Below are positions 1 through 64,000 of a stretch of DNA of 64,000 nt, piece after piece; the stretch's first letter is position 1, and each line of letters starts with the position of its first letter. The stretch covers positions 754,801-818,800 of the forward strand of contig MU004184.1 in assembly GCA_010093605.1 (NCBI GenBank), given 5' to 3'. This DNA comes from Lophium mytilinum. Its lineage: Eukaryota. Both the position numbers and the translations under genes were made by a program. The notes beneath the pieces are model-generated. The model saw only the letters and a program-made list of their open reading frames with translations, did not search any database and was not told the DNA's origin.

Positions 1-109
1 ATGATTGTCCTGGCAAGAAAATGCACTGAGCTTGTCCATTCCTCGTCAAAATGGTTCCAGAAAGCCCAAAGCCCACAAAGCCACTCATCCCTCGACACAC
101 TCGACCACT

Positions 110-922
110 TTAACGAGTAGTCGCCTTGACCTTCGGTGCCGAGCCCTTCGCTCCTTGCTTGCTCTGAATCCGCTGGGTCTGACCCTTCGCCGCCGCTGAA
201 GCCGACTTCGCCTTCTCCTGCTTCTTCTTGCTCTCTGCCGCAGCCTTCTTCTCCTTGCCCTCACTGATGGCGGCAGCACGGGCGGCCGAACGAGCCTCGG
301 GGCGCATAGAACGGCGCTCCTTGATGACGTCGAGCGAGGCACCGACGATGGCGCGCTGGTGCTTCACGGTGCGGCGGGATCGCTTCTTGGCAACTTCCTG
401 TGGGTGGCATAACATTAGCCCTAGAACATCTACGCGACAACCTGACGGAATGAGATCTGGGCTGGGCAATCGTCCTATGTAGGGGGCCATGGGTTTCTTT
501 CCATTGTATGAAGGAGATCCCGCATAGCGCCCCTCCATCGGTCGAGTGCCTAATCCAATTGCCTTCAAAATGTATATGCAAGCGATCCGGCGCCACTAAC
601 CTCAGAAATGCCCTTTTTGTGCTGCCTCCGGTAGAGAGTGGTCCAGGCGATCCGACGGGGGTTCTTTCGCTGCAAGAAGAGCGATTCGGTCTTGCCATTT
701 TGGAATCGGAAGATCTTGCTGTCACCGCGGATGTAGAGCTTGCCCTGTTGTCGCGAATGTATATGTCAGCTTTGGCTGCTTCACAAAGTATGCCGTCCTC
801 CACAGAATTCATTTGGAGGTGGCGGCTCCGGAGGTTCGATATTGGCGCTGGGGGAGGGGGCGACAACGCACCTTGCCCGGGTAGATTTTCTGGCCGCTGA
901 AGGAGTCGTCGTAGGTACGCAT
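110..922 (-). CDS. RPL24: 60S ribosomal protein L24 (eL24), 3 exons
   Basis: Exons 922-872, 744-601 and 397-110 joined by GT-AG introns give [52 protein letters not shown]...[14 protein letters not shown]..., the typical eL24 sequence. Confidence 0.97.
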
Positions 923-1812
923 GTTGGCGGTGGTGATGCGATACCTTGGGGTTAGTGTACTTCGTGGTCGTCGTCGTTGCGGAGTTTTTGGCTTTGTGTG
1001 CGGAAGCGAAGTGCCAAGACCGATGTAAATGCACGGGCCATATCACCGAAAATGGTCGTCATTCCGCTCGATGTCACAACCTGAAACCTCATTAGAGAGC
1101 GCTGAAGCCCTGTATAGAACATGCAATATCTTCAATTTCTTCTAGTAAACCACACGGACTCCAGACATCAGTCACAGAATCTACCATCTTGATATTCAGG
1201 TCTTGGCATTGAATAGATTAGATCTGGGTCTGACTCAATTCGGGGGCTTTCAGGAGCTACATGGATAACAGATTTTTGATGAACATGCTACTTTTCTCCC
1301 CCAGCTTAATAGTCATAGCCCATCTTGAGACAGTAAATCCAATGTGAGTGAGATGAAGAAGGCAATAGTTCTATTGTTAGCCTTCGCACCATAGCGAGTT
1401 TCCGAGGGGTCAGTATGAAGCATCATTGAGCGGCTGGGATAAGCTATGGAAGAAGCCAGCTCCGCAGGTCCGTGGTACTATTCGTATTCGAAAACAGTGT
1501 CACATGAGCTCGCCTAGGCTGATGCCCTGCCACTGTGCCTTCATGTTCAGGCTTTAATCAAATATGGCATTCTGTTCCATCCAGAGGATGCTAGAGGGTC
1601 CTGAAAGTACTCGCTAACTAGTTCAACACTCAGCCGCAAAGGAAATAGCAGGTTATGTCAGTCAATCGAATCGCAAACGCCCGACGCTTCCAAAGCCTTC
1701 TTCGAAGCTGCATGTCTAGAAAGTCGGCCGTATCCACAATCTTGCCGTAAACGCCGTTATGAGGCCCGTAAAGGGAGCTAGACACTTACTGCCAGCTGTG
1801 CCGATACCGTGT

Positions 1813-2451
1813 CTATTTCGCATAGGTTCTCGTCCATTCTCGAGCTGTCTCGATGGCTGCTTTCTCGTCTTCCTTCCACTTCTGAGCGACATCGTTTGCG
1901 AGAGGGTCATCAGGGTTGGGAGCGCCCAGGAGGGCTTGGATGGAGAGAAGTATTGTGCGGATCTGGAGGGCCGGGGACCAGTTGTCTAAGACATGTTAGA
2001 CTCTATCCAGAATCGGAAAAGGCGCATTCTTACTCTTCAGTACATCCAAGCAAATACGTCCAAGCCTGTCGATGTTTGGGTGGTAGATCTTGGTCAAGAA
2101 CCGGATCTTCGGGGGTGTCATGGGATAGTCGTCCGGCAGAAATAGCTCCAGCTTGAAAATGCCTCCTAACATTCCAAACAGACGTCAGCACTTCGAAGCC
2201 CTCGGTATAGACTATTCTAACTCATGTTCTGACCTTCATATGGAGATTGTGAGGGGCCGTGGATGGTGACGTCGAAATAGCGAAGGTTGTCTTCATGGGG
2301 TACTGCGTTGATGCCCGGGACTCTGTATACGTCTGTTGTCAGTGACAGCTAAGCAAGGCGGAAGGGCTCTGTATCCCTAGGCCATAGAGGGTTCTTACGG
2401 TTCTGCCATCAGACGCTCCGTCTCCTTGATAATCCTCTTAGGAAGGGCCAT
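1813..2451 (-). CDS. UBC13: E2 ubiquitin-conjugating enzyme Ubc13 (multi-exon)
   Basis: Spliced translation starts [18 protein letters not shown], contains [25 protein letters not shown] and [27 protein letters not shown], and ends EWTRTYAK*. Confidence 0.95.
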
Positions 2452-3347
2452 GATTTCTTAGGACGCAGGCGCTACGTGTTTGGGAGAGATCCGTTAGAAC
2501 CAATAGTCGGCGAAGTAAACCTATCGCTGTGATGTGGTCTGCTGCGTATAGAGGATCGCAGTGAAAGGTAAATGTAGAGGAAGGTGACAAGAGGCGTGGT
2601 GGTGCAGGAAGGTCCGCCCACGTGTCACAGTGGTCTAGAGGTGAATGCAAGGCGTGAGACTTCAACCCGCAAGGCTCAAGTATACAGTCCAGCAGTAGGA
2701 TTATGGAAGATAGGAAGAGGGTCCAAAGGGTGCGCACTTTTTGTCGCGGCAAAAGTTCACAGGCTGGGTTTCTCGGTCAGTCAGGCAACCTTGGAATCAT
2801 GCCCCTCTTCGCCCCGCAGGAGGGCGCCCCTGGAACATAAAGTGGTAGCTTGGAACTTCATGCGAAGGGCTATTCTAAAGATTCCTCTTCGGGGAACTTA
2901 CTTCATCTGCAGCCGCGTGAACTTACTTAGTACTACTTGAGACCCTCTGGTACATTATTTAAGGCTGTAGAGTGAAGGGTAGGCAAATCTGATAGCTCTC
3001 CGCGCCACCGATGGGGTCGAACTACCTACCACTTCATCTTCAAGCAAGGCTGCCCCTCCAGGAACACTCCTGCGGTCATTGCCAAGCCTTTGTATATGAT
3101 TAATATCAGCAATTGAGGATTTTGATACTCTTCACTAGAACTCTATGAGACTATAGCGCTCTATAGATGCTTTCTACGCGTTCATTTCTCACTGTTCCAG
3201 CTGAATATCGCGTCGAGTTGGATCTCAGCCAGAAAGCCTCGTTAGGTGTAGCTCGCGACAACATAGGCGACGCTACCGCAGCTCCCAAACAGCCACGACA
3301 GCTTCCATCGGCAACCCATCGAGCTTGAGCTTCGAAGCTCCACGACC

Positions 3348-6300
3348 ATGGCCTCCACGGCCTCCGTGGGCTCGCAGTCCAACGGAGAGCCGTCCTCTCC
3401 CTTCGAGAGCCCGACTTTCGAGAAAGACGTCTCTATTCACGTCAGCGAGACCATTGGGGCCGCGTCCATATCCCCAAGCGGGCGGGATGTGGTGTTAGCT
3501 TCGTGAGTCGCATGGCCTCTCATCAAGAAGTATGAAGCGTCACTAACCTCACATAGGCGCAACGGCCTCAACATAATTGACCTTGACAACCCCTACTCGC
3601 CGCCCCTCCACATAGCCAACCGCTCGCAGTGGGACGTCGCGGACGTGCAATGGTCTCCCTTTGCAGATCGAGCGTCCTGGATCGCCAGTACTTCTAACCA
3701 GAAAGCGCTGATATACAACCTCGATCTCCTGGGCAAGACACCGCGCGCGCCTATTCAATATACCCTACATGCACACACACGCGCCATTACGGACATTAAT
3801 TTCTCAGCCCACCATCCTGATGAACTGGCAACCTGCGCCGTGGATAGCTTCGTGCACTGTTGGGATCTTCGTCAGCCAGGAACACCTGCTTTGACGTTCA
3901 ATTCTGTGGTGAAGTTTGCCAAACCTTTTGCCATATTCGCGGACTGGGATGCAGGGGCAACCCAGGTCAAATGGAACCGTCAAGATCCACACATTATTGC
4001 ATCTTCGCATGATCGATATCTACGTATCTGGGACCGTAGGAATGGGGCACTTCCGTTGAAGACTATCACAGCACATTCAACCAAAATCTACGGCATCGAC
4101 TGGAACCGAACACGATCTACAGGCATCCTTACCTGCTCTTTGGATAAGACTATCAAGTTGTGGGACTACTCAAAGGGAGACAACCTTGATCTAGATGACT
4201 CCCATGCAGAGCGCATTTTCAGAACTCCGTATCCAGTATGGCGAGCGCGCCACACGCCATTCGGATGGGGCGTGCTTGCTATGCCACAGCGCGGGAACTA
4301 TGACCTACATCTTTACGATCGTCGCCTCAGTGCGGGAATGAAGAAGAACGCTGTCGTTCCGCCTACGCACTCGTTTGAAGGCCATTCGGACTGCGTCAAG
4401 GAATTCTTGTGGCGCTCGCGTGGCTCAATAGAGGACGGCATCGATAATCGTGACTTTCAACTGGTCTCGTGGGGCACTGATCGGTATCTACATCTTCACA
4501 AGATGAATTCGGACATTCTGAAAACTGTTGGATTCGAAAAAGGAAAAGAAGTGTTCAAAAAGCCTTACCTTACTCGAGTTGGTGCTGCCTATCTGACATA
4601 TAGGGACGGGCCGCCTATCAAACCCGACACTAATGTACCTTTGGACAAAGAGCCAGAAAAACTTTCGAGTCAAGCAAAAGGACATTTGACCACACTATTC
4701 CAAACCTCTCAGTCTCAAAAAGACGCACGTACAGCTCCTTTCAAGTCAATGGACCACCCCACAGCAATGGTCCCAGTAGGGATGCGGGGCAAGAATCGCG
4801 CCCGAAAAATCGTGAACACAATCAAATGGATGGAGGGAGTTAAAATAGGCAATCGAGATACAGACACCGCTGCAAAATGGGGAACACGAGGCACCGTAGT
4901 TCCTCCGCCCCACCAATTTACCTGGGACAGTCCTGAGAGTCTTGGCGATGAAATCACGTACGTTGGTGGTAGATACAGAAAAGTCGCGTTCGAAGAAGTA
5001 GATGTAGCCCGCCGCAAAGCTACCGTCTCTCTTTATGGTCCCTGGGGAGTTGACCGAAAAGCCGCTTTCATCCGAATCAGCTTGAAATTCCCCCTAAACT
5101 ATCCTCGAGATTCCGCACCAGACTTAATCATCGAGAAGACAACGGCTGCAATCGCAGATGAGACAATACTCAAGCTTGATTCGGAGATGCATTCAATTGC
5201 CGAGCTGTACCTAAATCGAAAGCGCGGCTCTTTAGAAGCTATCGTCGGATATGCTCTTGGTGAACGTGGCCTCGAGGAAAGCATTGATTTTCTGGAGATC
5301 GAAGAAGATTCTAATGTTCGAGGACTTGATAGAATCGTCGACGATGATAGCTCGAGTGACGAAGAGGACGACGACTTAACAGATCTCAAGGTCGACTTTG
5401 AGGGCGCTGTTGATCTAGAACGTAGTGGCAATGATATCCCCGTCAACATTAAAGCCAATGTCCCCCTTCCAAAGCATTGTGGAGCAATGTGGTCGGAGGA
5501 CGGCCGGCTTGTTTGCTTCTTCCCACCTCCTCCAGAGCCTCGACCCTTATTTTCAGTCTCGGGGCTACGTCCAGACCGATTGGGAAAGAGCTGGAGTATA
5601 TTCGACACGTTTGGCCGACTGAACGCTGGTACATCTGGTCCTGGAACAGCGCCAGGGACCGGCGAGGAAGACCATGCCTCTTTGCATGATTCATGGACTT
5701 CTTCGTCGTCTACAAGCTCTTCTTCAAGTTCTGATGCGGACAATGCGATACAAGGAAGAAGATTTCAGCCGCCAGCCGCATGGAGGAGAGCAACCCTTAA
5801 ATTCCAGAAGTCATCGCAAGTGTCCAGCGCGGGGCAGGGAAACCCCATCCAACCGAAATCCATTGTTTCTATCAAGGAGGTAGAGGAGCATCTTCTGCCT
5901 TGTAAAAAGGTACTGGCCAAAGAATACAAGATCTTTGGTGATGGTCCCACAGTATGCGCGCATAATGCGGATGTAGCAAGGAAACATGGTTTCCAAGACC
6001 TTGCCGAAGTCTGGGACATTTGCAAACTCATTCTTTGCAACGACGTTCCCCTAGAGATATTACCACAGCAGTATAGGCGAGAGCAAGTCTTGGTGCTCGC
6101 TCGACGGTCACTCGTCAAGATCAGACGTAAAGATAGTGGCATTGACCTTGCCTTTGATGATCCTGAAAAGGTTGCGAAACCCAGACTTACCGGCCGAGTC
6201 AAATGGGGTCGTAGTCCGATCGTAACCTTCCTCATACCCGCCTTATTCGACCATTTCGAAGCTCTTGCAGACACGCAGATGCTTGCTATGCTTTCATGTA

Positions 6301-8140
6301 TATTCTCCGAGCCAGCAGCAAATGAAGGCGTGACTAGTGCAATGCAGCGCCTTCGTCAGTCTGATCTTCCCATGTCTATGGAAGCACCGGCCTTTTCCCT
6401 GGACTACTTCTCGTCCGCCGAAGCAGCTTGGAGTTTGTTCAGACGTCCCCAATCCATCCCCGGTACACCTAGTTATCCCCCAACACGCTTTTCTACTCCG
6501 GTCAACTCTTGGGAGAGACTTGACAAACGGTTAGATACTTTCGGTTCTGCCGGCTCGTCAAATGGTCCTTGGGGAAGTGACCATGTACCGTCTGATCCAG
6601 CCACTCCGTACTCCACAGGCCACACCCCTCCTACACTCTCTAGGACGACAAGCACGCACCGCTCTACTGCCAGTGCAACCCAGAGTTACTCAACGTCGCC
6701 AGAGCAGCATCAACAGATAAAGAAGTCTAACTCGAACCTGGCGACGGCACTTGCCACACTCTCGAGGCCTTTTTCCATCACTGCTTCGTCATCGCCGCCA
6801 GCGAACCCCAAGCCACGAGGGGAGGGAGACTTGTCTACATCAGCTCCAACAAGTGGAATTACATGGGGCACCAACACATTCTACAGTAGTAGCAACGCGA
6901 CTAATGCAACAGGTCGCTCTAAACATGGCAAGCGACCTAGCATTTCTCAGCTTGATGGATCTTACCTTTCTCGCCATTCCGAAGAAGATGAAGACCGAAG
7001 CTGGATTGAAGAAGGATCCTCAGAGCCTGCCTTGCCCTCACACGAGATCGAAGGTGATACGACCATCAAGGTAACACTCAAGAATCAAGACCACTTTGAT
7101 GACGAGGGTTGCGTTAGTGCACCTCTTCTCGACCGTTCCAAGGAATGGCTTTATCGACACTACCGCGAGCAATATGCGGAGCAACTTAGTATTTGGAACC
7201 TTATTATGCAACGCGCCGAGATTCTAAAGTTCAACGGCCTCGTATCATACTGGCCAGAGAAGAAGGTAGAAAGACCGTCAACGCAAGAGCCGACCCTTGA
7301 GGTAGGCACCATTCCTCATATTCCAGACCAACAAGCTGCGGTTCAGCGGCCAGGGCCAGATCGTAGGGTCTCAAACGACTCTTTACTCAAGATCTTTTTC
7401 AACTTCCGGCTAGCAAAAGCAAGAATCAGAATTTTCCTACTCTCGAGCATTTCTGTCTTGGTCTCTTCTCACATCCCGTCACTATTCCTCACCCTCCATC
7501 GCTTCTAGCCAAACATCACAATCAGTCCTATTCATATATCCTGATCTATTTTGTAGCTTTCTGCTCTCTCTTGGATCGAAGTGCTAACCTACCACAGGGC
7601 CGCCCTCAATCGCAATCTCTCGAACCCCCACCAGCTCCCTATGGCGCCCGCCGCCCTACCCCTACGAATGACATCCAGAATTTTTCATTCAACCCAGAAG
7701 CACACGAGTTTCTCCCGGGCACACAGACGCCTCTCCAGCTCTCACGACCCCAATCGCCTCATGGTGAGACCGGCGAGCCCTTCCAGGAGTCACTCAGCAT
7801 TGAAGTACCACCCACTCCCACTACTGGACCTCCTACCGACGCCAAAAGCACGAAGCCACTGGTCATCCCAAGTATGTGCGCTGTGTGTTGGATGCGACTG
7901 CAAGGGTTGTTTGTGTTTTGTGGGAGGTGTGGCCATGCGGCGCACAAGGCATGTGTGCCTGATAGCAATAGTGGGACGTTCGGTAGTGACAGTGGGAACT
8001 GCGCGGCTTATTGTGGGTGCGAGTGTGGAGGAGATGAGAAGCTTGAAGAGAAACCAGACGAGTGGTGGAAGGAAGGTGCGAGTGCGCTGAGCCAGAGAGG
8101 AGAAACTCAATCGGAGGACTGGAGGATGAACGTTGGGTGA
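3348..8140 (+). CDS. MTC5: WD40/RWD/RING protein, SEACAT/GATOR2 subunit Mtc5 (Sea3/WDR59)
   Basis: ATG at 3348, short intron at about 3504-3557, WD40 repeats (HTRAITDINF, GATQVKWNR, HSTKIYGIDW), an RWD-like region (FPLNYP), a frame-restoring intron at 7363-7556, and a C-terminal Cys/His zinc finger (CAVC...CGRCGHAAHKAC...CGCEC). Confidence 0.9.
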
Positions 8141-10430
8141 GGCTAATGGAATGGAAGAAGACTTATACCCCGGTTTTCATGGTGTGCTTAAGGCACGCAC
8201 TAAGAACCAATGTAAGATGTATCGCGTTGTAAGTTACCAGTGTACTTTAAAATTTGGGGGGAGCTTCTAGGAGCTATTGGCGCTCTTTGGGGTGCACGTA
8301 GCATAGCGCTTGTAGGCTAGGCTACTCGCTTGCCTGCAAGTAATCATTGGCTTTTCCAAGCCGTGCTGGAGCACTCTTACCACCTGAACTTCGTTGCTCT
8401 TGCTTCCTCCTAGCTGTCAGCTGCTCCCGCGACGAGCCCTCATGATAATTCCTGGGCATATGTAAGAACCTCCGCGGCTTTGGGACTAATCAACTGAGAT
8501 CTTGTCGATCAGCAATGTAGAGTGCACTCTGAACGAGTTATTGACTACTAATAATGCATCCTCCGGGCATAGTAAGTGTAGAAATTCCGCATGGTAAGGT
8601 GCTGACACTCAAATCATCTAACGAGCGAGTTGCTATGCCTAAGATGACATTACTCGTCATCCTGGAAGAGGGACTAGCAGACCCTTCTCAGCACATCTCG
8701 AACACACCGAGTAGCATTCAAGCAACTATTCTTCGCTGAAACAGTGCCGTCGACTCGGTCAGTCATCAGAATCGAAGGGACTTGGCCTCCTGTCAAACGA
8801 TCACTTGACCAGGCCGACACCAGATCGAAACACTTCCGTCTACGACCAACAGCGTACACCGTAGAATCCGGCCGATCCTCCTACAAATTGTCACGGCGCT
8901 ACTTCGCTTCCGTTGTTGTGGGGCTACATGATGACCACGACGTGAAGTTAGGCAAAGTCACGAGTTCAGGAACGCTCAAAGGTCACTGGACTAGTGCGAG
9001 TTCAAACTTCTACTCAAGCCTGTCCTGTTTCACAACTTTATATCTTTCCACAGAATTCGAGCCTCGAGTCCGTTCTCATGTATGAGGGTGTGATCGAGTC
9101 CGGCCATCCATCTGCTTCATAGGCGTGGAAGGCTGATCAACGGGTGATCTGGAGCTCGTAGGAAACATGAGCACCCAAGATCAATGGTGGGAGCGGTTTG
9201 GGAGACACTAGGCGTTTCTAGTGATGATTATTACCAGTCCTATATGAGTATACGCAGCTTCAGAAGGGGACTAGGTAATAACAGGTCTTCGTGACGGATT
9301 TGAACATCCCCCGTGTAAATCAATTGTGAGTATCAATCCTTTTCATATATGAACATCACCAATCTACGAAGTTAGCACCTCCGAACTCCACCTTCTGCCC
9401 CATGAGGTCAACTTTGACAACTTTTTGACCCCCGAAACCACCAAGCAACCCCAGAGTGCTGGACTTGTTGGACAGTCTCCACCCGAATCGCCCCGCCACC
9501 AGCCATTTACTGACTCCCTTAGTGCGTTGAATCCCCACCCTCTCCTCCCTCCACCAGCCCGTGAGGAAGACTAAAGGTGCCTTTTTCCTTCCTGAACAGC
9601 TTGCCCCTTGATGTTGGACATGAGGAGGGGGGCTAGCCAGCTCTTATAGTCGGAATGACATCACCGCACAGGCCACCGGAAGAAAAATCCACCAGGTCCA
9701 GCGGTGAGGCAGCAGTGACGAAAGTGGTGATGAGGAAAGAAACACGTGAGAAACGTCATGAGCTGAGAGGTAATTCGCGATAGAGCGGATTTAGATAGCC
9801 ACGTTGATTGACGGATTTTTGTTTGAGAGCAATGCACTTGTAGCTTATGTAGTTAGGACGGAGAAGATTGGCGAGACACAGCAGAGTAGTTTGAATGATT
9901 AGGTTCGTGCTGTATAAACTCATAAGCATTTCGACCGTAGGTTTCTTCTTCCGACCTGCACAACTCGCTTGACAATCACGTGCAGGTCACATGCCATCGG
10001 AGCAACGTCCGGAGCTCCCGCCCCTTACTCCTCAACGCAGGGTTTCAGGTAAATACTCATCTAAAAATGGACGTTAAAATGACGCCGGTTTGTGGGGTCC
10101 TTTCCCGCCGTGCTAAGAAAATACAACGGGTGTGTAGTAACTGACGAAAAGCGACCCATGCGAGAGAGAACAGAGCTGACCGCAATGCAGATCTAAGGCC
10201 TGCCGTCGTGTCTATTATACGTAAAAAGGCGATGGATTGCTTGCAGAGAGGTGTTTGCTGGTTTCTCGCAGTGCATAGAACCTTCCATGAAGAGACGAAT
10301 ACTATTGAATCTTACCACAGCAATTTGGCCACTTAGCAAAATTATACCAAGTGAAAGGATAGAAGATGGAAAAACATAAAGCCCTTGAAGTGGAGACCAT
10401 GCTTTGAAAGCACGCCTTCCAGTCCAATTT

Positions 10431-12573
10431 TTAGTCCTTGCACGTCTTACCCCACCAAGAGTTTATCGAGCGATCATGATATGAGCTCATCCAATGAATC
10501 CACTCATAGTCATCATCATGATCGTACCTGTAAACAATAATGTACTCTGTTTTACTCGTAGGATCTAGTGCAATAGCCTGCCACTACGTAAGCCCATAAC
10601 ACCTGCAGGATTAGACTACCGGCTTACCAATATGCTTACAGCTTTTTTTTTGGCCTTAAGGAACCGCCAGAGACTCGGATTACTCTTTCAGATCCAGATC
10701 GTAGCCTAAGGACTGATCCGGGGCTGAAGCGTCGCCGAAAGAGATGAAATTAGGAGCCGCCGTATCCGAAGGCTATAGCTATGACTATGGAGCCATCCTT
10801 TTCAACCTTTGCGGTTTTGGCGTAGACTACGCGGGATGCCCAATGCCTAGTACAGCCGTCCCGCCACCGCGTGTAGAAATGTTGCCCGGGACCGAGAGCG
10901 CATAGTTCCAGGTTGTTGAGTCCGTGGGAGTCGATTTTTGCTCCTAGGTACGGATACTCGACGTCGAAATCTACGCTCTGTACTGTCACGACCGTTAGAT
11001 TCTATCTTGTTTCTCTTCAAGCTGTCGGTTGTTCCTTACCCCAAAAGCTGTTATACTTGGCAATCCATACCTGTCTTTCGCCGATGCTGATGGCTTTTAC
11101 GCGCTCTCCCTTCTCGATTGGAATGTTACTGGTTGAGACTCATCAGTACTTCCGCAAACAGTATTCAGACCGCTTTGTACAGGCGGTGCACTTACCTGCT
11201 CCAACGCGATGAGCTGATCAAAGCAAAATATTCCCCCCTCATCGACACGGAATATCGGGGGTCGAAGCCGGTGTTGCTGCTCCGAGATTCCTTCTCCTGT
11301 TCTCGCTCCCGCTCTCGCCGAGCTTCCTTTTCCTGCTTCCGTCTCGCTTGATTCTCCAGCTCGGTTTTCTCCTGCTCAAGCCGCCGTTGTCTGTCTTTGA
11401 TCCGTCTTAACTCTACTTCGTGAGCCGCTTCCTGTTCTTTCATCTGCTTCTCCATGCGGGCGACGCGGTTATCGCGCTCGACTAGGAGGGTCTCCATGGT
11501 CGAGCGCAAGGCGCCCGTGTCGTCCTCCACCTTCTTAATCATGCGCGTGTACCGATCCCGCTCTTCACGCATCATCTCCACCGCCTCATGGTCTTGTTGC
11601 TGGATAGCCGCTTTCATGTTATCTTCCATATCTCGCCGCTCCTTGTCCCACTTCTCCTTCTCCTTGAGCATCTCGCCATTCAGTGCTCGGCCGGCCGATG
11701 TCTGGTCTAGGGTGCGACGCTCATCAACCATTTGTCTCTGTAGATCGGTGGTTACAGGCGCATTGTGGCTGGCCAGCCGGTGAACGATGTCCGTTGCAGA
11801 GGGGTTGGTGTTGTTATGCCGATGGCACGAACTACCTTTCCCCAACATCCAGCCCCAAAATTCTGGCGTGTCGATCAGTTCTTTCTCGCGGGCAACGCCT
11901 TCTTGTTCACTCGGTATTTTGTCCCACATGGTTGTGACGAGGATGACTTTCTTGAGGGCGTCGTCGCCACACAGCTGCTTGAACATGATTAAGTTTTTCC
12001 TCGCCGAGCCTTGCATACGGATGTCGGTGATGCGGTGGAGGTATATAATCCCGTTGAGTAAGATATTGTTTGTGTAATACTCCCCAAGCCATGATGTAAT
12101 CTCACGGAGAACTTCGGTGTCGCTTCGGTTCGTGTCGTCGAAGCCAGGCGTATCGATCAGGTAAACGGTCCGGTCAGGGGACATGTCGTACGCATAGACA
12201 TCAACGACAGATGTGCCTGTTTGTCCTTAGGATCTACGTAGAGCAACAGCTCAAAGAATTTATAGGTACCACTCACACGCGCCTAGTGCATGGCCCACTT
12301 TGACGGCTTTACCGGAACATATTGAGATGAAAGAGCTCTTTCCCGAACCCGTGACACCCATCACAGCGATGAAAACATCATTTAGTCTTTCATTTTGATT
12401 AGACCGCTGTAATAACGACAGAGCAAGTATTCAATGGGCGACTCACCCGGGAGCGCGGCCACCGCGAAGGCTGTTCGACTCTGGCTTACTGTTCCATAGT
12501 ATAGATTCCTCTATTCAGAATTTAGTGATAGTCGCTGAGGTTGACACAATGAAGCCCTACCGCTGGAAGACAT
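10431..12573 (-). pseudogene. AIG1/GIMAP-like P-loop GTPase A with coiled coil and repeated C-terminal domain; 3' part frameshifted
   Basis: Spliced model: MSSS|EESILW...|LNDVFIAVMGVTGSGKSS (G1)...|CTS (G2)...LIDTPGFDDT (G3)...LVTTMWD (G4-like), a long charged coiled coil, then further exons. The reading frame breaks at TAAT 10752-10749 and 10682-10679, but a protein-like frame continues to TAA at 10433-10431. The exact start is inferred. Confidence 0.8.
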
Positions 12574-13318
12574 TCTGCTCGAGCGCGTGTCGTCTTTCTA
12601 GATTGGTTTCCAAAAATTCCACCGGTAGCGCATCGGGTGAGGCTGGTAGCTTTGGAGAAAGGTCAGAGAACGAGGCTCTCCCTAGGTTATCATTCCCCTC
12701 TTTGAAGCTTGCCATGGATGGTAGAGTCATTGCCTTCGTATATGCAGGTATGCCACGCAGGTGTGTTGGCGGTGCTAATCGGTTGGTCGAATGGAGTTTC
12801 AGCCTTGCCGCTGTCACCTGTGAAGCGCCCCAGATAATCTGCAGGAAACGCTCTATCCTACAGCCGCTTGGCGCGAGGACATCGGACGCACGAAGGGGCT
12901 ATACATCCCGCGGGGCAGTCATCCCATGTACATACGATTGGCTCGTTCCTTAAGCCTCTCAACATAAAGCGCCTCCAAGCACAGCCCCTCGGAGGAGCCG
13001 TCTTGTCGCCAAGCTTGGGAGTATAGCGAGGCTCGTTTGTCCCCAATTTCGGCTCCAGGCTGAACGAAGCTCTCTGCTAGATGACTACCTCTCAAGGCAC
13101 TACCTCCGATTCTAGGATATACTACCGTTGGATGAGACCCTTGAGCCCTGCTTCTCTCCAGTACCTAGCACCTAAAGCTCCGTGGCTTCTCAACCCGGGT
13201 GATTGACTCTCTTCTCCGTTTCCTTGACTCGTCACGTAGGTGACGCCTTCGAGATAGCCAAGGCTCAAATAGGAGACCGTCATATCTTTTCTCTCGCCCT
13301 TTTACATTCCAAATCATC

Positions 13319-14886
13319 ATGGACAACATAAATATTGCAGCCGAACGGCTGGCTGCTCACGCTCAACGGATGTCAGCATTTACTGGCCTCACCAAACCTA
13401 GTTCGGGGGATCGATTTTTTCTTGTTGCGGGCGTGACAGGATCGGGCAAAAGCACTTTCGTCGCTCGCTGTACAGGAAAGGATGTTACTGTTGGCCACGG
13501 GCTCTATTCATGTAAGAGGTTCTCGGGCGCCGCCCAATACTGCTTGGTACCTACCTCTTAACCTCTAAAATTGCAACCCAGAGGGAAGGCATCCAAATAA
13601 CATCTGTCTAGGTACTAGCTCAATAGACGTCTTCGACTTTACGTGGAATAGTCGACGAATCCACCTTATCGACACCCCCGGCTTCAATGATACGAATAAC
13701 TCCGACATTAACTCCTGAGGAATACTCGCCACCTACCTCGGTGCTTCGTACGCAAACGGCATGCGAATCCATGGCATAATCATGCTGCATCCCATCTCTG
13801 ACAACCGTATGTCCGGGTCGAGTTTACGCAATATTGAAATGATGAAAGCCATATGCGGATTTACTTATTACGACAACCTCGTTCTCGCCACAACTATGTG
13901 GCCTGACGGACCTAATTATGCCGAGGTAGCAACTCTCGAGAACCGAGAAAGGGAGCTTCTTGCTGATGACAGGCTTTTTGGTGCTCTGGTCGCTGAAGGG
14001 GCGAATGTGTATCGTCACAATGAGAAAGGCCATAGGGACCACTTCGAAGAGACCGCCTCGGCGCGGCGCATTATAACCCATCTCATCCGTCAGTCGGACA
14101 TGCGCGCTCCAGAGGTGCTCCGGCTGCAGAGGGAAATTATCGACCAGGGGAAGAGTCTTGGCGAAACTGCAGCAGGCATTGCCGTGGCCGGGGATCTGTA
14201 TAGAGCTCGCCGAGCCCATGAGCGCCAGCTGCGAGAGATAGAGACCGAGTTGAAGGGGCAGATGGCCAAGGCAGACGCCGCACATGCCACCGAGCTACGG
14301 GAACTCAAGGCGGACGTTGAGAAGCAGCTAAGGAAAGCTAAAGAAGAGAAACGAGCGCTGCAGAAGACGATGCAGGATATGCACGAGGAGGAGGAGAGGG
14401 CGTGGATGAAGAATATCGAAGCGCTGGATAGACGCTTCCGCGACCAGCTTGCGGAGAAGGAAGAGGAGCTGCAAGAGATGGAGGAGTCTCTCCGCGAGAT
14501 ACGCGACGACATGGCTCGACAGGCACAGAAGACCCACCAGCAGCAACTGGCAGTGCGTGAGGCTGTGAAACTGGCCCGACAGTCCCAGAAGGCCCACCAG
14601 CAGCAACTGGCATTGCTTGAGGCTGTGAAACACGAGAAAATTGTCAGAAAAGCTCGAAATGAAGTTTTCCAGGCCCGTAGTGCGTACGAGAAGTTTCATG
14701 GGCAGAGAGACAATATCCTTAATGGCACGGCGAATGGGCTTGCCGCGGGTGCAACAACGGCCATCATTGCAGGTAAGCTAGCTCTCCCAGCTGTATTATC
14801 ATCTCACTCTAGCATCGAAATTAAAGTAACTAATGCGAAGTTATCCTCTAGCGATGGCTGGTGGACTCCTATGTGTGGTGATGTAG
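13319..14886 (+). pseudogene. AIG1/GIMAP-like P-loop GTPase B with coiled coil and C-terminal CaaX; one in-frame TGA
   Basis: Exon 1 (13319-13511) has GVTGSGKST. After intron 13512-13611, exon 2 reads CTS...LIDTPGFNDTNNSDINS*GILATYL with TGA at 13716-13718 in frame with the 13761 ORF. After intron 14773-14851 the last exon gives AMAGGLLCVVM* (TAG 14884-14886). Confidence 0.82.
14511..14630 (+). repeat. 60-bp tandem duplication (2 x 20 aa) in the GTPase B coiled coil
   Basis: MARQAQKTHQQQLAVREAVK followed by LARQSQKAHQQQLALLEAVK; the DNA units 14511-14570 and 14571-14630 align without gaps. Confidence 0.9.
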
Positions 14887-15551
14887 AAGAGTAGTCGAGA
14901 GCGAGGTGCTGCAAGCGGAGCCTTGCAGGAGATGGGGCTATCAAGAGCGGAGGATGCAGTCAGAATGATAAGGAGGAGCTTTTGAGAACAGACTAGAAAG
15001 AGCGGAGTACTAATTTGGGGGTACTGGGAGCGGTACGTCCAAGAAGATGCTTGAAGCTGGAAGGATGGGGAATCGGGATTCAGTTGCGGATGTGCGAAGG
15101 AGCGAGTCGCTAAGAGCCTCGACGAGAGATATACGGCACAGCTGCTGAAGATTGAATAGGCAGTATGGTACATCTCGTTGGTGTTGAGGTACCCAGAGTG
15201 TGTTTGTGTAACTCACGGCATTAGGAAAGGGACCAGGGGGACTCTGTAGATCGCGCTAATCCAGATGCGACTTCATACAGGCAACTCGACCCGTGCTTAT
15301 CTAATCCCGGAATGCCCGACAGAAAAATATACTAAGCCTGAAGAGGCGGACCGCCTAAACTTGAGGGGGACATGGGGAGTTACCTCGAACAACTTTACAT
15401 CCTCAACGTTGTGCGCGTCCTTCTCCAAAAGCGCATGCTCTTGTTCGATTTCGAAACAGGAGAACAAAAGTGGAGCTGAAGAGAAGTAGTCCTGGAGCTA
15501 AATCTGTCGTACGGGATATAGACGGGCCTCCAGGGTCATCGTCAGGGCACA

Positions 15552-17318
15552 ATGAGGAGCTCCAACGGTTGTTGGACTTGCCGGCTCCGACGAAAAAAAT
15601 GCGACGAAAACCAGCCTGTTTGTGACGTCTGCGCTGTACTCTGTGTTACATGTCACAGTTTCAAGGACGCCAGGCCGGAGTGGATGGATGGCGGCGCAAG
15701 ACAGGAAGAGATGGCTGAGCAGCTCAAAAGCGAGGTTAAAGAAAAGGCCCGTCGCCGACGTGGAGAGCGTGCGGTCCATGTTCCTAGCGACCACGTCTTA
15801 AGTGACGAAGCTCCCTCCGTCGAACATGCAGTGCTTCCCCAAAAGCCGCCTCTGGACGTAGCTACTCCGATGTGCGATCTCCTGAGAGCGACTCCTGACA
15901 GTAACAATGGCGGGACGATGCCATCGTCGGACGCATCCACTGTCTGGCTCTATCGTGGGGCTGACTGCACACTTACTCCCAAGGACTCGCGCCAAAACAT
16001 TGCCTTTGGACGGTCTGACACTATTCTCCTTACATTTTACCTGGAACATTTGCTTCCCTTCCTCTTCCCGTTCTACCGCCCCTCTCTCCTTGAAGGCGGA
16101 AGGTCTTGGATCTTCGAGATGATGATAAGCAGCCCTGTAGTTCGACAGGCTACCCTATGCCAGAGCTCCTATTTCTTCTCTCTTGCGAAGGGAACAGCCA
16201 ATCGCGATGCAATTTGGGATGAAGTGCTCACGCAGACTACGAATGCCTTTGGAGTGCTGAGACAGGCCCTACAAGTCATCGATAGCTCAGGCGTCGCAGA
16301 TCATCTGCACGGCGCCGTACGGGTCATGGCAAGCATCATGCAGATGCAGCGTTTCGAGATCGCTGTCTTAAGTTTTCATAACTGGCAGACACACCTCAAT
16401 GCGGCTCTGGTTCTTTTCAAACAACTTCTCGATAGCGCCGTCGAATCGAGAGAGCCTAGTTCAAGCTTCGAGGCTGTGATGAGCCGCCTGGGTCCATCAT
16501 CGTCATTGTCATGGAGCTGGCCTAGCCAAAGTGACCAGGTTCCGAGCGCTGAACAGGCAGCCTTTCGCTTCTCATCCACTCTGGTCATATTGGACGATAC
16601 TATTGCCAGTACGGCACGTCAGGAGCAGCCAAGACTCTACGAGTACCACCGCAGCCTGCTTGGTGGCATCGAAGGCATTGACAACCCCCCTATCAATCTC
16701 GAGGCTGTTGTCGGGCTGAAAAACTGGACCTTGCTACAGATCGGCGAGATTGCCGCGCTTGAAGCATGGAAACGTCGATGTAGAACGGCCGGGAATCTTG
16801 ATGTTGTGGAGCTAGTCCGTCGCGCCACAGCTATCAGGGAGTCCTTGGTAGCTCATCTCATGCGACTCGAAACCGAAACGCCAACAATTCCAACAGGGAA
16901 CATCAACCTGCTTGATATGTTTACACCACCACCTAGCCAATGCTCCTTGGTTTCTCGAGTTTGGGCCCACGCAGCGCTCATTTATCTATCTATTGTTGTG
17001 TCCGGATGGCAGCCCACCAGCGTCGATGTACGTTATCACGTTAGTCGAGTCATCGAGCTGCTAAAACGTCAAAAATCGCCGGCGTTGCTGCGTACAATGG
17101 TGTGGCCGTTCTGCGTTGCAGGCTGCCTTGCGGATCCCGCGCAGGAAGCTCACTTTCGCGAAATGGTCGAAGTTTTACAACCGCCAAGCATCTTCGGCAC
17201 GGTACACAAGGCACTTGAAATCATGGAGGACGTATGGCGTAAGAGGGCCACGGATATCACGGCCCGGGACATTGCTACGTGCTTCAAAGTTCAAGGTGAT
17301 CTGGTGCTGCTTGTATAG
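15552..17318 (+). CDS. Zn(II)2Cys6 transcription factor with Fungal_trans_2-type domain
   Basis: N-terminal GCWTCRLRRKKCDENQPVCDVCAVLCVTC binuclear cluster; C-terminal WPFCVAGC motif; intronless 588-aa ORF. Confidence 0.93.
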   Translation: MRSSNGCWTCRLRRKKCDENQPVCDVCAVLCVTCHSFKDARPEWMDGGARQEEMAEQLKSEVKEKARRRRGERAVHVPSDHVLSDEAPSVEHAVLPQKPPLDVATPMCDLLRATPDSNNGGTMPSSDASTVWLYRGADCTLTPKDSRQNIAFGRSDTILLTFYLEHLLPFLFPFYRPSLLEGGRSWIFEMMISSPVVRQATLCQSSYFFSLAKGTANRDAIWDEVLTQTTNAFGVLRQALQVIDSSGVADHLHGAVRVMASIMQMQRFEIAVLSFHNWQTHLNAALVLFKQLLDSAVESREPSSSFEAVMSRLGPSSSLSWSWPSQSDQVPSAEQAAFRFSSTLVILDDTIASTARQEQPRLYEYHRSLLGGIEGIDNPPINLEAVVGLKNWTLLQIGEIAALEAWKRRCRTAGNLDVVELVRRATAIRESLVAHLMRLETETPTIPTGNINLLDMFTPPPSQCSLVSRVWAHAALIYLSIVVSGWQPTSVDVRYHVSRVIELLKRQKSPALLRTMVWPFCVAGCLADPAQEAHFREMVEVLQPPSIFGTVHKALEIMEDVWRKRATDITARDIATCFKVQGDLVLLV

Positions 17319-17442
17319 CTAGCAGTCGGGAAAACAATTCTACCATGTTCAGGCTACGTGGTTCGGATCTTGTTCATGGCATTGATTTTATATCTAACTT
17401 CGACGGCTCCTCATGACTACTCCTCATGACTACGCCAACTTC

Positions 17443-18198
17443 TCACTTGAATTGGACATAACCCTTGCCTTTAACGAACGTGGCGTGGCTGGGCACAGTT
17501 CCCTCATGGTCCGCCAGCTGCGCAAAAAACTCGGCATGCGCAGCACCGTCAAGCGCCATCCCCTTGAACTTGCCATCTCCATGGCGCTCATCAGCATAAA
17601 AGAATCTAGCGAGGCAGACGTGTTAGAACAATCCACACACAGCGCTTCGTTAAGGTACTCACCGGAACCCCTTGGCTGAGTACAGCACATCGGCAAGGCC
17701 AAGCCAGAAAGACGAAGCGGACTTGCCAATACCTAGATCCAACATCATAGGCATGGGAAGGATGGAGACGTTCGTGATGTTGCCGGTGTATATGAACGTC
17801 TTCTTAGTCTCCTTGGGCAGCGTCTCCCATCCAATGACGGCCTGCTGTGCTGCAACGTAGGGCGAAATAGTGTTGACATTTAGATCCGACGCGACACTCT
17901 CGGCTGAAACCGAGAATACAGAGTCCTTGTCCGGAGGGGGCGTGAGTGCCGCTGCGTTGTAGATGACAACGCTGGGAGCGGCATGGAACTCGGTCTTGAC
18001 GGCGTCGAAGAGTGCTGGGATCGAGTCGGGTTTGGTGAAGTCTGCCTTGAGAGAGAGAAACCCTTCGCCGCTCTTGGTGGCACTTCCACTTCTAGACACA
18101 AGCGCAACCTTATAGCCAGAGCTGGCGAACTTCTCGGCGACGGCGGCCCCAATCCTAGGCCCGGCTCCGAGAATGAGTACAACAGGATTGGCTGCCAT
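17443..18198 (-). CDS. Short-chain dehydrogenase/reductase-like NAD(P)-binding protein
   Basis: Rossmann motif VLILGAGPRIG and VIYNAA. After an intron at about 17660-17608, exon 2 reads FFYADER...GKGYVQFK*. Confidence 0.88.
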
Positions 18199-18468
18199 TT
18201 TGCTATCACGTTCGATGGTAAAGATGGAATTCGATGGGTTTAGGTTGCGAAGAAACTATGATATGGAATATGAGAATGGAGTTTATCTTGGAGCCAACAT
18301 GTCTACTATATATACCAAGCGGAATTTACAACCCTTCGTATCACTTAGTTCAAAATCGGCCGACTTCCAAAGCTTTGAAATCACCATTCTTGGATCTTAC
18401 ACCCTGAGCTGCATGTTCGACAGTTACGCAGGGTAAATGGCGAAGAATAATACGCAACACCAGCGAAA

Positions 18469-18727
18469 CCGCGCGGGATGGTCGAATTTTCGAGTTCTGG
18501 ACCCACAACTCGCGCGGGAAAGATCTCAGGCGTGAAGCTATTGAATGATAACTTACAATATCCTCCAGCTTGGACATTCCCGCGCGCGGCGAGTCTAAGT
18601 TTAACGCGCTTGCTAACACGTTTTCCTATCCGTATTCCGGGAGGTCCAGAACATCATGCACTCAAACCGGATTCGTATGTGGTTACTCGCATTTCATTGG
18701 CTGAGAACTTTCCCGCGCGGGAAAGTT
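18469..18727. promoter_or_regulatory. Four CCGCGCGG-type motifs including a perfect 22-bp palindrome in the SDR/dioxygenase divergent promoter
   Basis: AACTTTCCCGCGCGGGAAAGTT at 18706-18727; partial copies at 18469-18478, 18511-18522 and 18577-18586. Everted CCG/CGG triplets are typical of Zn2Cys6 sites. Confidence 0.65.
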
Positions 18728-18896
18728 GAGAACCCTATTGCGGCATCATTCTCAATCCCAACCATGCGCATTTAACATTGGATTCGTCAGCTCGCTATCT
18801 AACTGACTGCAGTCACTGATAATGCCCCATTTCTAAAACGCCGATATTCCTCTTTTTCTTTCTTACTTGTCAGAGAAAAGCTACACATAGCGCGCC

Positions 18897-20047
18897 ATGT
18901 CCTCAGTGCTCTCATCCATCCGTTCAATCATCCGCTCAAGGTACTTTACAACTCTCCTTGTGAGCTTATCCATCCCGCTCGTCTACAACGCTATCCAGTC
19001 GTATACAAGCAGCATCTACCCACCTGCAACCATCATATCTGATCCCTCACAACTCAACAGTTCTGAACGCACCATGTCAACTCCAGCGGCCAACGACAGC
19101 TCTCCCGGACGCATGCCCGTCTACTTCCTCGGAATAGGAGGCCCCAACTCCGTCGAAAACACAGACCACCCTGCCTACGCCAAACTAGCCGCAGTCGGGC
19201 AAGAGATCACAGCGAAAGTCAAACCGAAGGCGGTAGTTGTGTTTTCCGCCCACTGGAGAAGCGGCCCGAACTCTCTCCAGATCAATGCCGCGGAAAAGAC
19301 GGATATAATCTACGACTTCTACGGCTTCCCGCCCCACTACTATGAATACGACTACCCGTACAAGGGAAGCCCCGAGGTTGCCGAGAAGGTGATCGAGAAG
19401 CTAGAAGGCTCCGGCATTCAGGTCGAGAGAGTCAAGCGAGGGCTTGACCATGGTGTATGGGCGGGATTTATCGTTGGTAAGTAATTCCCATGGATTCCTC
19501 TTTAGTGTCTCGTTTGCTGATACATGTATCGAAACAGCGTTTGATCCAAAGAAGAACCCACTGAATGTGCCCATCGTCCAAGTTTCGCTGTACAATAACG
19601 ACGACTCGGATCGACATTACCGCGTGGGGCAGGCGCTGGAGAGTCTGCGAGATGAGGGCATTCTGATCATTGGCGCGGGAATGGCTGTTCACAATCTTCG
19701 TGACTATCGGAACACGTTGTCAACCAAGAAGACTATGCCGTAAGTAAAGCCTGCTAGGAGCATCCAGCTCGACTGTCCGTGCGCTCATGATATCTAGTTA
19801 TGCGTTCAGCTTTGACGAAGCACTGAAAGAGGCTGCTACCGCAAATCCAGAGGAGCGTGAGGCAAAGATGTCCGCTCTGATGCGCCGCAGTGATGCCAGA
19901 GAGGCACATCCGAGCTTGGAGCATATCCTTCCTATTCATATTGCTGCAGGCGCCGCGGGCTCTGATCCTGGTGAACAATTGTGGACATTTCCGGAAGGGA
20001 GTTTGAGTTGGGCGCAGTATCGCTTTGGTGAATTTGCGGCGGCGTGA
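18897..20047 (+). CDS. Extradiol ring-cleavage dioxygenase, LigB/4,5-DOPA-dioxygenase family
   Basis: Motifs VVVFSAHW, IYDFYGFP, RGLDHGVW, IVQVSL, GAGMAVHNL and AHPSLEHILPI; introns at about 19478-19538 and 19740-19797. Confidence 0.92.
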
Positions 20048-20177
20048 CCTGGCTCTTGAGCAAGTTGGCTCGATGGAAGATGTCACAGTCTACGGGCGCA
20101 TATTACAGGCAGACATGTGCATATTAAGGTCGTTCCCTCGTATTAAAGCTCATAATGGTATCAAAACAGTTCGGAAC

Positions 20178-22140
20178 TCAAAGCTCATCCCCCTCATCAT
20201 CAGCGCCCACTCCTTCACGATCCTCGAACACCATGAATTCTCCGCCATCGTCGCCCATGATACTCCGCCAGACTCCCTTCACCTGGTCGAGGACAGAGTC
20301 GTCCCAAGCAAGATCGAGAGAGGTGGGTGGAAAGACGAGAATGCGTTCATCAGGCGAAGCGGTACGTGCAGAAGCGGCACTTTCTTTGTGTTGTGTGATC
20401 TGAGAAGTCTGCTCATATCGGAGCGACCACAAGACTATGGGTTGTGGCTGGAGGTTTTTGCTACTCAACAAAGCCTGGACGGCTCTCTCAAGTAGCCTCA
20501 CGGCTACATCGCCAGTCATCGCAACGCTTGCGTAGAGCACTCCTAATTATGCGATCAGTAATGTTTCGTCGAGAGATTGAAGATGCATAAATGTGTTTGA
20601 GAGGCCCAGATCAGGTTGTCAGAGATATTATAATCGTCAAGGAAGTTCAGACAATGTAGATAAGTATTCAAGAAATCATTCATCATATAGGCAAGTAGTG
20701 GTAGTGTGTAGCGTAAATGAGAAGGCACTTACTTTGGTTGGGTGGGCACTCCCCAGTGTCGCTTGAGTGTACAAACACATAGACAGGAGGGAGTGTCGGC
20801 TTCGCGTCGTTTTCTTTCCGCGAATTGAGACTTCCGGACGGGAAGAACACCACGGCGCCAGCTGGAATAGGTGCTCCTTCAGCCATGGGAGGGAATAGTG
20901 CCTCAAGCGAAGAAGATACAATCGTGATAGATCTGGAACATAATTTAGGTTCTGCCAGTGGGGTTCCTTCCACTGGTTCGTGCTGAGACGTCTGGAGAGG
21001 TTCCAAATCATCACTCGAGCCTACAATCCAACGTGTCGTTACGGACTCGCCATCTTTGAGAACAACCTTGAGGGGGTCTGGCGTTGTTACTGTTTCGGTT
21101 GTTGCACCATCGGATGGGCGTTCGTCAGTTGCAGGTCCTGTGAGACCATTGCCAAGGACATACACGGCGCCACCTACAGCTCCAGCACGGCATCCCACCT
21201 GACAGAGTTCGGAGAGGCCTCCCCATTTTGGTATGACGGAGCCGAACCCAGGTCCGAGACTTCCGATAGATCGAAGATGTCTCGCAATTCGAGGGAGAGC
21301 AAATTCTGTGGTTGTGTGGTCAGCATCTGATGACGATAACGTCAGAGCTAAGAGCGGCGCGTGTAATGCAGCAGGAACCCTGAATTGCCCAGAGAGGAAT
21401 GCCGAGAACGATGTCTGGCCGTGTCCTTCCCACACTTCGCCTTGCTCTTCATACTCGCCGATAAATCTTAAGAACTTCATGAGAGCCCGCTTGGACTTCA
21501 TGTCTAGATCTTGAGCAGCGAATATGTCTTCTCGTCCATTGGGCACCTTGCGTAATGTTCCCTGGCCAACAGCATTTCCAGTTCGAACCTGCGAGTCTTC
21601 TTCTGCAATGTTTCCAGGCGTATAAACCCACCAAGCCCCAACCGCGAGGAAGTCGATCTGTCGATGGACTTTGGAGGACACGAGGACTGGGAGGATGCGT
21701 GATCGTGTGTAAATTAGCTGGGGCGACAACGACAGACTGTAGGCACGAGAAGACGACAGCTTGGCCGAGTCCGTCTCGGATGCTTCTGGTCGGTGGACGG
21801 ACACGTTTGTGAAGGTAGCGGATGATGAACCATCTATCGAGGTTAGCTAGTGATAAAGGAAATCTCTGCATTGGAAACCAACCTTTTGCTACATTTCTGG
21901 ACCAGTCCTCGGCCTCTTGGAGACTGAAAGCAGCCTCGCTGCCACCATAGTAATTGTTCCTGTCAATGTGCAGAATTTTCTTGCCTGAGCGAGACAATGC
22001 TCTTTCATGAGACGCTGCGTCAGTCAGAAGGTGCAGGAGGGCGGAGGATTCGTAGACAATACGTACGTTGCGAGAAGAGACTGGGGTAAGCCCGTCCCCA
22101 CTATGAGGACGTCCCAGTCTGTGCCGTCCAAAGACTCCAT
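20178..22140 (-). CDS. MRS6: Rab escort protein / Rab geranylgeranyltransferase component A
   Basis: MESLDGTDWDVLIVGTGLPQSLLA, ALSRSGKKILHIDRNNYYGG, KRALMKFL, KWGGLSELCQVGCRAGAVGGAVYVL (GDI/REP family); multi-exon. Confidence 0.9.
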
Positions 22141-22723
22141 GTTGAAAGGTGGAGGCGATGGGTTCGAGGCAGACGGCGGTGGAGTTGGTTGTGGAAATTA
22201 GGTAGAATCTCACTGGCGCGAATGACAAAGCATTTCTTGGCATTGCAGGGACCTTCGAAATTCGAAAGCGAAGAGACTTCCTCTTCTCTTCATCACACAC
22301 GCTGAGAGCAATATCCCTTCCCATGGTTTTTCGCCACAGCAGGGGGGTCTTCAGTGACTGTCTATGTGTGTGAGAGAGTGAGAATCGTCCAGTATCTACT
22401 GCTCTGGATACTTCAGTGTGAAAGAGCGGCTCGCAGCGACGCTACATATCCAACTATCTAATTATTTTGCAGGTGTGGCTGATTGAGTTCACGCAGACCT
22501 TAATGCACCCATTGAAGGTACCATAAGTTGAGGGAGCAAAATTTGTGATCTTCGTGATCTCATTGCTAGTCATTTGCTATGAACGTCGCCAGTATTCACG
22601 ATGCCATCCATCTCCGAAACCCGAACCGCGACCGAGAACTTTCGGTCGGATCTATGCTGCTCTGAACGCTACAAGCCTCGAATACCTTGGTACCCGAGAC
22701 CTTGTCGTTGAATCTGTCTCCGC

Positions 22724-23539
22724 CTAGAGTTTTGCAAGAACGGCTTCAGCGCCGGAGACCTAGCCTCGGATTAGCAACTTGTTTAAGAATCGAACCTCGA
22801 GATGGATGGCAGTGAAGTCACTTACAATAACGTCGCCAGGACTCTTCTCGTTCTCAGCATAAGTAACCTTGCCATCGTCGAAGATCATAGCCCAGCGGCC
22901 AGTGCGATCGCCCATACCTGCGTCCCAGCCAAAGTTCTTGGAGAAGTTGGTCTTGGTGTCGCTGAAGAACAACTGCAGGAATCAGCACTGTCTCATAAAA
23001 CGGTAAGACGTAGCTAAGCTGTACTCACAATGTCGTCTCCCTTGACACCGTTCACCTTGCCCCACGCATTCATCACCCACGCGTCGTTGATGGCGATGAC
23101 AGCCACGATGTCGACGCCCTTCTTCTTGAACTCCTCGATGTTCTGGATGTATGGGGGAAGGTGGCGGGCCTGGCAGCCAGGAGTGAAGGCGCCTGCACGG
23201 TACTTAATTATCTAATGTATGCACGAAGTTTCTGTAAAACATACCCGGAACACTGAAGAGGACGACCTTCTTGCCCTTGAAGTTCTTGCTGGCATCATAT
23301 GTCTGTGGCAGGCCGCATGCGGTGGGGTCGGAATCGGTGATTGGGGCCCATCTGTACACAACCTGTCAGCCTGGTACCGTAGGGAGCTTCACATGAACAC
23401 CCGTGGGACATCAACATAGTACAACTGACTCTCCGGCCGCGGGCACGAATGAGGTGGAGGTAGCTTGCGTGGGGGTAGGGTAGCCTTACTCGAACTTGAC
23501 ATCGTCCGGGAAGCTGTCACCGACTTTGAGAGGAGCCAT
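22724..23539 (-). CDS. AHP1: Peroxisomal Prx5-type peroxiredoxin (Ahp1/Pmp20/Asp f3-like)
   Basis: [16 protein letters not shown]..., [15 protein letters not shown] and [10 protein letters not shown]; ends VLAKL* (PTS1); several short introns. Confidence 0.92.
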
Positions 23540-24006
23540 TGTTGAGGATTGAGTTGAGTGGATTGAGTGATTGAGAAGGGCTGTGCTGTAGTGTGTGGGT
23601 GTTCCTGGAAGAAGGGGTGATATATATGTATCTGCTAGTGATTTGTCGTTGATAGCGGGGCATCAAGGTACAGTTTTAAAGCTCGGGCATTGCGTCAGGA
23701 CAGCCGATCGGAGGGGTCTCGCACTAGTGAATACCCTGTCAAACGCTGCTAGAGAGCCCAAGTAAGTAGGTCCTAGGCTGCCTATTGACAAATACTCGAA
23801 CCCTGCGAGTTATCCTCTTCCTAAGCAGGGTGAGCCTCTCCTGTGAATATCCGCGGGCGTACAGAGCTTACCTACCCATTGACTCAGCGACCACGTTCTT
23901 CACGGTCTAGGCGGGAGGATCGAGCGGGTGTAGATTGCAACTATAAATCCGGACCTCTGGAACGTTTGTCAGATAAAGTCTTTCAACTGCTTCTGGACCA
24001 ACGACC

Positions 24007-24510
24007 ATGTCGCTAAACCCGCCGTTCACCGCAGAAACAGCCCGCCAGAAAGTCAAGAAGGCGCAGGACTTATGGAACACCCAGTCAGCCTTTCCTCTTC
24101 TAACTTAAAACTATATCGCTAAAAGCCACAGGGATCCTAAGAGCATCGCTAGAGCATATACACCGGATAGCATCTGGCGGAATCGCTCGTCGTTTCTTAC
24201 TGGCACCCAAGCAATCGAGGATTTCCTCACCAAGAAGTGGGAAAAGGAAAAGAGCTATCGACTACGCAAGGAGTTGTTCGCCTTCACGGACAATAAGATT
24301 GCCGTGCAATTCTGGTATGAATATCAGGATTCTCATGATGGCATGAAATGGAAGCGGTGCTACGGGCTCGAAGACTGGACATTCGGCGAAGATGGGAAAA
24401 TGCGAAAGCGGATGATGAGCGGCAATGACATTGAAATTACCGATACCGAGCGATGGTACAAAGAGGGCGTTGATGTTGAGGACGTTCACATTTCTGAGAC
24501 TCACTGGTAG
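24007..24510 (+). CDS. DUF1348 / SnoaL-like (NTF2-fold) protein
   Basis: MSLKPPFTAETARQKVKKAQDLWNT, WRNR, YRLRKELFAF, WKRCYGLEDW; intron at about 24084-24131. Confidence 0.9.
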
Positions 24511-24681
24511 AACATGAATTTCGGCGACAGCGGAGGGCACAGTATAAGTCAATCCAAAAGTGTTTACATTGACCGTCTTTTCCACCAGTCTGGACTTTTA
24601 AACGTCAATACTTCAAGGGTATAATGCCAAACGCCTAGTCCCAACCTAATGTGATATGTGCAACTGGACGGCCACTGCATC

Positions 24682-25202
24682 TCAAGCTGGAGGGGTGTCG
24701 TGGATCATTACGAGGAGATATTTAACATCTAGAACGCGGTTTAGCTTTCCGCTGACATGGTGGTCGTTGAAGGCTCTCCATACCTGGCACAATTATCAAC
24801 TCGCACTTCTTCGTCCTCAATCGCAGCAGCTTGACCTCATCTTCTTTGTCTAGCTCTTCGACCATGGACCCAGCGGAGTTGATGAATGTCCACACCATCC
24901 GCGCCACATCTTCTGCACTGTGTATACCGCTCTCCTTCCTTCCGTTGCTGTATCCGTCGCTTGTGTTGTCGGTAGACGCAGGCAGGGTGCTGTTTGGGTT
25001 GGCAGATTTGCTGTTGGAGATTAAGCCGGATGTGCGGACGATGACGCCAGTTTCTCGAGAGAGGATGAGGGTACTTTGCACCCCGGGCTTCTGACCAAGT
25101 CTCGAGAGGTGCGCGAGAGTCTCGTCAGGCTGGTATAATGTTAGCATGTTGCGCGCTGTAGGTAGCTTTGGGCCGAAGGGTATTCACTGCATTGTGAGCC
25201 AT
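24682..25202 (-). CDS. Roadblock/LC7 (dynein light chain roadblock-type) protein
   Basis: LSRLGQKPGVQSTLIL...DEVKLLRLRTKKCELIIVP|DVKYLLVMIHDTPPA*; two introns. Confidence 0.85.
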
Positions 25203-25794
25203 TGCGACCTCTTGGAGGTGCTGAAAGACGAAGCGAGTGGGTGTATCGTTGACTCTGTCGCAGTATGGTAGTCTGACAGTCGGATATTGCTGCTTTGGTA
25301 ATGGTGACTGCAGGTGAGGTCACTTTAGAGCCTAACTTGGAAACAACAAGTTGGTGAACCTTGGCGTGGATGAAAGCACTATTTTTGGCACCGTGTTGAA
25401 CAAAGTGTGTCTAGGCGATTTCCATGTGACTCGCTACTGGAGTTGTTTTCTTCTGATGGAGGCGCAGGTACAGCTGCAGAAGGGCGGGCTGTTTAGCTTC
25501 GAGCTTCCAGAAGCATATAAAAATGCCTCTCAGCTCGTCCACCATACGGGCGCACGCCTTGAGCACATGCAGACGCCGGGAGCCGCATAGATGGCTTCGC
25601 TTCGCAGCGTGCAGCAGAACGTCATGCTGTCGCTGCATCGTCGTCCCAATTCGTCGTCGCGGGCCTAGCATTCACTCCTCGGGACGGCAGTGTAGCCTAG
25701 CCGTTGCTGAGCAGGCCGTGATTCATCGACGGCGCTGCATCCCCAAACTGCCCAGGGGTGCTGAGGCATTTTTTTAACAAGGACCGTCATCGTG

Positions 25795-25924
25795 GAGTGA
25801 TCTTATTTTACCTACGGCCAAGCACGCCAGGCCCCACGCCGGCGCGCGCACGGCTCACCACGCTGAGGTACACCCGCGCACATAAATTTATATATAGAAT
25901 TGTACTATAGCATGTATATATATA
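25795..25924 (+). repeat. Left terminal inverted repeat of the MULE
   Basis: Reverse complement of about 36765-36894, differing by a few transitions. Confidence 0.92.
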
Positions 25925-27417
25925 AGCTTAATACTATAAGACTCTAAAAATCTATAGAGATAGCTATATATATTAATTTTATAGTATTTCTACTTATTCT
26001 CTCTACTCTCCCTATAGTATACGTTATTAAACTCCCCTTCTAGCTTATTCTTAGTGCTAGAATTATCTAATTCCTTTTTATTTAAGCTTATTCTAAGATT
26101 CTCTACCTAAATATAGTTAAGATTATACTCTAGGCTAGTCTATTTACTCTAATTAAGGCCGCTAGCCTTCTATTTCTTACTATTAAGCTTATTCTAAGTC
26201 TCCCCTTTAGAAAATATATTTTTAGTATTAAGTACACTATAGAAATCTATTAAGGAAAGCTACTTATATGCGCTCCCTCTTATAAGGGGGCCTATAGCCT
26301 ACCTAAGGCTATCTATCTACTTATTTCTATAGTTAAATTAGCTCTTTAAGGGTATAGTTTTACTCTTTTCTATAAAATTAAACTACTAAGAATATAGTAT
26401 ATTCTATTACTTACATGCTCTTAGAGTTTACCTATTCTTAGCTGCCTACTCCTCTACTTTCTCTTTATATTATACCTACTATATATACTATAGGCTCTAG
26501 CTTTAGTATATCTCTAGGCCGGCATTCTTAAATATATAGATATAGTTCTTCTAATAGAATTTCTTAAGTATTCTATAGAGGATCTCTCTCTACTATATAT
26601 AGCGGTATAGTAGCTTATACCTTTTAAAGAATTTATATATATAACGCACCTTATTATTATATTTCTTAAGGAGAATACTATTATTAATATACTACTTAGC
26701 TAGGTTAATTTCCACTACTATTTTCTTCTAAATAACTACTAGAAATTGCTATAGAGCTAGAAATTAATAGGCCTCTAGTAGGTATATAGAATATAATTAA
26801 GTAATCCTTTTAGTAGTATATAAGTTATATTATAGTGCAGTTTTATAGAGGTTTATTAGCATTTCCCTAAGAAAATACTTACCCGCTATTTTCTTAGTAT
26901 TTTAAGACTTCTTTTTAATTATATAGTGCTAGGACTTATTTATATTAGTAGTTACAATCTAGAGAAGTAATAGAATATAAGCGCGCTTAAAATTAGCCTA
27001 TAAAGGGAGTATTAGGTACTACTTATAGTAGAGGTATTAAACTAGGTTAAAATTCGCCTTTCTCTATTTACTTTTAGATAGTTCTAGGGCCCTAGAACTA
27101 GATAGTAATAGCGCATATTATTCTTTTACTATAATAGAATAACTAGGTAAAGTAGTAGGTACTATAGAGGCTAGTAGGTAGTTAGTTAAGGGGGGTATAG
27201 ATACTTTTTTCCCCTGTAAGTATATAAGTTTTATATTTATAATAAGAAGTACGCGCAGAAAAAATACTATAGAACGGGCGAAGTAAGTAAAAAAGTAATT
27301 TTCTATACTATAATAAGATCTATATAGGACTAAATATTATAGTATAATATATATAGAAAATAGAAAGGCTATATAGCCTTTCTATTTTTAATAATACTAT
27401 ACTTAGTAAGCTATTTC

Positions 27418-27619
27418 TATTACGGACTATAAGAGGTAAGATACGGAGCACGGTATTAAATAAGGAATAGGGTGTATTTATAAAGATAAAGTCGCGTAGA
27501 GATAGAGGTTCTACGCGGCGGAGGCTAAATATAGGCTAGAGGTATAAAACCGCGCTAGCGCACGGGCTTATATAATATAGCCGAGAGCATATAATATATA
27601 TAGAGCTAGATCTATTATA
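27418..27619 (-). repeat. 3' LTR (202 bp)
   Basis: Direct repeat of 35104-35305, next to the PPT; the TG...CA ends appear RIP-converted to TA...TA. Confidence 0.92.
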
Positions 27620-30600
27620 CTACCCCCCTAAACTAAAGAAGAAAGACTATAGAAAAGAAAGGCTATATAGCTATATAGTAAGGCTATAGACTAAGAAAAA
27701 TAAAATACTAAGAAAATATAGTTATAAGTAATTAAGTAAGAACTATATAAGAAAGGGGCGTGCTTATAGCGTTATAAAGGTAGGTATTTCTATTAAGATA
27801 GCTTAGCTAGCTAGATATAGTAGAGGATCCGGGTTTTAGAGTTATAAATAATATTATAATATTACTACGTAAGATATATAATTAGAGTTAATAAACGCGC
27901 GCGTTATAGATTATAAGCGCGCGCTTATTAAGGACTTATTACTAGTTAGGGTTAGGCTAAAAGTTTAAATAAGGGCTATTAGCGTTAGGGTGTTAGTAAT
28001 AGAACTTACTAATAAGCTTATTAGAACTATATTTACTAAAATTAGTCTAGTTCTACTATATCTATAGCTTAGTATAGCTCTTATACTAGGCGTAGTATTA
28101 TAGCTCGCGGCTATAGCGGCCGCGTTGTAGCCAGCGGCTGTCCGCAATAAAGTTAATTAGCTATGTATTAATATAGTCTTACTTATTATTAGTTATTCTA
28201 TAAGGGTTAATAACTTAAATAGATAGAGGTAGAGCTAGGTTCTATTCTAGTATAGGCTAAGGCTTAAAAAGGTAGAGTAGGTAAGAATAGAAGATATTAT
28301 ATATATAGCGTTCTTTAAGTAACATTTCTATAAAGTTAAGCTAAAAGGCGTAACCTTAATTAATAACTTTAGTAATCTAGAATAGGCCTAGATTCTTATA
28401 GTTAAGTAAGTAATTAGGGCGTTGGGTTTTAATATTACGCGCGTTAAGCTAAACTAGGTTATTTACCTTAAGACGTAGTAGTAGTTAATAATATTAATTT
28501 ATAAAGTAAGCTTATGCAGCTATAGCCTAAGTAATAGTATAGTAATATTCCCTAAGAATCTTATTTATCTAATTAGCGTGCTAATTAGCGAGTAGCTATT
28601 TATTGCGTACTGCAGCGCGGCCTATAACTAGCGTAGAAGGTTTAATACCTAATTATAGGTAGAAGCTGCGCGTAGTAAAGAAGGAAGTAAAGCCTATTAA
28701 GGCTAATTTATAGTTATTAACTATAAATTTACTAAGAGAAAGATAATTAACCTAGTTATCTTATTAGTATAAAATAAACTGGCGTAGGTAGGCCTTTATA
28801 ATAGAGTTAGCGTTCTTAGTCTAGCTATTAGTTTTAGAATAGAAAGCGGTAGAGAATTTAGGCTTAACGCTAAGTTATTTATATAAGCGGCGCTATATAG
28901 TAAATATAAATTACACGCTATAGTTATTAATAATAACTTTAGGTAAGCTATATAGTTAGAAGATTTTATAAATAAAGGCGTTAGTAATATCTTTAATAGT
29001 ATCGCCCGTTATAGAAATATAGTAGCGTTCTTTAGATAGTCTATTAACTACTATAAGAATAAATATATATATCTACCTATTTCTTATATAGGGAGAAAGG
29101 TCTATAATAAAATCTATAGTAATTTTAGTCTATTACTTATCTAGTATATTAAGGCTATAGAGTAGTCCTTATTACTTATCTTAGAAGGCTTTTACTTAGT
29201 AGTAGCTATAATAGGCGCCTATATAGCGTTTAACATTATTATAGAAGTTAGGCTAGAAATAGTAATATTAAAGCAGCTTATAGGAGCCGTGTTTACTAGA
29301 ATAGCTAGTAATAGGCGTATTATAAGACAGGCTAAGTAGCTTAGTATAAAGCTAATTATAGGCTAGTATATATAGATAATTATAGTAATATAGTTAGTTA
29401 TCCCGTATTTTAAACCCGTTAATATTAAGGTTGCTAATAAGATTGCGGAGGGCTTTTAAAAAGAAGTAAGTACTACTTTAGATAATATCTATAAGCTTAT
29501 ATAGTATTAGATTATATAGAGGTTTAGGGTAAAGGGGGCGTATATAGGCCTTATTAATAAGGTATTATAGGTTATTATTATTATAGTTAATATTATTATT
29601 ATTATTACCTTAAACTAGCTATACTATAATAACCTTATTAGCAGCTATAATATCCTTATTAGCTAATAGAGCTGCGAAAATCTTATTAGCGTTACCGGGT
29701 AGCGCCGCGAAGTCCTTATTAGCGCTTCCGTTGCCGTCGCCGTTATTACTGGCACGGTCTTAGTTATAGCTGCGCAGCCTAGCGGGGGCAAGTTAAAGAG
29801 GTAAGAGGAAAAGAGAATATATTTTAAGAGAGGAGTATAGTAAGGTTGTTAGAAGAGGCTTAAGTTTCTTAGTGTAAGAAACTAGGCTATTTTAGTAGAG
29901 TGCGTGGAACAGGCTAAGGCTAGGCTCGCTTAGCTTAGCGTTATTTAGTAAGAGTAAGGGTAATTTACTATTTAGTATAACTTCCGGCCTAAGGTTATAA
30001 GATTTAAGTATAGTTTATTATTAAAATTAATTTCTTAGATTATTAGGTCCGTAAGGTAGGTCTTATAAATACCGCGTAAGGCTATTAGGTTTACCCCCTA
30101 ATATACTAGGATAGTATATAATCTTAAAGTTAAACCTAGTAAGAAATTTAGCCTAATAGGCTTAATATTAATTAAGCTTCTTAGTAGTTATAAACTATTT
30201 AAGATTATAATAATCTATAAGAACGTTAGTTAAATCTTTAGAGTTAGCGCTTATAAGTTTAGGTCTCTATTCTTTAAAGGCCTTAACTATAGTAAGGAGT
30301 TTCTTATTATAGATCTTATAGTTGCACTTAGCTAGTAATATCTTAGAGGAGAAAAAGGTAACTAGGTATAGAAGGCCGTTAGGTCTAATTTAGAATATAA
30401 CGCCGGCTATTATATAGTTAGAAGCGTCTATTTTAAGAAAGACCTTCTTACTATATTAGAAGTGCATAAGAATAGGTGCTTCTATAAAGGCTTTCTTAAG
30501 CGCGCAGAAGGCCTTTTTATAGGCCTCTATCTATAAAAAATAAGCTTTCTTCTACCTCTTTTAGAGCTTTATTATATTAGTAAGAGGTTTAATAATATAT

Positions 30601-33600
30601 AAGAACCTATAGATAAAACGCTAGTAGAAATTAGATAGCCTAATAAAGGCTTAGACGTCCTTAATATAGGTTAGAGTATTCTATTCTAGAATGGCGGCGA
30701 CTTTCTCTAGGTCCATGCGGATCCTATTAGTAGAAATTATTAGGCCTAAGTAGGTAACTTCTTTTTAATTAAACGCGCATTTAAATAAGTTAATATATAA
30801 GCCTGTAGCTTTTAAGCGTTTAAAAATAGCAGCTATATAGGCCTTATAATCTTCTTTTAAACCCCCTATATAAATAAGAATATTATCTAAGTATACTATA
30901 TAGAATTTATTAAGGAAATTATATAGTATATAGTTAATAAAGAATTAAAATATTCCGGGTCCCCCTATAACCCTAAAGGGCATAATAAGAAACTTATATT
31001 TACTATAGCGTATTATAAAAGCTATTTTATATTTATAGCCCGGGGCTATATAGACTTTATTAAATGTAGTAATAATATTAAGTTTAGTAAACTACTTAGC
31101 TTTACTAAGATAGTAGAGCGTTTCCTATATAAGGGGTATAGAGTAATAGGTTTTAATAGTAAGGGTATTAATAGCGCAGTAGTCTATATAGAAATAAACC
31201 CCGCCCCCTAGTTTATAGATAAGAAGAATAGAAGAGAAGACTTATAATTAGAAGCGTCTAATATAGCCTTTAGCTAGATTATTATTAAGCTATTTCTTAA
31301 TAACTTAGAGCTTATTAGCGGATATAGAATATAGGCGGCTTTTAGGTAGCTTACTAAGATTAACGCTGTTAATCTAGTTAATCTTATAGTTAATGCCTAG
31401 TTAGTATAGAGAAAGGGCGTTAGTATTAACTTAGTTAAATATATAAATATATTTATATAGGCTAGAGGGAAGTTTTATAAATATCTCTTTCTTAGTATAA
31501 TATTACTTAACTTCTATAAATTTCTTAATATTATGTATAGCTAGTTTATAGAGGTATATAGGTATATTACTTATCTATATAGCTATAACTTAGAGGTAGT
31601 TAGAATAGAGTAGAAAGTCTTTACTAGTATTAGTAAGGTTAGTAGTAATATATTAAGGTAAGTTATTAAGCTAGTCTCCTTTAATAGCGGCTATGCGTTA
31701 TATAGTAAGGTAAGCTATAACACCTATTCTTTATATAGAGTTTATAGAGTTAATAGTTATTAGAGTATAGTTATAGTTATATATAAAATTAGATGGCGCT
31801 AATTCTTTAGTATATATAATAGCGCTATTAGTATTATTAATATAGTAATAGTAATAGGGGTAGAAAATCCTATTACATTTCTCTTTTATAAAGTTAATCT
31901 TGCTAGTAACCTAGTTAATAGCTAGGTTATAGCGCTAGAACTAGCGGAGACCTAAAATAATATTATAATTACTAAGGTCTATAATATAGGCCTATTTACG
32001 GCTCTAGTATTCTTAAATAGCTATAGGGATAAGAGCTTTATAGGTAATCTTTTTAGTAATAGCTAATCTATCTACTAATTTAAGTGTACGTAATTTAGGT
32101 AAGGGCCGGGTAGAAAAGTTTATTTAGTGCGCGTAAGTAGTATCTATAAATTTATTAGTTACTCTAGTATTACTATAAAGGTATTCTTTAATTATATCTA
32201 GTAGTTATTCTTTATAGAAACGCTAGACCTTAGCTAGAACTAGAAAGCTATAGAGGGTCTTTTTATTAGTTTAACCCGCTTAAATATTATTACTAAGAGA
32301 GGTAGCTAAAATAACTAACCTTCTTAACTATAACTATATAGATTCCTTATTTTTATAGTATTAGACTACTTTAGTAATAATACGCCCTAGATTATAACTA
32401 TAATCTAGAACTAAGTATTTTCTAAGTAGGGGTGGCTCTAGTTTTAGGTATAGGACTAGCTGTATTCTATAAATAGTCCCCTAGCGCCTCTAGATAAGAT
32501 AGAAGTATTAATACCTACTTTAGTAAAAGCTAGAGTAAATATAGTAGAGGCTATATAGATAGATAGAGTATATATAGATAGAAGCGCGTATATAAATAGA
32601 GTATATATAGATAGGGCTAGAGTTATAATATTATTTAGGTATATACTAATACTATATAGGGCAAGTATAGAGCGCTCTATAGAGTACTACTAGTTAGTAG
32701 AGGTATAGTCTATAAGTTAGTAGTAAAAGTAATAGTTTTTACTTATAAGCTAACGCTTTTAATTATCTATAAGGCGGCCTAGGGTAGGGCGCTGCTAATT
32801 AGTAGAAATATTAACAGGAAAGTTTATAGCTTTATATAGTGCGGATATCTAGTAATTCTAGCTAGGCGCATTTATAGTATTCTAGCCTTATTCTTAGGTC
32901 TAGTTATTCTAGTAGCCTTAATTCTAAGAGACCTAGTTCTAAGTAGCTTAGAACTAACCTATTAGGGTCTAGTTAGGGGGGTTCTAATTAGAAGGGTTCT
33001 ACGGGCGGTTGCCGCGGTAGCTACTATAGTAACTATTATTAGTCTAGAAGTTATTAGGCTATTAACTATACTATCCGGGCTAGTTATATAGTTAGCGTAG
33101 TTAGGTATAGTTAACTATAGCTTAGTCTAGAAGCTAGTTGCAGTATATATTAATAACTTTATATCCTTTCTTATAATATTTTCCTAGAACGCCCGCAGGC
33201 TTAGTAATACTAGGGCGGATCTTTACTTTAAGCGCGGTAATATTCTAATAGTATTCTTAGTTTAGAAGCTATACTATAAGTACTTAGTATTTAGCGTAGA
33301 ATATATTAAGGTTATTATTGCCCTATATTAGTTAGTTAAGTTGCTAGAAAGTAATAGCCTTAGAGTTATGCGGTAGGTTCTTAATATTAAGGCGCTTAAT
33401 AGCATTATTAAGAGTATAAAAAGGTTAATAGCTAGTTATCCGCGCTATATAGTTGCTAAGAGGTATACTAGTAAGGTATATACTAAGAAAGTAGAGGCGG
33501 AAGCCTTTATTATATTAGTAGAGGCAGCTACTATAAATAAACTTACTAAGAACCTAGTAACGCTAGATAATATATTTAGTTTTATTACTATTATACTTAG

Positions 33601-35103
33601 GGGGGTATAGCATAGTCTTATTTTTATTTTAATTAGCGCGTGTTCTACAGTTAATATTATATAGGGGTAGTAGAGCACTATTAAGTCTAATAAAAGGTAG
33701 TATATATAATTAAGGGGCCCGAATTAAATTATAGGTATAGAAGTTCTTATTATTATTACTATTACTAGAATTAAAGGGGGGTCCGCCGCCGCCTAAGCAT
33801 ATATAGGTCTATTAACTATAGAGGGGCTTATTAGGGCGGCGGGGTAGTAAGAGTTAGTATTAGTAGTAGTTATAGTTACAGCCGCGTAACTAATTACGGC
33901 CAGATAGAATAGAAGGGTATTATTCTAGCTTAGCGCCTTTTTTACCTATAATATAGGCTATAAGCTTACATTAATAGGTTATAGTAGCGGCGAGTTATAT
34001 AGTAATCTTATTAGAGGGTAGGCTATTAGCGCAGGCTATAGGGCTAGAGATAGTAGTATACTAGAGGCTATTAATATAGACCTTAGTAGTAGTAAGGGCT
34101 TTTTTAATATTCTTAATATAGGCCTTAAGCTTAGTAATACGCTTAGCTAAAGCCTTACTATAGGCCTTAAGCTTAGTAATACGCTTTACTACTATTACAT
34201 TAATAGTATCTATTTAGGTAGTAAACGCTACTATATTAGTAATATATTTATATATAATTATATCTTTAGAGTTTCTAGCATAAATAGCATTATCTCTATC
34301 TTAGATAGTATTGTCGCGGTTATTATAGAGGTTAGAAAGGTCGGACTAGTATTTAAATTTTATATTAGCGATAGTCTTTTCTAGTTACTTAATATTATCT
34401 TTTACGGCTAGAAGGTAATTATCTTATTACTTAATTATACTATAAGCTTACTTATTAAGCTTAGCCTAAGCCTTTATAGAGGCCTTATTACGCTCTAGGT
34501 AGTTATATAGTTAGCGGATCTTAGCTTTATATAAACGGGTTAATTTAAAGGCTATTACCTTATTTTTAGTAATAAAGTCTATAAAGGCTTTAGCGTTAGA
34601 AACCTTATATATAATAGAAGCTTTATTAGCATCTTATTTATTAATAGCGGAATAATTAATAAGTTTATTAACTTTAAGAATAGAGTTCTTAAAGGCGCCG
34701 GGCATCTTAGGGTAGTAGATGTAGCTACTAGAGTTAGGCTAATTAGGGTGTTTCTAAAGTTTATTATCTTTAAGGAAAGCGTTATCTTTAGTAAGATTAT
34801 CTTAGGTATTATTATAGCTATGCGCGCGCTGTAAGTTTCTAGTAATTATCTAAGATTTCTTAGTAGCGGTATTCTAGAAGTCTTAAGTTAAGGCCTAGAA
34901 GTCTAAGGGTATAAGAATAGTACACTATAAGAGAAGATTATAAAGCTTCTATATATTAGTTATACTAAGGGGTTTAAAGTTATAGTTATTAGCTATAGTA
35001 TTAATAGCCGCGCGGGGTAATTATAGGGTATTATAGTTTACTAGTAGTAGAGTTATAGTTTAAGGACTTAGTAGAATAGTAGCTAGATAGAGTAACTTTA
35101 TAG

Positions 35104-35305
35104 TATTATAGACTATAAGAGGTAAGGTATAGAGCATAGTATTAAATAAGAAATAGGGTGTATTTATAAAGATAAAGTTGCGTAGAGGTAGAGGTTCCAC
35201 GCGGCGGAGGCTAAATATAGGCTAGAGGTGTAAAACCGCGCTAGCGCACGGGCTTATATAATATAGCCGAGAGCACGTAATATATATAGAGCTAGATCTA
35301 TTATA
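35104..35305 (-). repeat. 5' LTR (202 bp)
   Basis: Direct repeat of 27418-27619 with about 14 differences by manual count, all transitions. Confidence 0.92.
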
Positions 35306-36764
35306 ATTTCTTAATATATATATAAGTAATTAATAATTAGAAAAGTAGCTTACCTTATACTTAGTAGGGGCAATTATATCTATAATTATCTTATTATATT
35401 ACTCTAGCTTTTTAACCTTAATACTATATACTAGTAATATAGCTCTTTTTATAGCTTTCTATACTATAGTCTCTATAGAATAGTAATATAATACTAAGTA
35501 TATTTCTTTCTAAATTAGTTCTTTCTTTATATATCTAATAAGCGTATAGCGTAAATAAACCTAGTAAAGGAGATACTCTACCTCTTACTCTTCTTCTTAA
35601 AGGCCTAGAAATGCTATTTTTATAGCTAATTATTTAGCGGCGGAATTATCTATAAGAAACTAATATAGTGCCTATTAAGAGGCCTTTCTCTAGCCTCTAT
35701 TATACTAGCCTTTAATAACTCTTATTACTACTACTAGTATATTAGTGTCCTCTCTATTAGTAAGAAGGTAAGCTACTAGAATAAATATTTCTATAGTATC
35801 TTATACTATAAAGGTATATAAATACTATTTTAGCTTATTTATTTTATATATAGAGTTAAGAAGAATAAGTGTACTATACTTTTTAAGAGCCTCTAGCCTC
35901 TCTAGGTAGTAGAAAACTATACCTGTAGATATATTATTAGAAGAAGAATTATATAAGGTAGCCCCCTTTACCTATTAAGCTATATTATACTTATTAACCC
36001 GTATTTACTAGTAGACCTACCCGTTTTAGTTAAGAAACTTAATAGTAGTAGATACCTACCGGGTAGAAGAATTATTATAGCCTTTAATATAAAAATCTAG
36101 GTACTTAACTCTCTAGAATTTACTCTAATTAATAATATCTTGCACTATAAGATGCGCGCCGCTAGTAGTAACTAATTAAGCCCTTTTATCCTGTTAATAT
36201 TAAGTTTCTTAGAGTTGTAAAAGTATATTAAATAGTGCAGATTAATATATAATATTAATTTCTACCTATTTTCTAAGGCTCTTATTTCTCTTAAGCTAAT
36301 CCATTCTATTAAAAGTATATAAATAGCCCTTACCGCCTTTATTACTCTAGAATATAAAGGTTTAACTAGTATATTATTCTATCTAAATAGAATATAAGTA
36401 GGTACTGCTATTATAGGTCCTTTTCTACCTCTTAATTCCTTTATTAGAATTCTTTATAGTATTTTTTTTAAAGGATTTATTTATTTTAGTAAAGAGGCGG
36501 CACTTATAGAACTTTATATAGGCGTTATCTATCTTTCTAGTATAGTCTCTTATATACTTCTAGATGTTAGATATATATAGCTAGTATAAATTAAAGGCGG
36601 CATTTAAGATTTTAATAGGGGTAGCGATATTATAGAGCTTTTAACGCTAATTAGTAAGTTCTAGGGGGTTCTATAGTAGCTAGTGCTTACTAGTAAGCTA
36701 GCCCTAATAAGGCTTAATATAGGGGCGCGGTATAGTTACTTTAATAGAGGAAATTAAGTAAATA

Positions 36765-36894
36765 TATATATATATACGCTATAGCATAATTCTATATATA
36801 AATTTATGTGCGCGGGTGTACCTTGGCGTGGTGAGCCGTGCGCGCGCCGGCGTGGGGCCTGGCGTGCTTGGCCGTAGGTAAAATAAGATCACTC
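36765..36894 (-). repeat. Right terminal inverted repeat of the MULE
   Basis: ...GTGCGCGGGTGTACC...GTAGGTAAAATAAGATCACTC mirrors the left end. Confidence 0.92.
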
Positions 36895-37312
36895 GTCATC
36901 GTGTGGTCCTGGCACTGCGTCTTTGCTGCGAGAAGTACATATATCTCGACACCGCTCCTCTCGCACCCAAAGAACTACCACGCGCCTAGATCCGCTTCCG
37001 ACCACCATCTCGCCAGCACCTGCTCGCTGTCCGATATCTGCCGGTAATTCGTAGGGGTGTTGTGAACTTAATCTAAGTCAGTTGGCCGCTTTCGTTTAGT
37101 TCGTCGAACCCGCACATTTTCCGAGCTTTTCTCCACGCCGAAGGCCCCTCCATCTTCGCCCCTCGACTTTTTCCTTCTCTACAACACCAAACTCTCGTCT
37201 ACTACCTTACTGACGCCCTAGTCAGCTCTCTTCCTACAGACAGCCTTTGGTCTTCACAAAGGCACTCCGCGCACCACGGCCCCATTGGCCTCTCACCGCT
37301 TTATCCTTCAAA

Positions 37313-37543
37313 TTGCCTCTACTCGCCCACATCCCGATATTGTCAACACACAACCTCCCCCGACTGCTACCAGCCTCCATCGAGCTCAAGCATCTCCTTT
37401 TCGCCCTTGAACCACCCGAACCCCTCGTCTCCTCCCAACCTAAGCTGCCGAATAGCCGCTCTTTGTGGTTCTTCCTCCTAGAGGAAGAATCGAGGGGCCC
37501 TCGCCACACGAGTCTCGGATTCGAAAGCTTCCGTCCACCATAA
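37313..37543 (+). promoter_or_regulatory. Non-AUG upstream coding region (uCC-like) in the ODC 5' leader
   Basis: No ATG between about 37030 and 37601. An open frame has UUG in a strong context (TTCAAA-TTG, 37313) and ends ...LWFFLLEEESRGPRHTSLGFESFRPP* 58 nt before the ODC ATG. Confidence 0.65.
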
Positions 37544-37601
37544 CATCGTTCTTGAGAAGCCGAAAAGCAACTGTTATACCCCCGGGCTTTATTTCCTGGG
37601 A

Positions 37602-39046
37602 ATGGCACCTTCTGCGTTCACCATTGCTGAAGATTATACGTCGTTGTGTCTGAAAACAGTATCATCTGTGGACAACAACTTTGTTCATGCCGACAGTCAT
37701 GGCGGTCATGTTGCAAGCAATCTGATCGGAGACGCTTTGAAAGTTCGAGTTGAATCCGTTGACCAGGATACGTGTGGTGCAGGCGAAGAGGATGCTTTCT
37801 TCGTCGCTGATCTTGGCGAGGTTTACCGCCAGCATATCCGATGGAAGAAGAACTTGGCCAGAGTCAAGCCGCATTATGGTAAGCCTACACATCTCGAAGA
37901 TGTTGCCAACGTTCAGGACTAAATTGTTTCAAGCTGTAAAGTGTAACCCGGATCCCCAGGTTCTTCGCCTCTTGGCTGAGCTTGGCACTGGCTTTGACTG
38001 TGCTTCCAAGGCGGAAATTGAACAAGTTCTGAAGATGGGCATTGATCCGTCCCGCATCATCTATGCTCAGCCCTGCAAGACGAAATCCTACGTTCGATAT
38101 GCCGCCCAGCATGGAGTCAAGCAGATGACCTTTGACAATGCCGATGAGTTGTACAAGACCAAGCAGCTCTTCCCTGGAGCAGAGCTTTTTCTGCGAATCC
38201 TGACAGACGACTCTGCCAGCTTGTGTCGTCTGAGCCAGAAATTCGGCGCTTCCCTTGACAGCACCGCAGACCTGCTAGAGTTGGCTAAGAAATTGGAGCT
38301 CAACGTTGTTGGTGTCGCCTTCCACGTGGGATCAGGTGCCTCTGATCCCAAGGCATTTCTCAAGGCTGTTCAAGATGCCAGATTCGTTTTCGATCAGGCT
38401 GCCTCGATCGGCATCGAGATGCACACCTTGGACGTTGGTGGAGGCTTCTGTGGAGACACTTTCGAACCCATGGCCGAGGTTCTTTCCGAAGCTTTGGACG
38501 TGTATTTCCCACCGCACATCCGTGTCATTGGCGAACCTGGTCGTTACTATGTTTCTGCAGCCTTCACTATCGCATGCCATGTCATTGCACGCCGTACTGT
38601 TGCGGATGCGACCCTAGGGACGACATCGTACATGCTGTACCTCAATGACGGGGTCTACGGAAACTTCTCCAGTATCATCTTCGACCACCAGAACCCGGTG
38701 CCACTTGTCCTGAAATGCGGAGATCGACTCTTGTACAACACTCGGCGCTCTGGGTATGATACTCCTACCGTCACGGAGTACTCCATCTGGGGCCCAACGT
38801 GTGATGGAATAGACGTCATTTCTCAATCCTGCACTTTTACCGAAACTGTAGATGTAGGGGATTGGCTCTATTTTGAGGACATGGGAGGTAAGTCTGGTCA
38901 CTGTGACACTCCTACGATTAGCACAACTAACGGCGAACTTAGCATACACCAAATGCTCTGCGACTCGCTTCAATGGCTTCACTGATAGCCACGACGTTGT
39001 GTACGTCTCTAGTGAACCTGGTGCGACTGCTTTGCTGGGACTTTGA
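37602..39046 (+). CDS. SPE1: Ornithine decarboxylase
   Basis: AFFVADLGEV, PHYAVKCN (PLP lysine, split by an intron at about 37880-37933), GFDCAS, FHVGSG, LDVGGGF, EPGRY, WGPTCDG and MGAYT...FNGF; second intron 38888-38942. Confidence 0.96.
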
Positions 39047-39512
39047 ACATATTCCAAAAATAGACTATAGATGGCGGTGGCTTGCCTTGATTGATTCGGT
39101 CCTTATTCCTCAGATAACATTCTATACTGCATAAAACAAATCACGCTCGTTGCCCATACTGCCTATTTTGCATCATTTACTGGACCTAACAAATCATGCG
39201 CTTGCTTACGAAATTGATAGCGGCACTTCCCCGCAAACAAAGCCTACCAAAGCTTGCCACTACGACTTACCCATGCTGCAGTCAACTCAATACTGACCAC
39301 CATTCTATCCAACAGTATCGTCTGTTCAAAACGCCACCATTCGGCTAGGTTGTTCCCTTTCCTTTTGTAGACGCCGCATGGCTGCAGAATGCATGAAATA
39401 TATGCACGAAACCCGGGCGGGTGCTGGTACCCCGTGCGCTGAGACATGCCTATCCCAGGACCTCCACCATCCCCTCCAACCTCTGTGAACGTATCATTGC
39501 GGGCCGATTGCG

Positions 39513-41810
39513 ATGGAGCACCTCCCTGTCAAAGGCGGCAGAGCTCCGATTGCCGTCCCTTATGTTCCCGGCCCCAGGTTTGACGGCGGCGACTTTGCCA
39601 GCTACCCGCAGCGTATGGGGTGGGATTTCTCGTTATGGTTTACTTACGATGCCTTTTTGGATTCTGGAGACCTGGAGAACTGGCTGCTATTCAACCAAAA
39701 AGACCTGGATGAATTGACTGCTTTCCTGCAAGCATGGCTCTTTTTTGGCCTGCTTGCGACCGTCATCAACGCCGAAGTTCCCTTGGAGGACTTCGTTCGT
39801 CGCGACTTCGATGGCGGCAGATACATTACGACAGCCGAGCTCACTCAGTACCTTAATGAGTGGGACAGGTTAATCCAGGCGAACGCTTCTCCAGTCATCG
39901 ATAAGACCGCTCATCTAGCGGAATTATCCAGTGTCCTCAAAGACGCTGCTACAATCAACCGATCGCTCTCTAAATTGATCACTGCCCATGGCCTTCTACC
40001 TTCCCCTTATGCCGAACAGCTACAGGGCATTCATTTCTGTGCTGCCCTGTTGCTTCGTGCTCTATCAATCGCTTTAGAGCATGTTTTGGGCCGCCGGCCG
40101 GGTGTCTTAAAGTCGGGGCAGCCAGGCCGACTCCCACTATTGGAAGAACGAATGCACCAAGCCGGATGGTGCCCTTTTACTACTTTTCAACTCTCGAACA
40201 ACTTTCCGGAAGACACACAGGCCTACGCATTTGCTTTAGGGACCATAAGAATAGAGCAGGACCATGAAGGATGCACGTTCCAATCTTGTACAGCGAGTCA
40301 ATATTTACCGGGCACTCCTCTACGGCACACAAGAGAAGGGTGTGAGTGCGAAGTGATAGAAGCGCCGGTAGAGCAGATTGTCAATGGTTTGAAACGAGGA
40401 AGAATTCCACTCCTGCAGATCGCCAGTGAGAACGGACGACCATTCATCGACATTTACAAAGATGATGGAGTGACCGACATCCCATATATAGCCATCTCAC
40501 ATGTCTGGGCAGACGGACTTGGGACGTCTACGTCGAATTGTATCGCCACATGCCAGGCGATGAAGCTGGCTGAAAGCATGAAACTGATATCGAATGAGTC
40601 CGTTTTGCCATTTTGGCTTGATACCCTCTGCATACCGACGCAACCACAACATCAAACGCTACGAGTTTTTTCAGTGCAGAAGATGCATAAAATCTACAGC
40701 TCTTCTCACGGCGTGCTCATCCTGGACGCTGATTTAGAATGCCTACCCTCAAATGCTAGCTACGCCGAAATCATGACTCGGTTCTCAATCAGTGCCTGGA
40801 ACACACGTCTGTGGACTTATCATGAGGGCACTCTTGCTCCTCGTCACTACGTGCGGGGCCGGGATACTGTATTTGACTTCGAGAGCCTCCAGCAGCGCGT
40901 AGTAGAAGGGGACTCCCACGACTCAATCGCGCACTCCCTCAACCTCTTCGCCGCTGCTTCCTTCAGCGTCTTATTCCGAGGCCTAGGCGACACCAGGACG
41001 TCAAAAAGCGACCTCGAAATACAAAACCTGCTTGCCACAGCGAGCAAGCGTACAGCAAGTCGGCCAGAAGACGAAACAATATGCATTGCCATATACCTTG
41101 GTCTCGACGTCGCTCCCTTACTAAAGACACCACCGAGCCGAAGGGTGGAAACCCTCCTCTCATCTCTCCCAGCCATCCCGGCAAACATCCTCTGGGGCTC
41201 GGGCCCACGGCTAGTCACCAAAGGCTTCCGATGGGCGCCTGCAAGCTTCCTGCAACCCTACGGCATGATTCCGATGCCAGTGCCCGACCTCGTCCCGGCA
41301 TCGGCAGCCAACCTGCATACCGAGATGGTGCCGCGGCCGTTGAGCTATCTGCATCCTACCGGCAAGGGGCTCATGGCCTACCTCCCCGCAATCTCCATCA
41401 GCAACCTAGATTTCTCCATGCAAAGATTCCTCGTCGATGTCGGCGAGGGCGAGGTATACCGTCTCGGCTTCTTTTTGCGGGACGGAGGACGCATACAGGG
41501 GCAAGGCCGGCCGAAATCCGTGTCGTTTGCTAAACGCTCGTTTGTGGTTTTGCTGGCGCTGTTCTTCCACGATGAGTATCCTGGCTTTGATGTCAAGCAA
41601 AAGGGTATATTGGCTGAAGTCGTGGGGAAAACCAAGGACCCGGCTGTGAAGAACAAGCGGTTCAGTTTCAAGCAAGTGACGCAGCTGGAGTATCGAGAGA
41701 CGATGTTTGTGGAGAGGACCAGTCGGTCGGGGGATTTCGGGGGCGGGGATGAGGGCAAGGCGTGGATTAGTGGGGAGCATGTGGAGCCGAAGTGGTGGTT
41801 GATTGATTGA
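39513..41810 (+). CDS. HET (heterokaryon incompatibility) domain protein
   Basis: Intronless 765 aa; HET motifs YIAISHVWADGLG, FWLDTLCIP, MHKIY and WNTRLWTYHEG; N-terminal MEHLP...LQAWLFFGLL; C-terminal WWLID. Confidence 0.9.
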   Translation: MEHLPVKGGRAPIAVPYVPGPRFDGGDFASYPQRMGWDFSLWFTYDAFLDSGDLENWLLFNQKDLDELTAFLQAWLFFGLLATVINAEVPLEDFVRRDFDGGRYITTAELTQYLNEWDRLIQANASPVIDKTAHLAELSSVLKDAATINRSLSKLITAHGLLPSPYAEQLQGIHFCAALLLRALSIALEHVLGRRPGVLKSGQPGRLPLLEERMHQAGWCPFTTFQLSNNFPEDTQAYAFALGTIRIEQDHEGCTFQSCTASQYLPGTPLRHTREGCECEVIEAPVEQIVNGLKRGRIPLLQIASENGRPFIDIYKDDGVTDIPYIAISHVWADGLGTSTSNCIATCQAMKLAESMKLISNESVLPFWLDTLCIPTQPQHQTLRVFSVQKMHKIYSSSHGVLILDADLECLPSNASYAEIMTRFSISAWNTRLWTYHEGTLAPRHYVRGRDTVFDFESLQQRVVEGDSHDSIAHSLNLFAAASFSVLFRGLGDTRTSKSDLEIQNLLATASKRTASRPEDETICIAIYLGLDVAPLLKTPPSRRVETLLSSLPAIPANILWGSGPRLVTKGFRWAPASFLQPYGMIPMPVPDLVPASAANLHTEMVPRPLSYLHPTGKGLMAYLPAISISNLDFSMQRFLVDVGEGEVYRLGFFLRDGGRIQGQGRPKSVSFAKRSFVVLLALFFHDEYPGFDVKQKGILAEVVGKTKDPAVKNKRFSFKQVTQLEYRETMFVERTSRSGDFGGGDEGKAWISGEHVEPKWWLID

Positions 41811-41956
41811 TTGATTGATTAGGGGGCGTGTTTTAACAGTATCATAATTTTCGAGTTTGGAGATGATTTATTTAATGGACTGGGTGGATATCTTCTCCAA
41901 GCCTCCTCCTGATAGAGATAGATGCTTAGTGAGGGACTCCACCTCCTTGACGATCA

Positions 41957-43110
41957 TCACATCATCCCTACTACTACGTGCAACCACCCATCAGCATATG
42001 CTGCAGCTCGAAGTAGGTCGTGCAAGTTTGCGCTCAGCGGTACCGTAGCCCCGTGCAAGACTGGCTGAGCCAGCATTGGTCTACGGGTGCTCGGAAACAA
42101 CGTCGGCAGGACGGACTTGAGAGCTGTTCCGAGGGTTTGAGGCTGGCCTGGTCGATTCTCATTAGCTGCCAGAATCAATCTCTTAGTTGACGATAGGCTT
42201 ACGATTCGATATCAATGGCGTGACGACTGCCTGTACGACTCGTACGGTTCCAGGCGCTGGTGCACCTTCTTCGCTAGCCGGCGCGGCATGCGGGAGGTAG
42301 AGCTTCATCGGAATATGGCGGAGATTACTTCCTTGTGGGTTGAGTAGTTTGTGGTTAATGGGGTTGAAGTTCTTGAGGTTCATCCTCTCGACTGAATTCC
42401 AGAGCTGGGTCGAGTCCGCTTTGCTGAGGGACATGACGACTTTTGCTGTGCCGTTGCGGAGGAAGTCAGCCTAGTTGTTGTTAGCTTTAATGTTTCGTTT
42501 GAAAGGTTTCATTTTCGCCACGTTGTTGAGATGGTAAATGTGGATTCTTACTTCTTTCACGCTGTTGATGAAGGCGTCGTGCATCACTTTGCCATTGTCA
42601 TCGAGCTGGATGAGTTGCCTGCTAGGCCACTCGGTGTAGTGGATAGTAAGCCTCCAGGGTAGAACACCGGACTCGGATTCCGAGTCGTCTCCCGATGACA
42701 GTCTAGGCTGAGATTCTAGTTCAACTTCATTCGGGGCTGGACCCGTGGCGGGATCGATGCCTGAATAGAGGTCGAAGAGTAGTCCAAAAGGGTAATGCCA
42801 CTTTAACGGGACGTCTTCGAAGGAGAGCCAGCCTTTCGAAGGAGCCACATCAGGGTCGATGAGAAAAGGAGAGAAGAATGCGTGAAGCTGTGGCAATAGG
42901 AGGGGGATATACGACAAGCGTGGGCACATGACCTGGCTTCGGTTCAGCACGTTGTCTTCAGCAATACAATAGTGACAGGGGCTTCAATACCAGGTAAGGG
43001 TCTGAAACATCATAAGTTCGGCAATCTGAGCTTGCCAGGCGTATCTCCAGCGGGATGGAGCCGTTCCATACTTTGGCCTGGAGGCTGCTAAGGTTGCGCG
43101 GGTTGGCCAT
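41957..43110 (-). CDS. ATG5: Autophagy protein Atg5
   Basis: VWNGSIPLEI, PRLSYIPLL, VPLKWHYPFGLLFD, PWRLTIH, FINSVKE|ADFLRNGTAK, RHIPMKLY and HGATVPL...YADGWLHVV. Confidence 0.95.
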
Positions 43111-43425
43111 ATTTGCAGTTGGGGCCAGAGGGGTGGTGGGGGAGCGGTTTGCAGAGGCCCAAAGGCCAGCGGCGCATATTTTTATTCTACTGCTACCTAC
43201 CTTAATCTCTGTTGCCTGTGCAGTGAAAGTGTTGCGCGAAGTCGAGCGTTGGAGACGTGGTGTCACCTGACGTCCCGTTAAGCCGCGGCGACGAAGTCGC
43301 GAGATGATCTCCTACATCGACTTTTGTCCACCATCGCATCAAACGTCTCCCACATGCCTCGACTAAGTAGCATTTTGCTATTCACCGTATACCTACGACC
43401 TTCCTACGTGATCAGTTGATTCTTC

Positions 43426-44202
43426 ATGGTGGGCAGCTTCTTCCCATTGGGGACGATGCAGCCCTCATTCACCAAGTCACGGAAACGCGCCGCGAGCAGT
43501 GCCCCAGACGCCAGCTCCCTTGATACTCACGGCCCACGGCCATCCGACCTGCTGAAACGAACCAGGACAGAGGACGAGCTAGACGCGATTGACATTATCC
43601 CGGCCGCAAAGTCATGGCCTGTCGGTATTGCCAACATCCTGAGCTCGCCCATGCTACGGGAACCTTTGGACAGCCAACTACAACCTCACGATAATTTCAG
43701 AAACCATATTGAGGGCGGGTCTATCTTTGTGCTGTGTGTTCAGGGGGCATGTGAATTACATTACGACCTGATATGGTACGCTACAACGGTTCTCCACGTT
43801 GTAGGGTTCTAGAGTTATACACTAACAGGAAGTAGCAATGCTCTTCCCGACCTATACGCTATCTCGCCGACCCTGCAAGCCCTCGTTTTGTGTCACAACC
43901 CGTCGTCCCATATACCGTCGACTTCGACATCGGTCTCTCTGCCTTTGGTAGAAGCTATTGGAGCGTCGGGCAACCACTTCGTCAGACTTGGTCTCCTACA
44001 CCCGTTGGGGAATGGGCAAGACCCGCTGGATGCAATAGTCGTACTAGATCCTCTCGGACGCCGACGGTTGCTCCTCCCCTTTGGCTGGGGCGCTGGCCGC
44101 CATGCAGGGGCAGTCGGAGGTGGGCGAATAGTTCAGCGCCGCTTTGTGGAGGCTTTGACAGAGTGCGTGAGGAGCTTGGTGAGAGAATCTAAAGACGGAT
44201 AA
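43426..44202 (+). CDS. Hypothetical protein (2 exons)
   Basis: ORFs 43426-43812 and 43888-44202 can be joined by an intron at about 43776-43835. The start may be 43426 or 43456. No family is confidently recognised. Confidence 0.6.
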
Positions 44203-44437
44203 CCTGGATCAGATTACCTGTAGCGCTGGCCGCTAGCTGTCGAGTCAAGAAGTGGAAACAATCACGCAACCAAAGTCATAAACAAGAACATCGCGGGATC
44301 AAGATAGCACGAGGACGGTTTGGGTATCAATTCATTGAATTGCAGGCTGGTCTGCTATCGTCAACGCCATGTGGTGTAACCGATGATGCTCCAAGCGCCT
44401 TGCGTAACAGGTAGACTAAGCAAGTCTGAGCCGTCAT

Positions 44438-44964
44438 CTAGAACTTGGTCTCCTTGTCCGCGATGGGGAAATCGCCGCCAGTAGTGCCCTTTGATCGTTA
44501 GAGGGGCACGAAGTAGTCAAGAGCAAGTCGATTTACCTTGTACTGCTTGCGGATGAAGTCAGATATCTGCTCGTCCTTGGCCTGTTCAATGGCCGACTCG
44601 TTGCTCTGGTCGCCGGCTCCGAGGAACTTCTCCTGGACGAAGTCGACACCTGGCGCGGGCATTAGCAGTGGTATGTAGAAACTGATCTAGTGTGAGCTCA
44701 CCCTTGTCCAAGTAGTCCTCGTTCTTCTCGCTCTCCTTTCCGCCGCCGGCTGCGCTGTTGAGCTTGTCGCCAATGCCGCCGAGGAAACCGCCCTCCTGCT
44801 TCTGCTCTCCGCCCTGTTGCTGCTGGCCCTGGCCCTCGTTCTGGCCCTCGTTCTGCTTGTCACCACCGGTAAACTTGTTGACAAAGTCTACACCAATTAG
44901 CTTAGTCTGACAATACCCAGCAGCTGGAGCTGGGGACAGGAGGGGTTATGGAACACGCACCCAT
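44438..44964 (-). CDS. Small hydrophilic Gly/Gln-rich fungal protein (often annotated DNA-damage-responsive protein 48-like)
   Basis: Four exons give MDFVNKFTGGDKQNEGQ...LNSAAGGGKESEKNEDYLDKGVDFVQEKFLGAGDQSNESAIEQAKDEQISDFIRKQYKGTTGGDFPIADKETKF*; TATA-like TATATAAATA on the minus strand near 45070-45079. Confidence 0.8.
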
Positions 44965-45500
44965 GTTGTTGGATTGATTAGGTGTGGTGTTTGTAGGGTG
45001 TTTGTGAGGTGCTGGTGTGGTGTATGTTTGTTGGATACGGTGATGAGGAGGCAGTTGAAGGGGAGCAGTATTTATATATGGTCAAGGGTGAAAGGACTAT
45101 GCCACAAAGCTGGGGATTGCGTCAGGGCGGGCAGCAGCCTTGGTCAAGTCCCTGAACGGCGGCGGGCACGGCCTTGACTCTGGGCAGCTGCAGCAGCATC
45201 CAAGTGGCCAGACACGGCATATCTGCTGGGTTTAAGGGCTTGGAACGAGGCCTGGTGGTCTTGGCTGGAGGAGCATACGGACATCCCGACGACTGGAATG
45301 GTACCAAATAACTCGAGATCGAGATCCCCGCGGCTAGAGGGGCAGCAGGGGCAGTGAGGGGCTCGACTCGATAGGCGAGTCCGCGAAAAAGCATCATTCA
45401 CCCTGTCACCACCTCCATACTATACCATGCCTCGTCTGAGTGGAAAGCTGAGCCATTTGTTTTGTGCCCGCCCTCTTGCCGACTTGCTGCCTACTCCACT

Positions 45501-46700
45501 ATGGCTCCTGCTCGCCCAATCCCGATTACCATCATGTACGTGTCTCACAGCCGCTAGCCGCCGCATCGTTAACAGCTCAGAACTGGCTTCTTAGGATCGG
45601 GAAAGACGACCCTCATCCTCAACCTTATCCCCCAGCTACCCAAGTCCTACAAGCTTGCCCTCCTCAAAAACGAGTTTGGCGATGTCGCCGTCGACTCGCA
45701 GCTCGCCTCGTCGTCCGCCATCTCCGGCGTGCAGGAGCTCCTTAACGGATGCATATGCTGCAACCTCGTCGGTCAGCTCTCCGATGCCCTCGAGACCCTC
45801 TCTCGCGACGTAACACCCGACCGTATAATTGTCGAAACATCTGGCTCTGCATTCCCAGCCACGTTAGCAATGGAGGTGAACCGCATTGCCGAAAAGACGG
45901 GAGGATATGTGCTGGATGGCGTCATGAGTGTGATCGATGTCGAGAATTGGAAGGGCTATGAAGATACCAGTCTGACGGCGAAACTGCAGGCCCGGTATAC
46001 CGACCTCATCGTGTTAAATAAGTGGGAACTTGTCGACGAACGCAAGCTCGAAGACTGTGAAGATCGCATCCTAGACCTCGAGGTTGATCCACCGACGCCG
46101 AGATCGAAGAGCGACAAGGGCTGGGTGAACAAGGATATCGTTTTTGGTCTGGATGCTAAGTTGGCCAAATTGGTCGGCAGCGAACACGAGCACCACCATG
46201 ACCACGACCATCAGAGCGAGGTCGAGGTCCTGTCCGTGACCTTGTCGTCTCCAGCTGAAAGGCTGGGCCTCGACCTTGCGAGATTTGAAAAACTGCTGGA
46301 AGAGGCGTCCAAGGATGAGATTTACCGCATAAAAGGGATATTGTATGCCTCATCTGCTCCTCGGTCTTCCACGGAAAAGAAGCCAAAAGAAGCTACCGCC
46401 AGTCTAGTCGTGGGTGGCCCTTCTCGGTATATATTGAACTGGGCATTTGGGCGTTGGAACTTCACACCCGCGCCTTTCGACTCTACGAATGTAACTCCAC
46501 TGGCTTCAGGAACTGCAACACCCTTATCACCCTCAGGAGCCGCAACACCACTTACGGCTGAAGATGAACCGACGTTGAGATTGACCATCATTACAGCCAG
46601 GTACGAATCGTCAAAATGGCAGAAACGGCTTGAGGCTGGCGAGTTTACCGCATTGGAACATGGCAGCGCAGGTTCATTAAGCGTGAAGAGAGTCACATAG
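45501..46700 (+). CDS. CobW/COG0523 family G3E GTPase (metallochaperone)
   Basis: PIPITII|TGFLGSGKTT, KNEFGD, GCICC metal motif, IVETSG, LNKW and His-rich HEHHHDHDH; intron at about 45536-45580. Confidence 0.93.
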
Positions 46701-46921
46701 TACTACATTAGTTGCATTTTCAGGAATACCAAGGGTTAGAGGGAGGGTCTAGAGAACAGCAGGGAGTAGATCTAATAGGTAAGACTTCACGATAGAGTCA
46801 TCTAAAAAGCATCTCAAGTTCTAGAGGCATTGAAAAGAAGGGGTTGTATTCATCATCTCTTAATAAGTTGTACTCATCCTATCTGAATATCCGCTAGAGA
46901 ATCTCTACTCCATCATCTCGC

Positions 46922-47357
46922 CTATCTCGCAAACCCGCCAACGGGCGCGATGAGCCTAGCCTCAATCGGGGCAGCAAGGAGTTGCTCGGCCTCCGCCAGA
47001 GCTTTTATCTCGCTGTAGTAGGGCTGTCCTCGGTGCGCTGTGACAGCGTCCGAATTCTTGTACCTATTGTACAGTCAGCGTCGACGTAGCGGATACGATT
47101 AGGCTGTTCGGGCAGCGTACTTCTCGATGAACACGAACTGGCCATTCTTCTCGTCCCAGTAAAACTCGTACTGCAACGTATCAGGCTCGTTCTCTTTGAT
47201 TTTGGCGGCTGTAGCCACGAGCACTTCGAGAATCTAGTTTGCGAATTAGTGGTCTGGGTGACAGTACTCGGAGGGGTTCAATTGAACGTCTACTTACCCG
47301 ATCCTTCTTTCCCGGAGCGGCCGTGATAAACGCGATGACATGGACAGCTCCAGCCAT
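46922..47357 (-). CDS. ABM (antibiotic biosynthesis monooxygenase)-domain protein, copy 1
   Basis: Three exons: MAGAVHVIAFITAAPGKKDR|ILEVL...ENEPDTLQYEFY...FVFIEK|YKNSDAVTAH...VGGFAR*. Confidence 0.85.
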
Positions 47358-47839
47358 GATGTATTAATCCGTGAAGAGGGAGCCTCTGAATGCTTCAATT
47401 GAGGTTGCTGCTGCTTGTTGGCCGTTGTGCCTGTGAGGAGATCAAGCCAGGAACCAGGTAGGGCTGTAGCACTATAAAGCTCGGATGGTGCTCCTTTAAG
47501 TATTCTAAGGAGCTTAGGACGTGGGAGGGGGAGGCCTTCCTTTGTGTAGAAATCAGTTCTGACTACATCGCGTACGCTGCTGATGATAGCACCATATCCA
47601 GCTTAGGTTGATGAGATTCAGCTCGCTGACATGAGGTGATTCCTAATCCCCACTACCCTACATGCTTGCGCCGAAAAGCATCTCAAGTTCTAGAAGGATT
47701 AAAGAGAAGGAATTGTATTCGTCATCATTTGTTAATAAGTTGTATCCATCATATCCGAATACCCGCTAGAGACCTCTCTGCAGTGTCCTCTCAGCAACAC
47801 AGCTGCAGCCAAAACCTATGTTCGCCCTCCACATCTCGC

Positions 47840-48295
47840 CTATCTCGTAAATCCACCGACGTGCTCGACGAGCCTCGCATCAATCGGGCCAGCCAGGAGT
47901 CCCTCGGCCTCGCCCAGAGCCTGTAGCTCGCTGAAGTAGGGCTGTTTTTGGTGCGCGACCACAGCCTCCATGTTCTTGTACCTGTTACCCAATCAGTATC
48001 GACCTCGCGAAGTAAAATGGGGCGGCTGTTCAGCAGCTGTTCGGGCAGCATACTTCTCGACGAAGACGAATTGGCCGTGACTCTCGTCCCAGTAAAACTC
48101 GTAAATCAGCGCATCGGGCTCGTTTCCTTGGACTTTGGCGGCTGTGGCCAGGAGCGCTTCAAGAATCTGGCTTGCGAGTCAGTGGTTTAGGTGATAGTTA
48201 GGTAGTTGGAGGCGGTCAATTGAGCGTCTGCATACCTTGGCCTTCTTTCCCGGGGCAGGCGTGATGAACGCGACGACGTTGACAGTGGTAGACAT
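47840..48295 (-). CDS. ABM-domain protein, copy 2 (tandem paralog)
   Basis: Same intron positions: MSTTVNVVAFITPAPGKKAK|ILEAL...GNEPDALIYEFY...FVFVEK|YKNMEAVVAH...VGGFTR*. Confidence 0.85.
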
Positions 48296-48923
48296 GATGT
48301 GTTGATCTGTGGAGAGAGCTTCGGAGTCACAGTGTTTTGATTGAAGGTGCTACTGCTGCTGCTTGGTCACTATTCATGTGAGAGACCAGACTCGATTTTC
48401 ACGTGCAGGATGTGGGGCAGTAGTGGCGTGTTCAATGCTAACTACATCGCTATGTTAGCCCCTGCTGATGAGGTGTAGCACACGGTGAGCTTGGTCGTTT
48501 GGGGAATGATGGCCGTGGTATTTCAGCTTTCGGACACGTGCGGACGCGAGGTGACCATAGAGAAACCGCTGCTGCCCTGCATCCTTGCGCCGAGGTGCGC
48601 GGCGATTGGCCCGATGGAGCCTGAATGTGGGTTAAATGCTGCTGGGTTCGGCAGACTGCTAATCCGTGTCCGTGTTTGTTTGCAATGGAAGATGGATTCT
48701 TTTCTCGTTGCTGGTGGCTATAGAGGTAAGAACGTTGGTAGCTTAAATATAATGCAGGAGTCGCATTTTATATGCACATCCCAAAAGACTACGCGTAGAT
48801 CGGTTATGTTCGACATGCTATCTATTATCGGAATTCCATTCATGATACCACAGCTCCCCGGACGCCTCACTATTCCCTCTCCTCGCGAAAACATGTGACC
48901 ACGTCGCATTGTTATTAAGACTC

Positions 48924-50952
48924 TCACAACCTTGCCCCCTGCTCCCTCTTCACCAGCGCTCTCAAATCCTTGCGCAGGATCTTTCCGGCGGGCGATTTCG
49001 GAATCGCATCTAAGAAATACACACCGCCTCTCAGCTGCTTATGACTAGCCACATTCTCCTTAATCCACAACATGATCTTCTCCGCACTGATCTTCTTCTC
49101 GTCCGCCACCACGTACGCACGCGGGACCTCGTTCGTGCCGTCGTCGCTGTCCACCCCAATGACCGCAGCATCAAGGATATCTGGATGGCTCACCAGCAAA
49201 GCCTCCAGCTCGGCGGGCGCTACCTGCAGCCCCTTGTACTTAATGAGCTCCTTCTTGCGGTCGACGATGTAAAAGAGCCCATTGCGGAACTCCGCAATGT
49301 CGCCTGTGCAGAACCAGCCGTTGACAAAGGCCTCCTTATTCGCGGCTTCGTTGTTGTAGTACCCCTTCGTCACGACGGGGCCTTTCACCAGAACTTCACC
49401 GGGGTTTCCAGGCTCGACGTCGCGGCCGTCGTCGTCGACTAGTCGCGCGAGCATGGTGGGCATGAGGGGGGACACGCTGCCGGTGTCGTCGCTCATGCCA
49501 AGGGGCATCACGGTTGCGGAGCCCGTCGTCTCGGAGAGGCCCCAGGTCTGGCTGATGAAGGTCTTGCCGCGGCCGAGCTTTTGGCTGGCGGCGTGCTGTA
49601 GTGACTTTCCGAGGGGTGCTGCGCCGCTGACGGCGACTTGGAGGGAGTCAAAGTGGTCGGTCACGGCGGGGGATTTAGCGATGAGGAGGTAGATTGGGGG
49701 GACGGTGAAGAAGAAGGTTATTTGGTATTTCTTGAAGTCCGTTGGGTTAGTTGATGGGATTATGGGTATGAGAGATTGTTCGCATACCTTGTTGTAATGT
49801 AAGAATTCTGGGAACGTGAATTTGGGCATCCAGTAGGCTGGCCCACCCATGTAGAAGGGGTTGATGAAGTACCCCTGGATTCCGGCTATGTGAGCTATAG
49901 GGAGATGAGCTAACGTTGAGTATTTGAAGTCCGGTAAGTTCTTGACCATGTGCTGCTTGAACATGTCTCCAGGTATGACAGCCTCGGCGACGAGATTTCG
50001 ATGGGATAAGCGGACGCCTGTGGTGAGATGTTAGCGAATTTAACATTTCCTGTGCTGATCGCCGTCTTTCGATATATGTCCAGGAGATCTCTTTCAGTCC
50101 CAAAGATAATGAGTACCAAAGAAAGGAGTAGCACACACCTTTCGGCAACCCCGTCGTTCCACTAGAATAAATCAGCACGATCATACTCTCCTCCAAAGCA
50201 ACTGGATCCGTGATCTTCTCCCATGGCAGCCTGCTTCCCTCGTCCACCAACTCCTTTCCCAATCCCCCTCCCTTCTCCACAGTCTTCAGCCCCCACGTCT
50301 CTCCCTCTCCCATCACTAGCACCCTTCCACCGCCCTTCTCCCCCCATCCGGCCAACTCCGCCGCTTGCACCGCAACGTCCTTGGTAGCTTCAACGCAACA
50401 TAGCACCTTGCTTTCAGCCTCTTTAATCTGCGTGCTGAGCTCCTTTGGCGTGCTGGCTGAGCTGGCAGCAGAGAAGACACCACCAGCCGCAATGACGGAG
50501 TACACCAGTACAGGGAGCAGATGGTGGCCTATTGAGATGACCGACACGACGTCCCGATTGGGGCCTGATGCGCCAATGGAGAACTGGTTGCGGAGGGCGG
50601 CGGCAGTAGCTTCAGTCAAGAGGCGAGCACGGGAGACGGTAAGGATGTGCGAGGGGTTTGCTGCGGAGATGTGGATGGGGGTTTCTGGTTTGGCGGAGGT
50701 GTGGGGGGAGTCTGGAATGGATTAGGGAGACATCATAACGATAAGGTACTCTTGATAGTATAGGATATCTTGCAGAGACGAACATGCATATATAGGAACT
50801 GAGGTAGAGATTGGAAAGAAGAAATATGAAAGAAACGATTCGCTGCATCACTCACCAAACAGTAAAGTCAACACATCTAGATCGGGAATCGGGTACTCCT
50901 TGGCGGCTCTATAAATGATGCCTTGAGGCGTTTTCTCTACGTTAGTCGTCAT
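48924..50952 (-). CDS. 4-coumarate-CoA-ligase-like acyl-CoA synthetase 1, PTS1 (-ARL)
   Basis: YSSGTTGLPKG, QTWGLSET, TGD, DRKKELIKYKG and PKSPAGKILRK; C-terminal ARL; multi-exon, ATG at 50952. Confidence 0.93.
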
Positions 50953-51509
50953 AGCTCTTCCCGCCCAGCTCAGAAGCCAAAGCTTGGATTAGGAAATCGA
51001 GCTATCAGTCTCGCGCTTCTGGACACTACACCAGACCAAAGACGCAAAAGTCTATGCTGAAGGAAGGAAGGGAGGAAACAAGAGCAGCGTATCACGAATG
51101 ACTAGGGCAATTGACAAGAGATGCAGGGCTGCAAAGCTTGGTGTGGCTCCTTACATAGCTGAGGCTCTGCGGGGGCGGGGGGACCGCCACCTGTGCCGCG
51201 GTGTATTGAGTCGTCAATGATGTGTTTCGGGAAGGGTGTAGAGAATGGGAGCCTCGGTCCATGAGGCCAACCCCGCGTCTTCTGTGCGTTAGCGCAGTGT
51301 GGGGGCCCCAGATCATCAAGTATCAGGGTGTATCTGGTGCTATAGGGTTAGGATGCCGAAGAACTAGGTGTGGGATTGGTCCGCAAAACGAGGAGCTTCA
51401 TGGCAGCACATCCCAATTCCACCGCCATTAGCCCGGTTTCGAATTGAATCCCGTCGGCAACAGCACACTGCTCCAAACAGCCATAGAGAAATTCCGAATC
51501 GGTTCCCTT

Positions 51510-53012
51510 TCACTCCCTCCTCTCCTTCCACGTTGAGCTTCTAGCAATCAAATACTCTCGACTTTGAATAGCCTTGCGAATCCCCCACAGCCCACCCAGG
51601 GGCCATTGCCGCAGCGCCCACGCCCCCCAACCCCCTTCCTCCTCTGCCTTCCGCTGCGCCTCCTCGTCCACTCGCACCTTATGCCACACGCTCGGTAGCC
51701 GCTCGGCATGGTACTTCGTCCGCAACCCCTCATACCACTTCTTATCAAACATCTCCCAAAACTCGGTTTCCGGGTAGTACGTGTGTGCGTAGAGCCACTT
51801 CATACCACCTAGTTCTTTCAGTTGAGCCTCGAGCTCGCGATTCTTAGCAACAAAGGTATCGGAATCAGAAGGCCCGAATCCCCACAAGCCCACGTTGAGA
51901 AGCGGTGCAAGGGTCTTATTGTCGATTTCTGTGGCAGGGTTGTGCGGGTGCAGAGTTGGGAGACGAGATTGACGCAAAGGGCACAACCAGAGGGGCCATA
52001 TGTTGAAAGAGGAGGTGGTGTAGTCTATGAACTTCTCGACAGCGGGGTAGGGGATTGCGAGGTCTTGTACGACGTAGTTCCTGGATTGGCCGGAGGCATG
52101 CAGCGCTTTGTATAGCATGCGGGTGTGCAGGAAGTCGTCGAGGAACCATCGCGTTAGCTTGTTGAAGGGAAAGCTGAAGTAGGAGAAGGCGGAGCGGCCA
52201 ACCCAGAAGCCACCGCGGTCATAGCGGAAGAGGTACTCAGCCAGTGGGATATATTCAGTGATTGGTGTCGTGGCGGAGAGGGTACGGTCGCGGACGTGGA
52301 GATAGAACCACGGGTCGCCGGGGGCGCTGAAGCATTGGGTGGGAGAGCTAGGTGGAAGGGAGTCGGTCATGCGGCCTGTGACGATGACACCGTGATCTTT
52401 GGAGAAGAGTATCCCGTCCACGTAGTCGTGATCCAGGTTGAGCGTTTCCTCTTTGACTTTCGCTACGGCTTCGGCAATTGAGCGTACGGGGTGGTATGTT
52501 GCTTCGACAAACTTCTTTGCTTGGATGAGCTGCAGTTCGAGCAGTGTTGTAATCCCTAGACTTCCTACGGCCCCGGAGGCTCCGTGGAAGAGGTCTGTGT
52601 TTTCTTTCTCGGATGCCGTTACGATGTTGCCGTTACCAAGGACTACTTCGATCGAATTGACGGTCTCATTAAAGTATCCGTATTTGAAGGAGCTGCTTTC
52701 GCCGCCTGTCCCTGCGAACCCTCCTCCTGCCGTGATACCAGGAAATTCCATCACGACCGGTGGAACGAGACCGTGTTTTATGGTCGCCTCAACCAAGCGG
52801 TCCATTGGCACATTAGGCTCAACTAGCGCCGTTTTAGTCTTCGTGTCGACGCTTAGGACGCGTGAAAGTGCACTGATGTCGACTGTGTTCTGGCGGCCAC
52901 CAGGTCGCGTGCTGTTGGTTGACCCATGGAAGATGCGAAAGGGTTCCCGCCGTTTGAAGTATTGAGAGACGCTCGAGGCGATATGAGAAACTACATCCTT
53001 ATGGTGCTTCAT
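51510..53012 (-). CDS. FAD-binding oxidoreductase, Delta24-sterol reductase (DHCR24/DWF1)-like
   Basis: VEPNVPMDRL, PPVVMEFPGITAGGGFAGTGGESSSFKYG, YLFRYDRGGFW, WPLWLCP and KWLYAHTYY; intronless 500 aa. Confidence 0.9.
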   Translation of the reverse strand: MKHHKDVVSHIASSVSQYFKRREPFRIFHGSTNSTRPGGRQNTVDISALSRVLSVDTKTKTALVEPNVPMDRLVEATIKHGLVPPVVMEFPGITAGGGFAGTGGESSSFKYGYFNETVNSIEVVLGNGNIVTASEKENTDLFHGASGAVGSLGITTLLELQLIQAKKFVEATYHPVRSIAEAVAKVKEETLNLDHDYVDGILFSKDHGVIVTGRMTDSLPPSSPTQCFSAPGDPWFYLHVRDRTLSATTPITEYIPLAEYLFRYDRGGFWVGRSAFSYFSFPFNKLTRWFLDDFLHTRMLYKALHASGQSRNYVVQDLAIPYPAVEKFIDYTTSSFNIWPLWLCPLRQSRLPTLHPHNPATEIDNKTLAPLLNVGLWGFGPSDSDTFVAKNRELEAQLKELGGMKWLYAHTYYPETEFWEMFDKKWYEGLRTKYHAERLPSVWHKVRVDEEAQRKAEEEGGWGAWALRQWPLGGLWGIRKAIQSREYLIARSSTWKERRE

Positions 53013-53694
53013 CGATAGGCTTTATTGATGGATGGACACCGTGTGAAAGGGTGGAAATTTCTGGCAAAGGAAGACTAGAGCAGCGCTTCTCACAAATTGT
53101 AGTGACAGATGAGAAAGAAAGTGTTGACAGTCAGAAAAGAATAGAGGATTAGAGATGGGAACTCGATGGGCCTATATAATGAGCATCTCGCCGGGGAAGT
53201 CGTGACGTGAAAGACAGGCGAGCTTTTTGTCTGAGCACCGAACAAGGCATTGGAAACTGGTGGGCTGGTGTAACAAGTGGTACTAGGGCAGCCCAATCTT
53301 GCTTCAACAGCGAGAGGATGTATAACCAGCTCACTCTTGTGCCATTATTTGGTGTGTGTTTCTAAGTGAATCCAGTAATAACATGTTAGAGCTCCACCGT
53401 CCAGGTTGCCATATGTCGCTTCCAGCCATCAGATCGATCTAGAAAATTAAGCCATAAATCTGGGCACACAGATCTGTCACTACTTAGCTTCAATATTGCT
53501 CACTTGCCACCACCGTAAGGGGTAGCCTGACTGCTACGCAGCTACATAGTCAAGAGACAGTGTAATCTGCATTGCTTGAAACTCGACATCGCCTTCGCAT
53601 CTTCTAAATTCTCGGGGGGCGCCCATAGCAGCTCTTATTAGAAGAGTTCTATTACAATTCAAGATTTATCATCTAGCTCCGATATTCCCACTGT

Positions 53695-55539
53695 CTACAG
53701 CTTTGCCTTGACCGTCTTCCCGCTCTTCTCTTCCTCTTCTGCCCTCGCCTTCAAAACCCTCCGCAAGATTTTTCCAGAAACCGACTTCGGAATTTCCTCC
53801 ACAAAATGCACACCACCCCTCAGCCGCTTGTGGCCTGCCACCTTTTCCGCCAGCCACTCAGCAATTTCATTGGAATGCTTTTCGCCAACCGGCTCTGTCG
53901 CCTTCGAGGCGACAACATACGCTCTCGGCACCTCCGTTGCCCGCGCCTCGTCATATATTCCAATCACCGCCACGTCGTCAACTAGAGGGTGTCCGACGAG
54001 TAAGCCCTCAAGCTCTGCAGGCGGCACTTGGAACCCCTTGTACTTGATGAGCTCTTTCACGCGGTCCGTGATGTAGAAACTGCCGTTCTCGTCCTGGAAT
54101 CCGACGTCCCCAGTTTTGAAGTAGCCATCCTCGGTTAAGGAGTCTGCCGTCCGTTCGGGATTGTTGAGGTACCCTTTGAAGACATTCGGCCCCTTTACCC
54201 AGAGTTCGCCTGTCTGGCCTGCTGGGACCTCCTCGCCAGCTTCCGACACATACTTGGCGGTCAGGTTCGGCAAAAGACGACCAACACTACCAATAGTCTT
54301 GTCCCACTCGCTCCAGGGCTGCATATGGGTGGTTGGGCTAGTCTCGCTGAGCCCGTACCCTTGCTTAACCTTGATTTTGAGGCGAGAGTACAGCGTCTCT
54401 ACGAGATCTCTGGTCAAGGGAGCGGCGCCGGAGTTGAGCATGCGTATGCTGCTCAGGTCGTACTTGGAGACGTCTGGATGCTTGGCGAGGAGGAGGACGA
54501 CGGGTGGCACTACGTAGGCGAAGGTGACACGGTAGGTTTGTATGATGTCACAGAAGGCATCCAGGGAGAACTTGGGGAGAACGTAGAGCGTTAGGCCAGC
54601 GCGAAGAGCGTTGTGTATTAGGCACGTGAGGCCTGCAGGTTCATGTTAGTATAAGTATAAATAGTAATTCTGGGAGTACATACCATATATGTGGAAAAAG
54701 GGCAGAAAGGCTATGATTCTATCCCCGCTCTTGTCTGGCCCGTTGTCCCACTTCAGCATATTTACCTCTCCGCTTATGGCTTGTAATGTATTCGCAACAA
54801 TATTCCGATGGGTGAGCATCACGCCCTTAGGATGTCCCGTCGTGCCAGAGCTGTATACCAAGAAGGCTAGGTCCTCGGCTGGATTTACTTTCGTGCGTCG
54901 ATAACGCGCGGTACCAGACGTGTTCCTGATGCTTGAGAAATGCTTCACGCGCGCCTCTTTGTCTCTCTCGTCGCCCATGACAATTATGCGGTCATGAGGG
55001 ATTCCGACAATTGAGGCGGCTTTCTTCGCCGTAGCTAACAGAGCAACCTGAGTAACCAGCGCCTTCGCACCCGAGTCTTTGAGTTGGAACGCTAGCTCTT
55101 CTACGGTGTAACCCGGATTCGCTGGTGATAGGATACCGCCAGCCCAGTGGCAACCCCATGTTATAGCAGGAGTATCGATGCAATTAGGGGTGAAGAGTGC
55201 TGATTGTTCATTTAGAAGTATTTCAACCACCAATACGTCGTAGGCACGTACCTAGCACGTCACCCTTTTGCCAGTCCCATAGCGCTTTGAGGCCTTTGCC
55301 AAAATCGATGGCGGTGCTCTTGACATCAGCGAAGGTGTAAGTGCGAGATGTGAAGGGGTCAATGTAGATGGCTGGTCAGGATTAGCTTTAAGGACAGGGA
55401 ATGGTGGGAATCCGGGGAAAACATGTGGAAAAAGCTTGCCCTTGTCGTCCGGATATGGCTTGTCGTTACGCTCGAACAGAAATGCCCAGATGTCGAGATT
55501 AGGGATATCAATCGACGGGTACAAAGAGTCAGTAGGCAT
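53695..55539 (-). CDS. 4CL/phenylacetyl-CoA-ligase-like acyl-CoA synthetase 2, PTS1 (-AKL)
   Basis: YSSGTTGHPKG, LPFFHIYG, QGYGLSET, DRVKELIKYKG and PKSVSGKILRR; C-terminal AKL; multi-exon. Confidence 0.94.
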
Positions 55540-56151
55540 TGTGACTATAGGCACTAGACACTTTGCGAGTTGAGAGGTTCTGTTGAAGAGAAAAAGGCGG
55601 ACAGTGCAGAATGTCAGCGTCTTTCAACGCCCCAGAGCCCCCTCGTCATGGGAGGTGCTCCACAGCAGCAGAACATCAGGGCGGCAAGCTATCCGGTTCT
55701 AAACGGCTTTGGAGAAAAAACATGGCTGCGATGCGGGGACGAATACCGAGGCTTTTACCCTTTGAGGTCTAGTATAGAACGTTGGCTTCGAAGAGTGGGA
55801 GACGAGACAGGGAGATAGAATGGAATGAAGCACACCGAAAAAGCATGACGGCGTATCCATACGCAGCTTTCAAGGTTATGTGAGCGCTACTGCAACGAAA
55901 GGATTTAATCAGATAGGGGGGTGCTGGGCGGCTTTTATTGTACTCGGCGTACCCTAGGATCAAGCTGACGTCTGTCACTGACCAACCGTCGCCGAATTTC
56001 ACCTCGAACAGCCCGAGGTAGTCACCAGCTTCAAACCTCCAAGAGTGCTTATACATATCACCACGGCTGCTTATCCATGCAATCTTGTCCCTAATTCTCG
56101 AGGGTGTCGAATTGCCCTTAGCAGATATCAACACCTTGAATCCGTCACACA

Positions 56152-57150
56152 ATGCCTTCCTGGGCAGAAGCAACCGCCATTACACCCGTCGACTCTCACA
56201 CCTATTCTGCATTCCTCCATTCGGACTGGTGTATTGGGAAAGGTACATCGCGTCACCAACTCGTTCTATTCAGCTAGCTAAACTCCATATAGTGCCTCAT
56301 GGCGGCTTTGTAACCGGCTGCTTCCTACGCGTCGTCGAAACCCACTACAGCACCACCCTCGCCGCCCAGAAACAACCCCATACCATCACTCTACACCTGG
56401 AATTCCTACGTCGCACAGAGGAAGGTCCGGCGACATTCAAGGTCAAAGATGTGAAGCTAGGCCGGCAGACCTCCGTGGTTCATGTAACCATGTCACAAGA
56501 CGGACGCGACGAAGTCGTGGGATATATTACCAATTCCAACATTCACACCGAAGCGGGCCTCTCCTTTGACACAAAATACGCTCTCCACCCGCCCCTGCCA
56601 CCCGTAGACGTGCATAAGCTCCGAGACGGCAATGATGAGAATTGGGTATATTCGCCCGTGTCACACTCTGAGTTCCGCAAAGCGAGTACGAAGGTCAAAT
56701 GGTACTTCCCTAAGGCCGGGCATCCCCACAACTCCGTGGTGGACGAATACCTCTGCTTTTCAGACGGTAGTCGATTTACCAACTCAAGTATTGGATATGT
56801 GTCCGACTGCTTTCCGCAGATCATCGAGTCCTATGTGAGCAAGAATCAAGGCGGCACACATTGGTACCCGACCTTGCTCTTGAATCTAGACATAAAGAAG
56901 TCGCTCCCTGAGGAAGGTGTCGAGTGGTTGTTCGCCCGGGTACGTGCGAAACGAATTAAGAATGGCAGGTTCGATTTAGAGGTCATTATTATGGACGACT
57001 CGGGGGATGTCGTAGCCTTGAGGTATTTGCTATTCTATTCTTGTACCAAGTACGGCTATACTGACAGAATGCAGCCACCATGTGTGTCTTGTATTGAGTG
57101 CTACGAGGAACCTAGCAAAGAGGAGCACAGCGAACTCCGGCAAATTATAG
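56152..57150 (+). CDS. Hotdog-fold thioesterase-like protein, PTS1-like end (-GKL)
   Basis: MPSWAEATAITPVDSHTYSAFLHSDWCIGK|VPHGG, LEFLRRT, WYPTLLLNLDIKK, NGRFDLEV; last exon after intron 57023-57073 reads SHHVCLVLSATRNLAKRSTANSGKL*. Confidence 0.88.
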
Positions 57151-57387
57151 ATGAGAAACGATCTATTCAATATACCCACTGTACACATGGATTTACACGA
57201 ACTTATTTATATCCTCATGTCACTCAATGCATTCGATCTCATGACATCTGAAAATGTGTTCTTTGCTGACGTGCGCCGCCTTGGGTATCTAAGCAATCCA
57301 TCAAAGTACTTCGTTCAGCCAGCCGCCCTTATGTGAAATCCTGAATAAGACTTGCCCCGACGCCAACCAAATGAATTTTCAGAGTAA

Positions 57388-58829
57388 TTACCCATCAGCC
57401 GACACCTTTGCAGGCGGTTTCCTCCCGTATATGAAAGTCCTTCAAACGTTAGTATGATCTTCCGATTTAGTGACTATAGCCATCAAGAAGACTTTTGGTA
57501 CATCTAGAAACCGCAACTCACACTTCATTATAGGCATGCACTCCTTTTTGTCTCAGCATGAGCCTCATCTCAGCCAACATCATCTGGACCTTCTCAGTCT
57601 TCCACCCCAGAACAGCTGTGCAGAGATACCAGCACCACCCCTCCATGCCTTGTTCGAAATTCAACCGGTTCCAAATCCCGATCTCTTTAAGTCTTTGATC
57701 CTTACACCATCCTCCTATAGGCCATTTGAAGCGGCGCTCGGTGATATCGACAAATCCCGCACCGCTGAGAGCATCTTTAACTTCGTCGGACGATCTTATA
57801 ATAGGTTTTCCATATGCTTTGCCTCCATCGAATGTCACCTGATTCCACTGATGATAAACAGAGTCAGGCGATATAGTATCATCGTCAGATGTTATCGGAT
57901 TGCCTTCGACGCACTCAATCCAGCCCCCGGGTTTAACATGTGCAAATGCCTCGGCGTATAATGAAGACCAATTAGCCACAGCACCATTGAGAAGCCGGAT
58001 GTGGATGAAGTCGAAAGATTCTTTTGTATAGAGCCACTCTTCGCAGCAGTCGTCAATTTCGAATTGGAGGTTAGGAGGGACCATGGATGGTTGTATGGGA
58101 GAAAGATCTGTTCCGATGACCGAGGCGGAGGGAAAGCGATCTGCGAATTCTCTGCGCTGTGTTAGTTGAATACTGAAAGGTGTGGAGGTGACTGACATTG
58201 CCCATATACCTGTCCCTGTTCCCACGTCTAGGACACGCTGGATCCCTGTCAGCTAAACGGTACTGCCTTGGGATGTCATTGTCCTTGCCTGAGGGTGCTT
58301 TCCAATTGGTGCGAGGAATAATTCGCCGTCTAACGTCAAGTTAAATATATGATGCCTATCGTGTTGCTCAGTATTTGTCTCGCAGAACCGCAGCCTATGT
58401 TTTCTGGCACCCCTACCTACATTATATCATTTTGATCCGACTGCTGTTCATCGTTTGGCCACCTATCGATATGATAAGCAGAGGGGAATTGTGTTTCCTT
58501 GAAGCGTTCTTGCCGTACAGGTATTCTCCTTTCCTGAATCCATTGTAGCGGCGCCCGTTCCGGTATGTGTAGTTGTATATAGACGATTTGAGAGACGTTG
58601 TCTCGCTGTTGAAGTTGCTCAGACAATGTTTCCTGCATGGATCCTTCGGAGCTACTTACGACGCAGCATCGCCATCTCCGTAGCTGGAGTCGGCTTCGGA
58701 ATTGCTGTCCTGGGAGCGATAAGTGACCGAGTCCACAGTATCGAAAGACATTGAAGAGCTCAAAAGGCCCAAACATACTACAGTGGTATCATCACTGACT
58801 AAAGGGACCCCGTCGCCGGTATATGACAT
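57388..58829 (-). CDS. LaeA-like (TAM-type) SAM-dependent methyltransferase, many short exons
   Basis: SLKSSIYNYTYRNGRRY, WPNDEQQ, VLDVGTGTGIWA, GTDLSPIQP, FDFIHIR, KPGGWIE, KWPIGGW and IYGRKP. The exact start exon is inferred. Confidence 0.9.
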
Positions 58830-60152
58830 ATTTCCCCCTGGAGATGAAGTTGAAAGAAAGAAAATCGAATCGCAGATGATGTCTGACAGAAGGCCGGGGC
58901 GTGGAAGCTTAACATCCTAGAGCGCAGGGGGATACGCGGCGGTTTAAACTTTCCCAGGATTGAGCGGGGTCGGCCTTGAGCATTGAACTGATCACCCACA
59001 GCATGAAATTGAGTTTGGGGCGGGACATGATGGAGTCGCGGGGGACGATATTGGACTATAGGGCTTTAGGGACTACTTTCGGTTGCTCCTATCCGACCCA
59101 CTTTCGATAGTCTTCTACCTTTGATGGATCAGCTCTGCAATAGGTACATCGGGCGAGTCGATTCACGTGACCGGGAACTTTCTTCAATATCGTGTAGCGC
59201 TGACGCTAAGGGGTAGGGCCCGCAGGAACGTGGCAGTCGGTCATGAATCGTGCAGTTGCTCGGACCGCTGCGGCACAGCTAGGGCAACCCTCCCGTATCC
59301 CCAACACGCCAATGGAGGCCGACTTTCGTCGATACTTGCGGTGCTGTGTCCACGGACTACAAACATGGGGGGCAGCCAGGTAGCTTTAGGAAGCACGGAG
59401 ATCTTTCTCCATACTTTCGAAGTCACAGGACCGCATTGGACCCGTTGATGAACAAGTCGATCCATCCAATAGTATATTTTCAGGGGTCTAAAATGATTTG
59501 CCATGGGTGTGTGGGTATTGTATCGGCGATTCCTAGCAACTTTTTCACCGTCGCTTAAGTCATTACTGAGGTTGTTGAGCTCCTGTCTGACTGGTGTTAT
59601 CACAACTTACTTGGCTAGCAGAGAAGAGCTATGATGGGGCCTGCAGCCTCATCTCGACGTGCAGGTTGAGACGAATCAGCGTGGAAGCCAACGGCCAACT
59701 TCTGTCCCCTACCCGCTATTGGTATGATCAACAACCCAAGAGCAATCCTCATGTCTGCGACCAGGCTTCGTCGAAGAGAAAGTGGAAGTCCAACACCGTT
59801 TGCGTTGGCCTAAAGCGGTGCAAGCGTGCAGAAGCACAGACAGAGAGTGTACCCTAAGGATAGGAAGCTTATAACCAGCACCACAGACTCGTAGAATGCC
59901 ACTGTTTTGTTCTGTTTTGTTCAGAAGAACCTGGCGAGGCAGATGCCGAGTACGGCGGAGCACCACATGCAGTCTGGGGTAACGTTACACCCGAGTAGCA
60001 GACCGTAAGCTAGACCAACTTCTCTATGTCACTTCGCGTTCGACAACCTCGTTGGGCTTGTGTTACCGCATGTCCAGTCCTTCCTACCTTTGTACTTCAA
60101 CATGCCGATTTTCACTGCGCGGAAGGATTGACCAACCCCTAGCACGCTTGTA

Positions 60153-60805
60153 ATGGTCAGCGGCGCTACCGTGCTTGCGTATCTCATCGTGGAATGTTTC
60201 GAATCCTTCCAAAATGTCTGGCAGCACCCGCTATCTCGGTGTCGGGTCCGCGGCTTGCGGCAACGACAGATTTGTGGATGGTTTATGTGGAGATCGTATG
60301 GAGACGCCGTTTTGCCACGTGCTGGAGGATCTGCACAAGAAGCACGGTGAGCGACTACTACAATTTAGGTATTGAAAACTGTTTTGGGCAACACTTCGCG
60401 ATTGAACTGACTCGCGCCTCCCGTGGCGGCGTGGTCCGCATGAGTCTGAGTGCGATACGCTCAGAATACGACAAGCATAAAGTCTAACTTATAAAAGGCA
60501 CTATCATATCCCTCGCTTCCTTACCGACGTTTCATAGATCATCAAAATTCCACATTAACGCAGATATCCATAGCTTCACTTTGCGAACCCGCAAGCCTAC
60601 TGGGGTATCTGATACAAAACCAGGTGGGACAAAGAACAGCGTCCATCACAGTTTCATCAAAGATCGCTCGTCTCTTAGAAGTATCACCTGTAGGAAGCTA
60701 AAGAAAAAAGCACAGATAGCTTGAATCGATAACTGAATTATCTCGACGAAAGCAACTGAGGCAGGCCACAAGGCTGAGTGGCTGATCGTTGAGAAAATGA
60801 CTCTC
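60153..60805 (+). pseudogene. Cytochrome P450 N-terminal remnant
   Basis: Across frameshifts: hydrophobic anchor VLAYLIVECF, HPLSR/VSGPRLAATTDLWMVYVEIV, LEDLHKKHG|GVVRM, LHFANPQAYWGI* (60574-60612) and RWDKE. These are the ordered N-terminal signatures of fungal P450s; no heme-binding region follows. Confidence 0.72.
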
Positions 60806-61037
60806 AGTAATAATTTAAGTGAAATCACTCAATTTGCCACCGCACAACTGCATTGGATGATTTCAGCAACATTCAATGTTGTGGTGAGGGTGACGCAACT
60901 ATTTGGCCCCTACTGCGTTTGTAAATCAAGATGTCAATGAGCATGGCGATTGGCATTATCAGGCAGTCACAAAAACCGATACACGAGGCTTTACTATGCC
61001 AGGCTACAGAACGCTCCAAAACCACAAGCGCTATCAT

Positions 61038-62846
61038 TTACGTACCCGGTAATTTAATACACGTCCCATACTCCTTCAGCATAGACCCCACAACCACCAT
61101 GCCAGCTACAGCCGGTGAACCGGCAAGAAGTAGCCAAACCGCCCTCCCCAGTACACTCGACGTCTTCCACTTGCCCTTGACCTTCACACCAACAGTGTCT
61201 TTCTTACCAAACTCCGCTACCAGATAGCCGATGAAGCTTCCCCAGGCCAGCCAGAGCATGGTGATAGCGCGCTGCACGATTGTGCTTTCGCCGGCGCGAA
61301 AACGCGAAAGGATACCGATTGGCATGAGGGGCGTCAGCGAGATGAGAAATGACAGATTACGGCTACGCTCAAGATAGCGAGTGCTGCGGGGAAGAATGCG
61401 TTGCGGCCATCGCGGCTTGTCAAGGGCATACAGGTTGTTGGATAGCAACTGGGCGTCCAACCGCGTTGGATCGGTCCGGTTGTATGCGATGGGTGGCATG
61501 CTCGGGATGAACAGCGACTCCCTCTTCAGTGGGAATGATGGCGGCTCGGTGTTGACTTTGACTAAAATTTCTGGGTGTTTGCGGTTGTAATGTTCGGATG
61601 ACGTTGAGGAGTTGTACCTCGCATACAGTCCATCGGCTGCTAACTCAAACTTGACGGAGCTTCCAACAAATGACATTCCAGCGGCCGTCGAGTATTTTGA
61701 GAGGTGGATGGCGGTGTCTGCTTGGTATACTTCGCCCACCGTTCCGTCGTAGTAGCCGTCTAGTCCTTTTCTCCTGCGCTCCTCAATCATAGTGGGGGAA
61801 CCGACGAGGTAGACGGCGTCATAGTCTGGCCGGCTCAGTGCACCCAAAAGGTTGATTATGCTCATGACAGCATATGGTGCAACTGTAAGTCCAAACGAAG
61901 CATATCCGTATCGGTCGAGTTGATTCCCACGAGTCTGGTAGAGTGTCCTCGTCGCCAGAATCGCCTGTCCCAGCGCAACCAGAACCTTGATAGAGTCATA
62001 GGCCGAGGCAATGCGGTCGGTCGCGTCGTCGTGCGGCAGTTCCCTGACAGGCGTGCACGACGGCAGCATGATGATAGAATAGCCCGGCTCGAGGTCTGCT
62101 GGCGCACACCGGATGGTTCGCGAGCCAACAGTGTCTGGGCATTCCTGTCTGCTGTATGTCCACGGGACAGGATACGTGTACAGGTTGACCTCCGGTGTCG
62201 AGTCAGAGACTGCGATGGAGCTCATCTCGATGTGAGATGCGCCGGCCAGCAAACCTTGATCGTCATCCATCGGCGAGCCAACTTGATGCTCCGTCACATA
62301 CACGCCGTTCTCTTTCTGCTTGCCCAACGCAACGGGCGAGGCGGAGGGCTCGTGGGAGGGCTCGTGGGCCTCTACCCGCAACACATTGTCGACTATCTCA
62401 TCGCCATCCCGCGGCACCCAGTCGCTAGACCGCACAATCATGCACAGCGCACCCGCGCGCCGGGCTTTCCTCAGATCCTTCTCTTCCTCGGACGACTGGT
62501 CTCCGAACTTCTTCTTGACGGTCTCATAGCCCACGAAGATGGCTCGCAGGCCGCGATATGCCCCAAAGGCGGGGAACAGCAGCGATGTGAGGGCATTGGT
62601 CAAATGCGATCCGGGGCCCTCGCCCGGCAAGACGACGACGGTGAGCGCGTGCGTGACATAGTTGACCAGGAAGAAGACAAGAATGTCTTCCCACTGCGTA
62701 GGCGTGCAGAGGATCTCGGTGTTGCTGTAGGTGGTCGAGCCCTCCGGGACGATAATGGTGATGTTCTGCACGACCTTCGAGTCTGGAGTGGGGGCCGCTG
62801 ACACGCCTAGAACTAGCGCTGCCAGCAACGCAAGGGCGGCGATCAT
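61038..62846 (-). CDS. Uncharacterised multi-pass membrane protein with signal peptide
   Basis: Intronless, about 602 aa from ATG 62846; signal peptide MIAALALLAALVLGVSAAP; several hydrophobic segments (ILVFFLVNYVTHALTV, GYASFGLTVAPYAVMSIINL, C-terminal TMs). Confidence 0.8.
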   Translation of the reverse strand: MIAALALLAALVLGVSAAPTPDSKVVQNITIIVPEGSTTYSNTEILCTPTQWEDILVFFLVNYVTHALTVVVLPGEGPGSHLTNALTSLLFPAFGAYRGLRAIFVGYETVKKKFGDQSSEEEKDLRKARRAGALCMIVRSSDWVPRDGDEIVDNVLRVEAHEPSHEPSASPVALGKQKENGVYVTEHQVGSPMDDDQGLLAGASHIEMSSIAVSDSTPEVNLYTYPVPWTYSRQECPDTVGSRTIRCAPADLEPGYSIIMLPSCTPVRELPHDDATDRIASAYDSIKVLVALGQAILATRTLYQTRGNQLDRYGYASFGLTVAPYAVMSIINLLGALSRPDYDAVYLVGSPTMIEERRRKGLDGYYDGTVGEVYQADTAIHLSKYSTAAGMSFVGSSVKFELAADGLYARYNSSTSSEHYNRKHPEILVKVNTEPPSFPLKRESLFIPSMPPIAYNRTDPTRLDAQLLSNNLYALDKPRWPQRILPRSTRYLERSRNLSFLISLTPLMPIGILSRFRAGESTIVQRAITMLWLAWGSFIGYLVAEFGKKDTVGVKVKGKWKTSSVLGRAVWLLLAGSPAVAGMVVVGSMLKEYGTCIKLPGT

Positions 62847-63845
62847 GCTTCGAGATTTCTGCAACACTCAACTCGACATTGATGGCGCCCTGGCTTTATA
62901 AGAACTGTGCCCCTCACTTGAGCCGCAGTACTCCAGCGAGACGCGCCCTCGCTCTCATTTGGACGCTGTGGCGCTTTTGAGGCGCGCCTCGGCCGCCTTG
63001 GCCGCAATAGCTGGGCCAGGGCGCCAATCGGCCACCAGCTGCACGTCGCAGAATCAGCTCAGGAGTCAATCAGGAACGAAGGCGTGCAGACGAATGTCGA
63101 GGGTGGTCTTAAGGCTACTGAGAGCTATGGCGGCGGAGGGGGCGAGTATTGCGGATGTAGTTGTGCCGACGGGTGGAAGAGATCCTGGGAGATTGGGGCT
63201 TCCGAATGAATGAGCTTCTAAAGAAAGTCTTGTCTTCGTCTTTGGACCTGTGAAGGGCGATTGCCTCGAAGTTGAGCGTCTCGATTTCTACTTTCATATG
63301 TCCGATTCTCATCTTGGATAGTGGATATCTTGCAAGGTCTATCTGCGGCCTTGCGATTCTTTTTCCTATACGAGACATGGGGACACTTAATGAGTATGAG
63401 AGATGGAGTTTTGAGTACATTGATCAACGAGTCCGTTAACGAGACGCACTTCTGGTCCTAGGGTACCCATATCACAGTTTATGAAACGAGACGTTTTAAA
63501 AATATTGTCTATTTTTTTGGGGGGTTTTCCTATCTGTTTGGTCTATCAATAATTTGAAACGCTACATCGTTCATACCTGACTGAGTTACAGTTGTCAACA
63601 GGAAGTCGAGACTAATCATGTCCATAACAGCTGTTGAAATAACGTCGGCGCTTGAACATAACGAGACATCGGGGCGTTACATGATGTGGTGAAGTATGAT
63701 TTTGCGAAAAGGAACCATTCCAGAAATCTGTGCTGGGATGCAAAGAAGACAATTGAGACACAAAGTATGCTTGAGGTTCAGAATGTGCGACGTCATGCCC
63801 TTTGCACACCCGGAATTTGGAATGGCAAGAGCTCGAGTGTCGATC

Positions 63846-64000
63846 TCAGAAAGCTGTTCCGTCACTAGCTTTGACGAAGGTGTCCATGTCCCATTCGATT
63901 TCATGCTCAGTAATGAGTGGCATAACGTCAAGTGGATTCTTGAGGTGCCCAACACCATGAGATGAATCTGTTGGAATGTTATTGTATGAAGAAGGGAAGA
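63846..64000 (-). other. Possible 3' end of a gene continuing beyond the window
   Basis: Open frame from the window edge: ...NPLDVMPLITEHEIEWDMDTFVKASDGTAF*. No recognisable domain. Confidence 0.25.

What the first reader, a model, noticed from the sequence alone, without database searches (positions are those of the whole stretch)
10431..14886. Head-to-head pair of GIMAP/AIG1-like GTPases with complementary C-termini: candidate two-component non-self/defence module
Seen in sequence: two paralogous P-loop GTPase genes diverge from a spacer of about 745 bp (inferred ATGs at 12573 and 13319). They share GVTGSGKS, DTPGF(D/N)DT and TTMW motifs, the same phase-1 intron just before the G2 Cys-Thr, and long coiled coils. 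Their tails differ: A ends in an internally repeated, aromatic/beta-rich domain of about 200 aa; B ends in a Gly/Ala-rich hydrophobic stretch plus CaaX. The pair sits in an accessory block between the core genes MTC5 and MRS6, and both partners carry lesions. Established: GIMAP/IAN and GBP GTPases act in animal and plant immunity, some GBPs are prenylated, and fungal allorecognition loci are often tightly linked gene pairs. Inference: A may be a sensor/adaptor and B a membrane-anchored partner in a hetero-oligomer. Joint decay would fit a coupled system. I know of no described fungal system with this architecture.
Basis: partly seen in the sequence, partly recalled or inferred. Interest (0 to 1): 0.8.

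Follow-up and report, generated by a model that had tools for sequence, protein, structure and literature searches.

The report
Conserved fungal GIMAP-like GTPase gene pair
Two neighbouring, related GTPase genes (one with a propeller-like tail, one with a lipid-anchor tail) recur side by side in many filamentous fungi, which points to an undescribed two-protein module, but both copies in this genome are broken.

Summary
Window 10431-14886 (Lophium mytilinum) holds two divergently transcribed paralogous GTPase genes, 745 bp apart.

Gene A has a G domain, a coiled coil and a roughly 230-aa tail. Gene B has a G domain, a coiled coil, a Gly/Ala-rich hydrophobic end and CVVM.

Both are damaged. B has an in-frame TGA. 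A has two frameshifts that cut off its last repeat. A spliced RNA contig carries the same lesions.

New here:
- A-type and B-type genes are neighbours in many Pezizomycotina. There are 12 pairs with consecutive locus tags, and 40 of 86 B rows have a visible A partner.
- Partner A and partner B each form one clade, and the two clades have matching branching.
- The CaaX end C-x-[VIL]-M is conserved in B (35 of 86 rows).
- B has lost the acidic G4 residue.
- The G-domain model is closest to Toc34/33 and GIMAPs.
- The A tail folds confidently into five strand-helix repeats, propeller-like, with no Pfam family and no close solved relative.

Most likely this is a soluble plus membrane-anchored GTPase module, decaying in this genome. 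Binding, head-to-head orientation in other genomes and a defence role remain untested.

The parts
10431..12573 (-). Gene A (annotated product P0001, 509 aa). The G domain is Toc/GIMAP-like, followed by a coiled coil and a C-terminal five-repeat propeller-like domain. RNA-supported exons: 12561-12573, 12447-12510, 12276-12386, 11196-12215, 11040-11128, 10627-10982, and 10576 downwards. The ancestral stop is at 10431-10433.
   Evidence: P0001 is 100% identical; six GT..AG joints on the minus strand in contig X3..
12335..12358 (-). P-loop of A (GVTGSGKS).
   Evidence: Read.
10678..10753 (-). Lesion zone of A. There are two frame changes and a premature TAA at 10750-10752. This cuts off the last ~95 aa (the final repeat) of the tail domain. 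The last intron (10577-10626) lies 124 nt downstream of the premature stop.
   Evidence: frame 1 runs to 10753, frame 3 covers 10678-10440 and matches the C-termini of P0276, P0278 and P0018..
10434..11260 (-). Coding region of the A tail domain (approximate start). It includes the out-of-frame remnant of the last repeat at 10434-10576.
   Evidence: alignment, model.
12574..13318 (.). Divergent spacer of 745 bp between the two start codons. It is presumed to be a shared promoter region.
   Evidence: The RNA-derived contig runs through it without a break. No promoter test was done.
13319..14886 (+). Gene B, 462 codons. Exons: 13319-13511, 13612-14772, 14852-14886. It has a G domain, a coiled coil, a hydrophobic Gly/Ala-rich end and a CaaX box.
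   Evidence: the spliced reading is collinear with homologues; tblastn..
13430..13453 (+). P-loop of B (GVTGSGKS).
   Evidence: Read.
13716..13718 (+). In-frame TGA in B, 34 codons after the shared intron, at a position where homologues have Leu. Everything from switch II onwards is lost.
   Evidence: It is identical in DNA and RNA-derived contigs.
14512..14631 (+). In-frame 60-nt tandem duplication (2.0 copies, 90% matches) in the coiled coil of B. It is absent from the aligned homologues.
   Evidence: an insertion in the window row only.
14721..14883 (+). Hydrophobic Gly/Ala-rich C-terminal segment of B, interrupted by intron 14773-14851. It ends in the CaaX box CVVM (14872-14883).
   Evidence: conservation of C-x-[VIL]-M; hydropathy.

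Best explanation
The locus is one copy of a conserved two-gene module of Pezizomycotina, and here it is decaying. The module consists of two anciently duplicated GTPases of the Toc/GIMAP(AIG1)/septin clade.

Partner A is soluble. It has an intact G1-G4, then a coiled coil, then a family-specific five-repeat propeller-like domain that probably binds a ligand or protein.

Partner B has the same G-domain/coiled-coil core. It has lost the acidic G4 residue. It ends in a Gly/Ala-rich hydrophobic segment plus a conserved CaaX box (C-x-V-M), so it is probably farnesylated and sits on the cytosolic face of a membrane.

Inferred mechanism, not shown: A is recruited to, or regulated at, the membrane by nucleotide-dependent G-domain pairing and/or coiled-coil pairing with B. 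Soluble GIMAP7 with anchored GIMAP2, and Toc159 with Toc33/34, work this way (recalled).

In this Lophium genome B is a pseudogene because of a nonsense codon. A is still transcribed and correctly spliced but encodes a protein without its last repeat. The module is therefore most likely inactive here. Its cellular role is unknown. An accessory, conflict-type role is possible but unproven.
For: Linkage. Of the 86 B-type rows P0121-P0206, 40 have an A-type partner among the 240 A rows listed:
- 12 have consecutive locus tags. Examples are G7Z17_g10241/40, NEMBOFW57_007801/2, NW762_001512/3, AK830_g256/255, N7471_007799/8 and FTOL_09442/1.
- 2 are 2 and 5 tags apart.
- 14 named and 11 unnamed pairs share organism and/or contig length. 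Six of the pairs lie on contigs of 10 kb or less.
- One is the window itself.
The taxa span Eurotiomycetes, Sordariomycetes, Dothideomycetes and Leotiomycetes.

Co-inheritance. In a 76-row tree the 29 B partners form one clade (SH-aLRT 99). The 29 A partners form one clade (93; 28 of them at 99). The two subtrees share 9 of 26 splits, against a shuffled mean of 0.17 and a maximum of 3 in 2000. Patristic r is 0.73.

Fixed specialisation:
- B rows end C-x-[VIL]-M in 35 of 86. The others end in intron read-through or are cut.
- The last 23 aa have a mean Kyte-Doolittle score of 1.63 over 36 rows.
- After the 'MW' of the G4-equivalent TTMW motif, the A family has D in 166 and E in 29 of 201 rows. 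B has P in 62 and S in 8 of 76, and no D or E.
- The tail motif occurs in 39 of 235 A rows and 0 of 86 B rows.

Fold:
- The G-domain model has pLDDT 88.9. Its best Foldseek matches are Toc34 (E 2.4e-10, TMq 0.60), GIMAP7 (2.6e-10), Toc33, GIMAP2/1/5, then septins.
- The tail model has pLDDT 93.8 and pTM 0.90.
- The tail finds 58 hits among 1.84 billion representatives. All are C-terminal in ~500-690 aa proteins or are fragments. Six of the 15 longer hits scanned carry MMR_HSR1 and none carries another domain.

Lesions and expression.
Against: - No test of physical interaction succeeded.
- The orientation of the pair in other genomes could not be read, so a conserved shared promoter is not shown.
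- For 46 of 86 B rows no partner is visible. Only 240 of 1287 A-family hits were listed, so this is unknown rather than absent.
- A-type genes with the tail also occur in species with no B row, for example P0018, P0023 and P0014. A may therefore act without B.
- Matching trees are expected for any two vertically inherited genes of the same genomes. They show co-inheritance, not interaction.
- Paralogues born by tandem duplication can stay adjacent without functional coupling.
- Prenylation and membrane binding are inferred from sequence only.
- In the RNA-derived contig the two B introns are not spliced out, so productive B expression here is doubtful.
Confidence: 0.7

Rival explanations
1. 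Non-self recognition or cell-death module. The propeller of A senses a foreign or allelic ligand. GTP-dependent assembly with B then drives the farnesylated, small-xxx-small ('glycine-zipper-like') end of B to oligomerise in a membrane and damage it. This would be a GTPase-based analogue of NLR or GBP systems. It is a special case of the best explanation.
For: - Close paralogues of the same G-domain/coiled-coil core carry C-terminal WD40, ankyrin, SH3, kinase or HET domains, as fungal NLR-like proteins do (precomputed Pfam columns, e.g. P0331, P0318, P0350, P0354, P0382).
- Distribution is patchy and disagrees with the species tree. Lophium falls among Aspergillus in both subtrees, and Penicillium falls in two places.
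- Both genes are broken here.
- The B end is rich in small-xxx-small motifs.
- AIG-type GTPases are effectors in bacterial conflict systems (PMC7159879, passages).
Against: - No polymorphism, presence/absence or selection data were available.
- Neither A nor B has a known death or toxin domain.
- The tail has no proven ligand. Its best structural match, a fungal tectonin lectin at Z 7.7, is within the range the tool calls common.
- One genome with two broken genes is weak evidence for coupled decay.
Confidence: 0.22
2. Organelle or membrane housekeeping scaffold. The pair forms a GTP-regulated coat or tether on an internal membrane (ER, lipid droplets, peroxisomes), as proposed for vertebrate GIMAPs, and has nothing to do with non-self recognition.
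For: - The nearest folds are Toc34/33 and GIMAPs, which are membrane-anchored and dimerise.
- GIMAP/AIG1-like GTPases are described as scaffolds on intracellular membranes (PMC3417536, passages).
- B has a conserved anchor.
Against: - The module is absent from many fungi and is broken in this genome, so it is dispensable.
- The tree disagrees with the species tree.
- Paralogues carry variable repeat or HET domains, which is unusual for housekeeping machinery.
Confidence: 0.25
3. Adjacency without coupling. A and B are simply old tandem duplicates that have not yet been separated, and each works alone.
For: - They are paralogues with a shared intron position.
- A-type genes seem to occur without B in some species.
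- No interaction evidence exists.
Against: - Adjacency persists across at least four classes of Pezizomycotina, with 12 consecutive-tag pairs.
- This holds even though B branched off before the A/WD40/SH3/HET radiation in the midpoint-rooted tree.
- The two partners have complementary, fixed differences in anchor, tail and G4.
Confidence: 0.12

Closest known systems
Vertebrate GIMAP/IAN GTPases, in particular anchored GIMAP2 with soluble GIMAP7 (partly recalled: Schwefel et al. 2010 and 2013, seen only as reference-list entries)
   Same: - The G-domain fold is shared: GIMAP7 E 2.6e-10; GIMAP2, 1 and 5 are also matched.
- There are helical extensions after the G domain.
- One partner has a C-terminal hydrophobic anchor and one is soluble.
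- The genes are clustered paralogues.
   Different: - Sequence similarity is marginal. Pfam AIG1 is below its cut-off for the window's A (25.3 against 27). PDB profile hits are only E 1e-4 to 1e-3, over G1-G3.
- The coiled coil is long (~150 aa).
- A carries a propeller-like domain unknown in GIMAPs.
- B has a CaaX box and lacks the G4 Asp.
- The host is a fungus, where GIMAPs are described as lacking as far as known (PMC7053062, passage).
Chloroplast Toc34/Toc33 with Toc159
   Same: - It is the best structural match of the G domain: 1h65_A, E 2.4e-10, TMq 0.60.
- It is a tail-anchored GTPase that pairs with a larger paralogous GTPase (recalled).
- An arginine finger at the dimer interface is noted for this clade (PMC10996617, passage).
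   Different: - There is no plastid context and no A- or M-domains.
- The fungal proteins have coiled coils, a CaaX box and a propeller-like tail.
Farnesylated guanylate-binding proteins (GBP1/2/5) (recalled)
   Same: It is a GTPase with a long helical region and a C-terminal CaaX box. Nucleotide-driven assembly on membranes is a plausible analogy for B.
   Different: GBPs are dynamin-like large GTPases. The fungal G domain matches Toc/GIMAP first, and Pfam Dynamin_N hits are only weak.
Fungal NLR-like (STAND) proteins and het loci
   Same: - Paralogues of this core carry WD40, ankyrin or HET domains.
- The genes are linked as a pair and distribution is patchy.
   Different: - The nucleotide-binding domain is a TRAFAC GTPase, not NACHT or NB-ARC.
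- A Sordariales survey excluded an orthogroup with MMR_HSR1/AIG1/Septin annotations from its NLR set (PMC12258605, passage).
- Neither A nor B has a HET domain.
Beta-propeller lectins such as Laccaria tectonin 2 and five-bladed GH43-type propellers
   Same: - The tail model aligns best to 5fsb_A: Z 7.7, rmsd 4.7, 157 of 238 residues. It then aligns to GH43 propellers at Z 6.5-7.2.
- The tail has five repeats.
   Different: - No chain reaches Z 8, and Foldseek finds nothing at E <= 0.001.
- The blades have three strands plus a helix.
- There is no Pfam Tectonin hit in 33 members.
- The Atlas tectonin lead scores only 0.78.

Membership tests
AIG1/GIMAP family (Pfam PF04548) | Match to the AIG1 profile at or above its curated cut-off (27 bits) | tested here: inconclusive
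   Window A (P0001) scores 25.3 bits, below the cut-off, while MMR_HSR1 at 30.4 passes its cut-off of 21.9. Three of 15 tail-bearing relatives pass AIG1: P0224 28.8, P0227 29.4, P0232 28.9. The B relatives P0124, P0135 and P0159 score 24.7, 15.5 and 16.7, all below.
AIG1/GIMAP family (Pfam PF04548) | G-domain fold of the Toc/GIMAP/septin clade | tested here: met
   The Foldseek top rows are Toc34/33 and GIMAP7/2/1/5, at E 2.4e-10 to 2e-7 and TMq 0.50-0.63, followed by septins. The model has pLDDT 88.9.
AIG1/GIMAP family (Pfam PF04548) | Canonical G1, G3 and G4 motifs | tested here: inconclusive
   G1 (GxxxxGKS) and G3 (DTPG) are present in both genes. The G4-equivalent is TTMW[D/E] in 195 of 201 A-family rows. 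No B row has D or E there (0 of 76). Equating TTMWD with G4 rests on its place after strand 146-151 of the model.
AIG1/GIMAP family (Pfam PF04548) | GIMAP 'conserved box' between G3 and G4 (recalled feature) | not tested
   A conserved D-x-R-M-x-G-S motif lies there. It was not aligned residue by residue to GIMAP structures.
CaaX-prenylated proteins | C-terminal Cys-aliphatic-aliphatic-X, conserved among orthologues | tested here: met
   The window's spliced B ends in CVVM. Thirty-five of 86 B rows end C-x-[VIL]-M and one ends CTLL. The remaining rows end in intron read-through or are truncated, so they are not comparable.
CaaX-prenylated proteins | Actual farnesylation and membrane attachment | not testable with these tools
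   This needs biochemistry or localisation of an intact orthologue.
Beta-propeller / tectonin-like lectins | Clear structural or profile match to a propeller family | tested here: inconclusive
   VIA gives a best Z of 7.7 (tectonin 2) and no chain at Z >= 8. Foldseek has no row at E <= 0.001. Pfam finds no family on the tail in 33 members.
Fungal het / allorecognition loci | HET or another known death domain in the pair | tested here: not met
   Pfam finds no such domain in A, B or their full-length relatives. A HET domain occurs only in a distant paralogue, P0382.
Fungal het / allorecognition loci | Allelic polymorphism under balancing selection; incompatibility on co-expression | not testable with these tools
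   No population data or fungal genomes were reachable.
NLR / STAND proteins | NACHT or NB-ARC nucleotide-binding domain | tested here: not met
   There are only weak sub-threshold nSTAND P-loop hits. The fold is a TRAFAC GTPase.

The most novel reading that the evidence does not exclude
Filamentous fungi possess a GTPase-based, NLR-independent two-component innate-immunity or cell-death system. A propeller-bearing GIMAP-like sensor GTPase, on binding a non-self ligand, assembles with its farnesylated paralogue. The paralogue's glycine-zipper-like end then permeabilises a membrane. This would be a fungal counterpart of the animal GIMAP/GBP/IRG and plant AIG1 immune GTPases, inherited and lost as a linked pair.
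Probability: 0.2. Interest if true: 0.85.

Novelty: new variant of a known kind. Interest (0 to 1): 0.62.

Why it matters
GIMAP/AIG1-type GTPases are tied to immunity in animals and plants. In the literature I could search they are described as lacking in fungi as far as known (PMC7053062, passage).

This work shows a large Pezizomycotina family with that G-domain fold. Within it there is a sub-family organised as a conserved gene pair with a clear division of labour. One partner carries a new propeller-like domain. The other carries a lipid anchor and a degenerate G4.

That gives a concrete, testable two-protein system for asking how paraseptin GTPases pair, and whether fungi use GTPase-centred immune or death modules besides NLRs. 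It also flags about 230 residues of confidently folding sequence with no named family.

For this window alone the biological weight is lower, because both genes are broken.

Tried and rejected
- Own-genome search: no genome is held.
- Metagenome scan for B relatives with flanks. It returned 2 loci. L001 has B at the very start of a 6.2-kb contig with no A downstream. L002 is a 1.5-kb fragment. Neither informs orientation.
- Complex prediction of an intact A/B pair. The job was not folded, so there is no verdict.
- Sequencing runs. No holder is listed as RNA. One run guessed to be RNA proved RNA-derived by its six splice joints.
- Orientation from a 3,918-nt JGI contig that seems to hold both P0310 and P0168. 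I first read the 'V' start of P0310 as a contig-edge cut, which would exclude head-to-head. I rejected this because many JGI rows start with V or L at internal positions on long contigs.
- Orientation from other short contigs: the gene calls are prokaryote-style and uninformative.
- PDB sequence searches: only weak G1-G3 matches.
- Pfam on the tail: nothing.
- Tectonin lead from the Atlas (0.78) and VIA (Z 7.7): kept only as a lead.
- RIP as the cause of the lesions: rejected. The pair region has normal indices, TpA/ApT 0.79 and (CpA+TpG)/(ApC+GpT) 1.21.
- An intron that skips the TGA in B: rejected. Homologues are collinear there and the RNA-derived contig is unspliced there.
- Earlier findings of the scan: nothing.
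- Literature. Three searches found nothing on this family: 0 papers; 0 papers; 7 papers hold the terms, 5 listed. Of the papers I read passages of three. One search was badly designed and uninformative. Subscription journals are not covered.


Full report
**What is there**

The window comes from Lophium mytilinum. The main exon of gene A is 100% identical to an annotated 509-aa 'P-loop NTPase' of that species (P0001).

Gene A lies on the minus strand, with its ATG at 12573. A Logan contig of one public run (X3) is identical to the window over 10300-15000. It skips six stretches with GT..AG ends on the minus strand: 12511-12560, 12387-12446, 12216-12275, 11129-11195, 10983-11039 and 10577-10626. 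A is therefore transcribed and spliced into seven exons, and the first six agree with P0001.

Gene B lies on the plus strand. From the sequence and from collinearity with homologues its exons are 13319-13511, 13612-14772 and 14852-14886.

The spacer between the start codons is 745 bp. A tblastn of family members against the whole window finds only these two loci.

Both genes have GVTGSGKS and DTPGF(D/N)DT. A has TTMWD and B has TTMWP. Both have a phase-1 intron inside the Cys codon of the C-T dipeptide that follows the P-loop exon. An intact A/B pair of one Aspergillus genome is 34% identical over 369 residues.

B ends, after splicing, in a Gly/Ala-rich hydrophobic stretch and CVVM.

A continues after the charged helical region into a repeat-rich tail.

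**Lesions**

B carries TGA at 13716-13718, where all aligned homologues have Leu. The rest of its frame is open. It also has a private in-frame 60-nt tandem duplication at 14512-14631.

In A, the annotated frame stops at TAA 10750-10752. When the RNA-supported mRNA is compared with full-length relatives, frame 1 matches up to 10753. Frame 3 matches their last ~60 residues from 10678 to 10440. The ~26 residues in between are partly recognisable in the third frame. Two frame changes within ~75 nt therefore remove the last repeat.

The final intron is still spliced, and it lies 124 nt beyond the premature stop.

Two DNA runs and the RNA-derived contig show no difference from the window, so these are not assembly errors. 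The DNA runs may be the assembly's own source, and the RNA is probably from the same strain.

The region has no RIP signature, unlike a strongly RIP-like AT-rich block at about 26.0-36.7 kb.

In the RNA-derived contig the stretch 12561-15000 is unbroken, so the two B introns are not removed there. A contig spanning two genes proves no single transcript, so I only note it.

**Family**

Pfam gives MMR_HSR1 above its cut-off and AIG1 just below it for A (30.4 and 25.3 bits). AIG1 passes in 3 of 15 tail-bearing relatives.

PDB sequence searches reach GIMAP4/7, Toc33 and septin only at E 1e-4 to 1e-3, over G1-G3.

An AF2 model of the A-type G domain was built from a 60-row alignment (pLDDT 88.9). 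It matches Toc34/Toc33 and GIMAP7, 2, 1 and 5 first (E 2.4e-10 to 2e-7, TMq 0.50-0.63), then septins. The domain therefore belongs structurally to the Toc/GIMAP/septin clade. Calling it a Pfam AIG1 member is borderline.

**The A tail**

The 238-aa tail of a full-length relative (P0018) finds only 58 representatives at E <= 0.001 among 1.84 billion. In every case the match is at the C-terminus of ~500-690-aa proteins or in short fragments. Of the 15 longer hits scanned, 6 have MMR_HSR1 and none has another domain. Pfam sees nothing on the tail.

AF2 folds it with pLDDT 93.8 and pTM 0.90 into five units of three strands plus a helix.

Foldseek has no PDB match at E <= 0.001, and its weak rows are beta-propellers. 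VIA-align gives tectonin 2 of Laccaria at Z 7.7 (rmsd 4.7, 157 residues aligned). Five-bladed GH43 propellers follow at Z 6.5-7.2, and nothing reaches Z 8. The tool calls that range common.

The ESM Atlas returns unnamed, mostly ascomycete clusters and a tectonin lead at 0.78.

I call it a propeller-like domain without a named family.

**The key new result: conserved linkage**

Three searches listed 120 near-length A hits (of 1110), 120 longer A hits (of 177) and all 101 B hits. I treat rows P0121-P0206 as B-type, which is 86 rows.

Twelve species have A and B with consecutive locus tags:
- Cylindrodendrum hubeiense
- Staphylotrichum longicolle
- Fusarium torreyae
- Xylariales sp.
- Fusarium sp. 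DS 682
- Neonectria ditissima
- F. decemcellulare
- F. sarcochroum
- Fusarium sp. AF-6
- Penicillium samsonianum
- P. cf. griseofulvum
- F. torulosum

Two more are 2 and 5 tags apart (P. bovifimosum, Beauveria). Fourteen named and eleven unnamed pairs share organism and/or contig length. Six of all pairs sit on contigs of 10 kb or less.

With the window itself, 40 of 86 B rows have a visible partner. The other 46 are undetermined, because only 240 of 1287 A-family hits were listed and clusters are collapsed at 90% identity.

**Tree**

The tree has 76 rows and 400 columns. It was built with IQ-TREE quick under LG+G4, with SH-aLRT support only. The rows are 29 pairs plus 18 other family members.

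The 29 B partners form one clade (99). The 29 A partners form one clade (93; 28 of them at 99). WD40-, SH3-, kinase- and HET-bearing paralogues sit nearer to A than B does.

The A and B subtrees share 9 of 26 splits, against a shuffled mean of 0.17 and a maximum of 3 in 2000. Both place Lophium next to Aspergillus and split Penicillium in two.

This shows that the pair is inherited, and perhaps moved, as a unit. It does not show interaction, since kin share history.

**Fixed differences**

- B ends C-x-[VIL]-M in 35 of 86 rows, plus one CTLL. The others read through the last intron or are cut.
- B's last 23 residues average 1.63 on the Kyte-Doolittle scale and are rich in small-xxx-small spacings.
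- After TTMW, the A family has D or E in 195 of 201 rows. B has none in 76 rows, mostly P.

B thus keeps the P-loop and DTPG but has lost the residue that normally reads guanine.

**Mechanism**

Shown: paralogy, linkage, co-inheritance, the fold, the conserved CaaX and the degenerate G4.

Inferred: B is farnesylated and membrane-bound. A and B pair through G domains and/or coiled coils, as GIMAP7 does with GIMAP2 and Toc159 with Toc33 (recalled). The propeller binds something.

The complex prediction was not folded.

A defence or allorecognition role is possible. The family's WD40, ankyrin and HET paralogues, the patchy phylogeny and the decay here all point that way. There are no population or functional data.

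**Literature**

I found no description of this family.
- GIMAPs are said to be lacking in fungi such as yeast (PMC7053062, passage).
- A Sordariales NLR survey met an orthogroup annotated MMR_HSR1/RsgA/Septin/AIG1/Dynamin_N and excluded it (PMC12258605, passage).
- AIG-type GTPases serve as effectors in bacterial conflict systems (PMC7159879, passages).
- Searches returned nothing. One search returned nothing on this family.

**Verdict**

This is a real and well-described observation. The 'two-component module' reading is supported at the level of conserved linkage and complementary architecture. It is untested for binding, for orientation in other genomes and for function. In this genome the module is a relic.

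Noticed in passing
window 26001-36700: An AT-rich block of ~10.7 kb (26-33% GC) with strong RIP-type dinucleotide bias. TpA/ApT is 1.85 and (CpA+TpG)/(ApC+GpT) is 0.15. The flanks are at ~51% GC with normal indices. It is probably a RIP-degraded repeat or transposon island.
   Followed up: partly
window 15522-17315 (+), 17662-18255 (-), 18891-19481 (+): Three genes lie next to the pair. They are a Zn2Cys6 / Fungal_trans_2 transcription factor, a short-chain dehydrogenase fragment and a LigB-type extradiol dioxygenase fragment. Together they look like a small metabolic cluster between the GTPase pair and the GDI-family (MRS6-like) gene.
   Followed up: no
window 12561-15000: The RNA-derived contig X3 runs unbroken from the first exon of A through the spacer and all of gene B. 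The two B introns are retained, while all six A introns are removed. This could mean antisense or read-through transcription over B, or an unspliced B transcript.
   Followed up: no
proteins P0306, P0316-P0320, P0331, P0339, P0350, P0354, P0382: The same G-domain/coiled-coil core is fused in other fungi to WD40 propellers, SH3, ankyrin repeats, a protein kinase or a HET domain. This is a modular family resembling NLR architectures but built on a GTPase.
   Followed up: partly
proteins P0310 and P0168 (a JGI contig of 3,918 nt): Here both A and B are called as continuous ORFs without the shared G2 intron. B retains an in-frame insert where the last intron lies. This is either an intron-poor lineage or a transcript-derived contig.
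   Followed up: no
window 3507-8137 (+) and 20686-22441 (-): The ORFs have WD40 plus a C-terminal RING (zf-RING_16), and GDI-family domains.
   Followed up: partly
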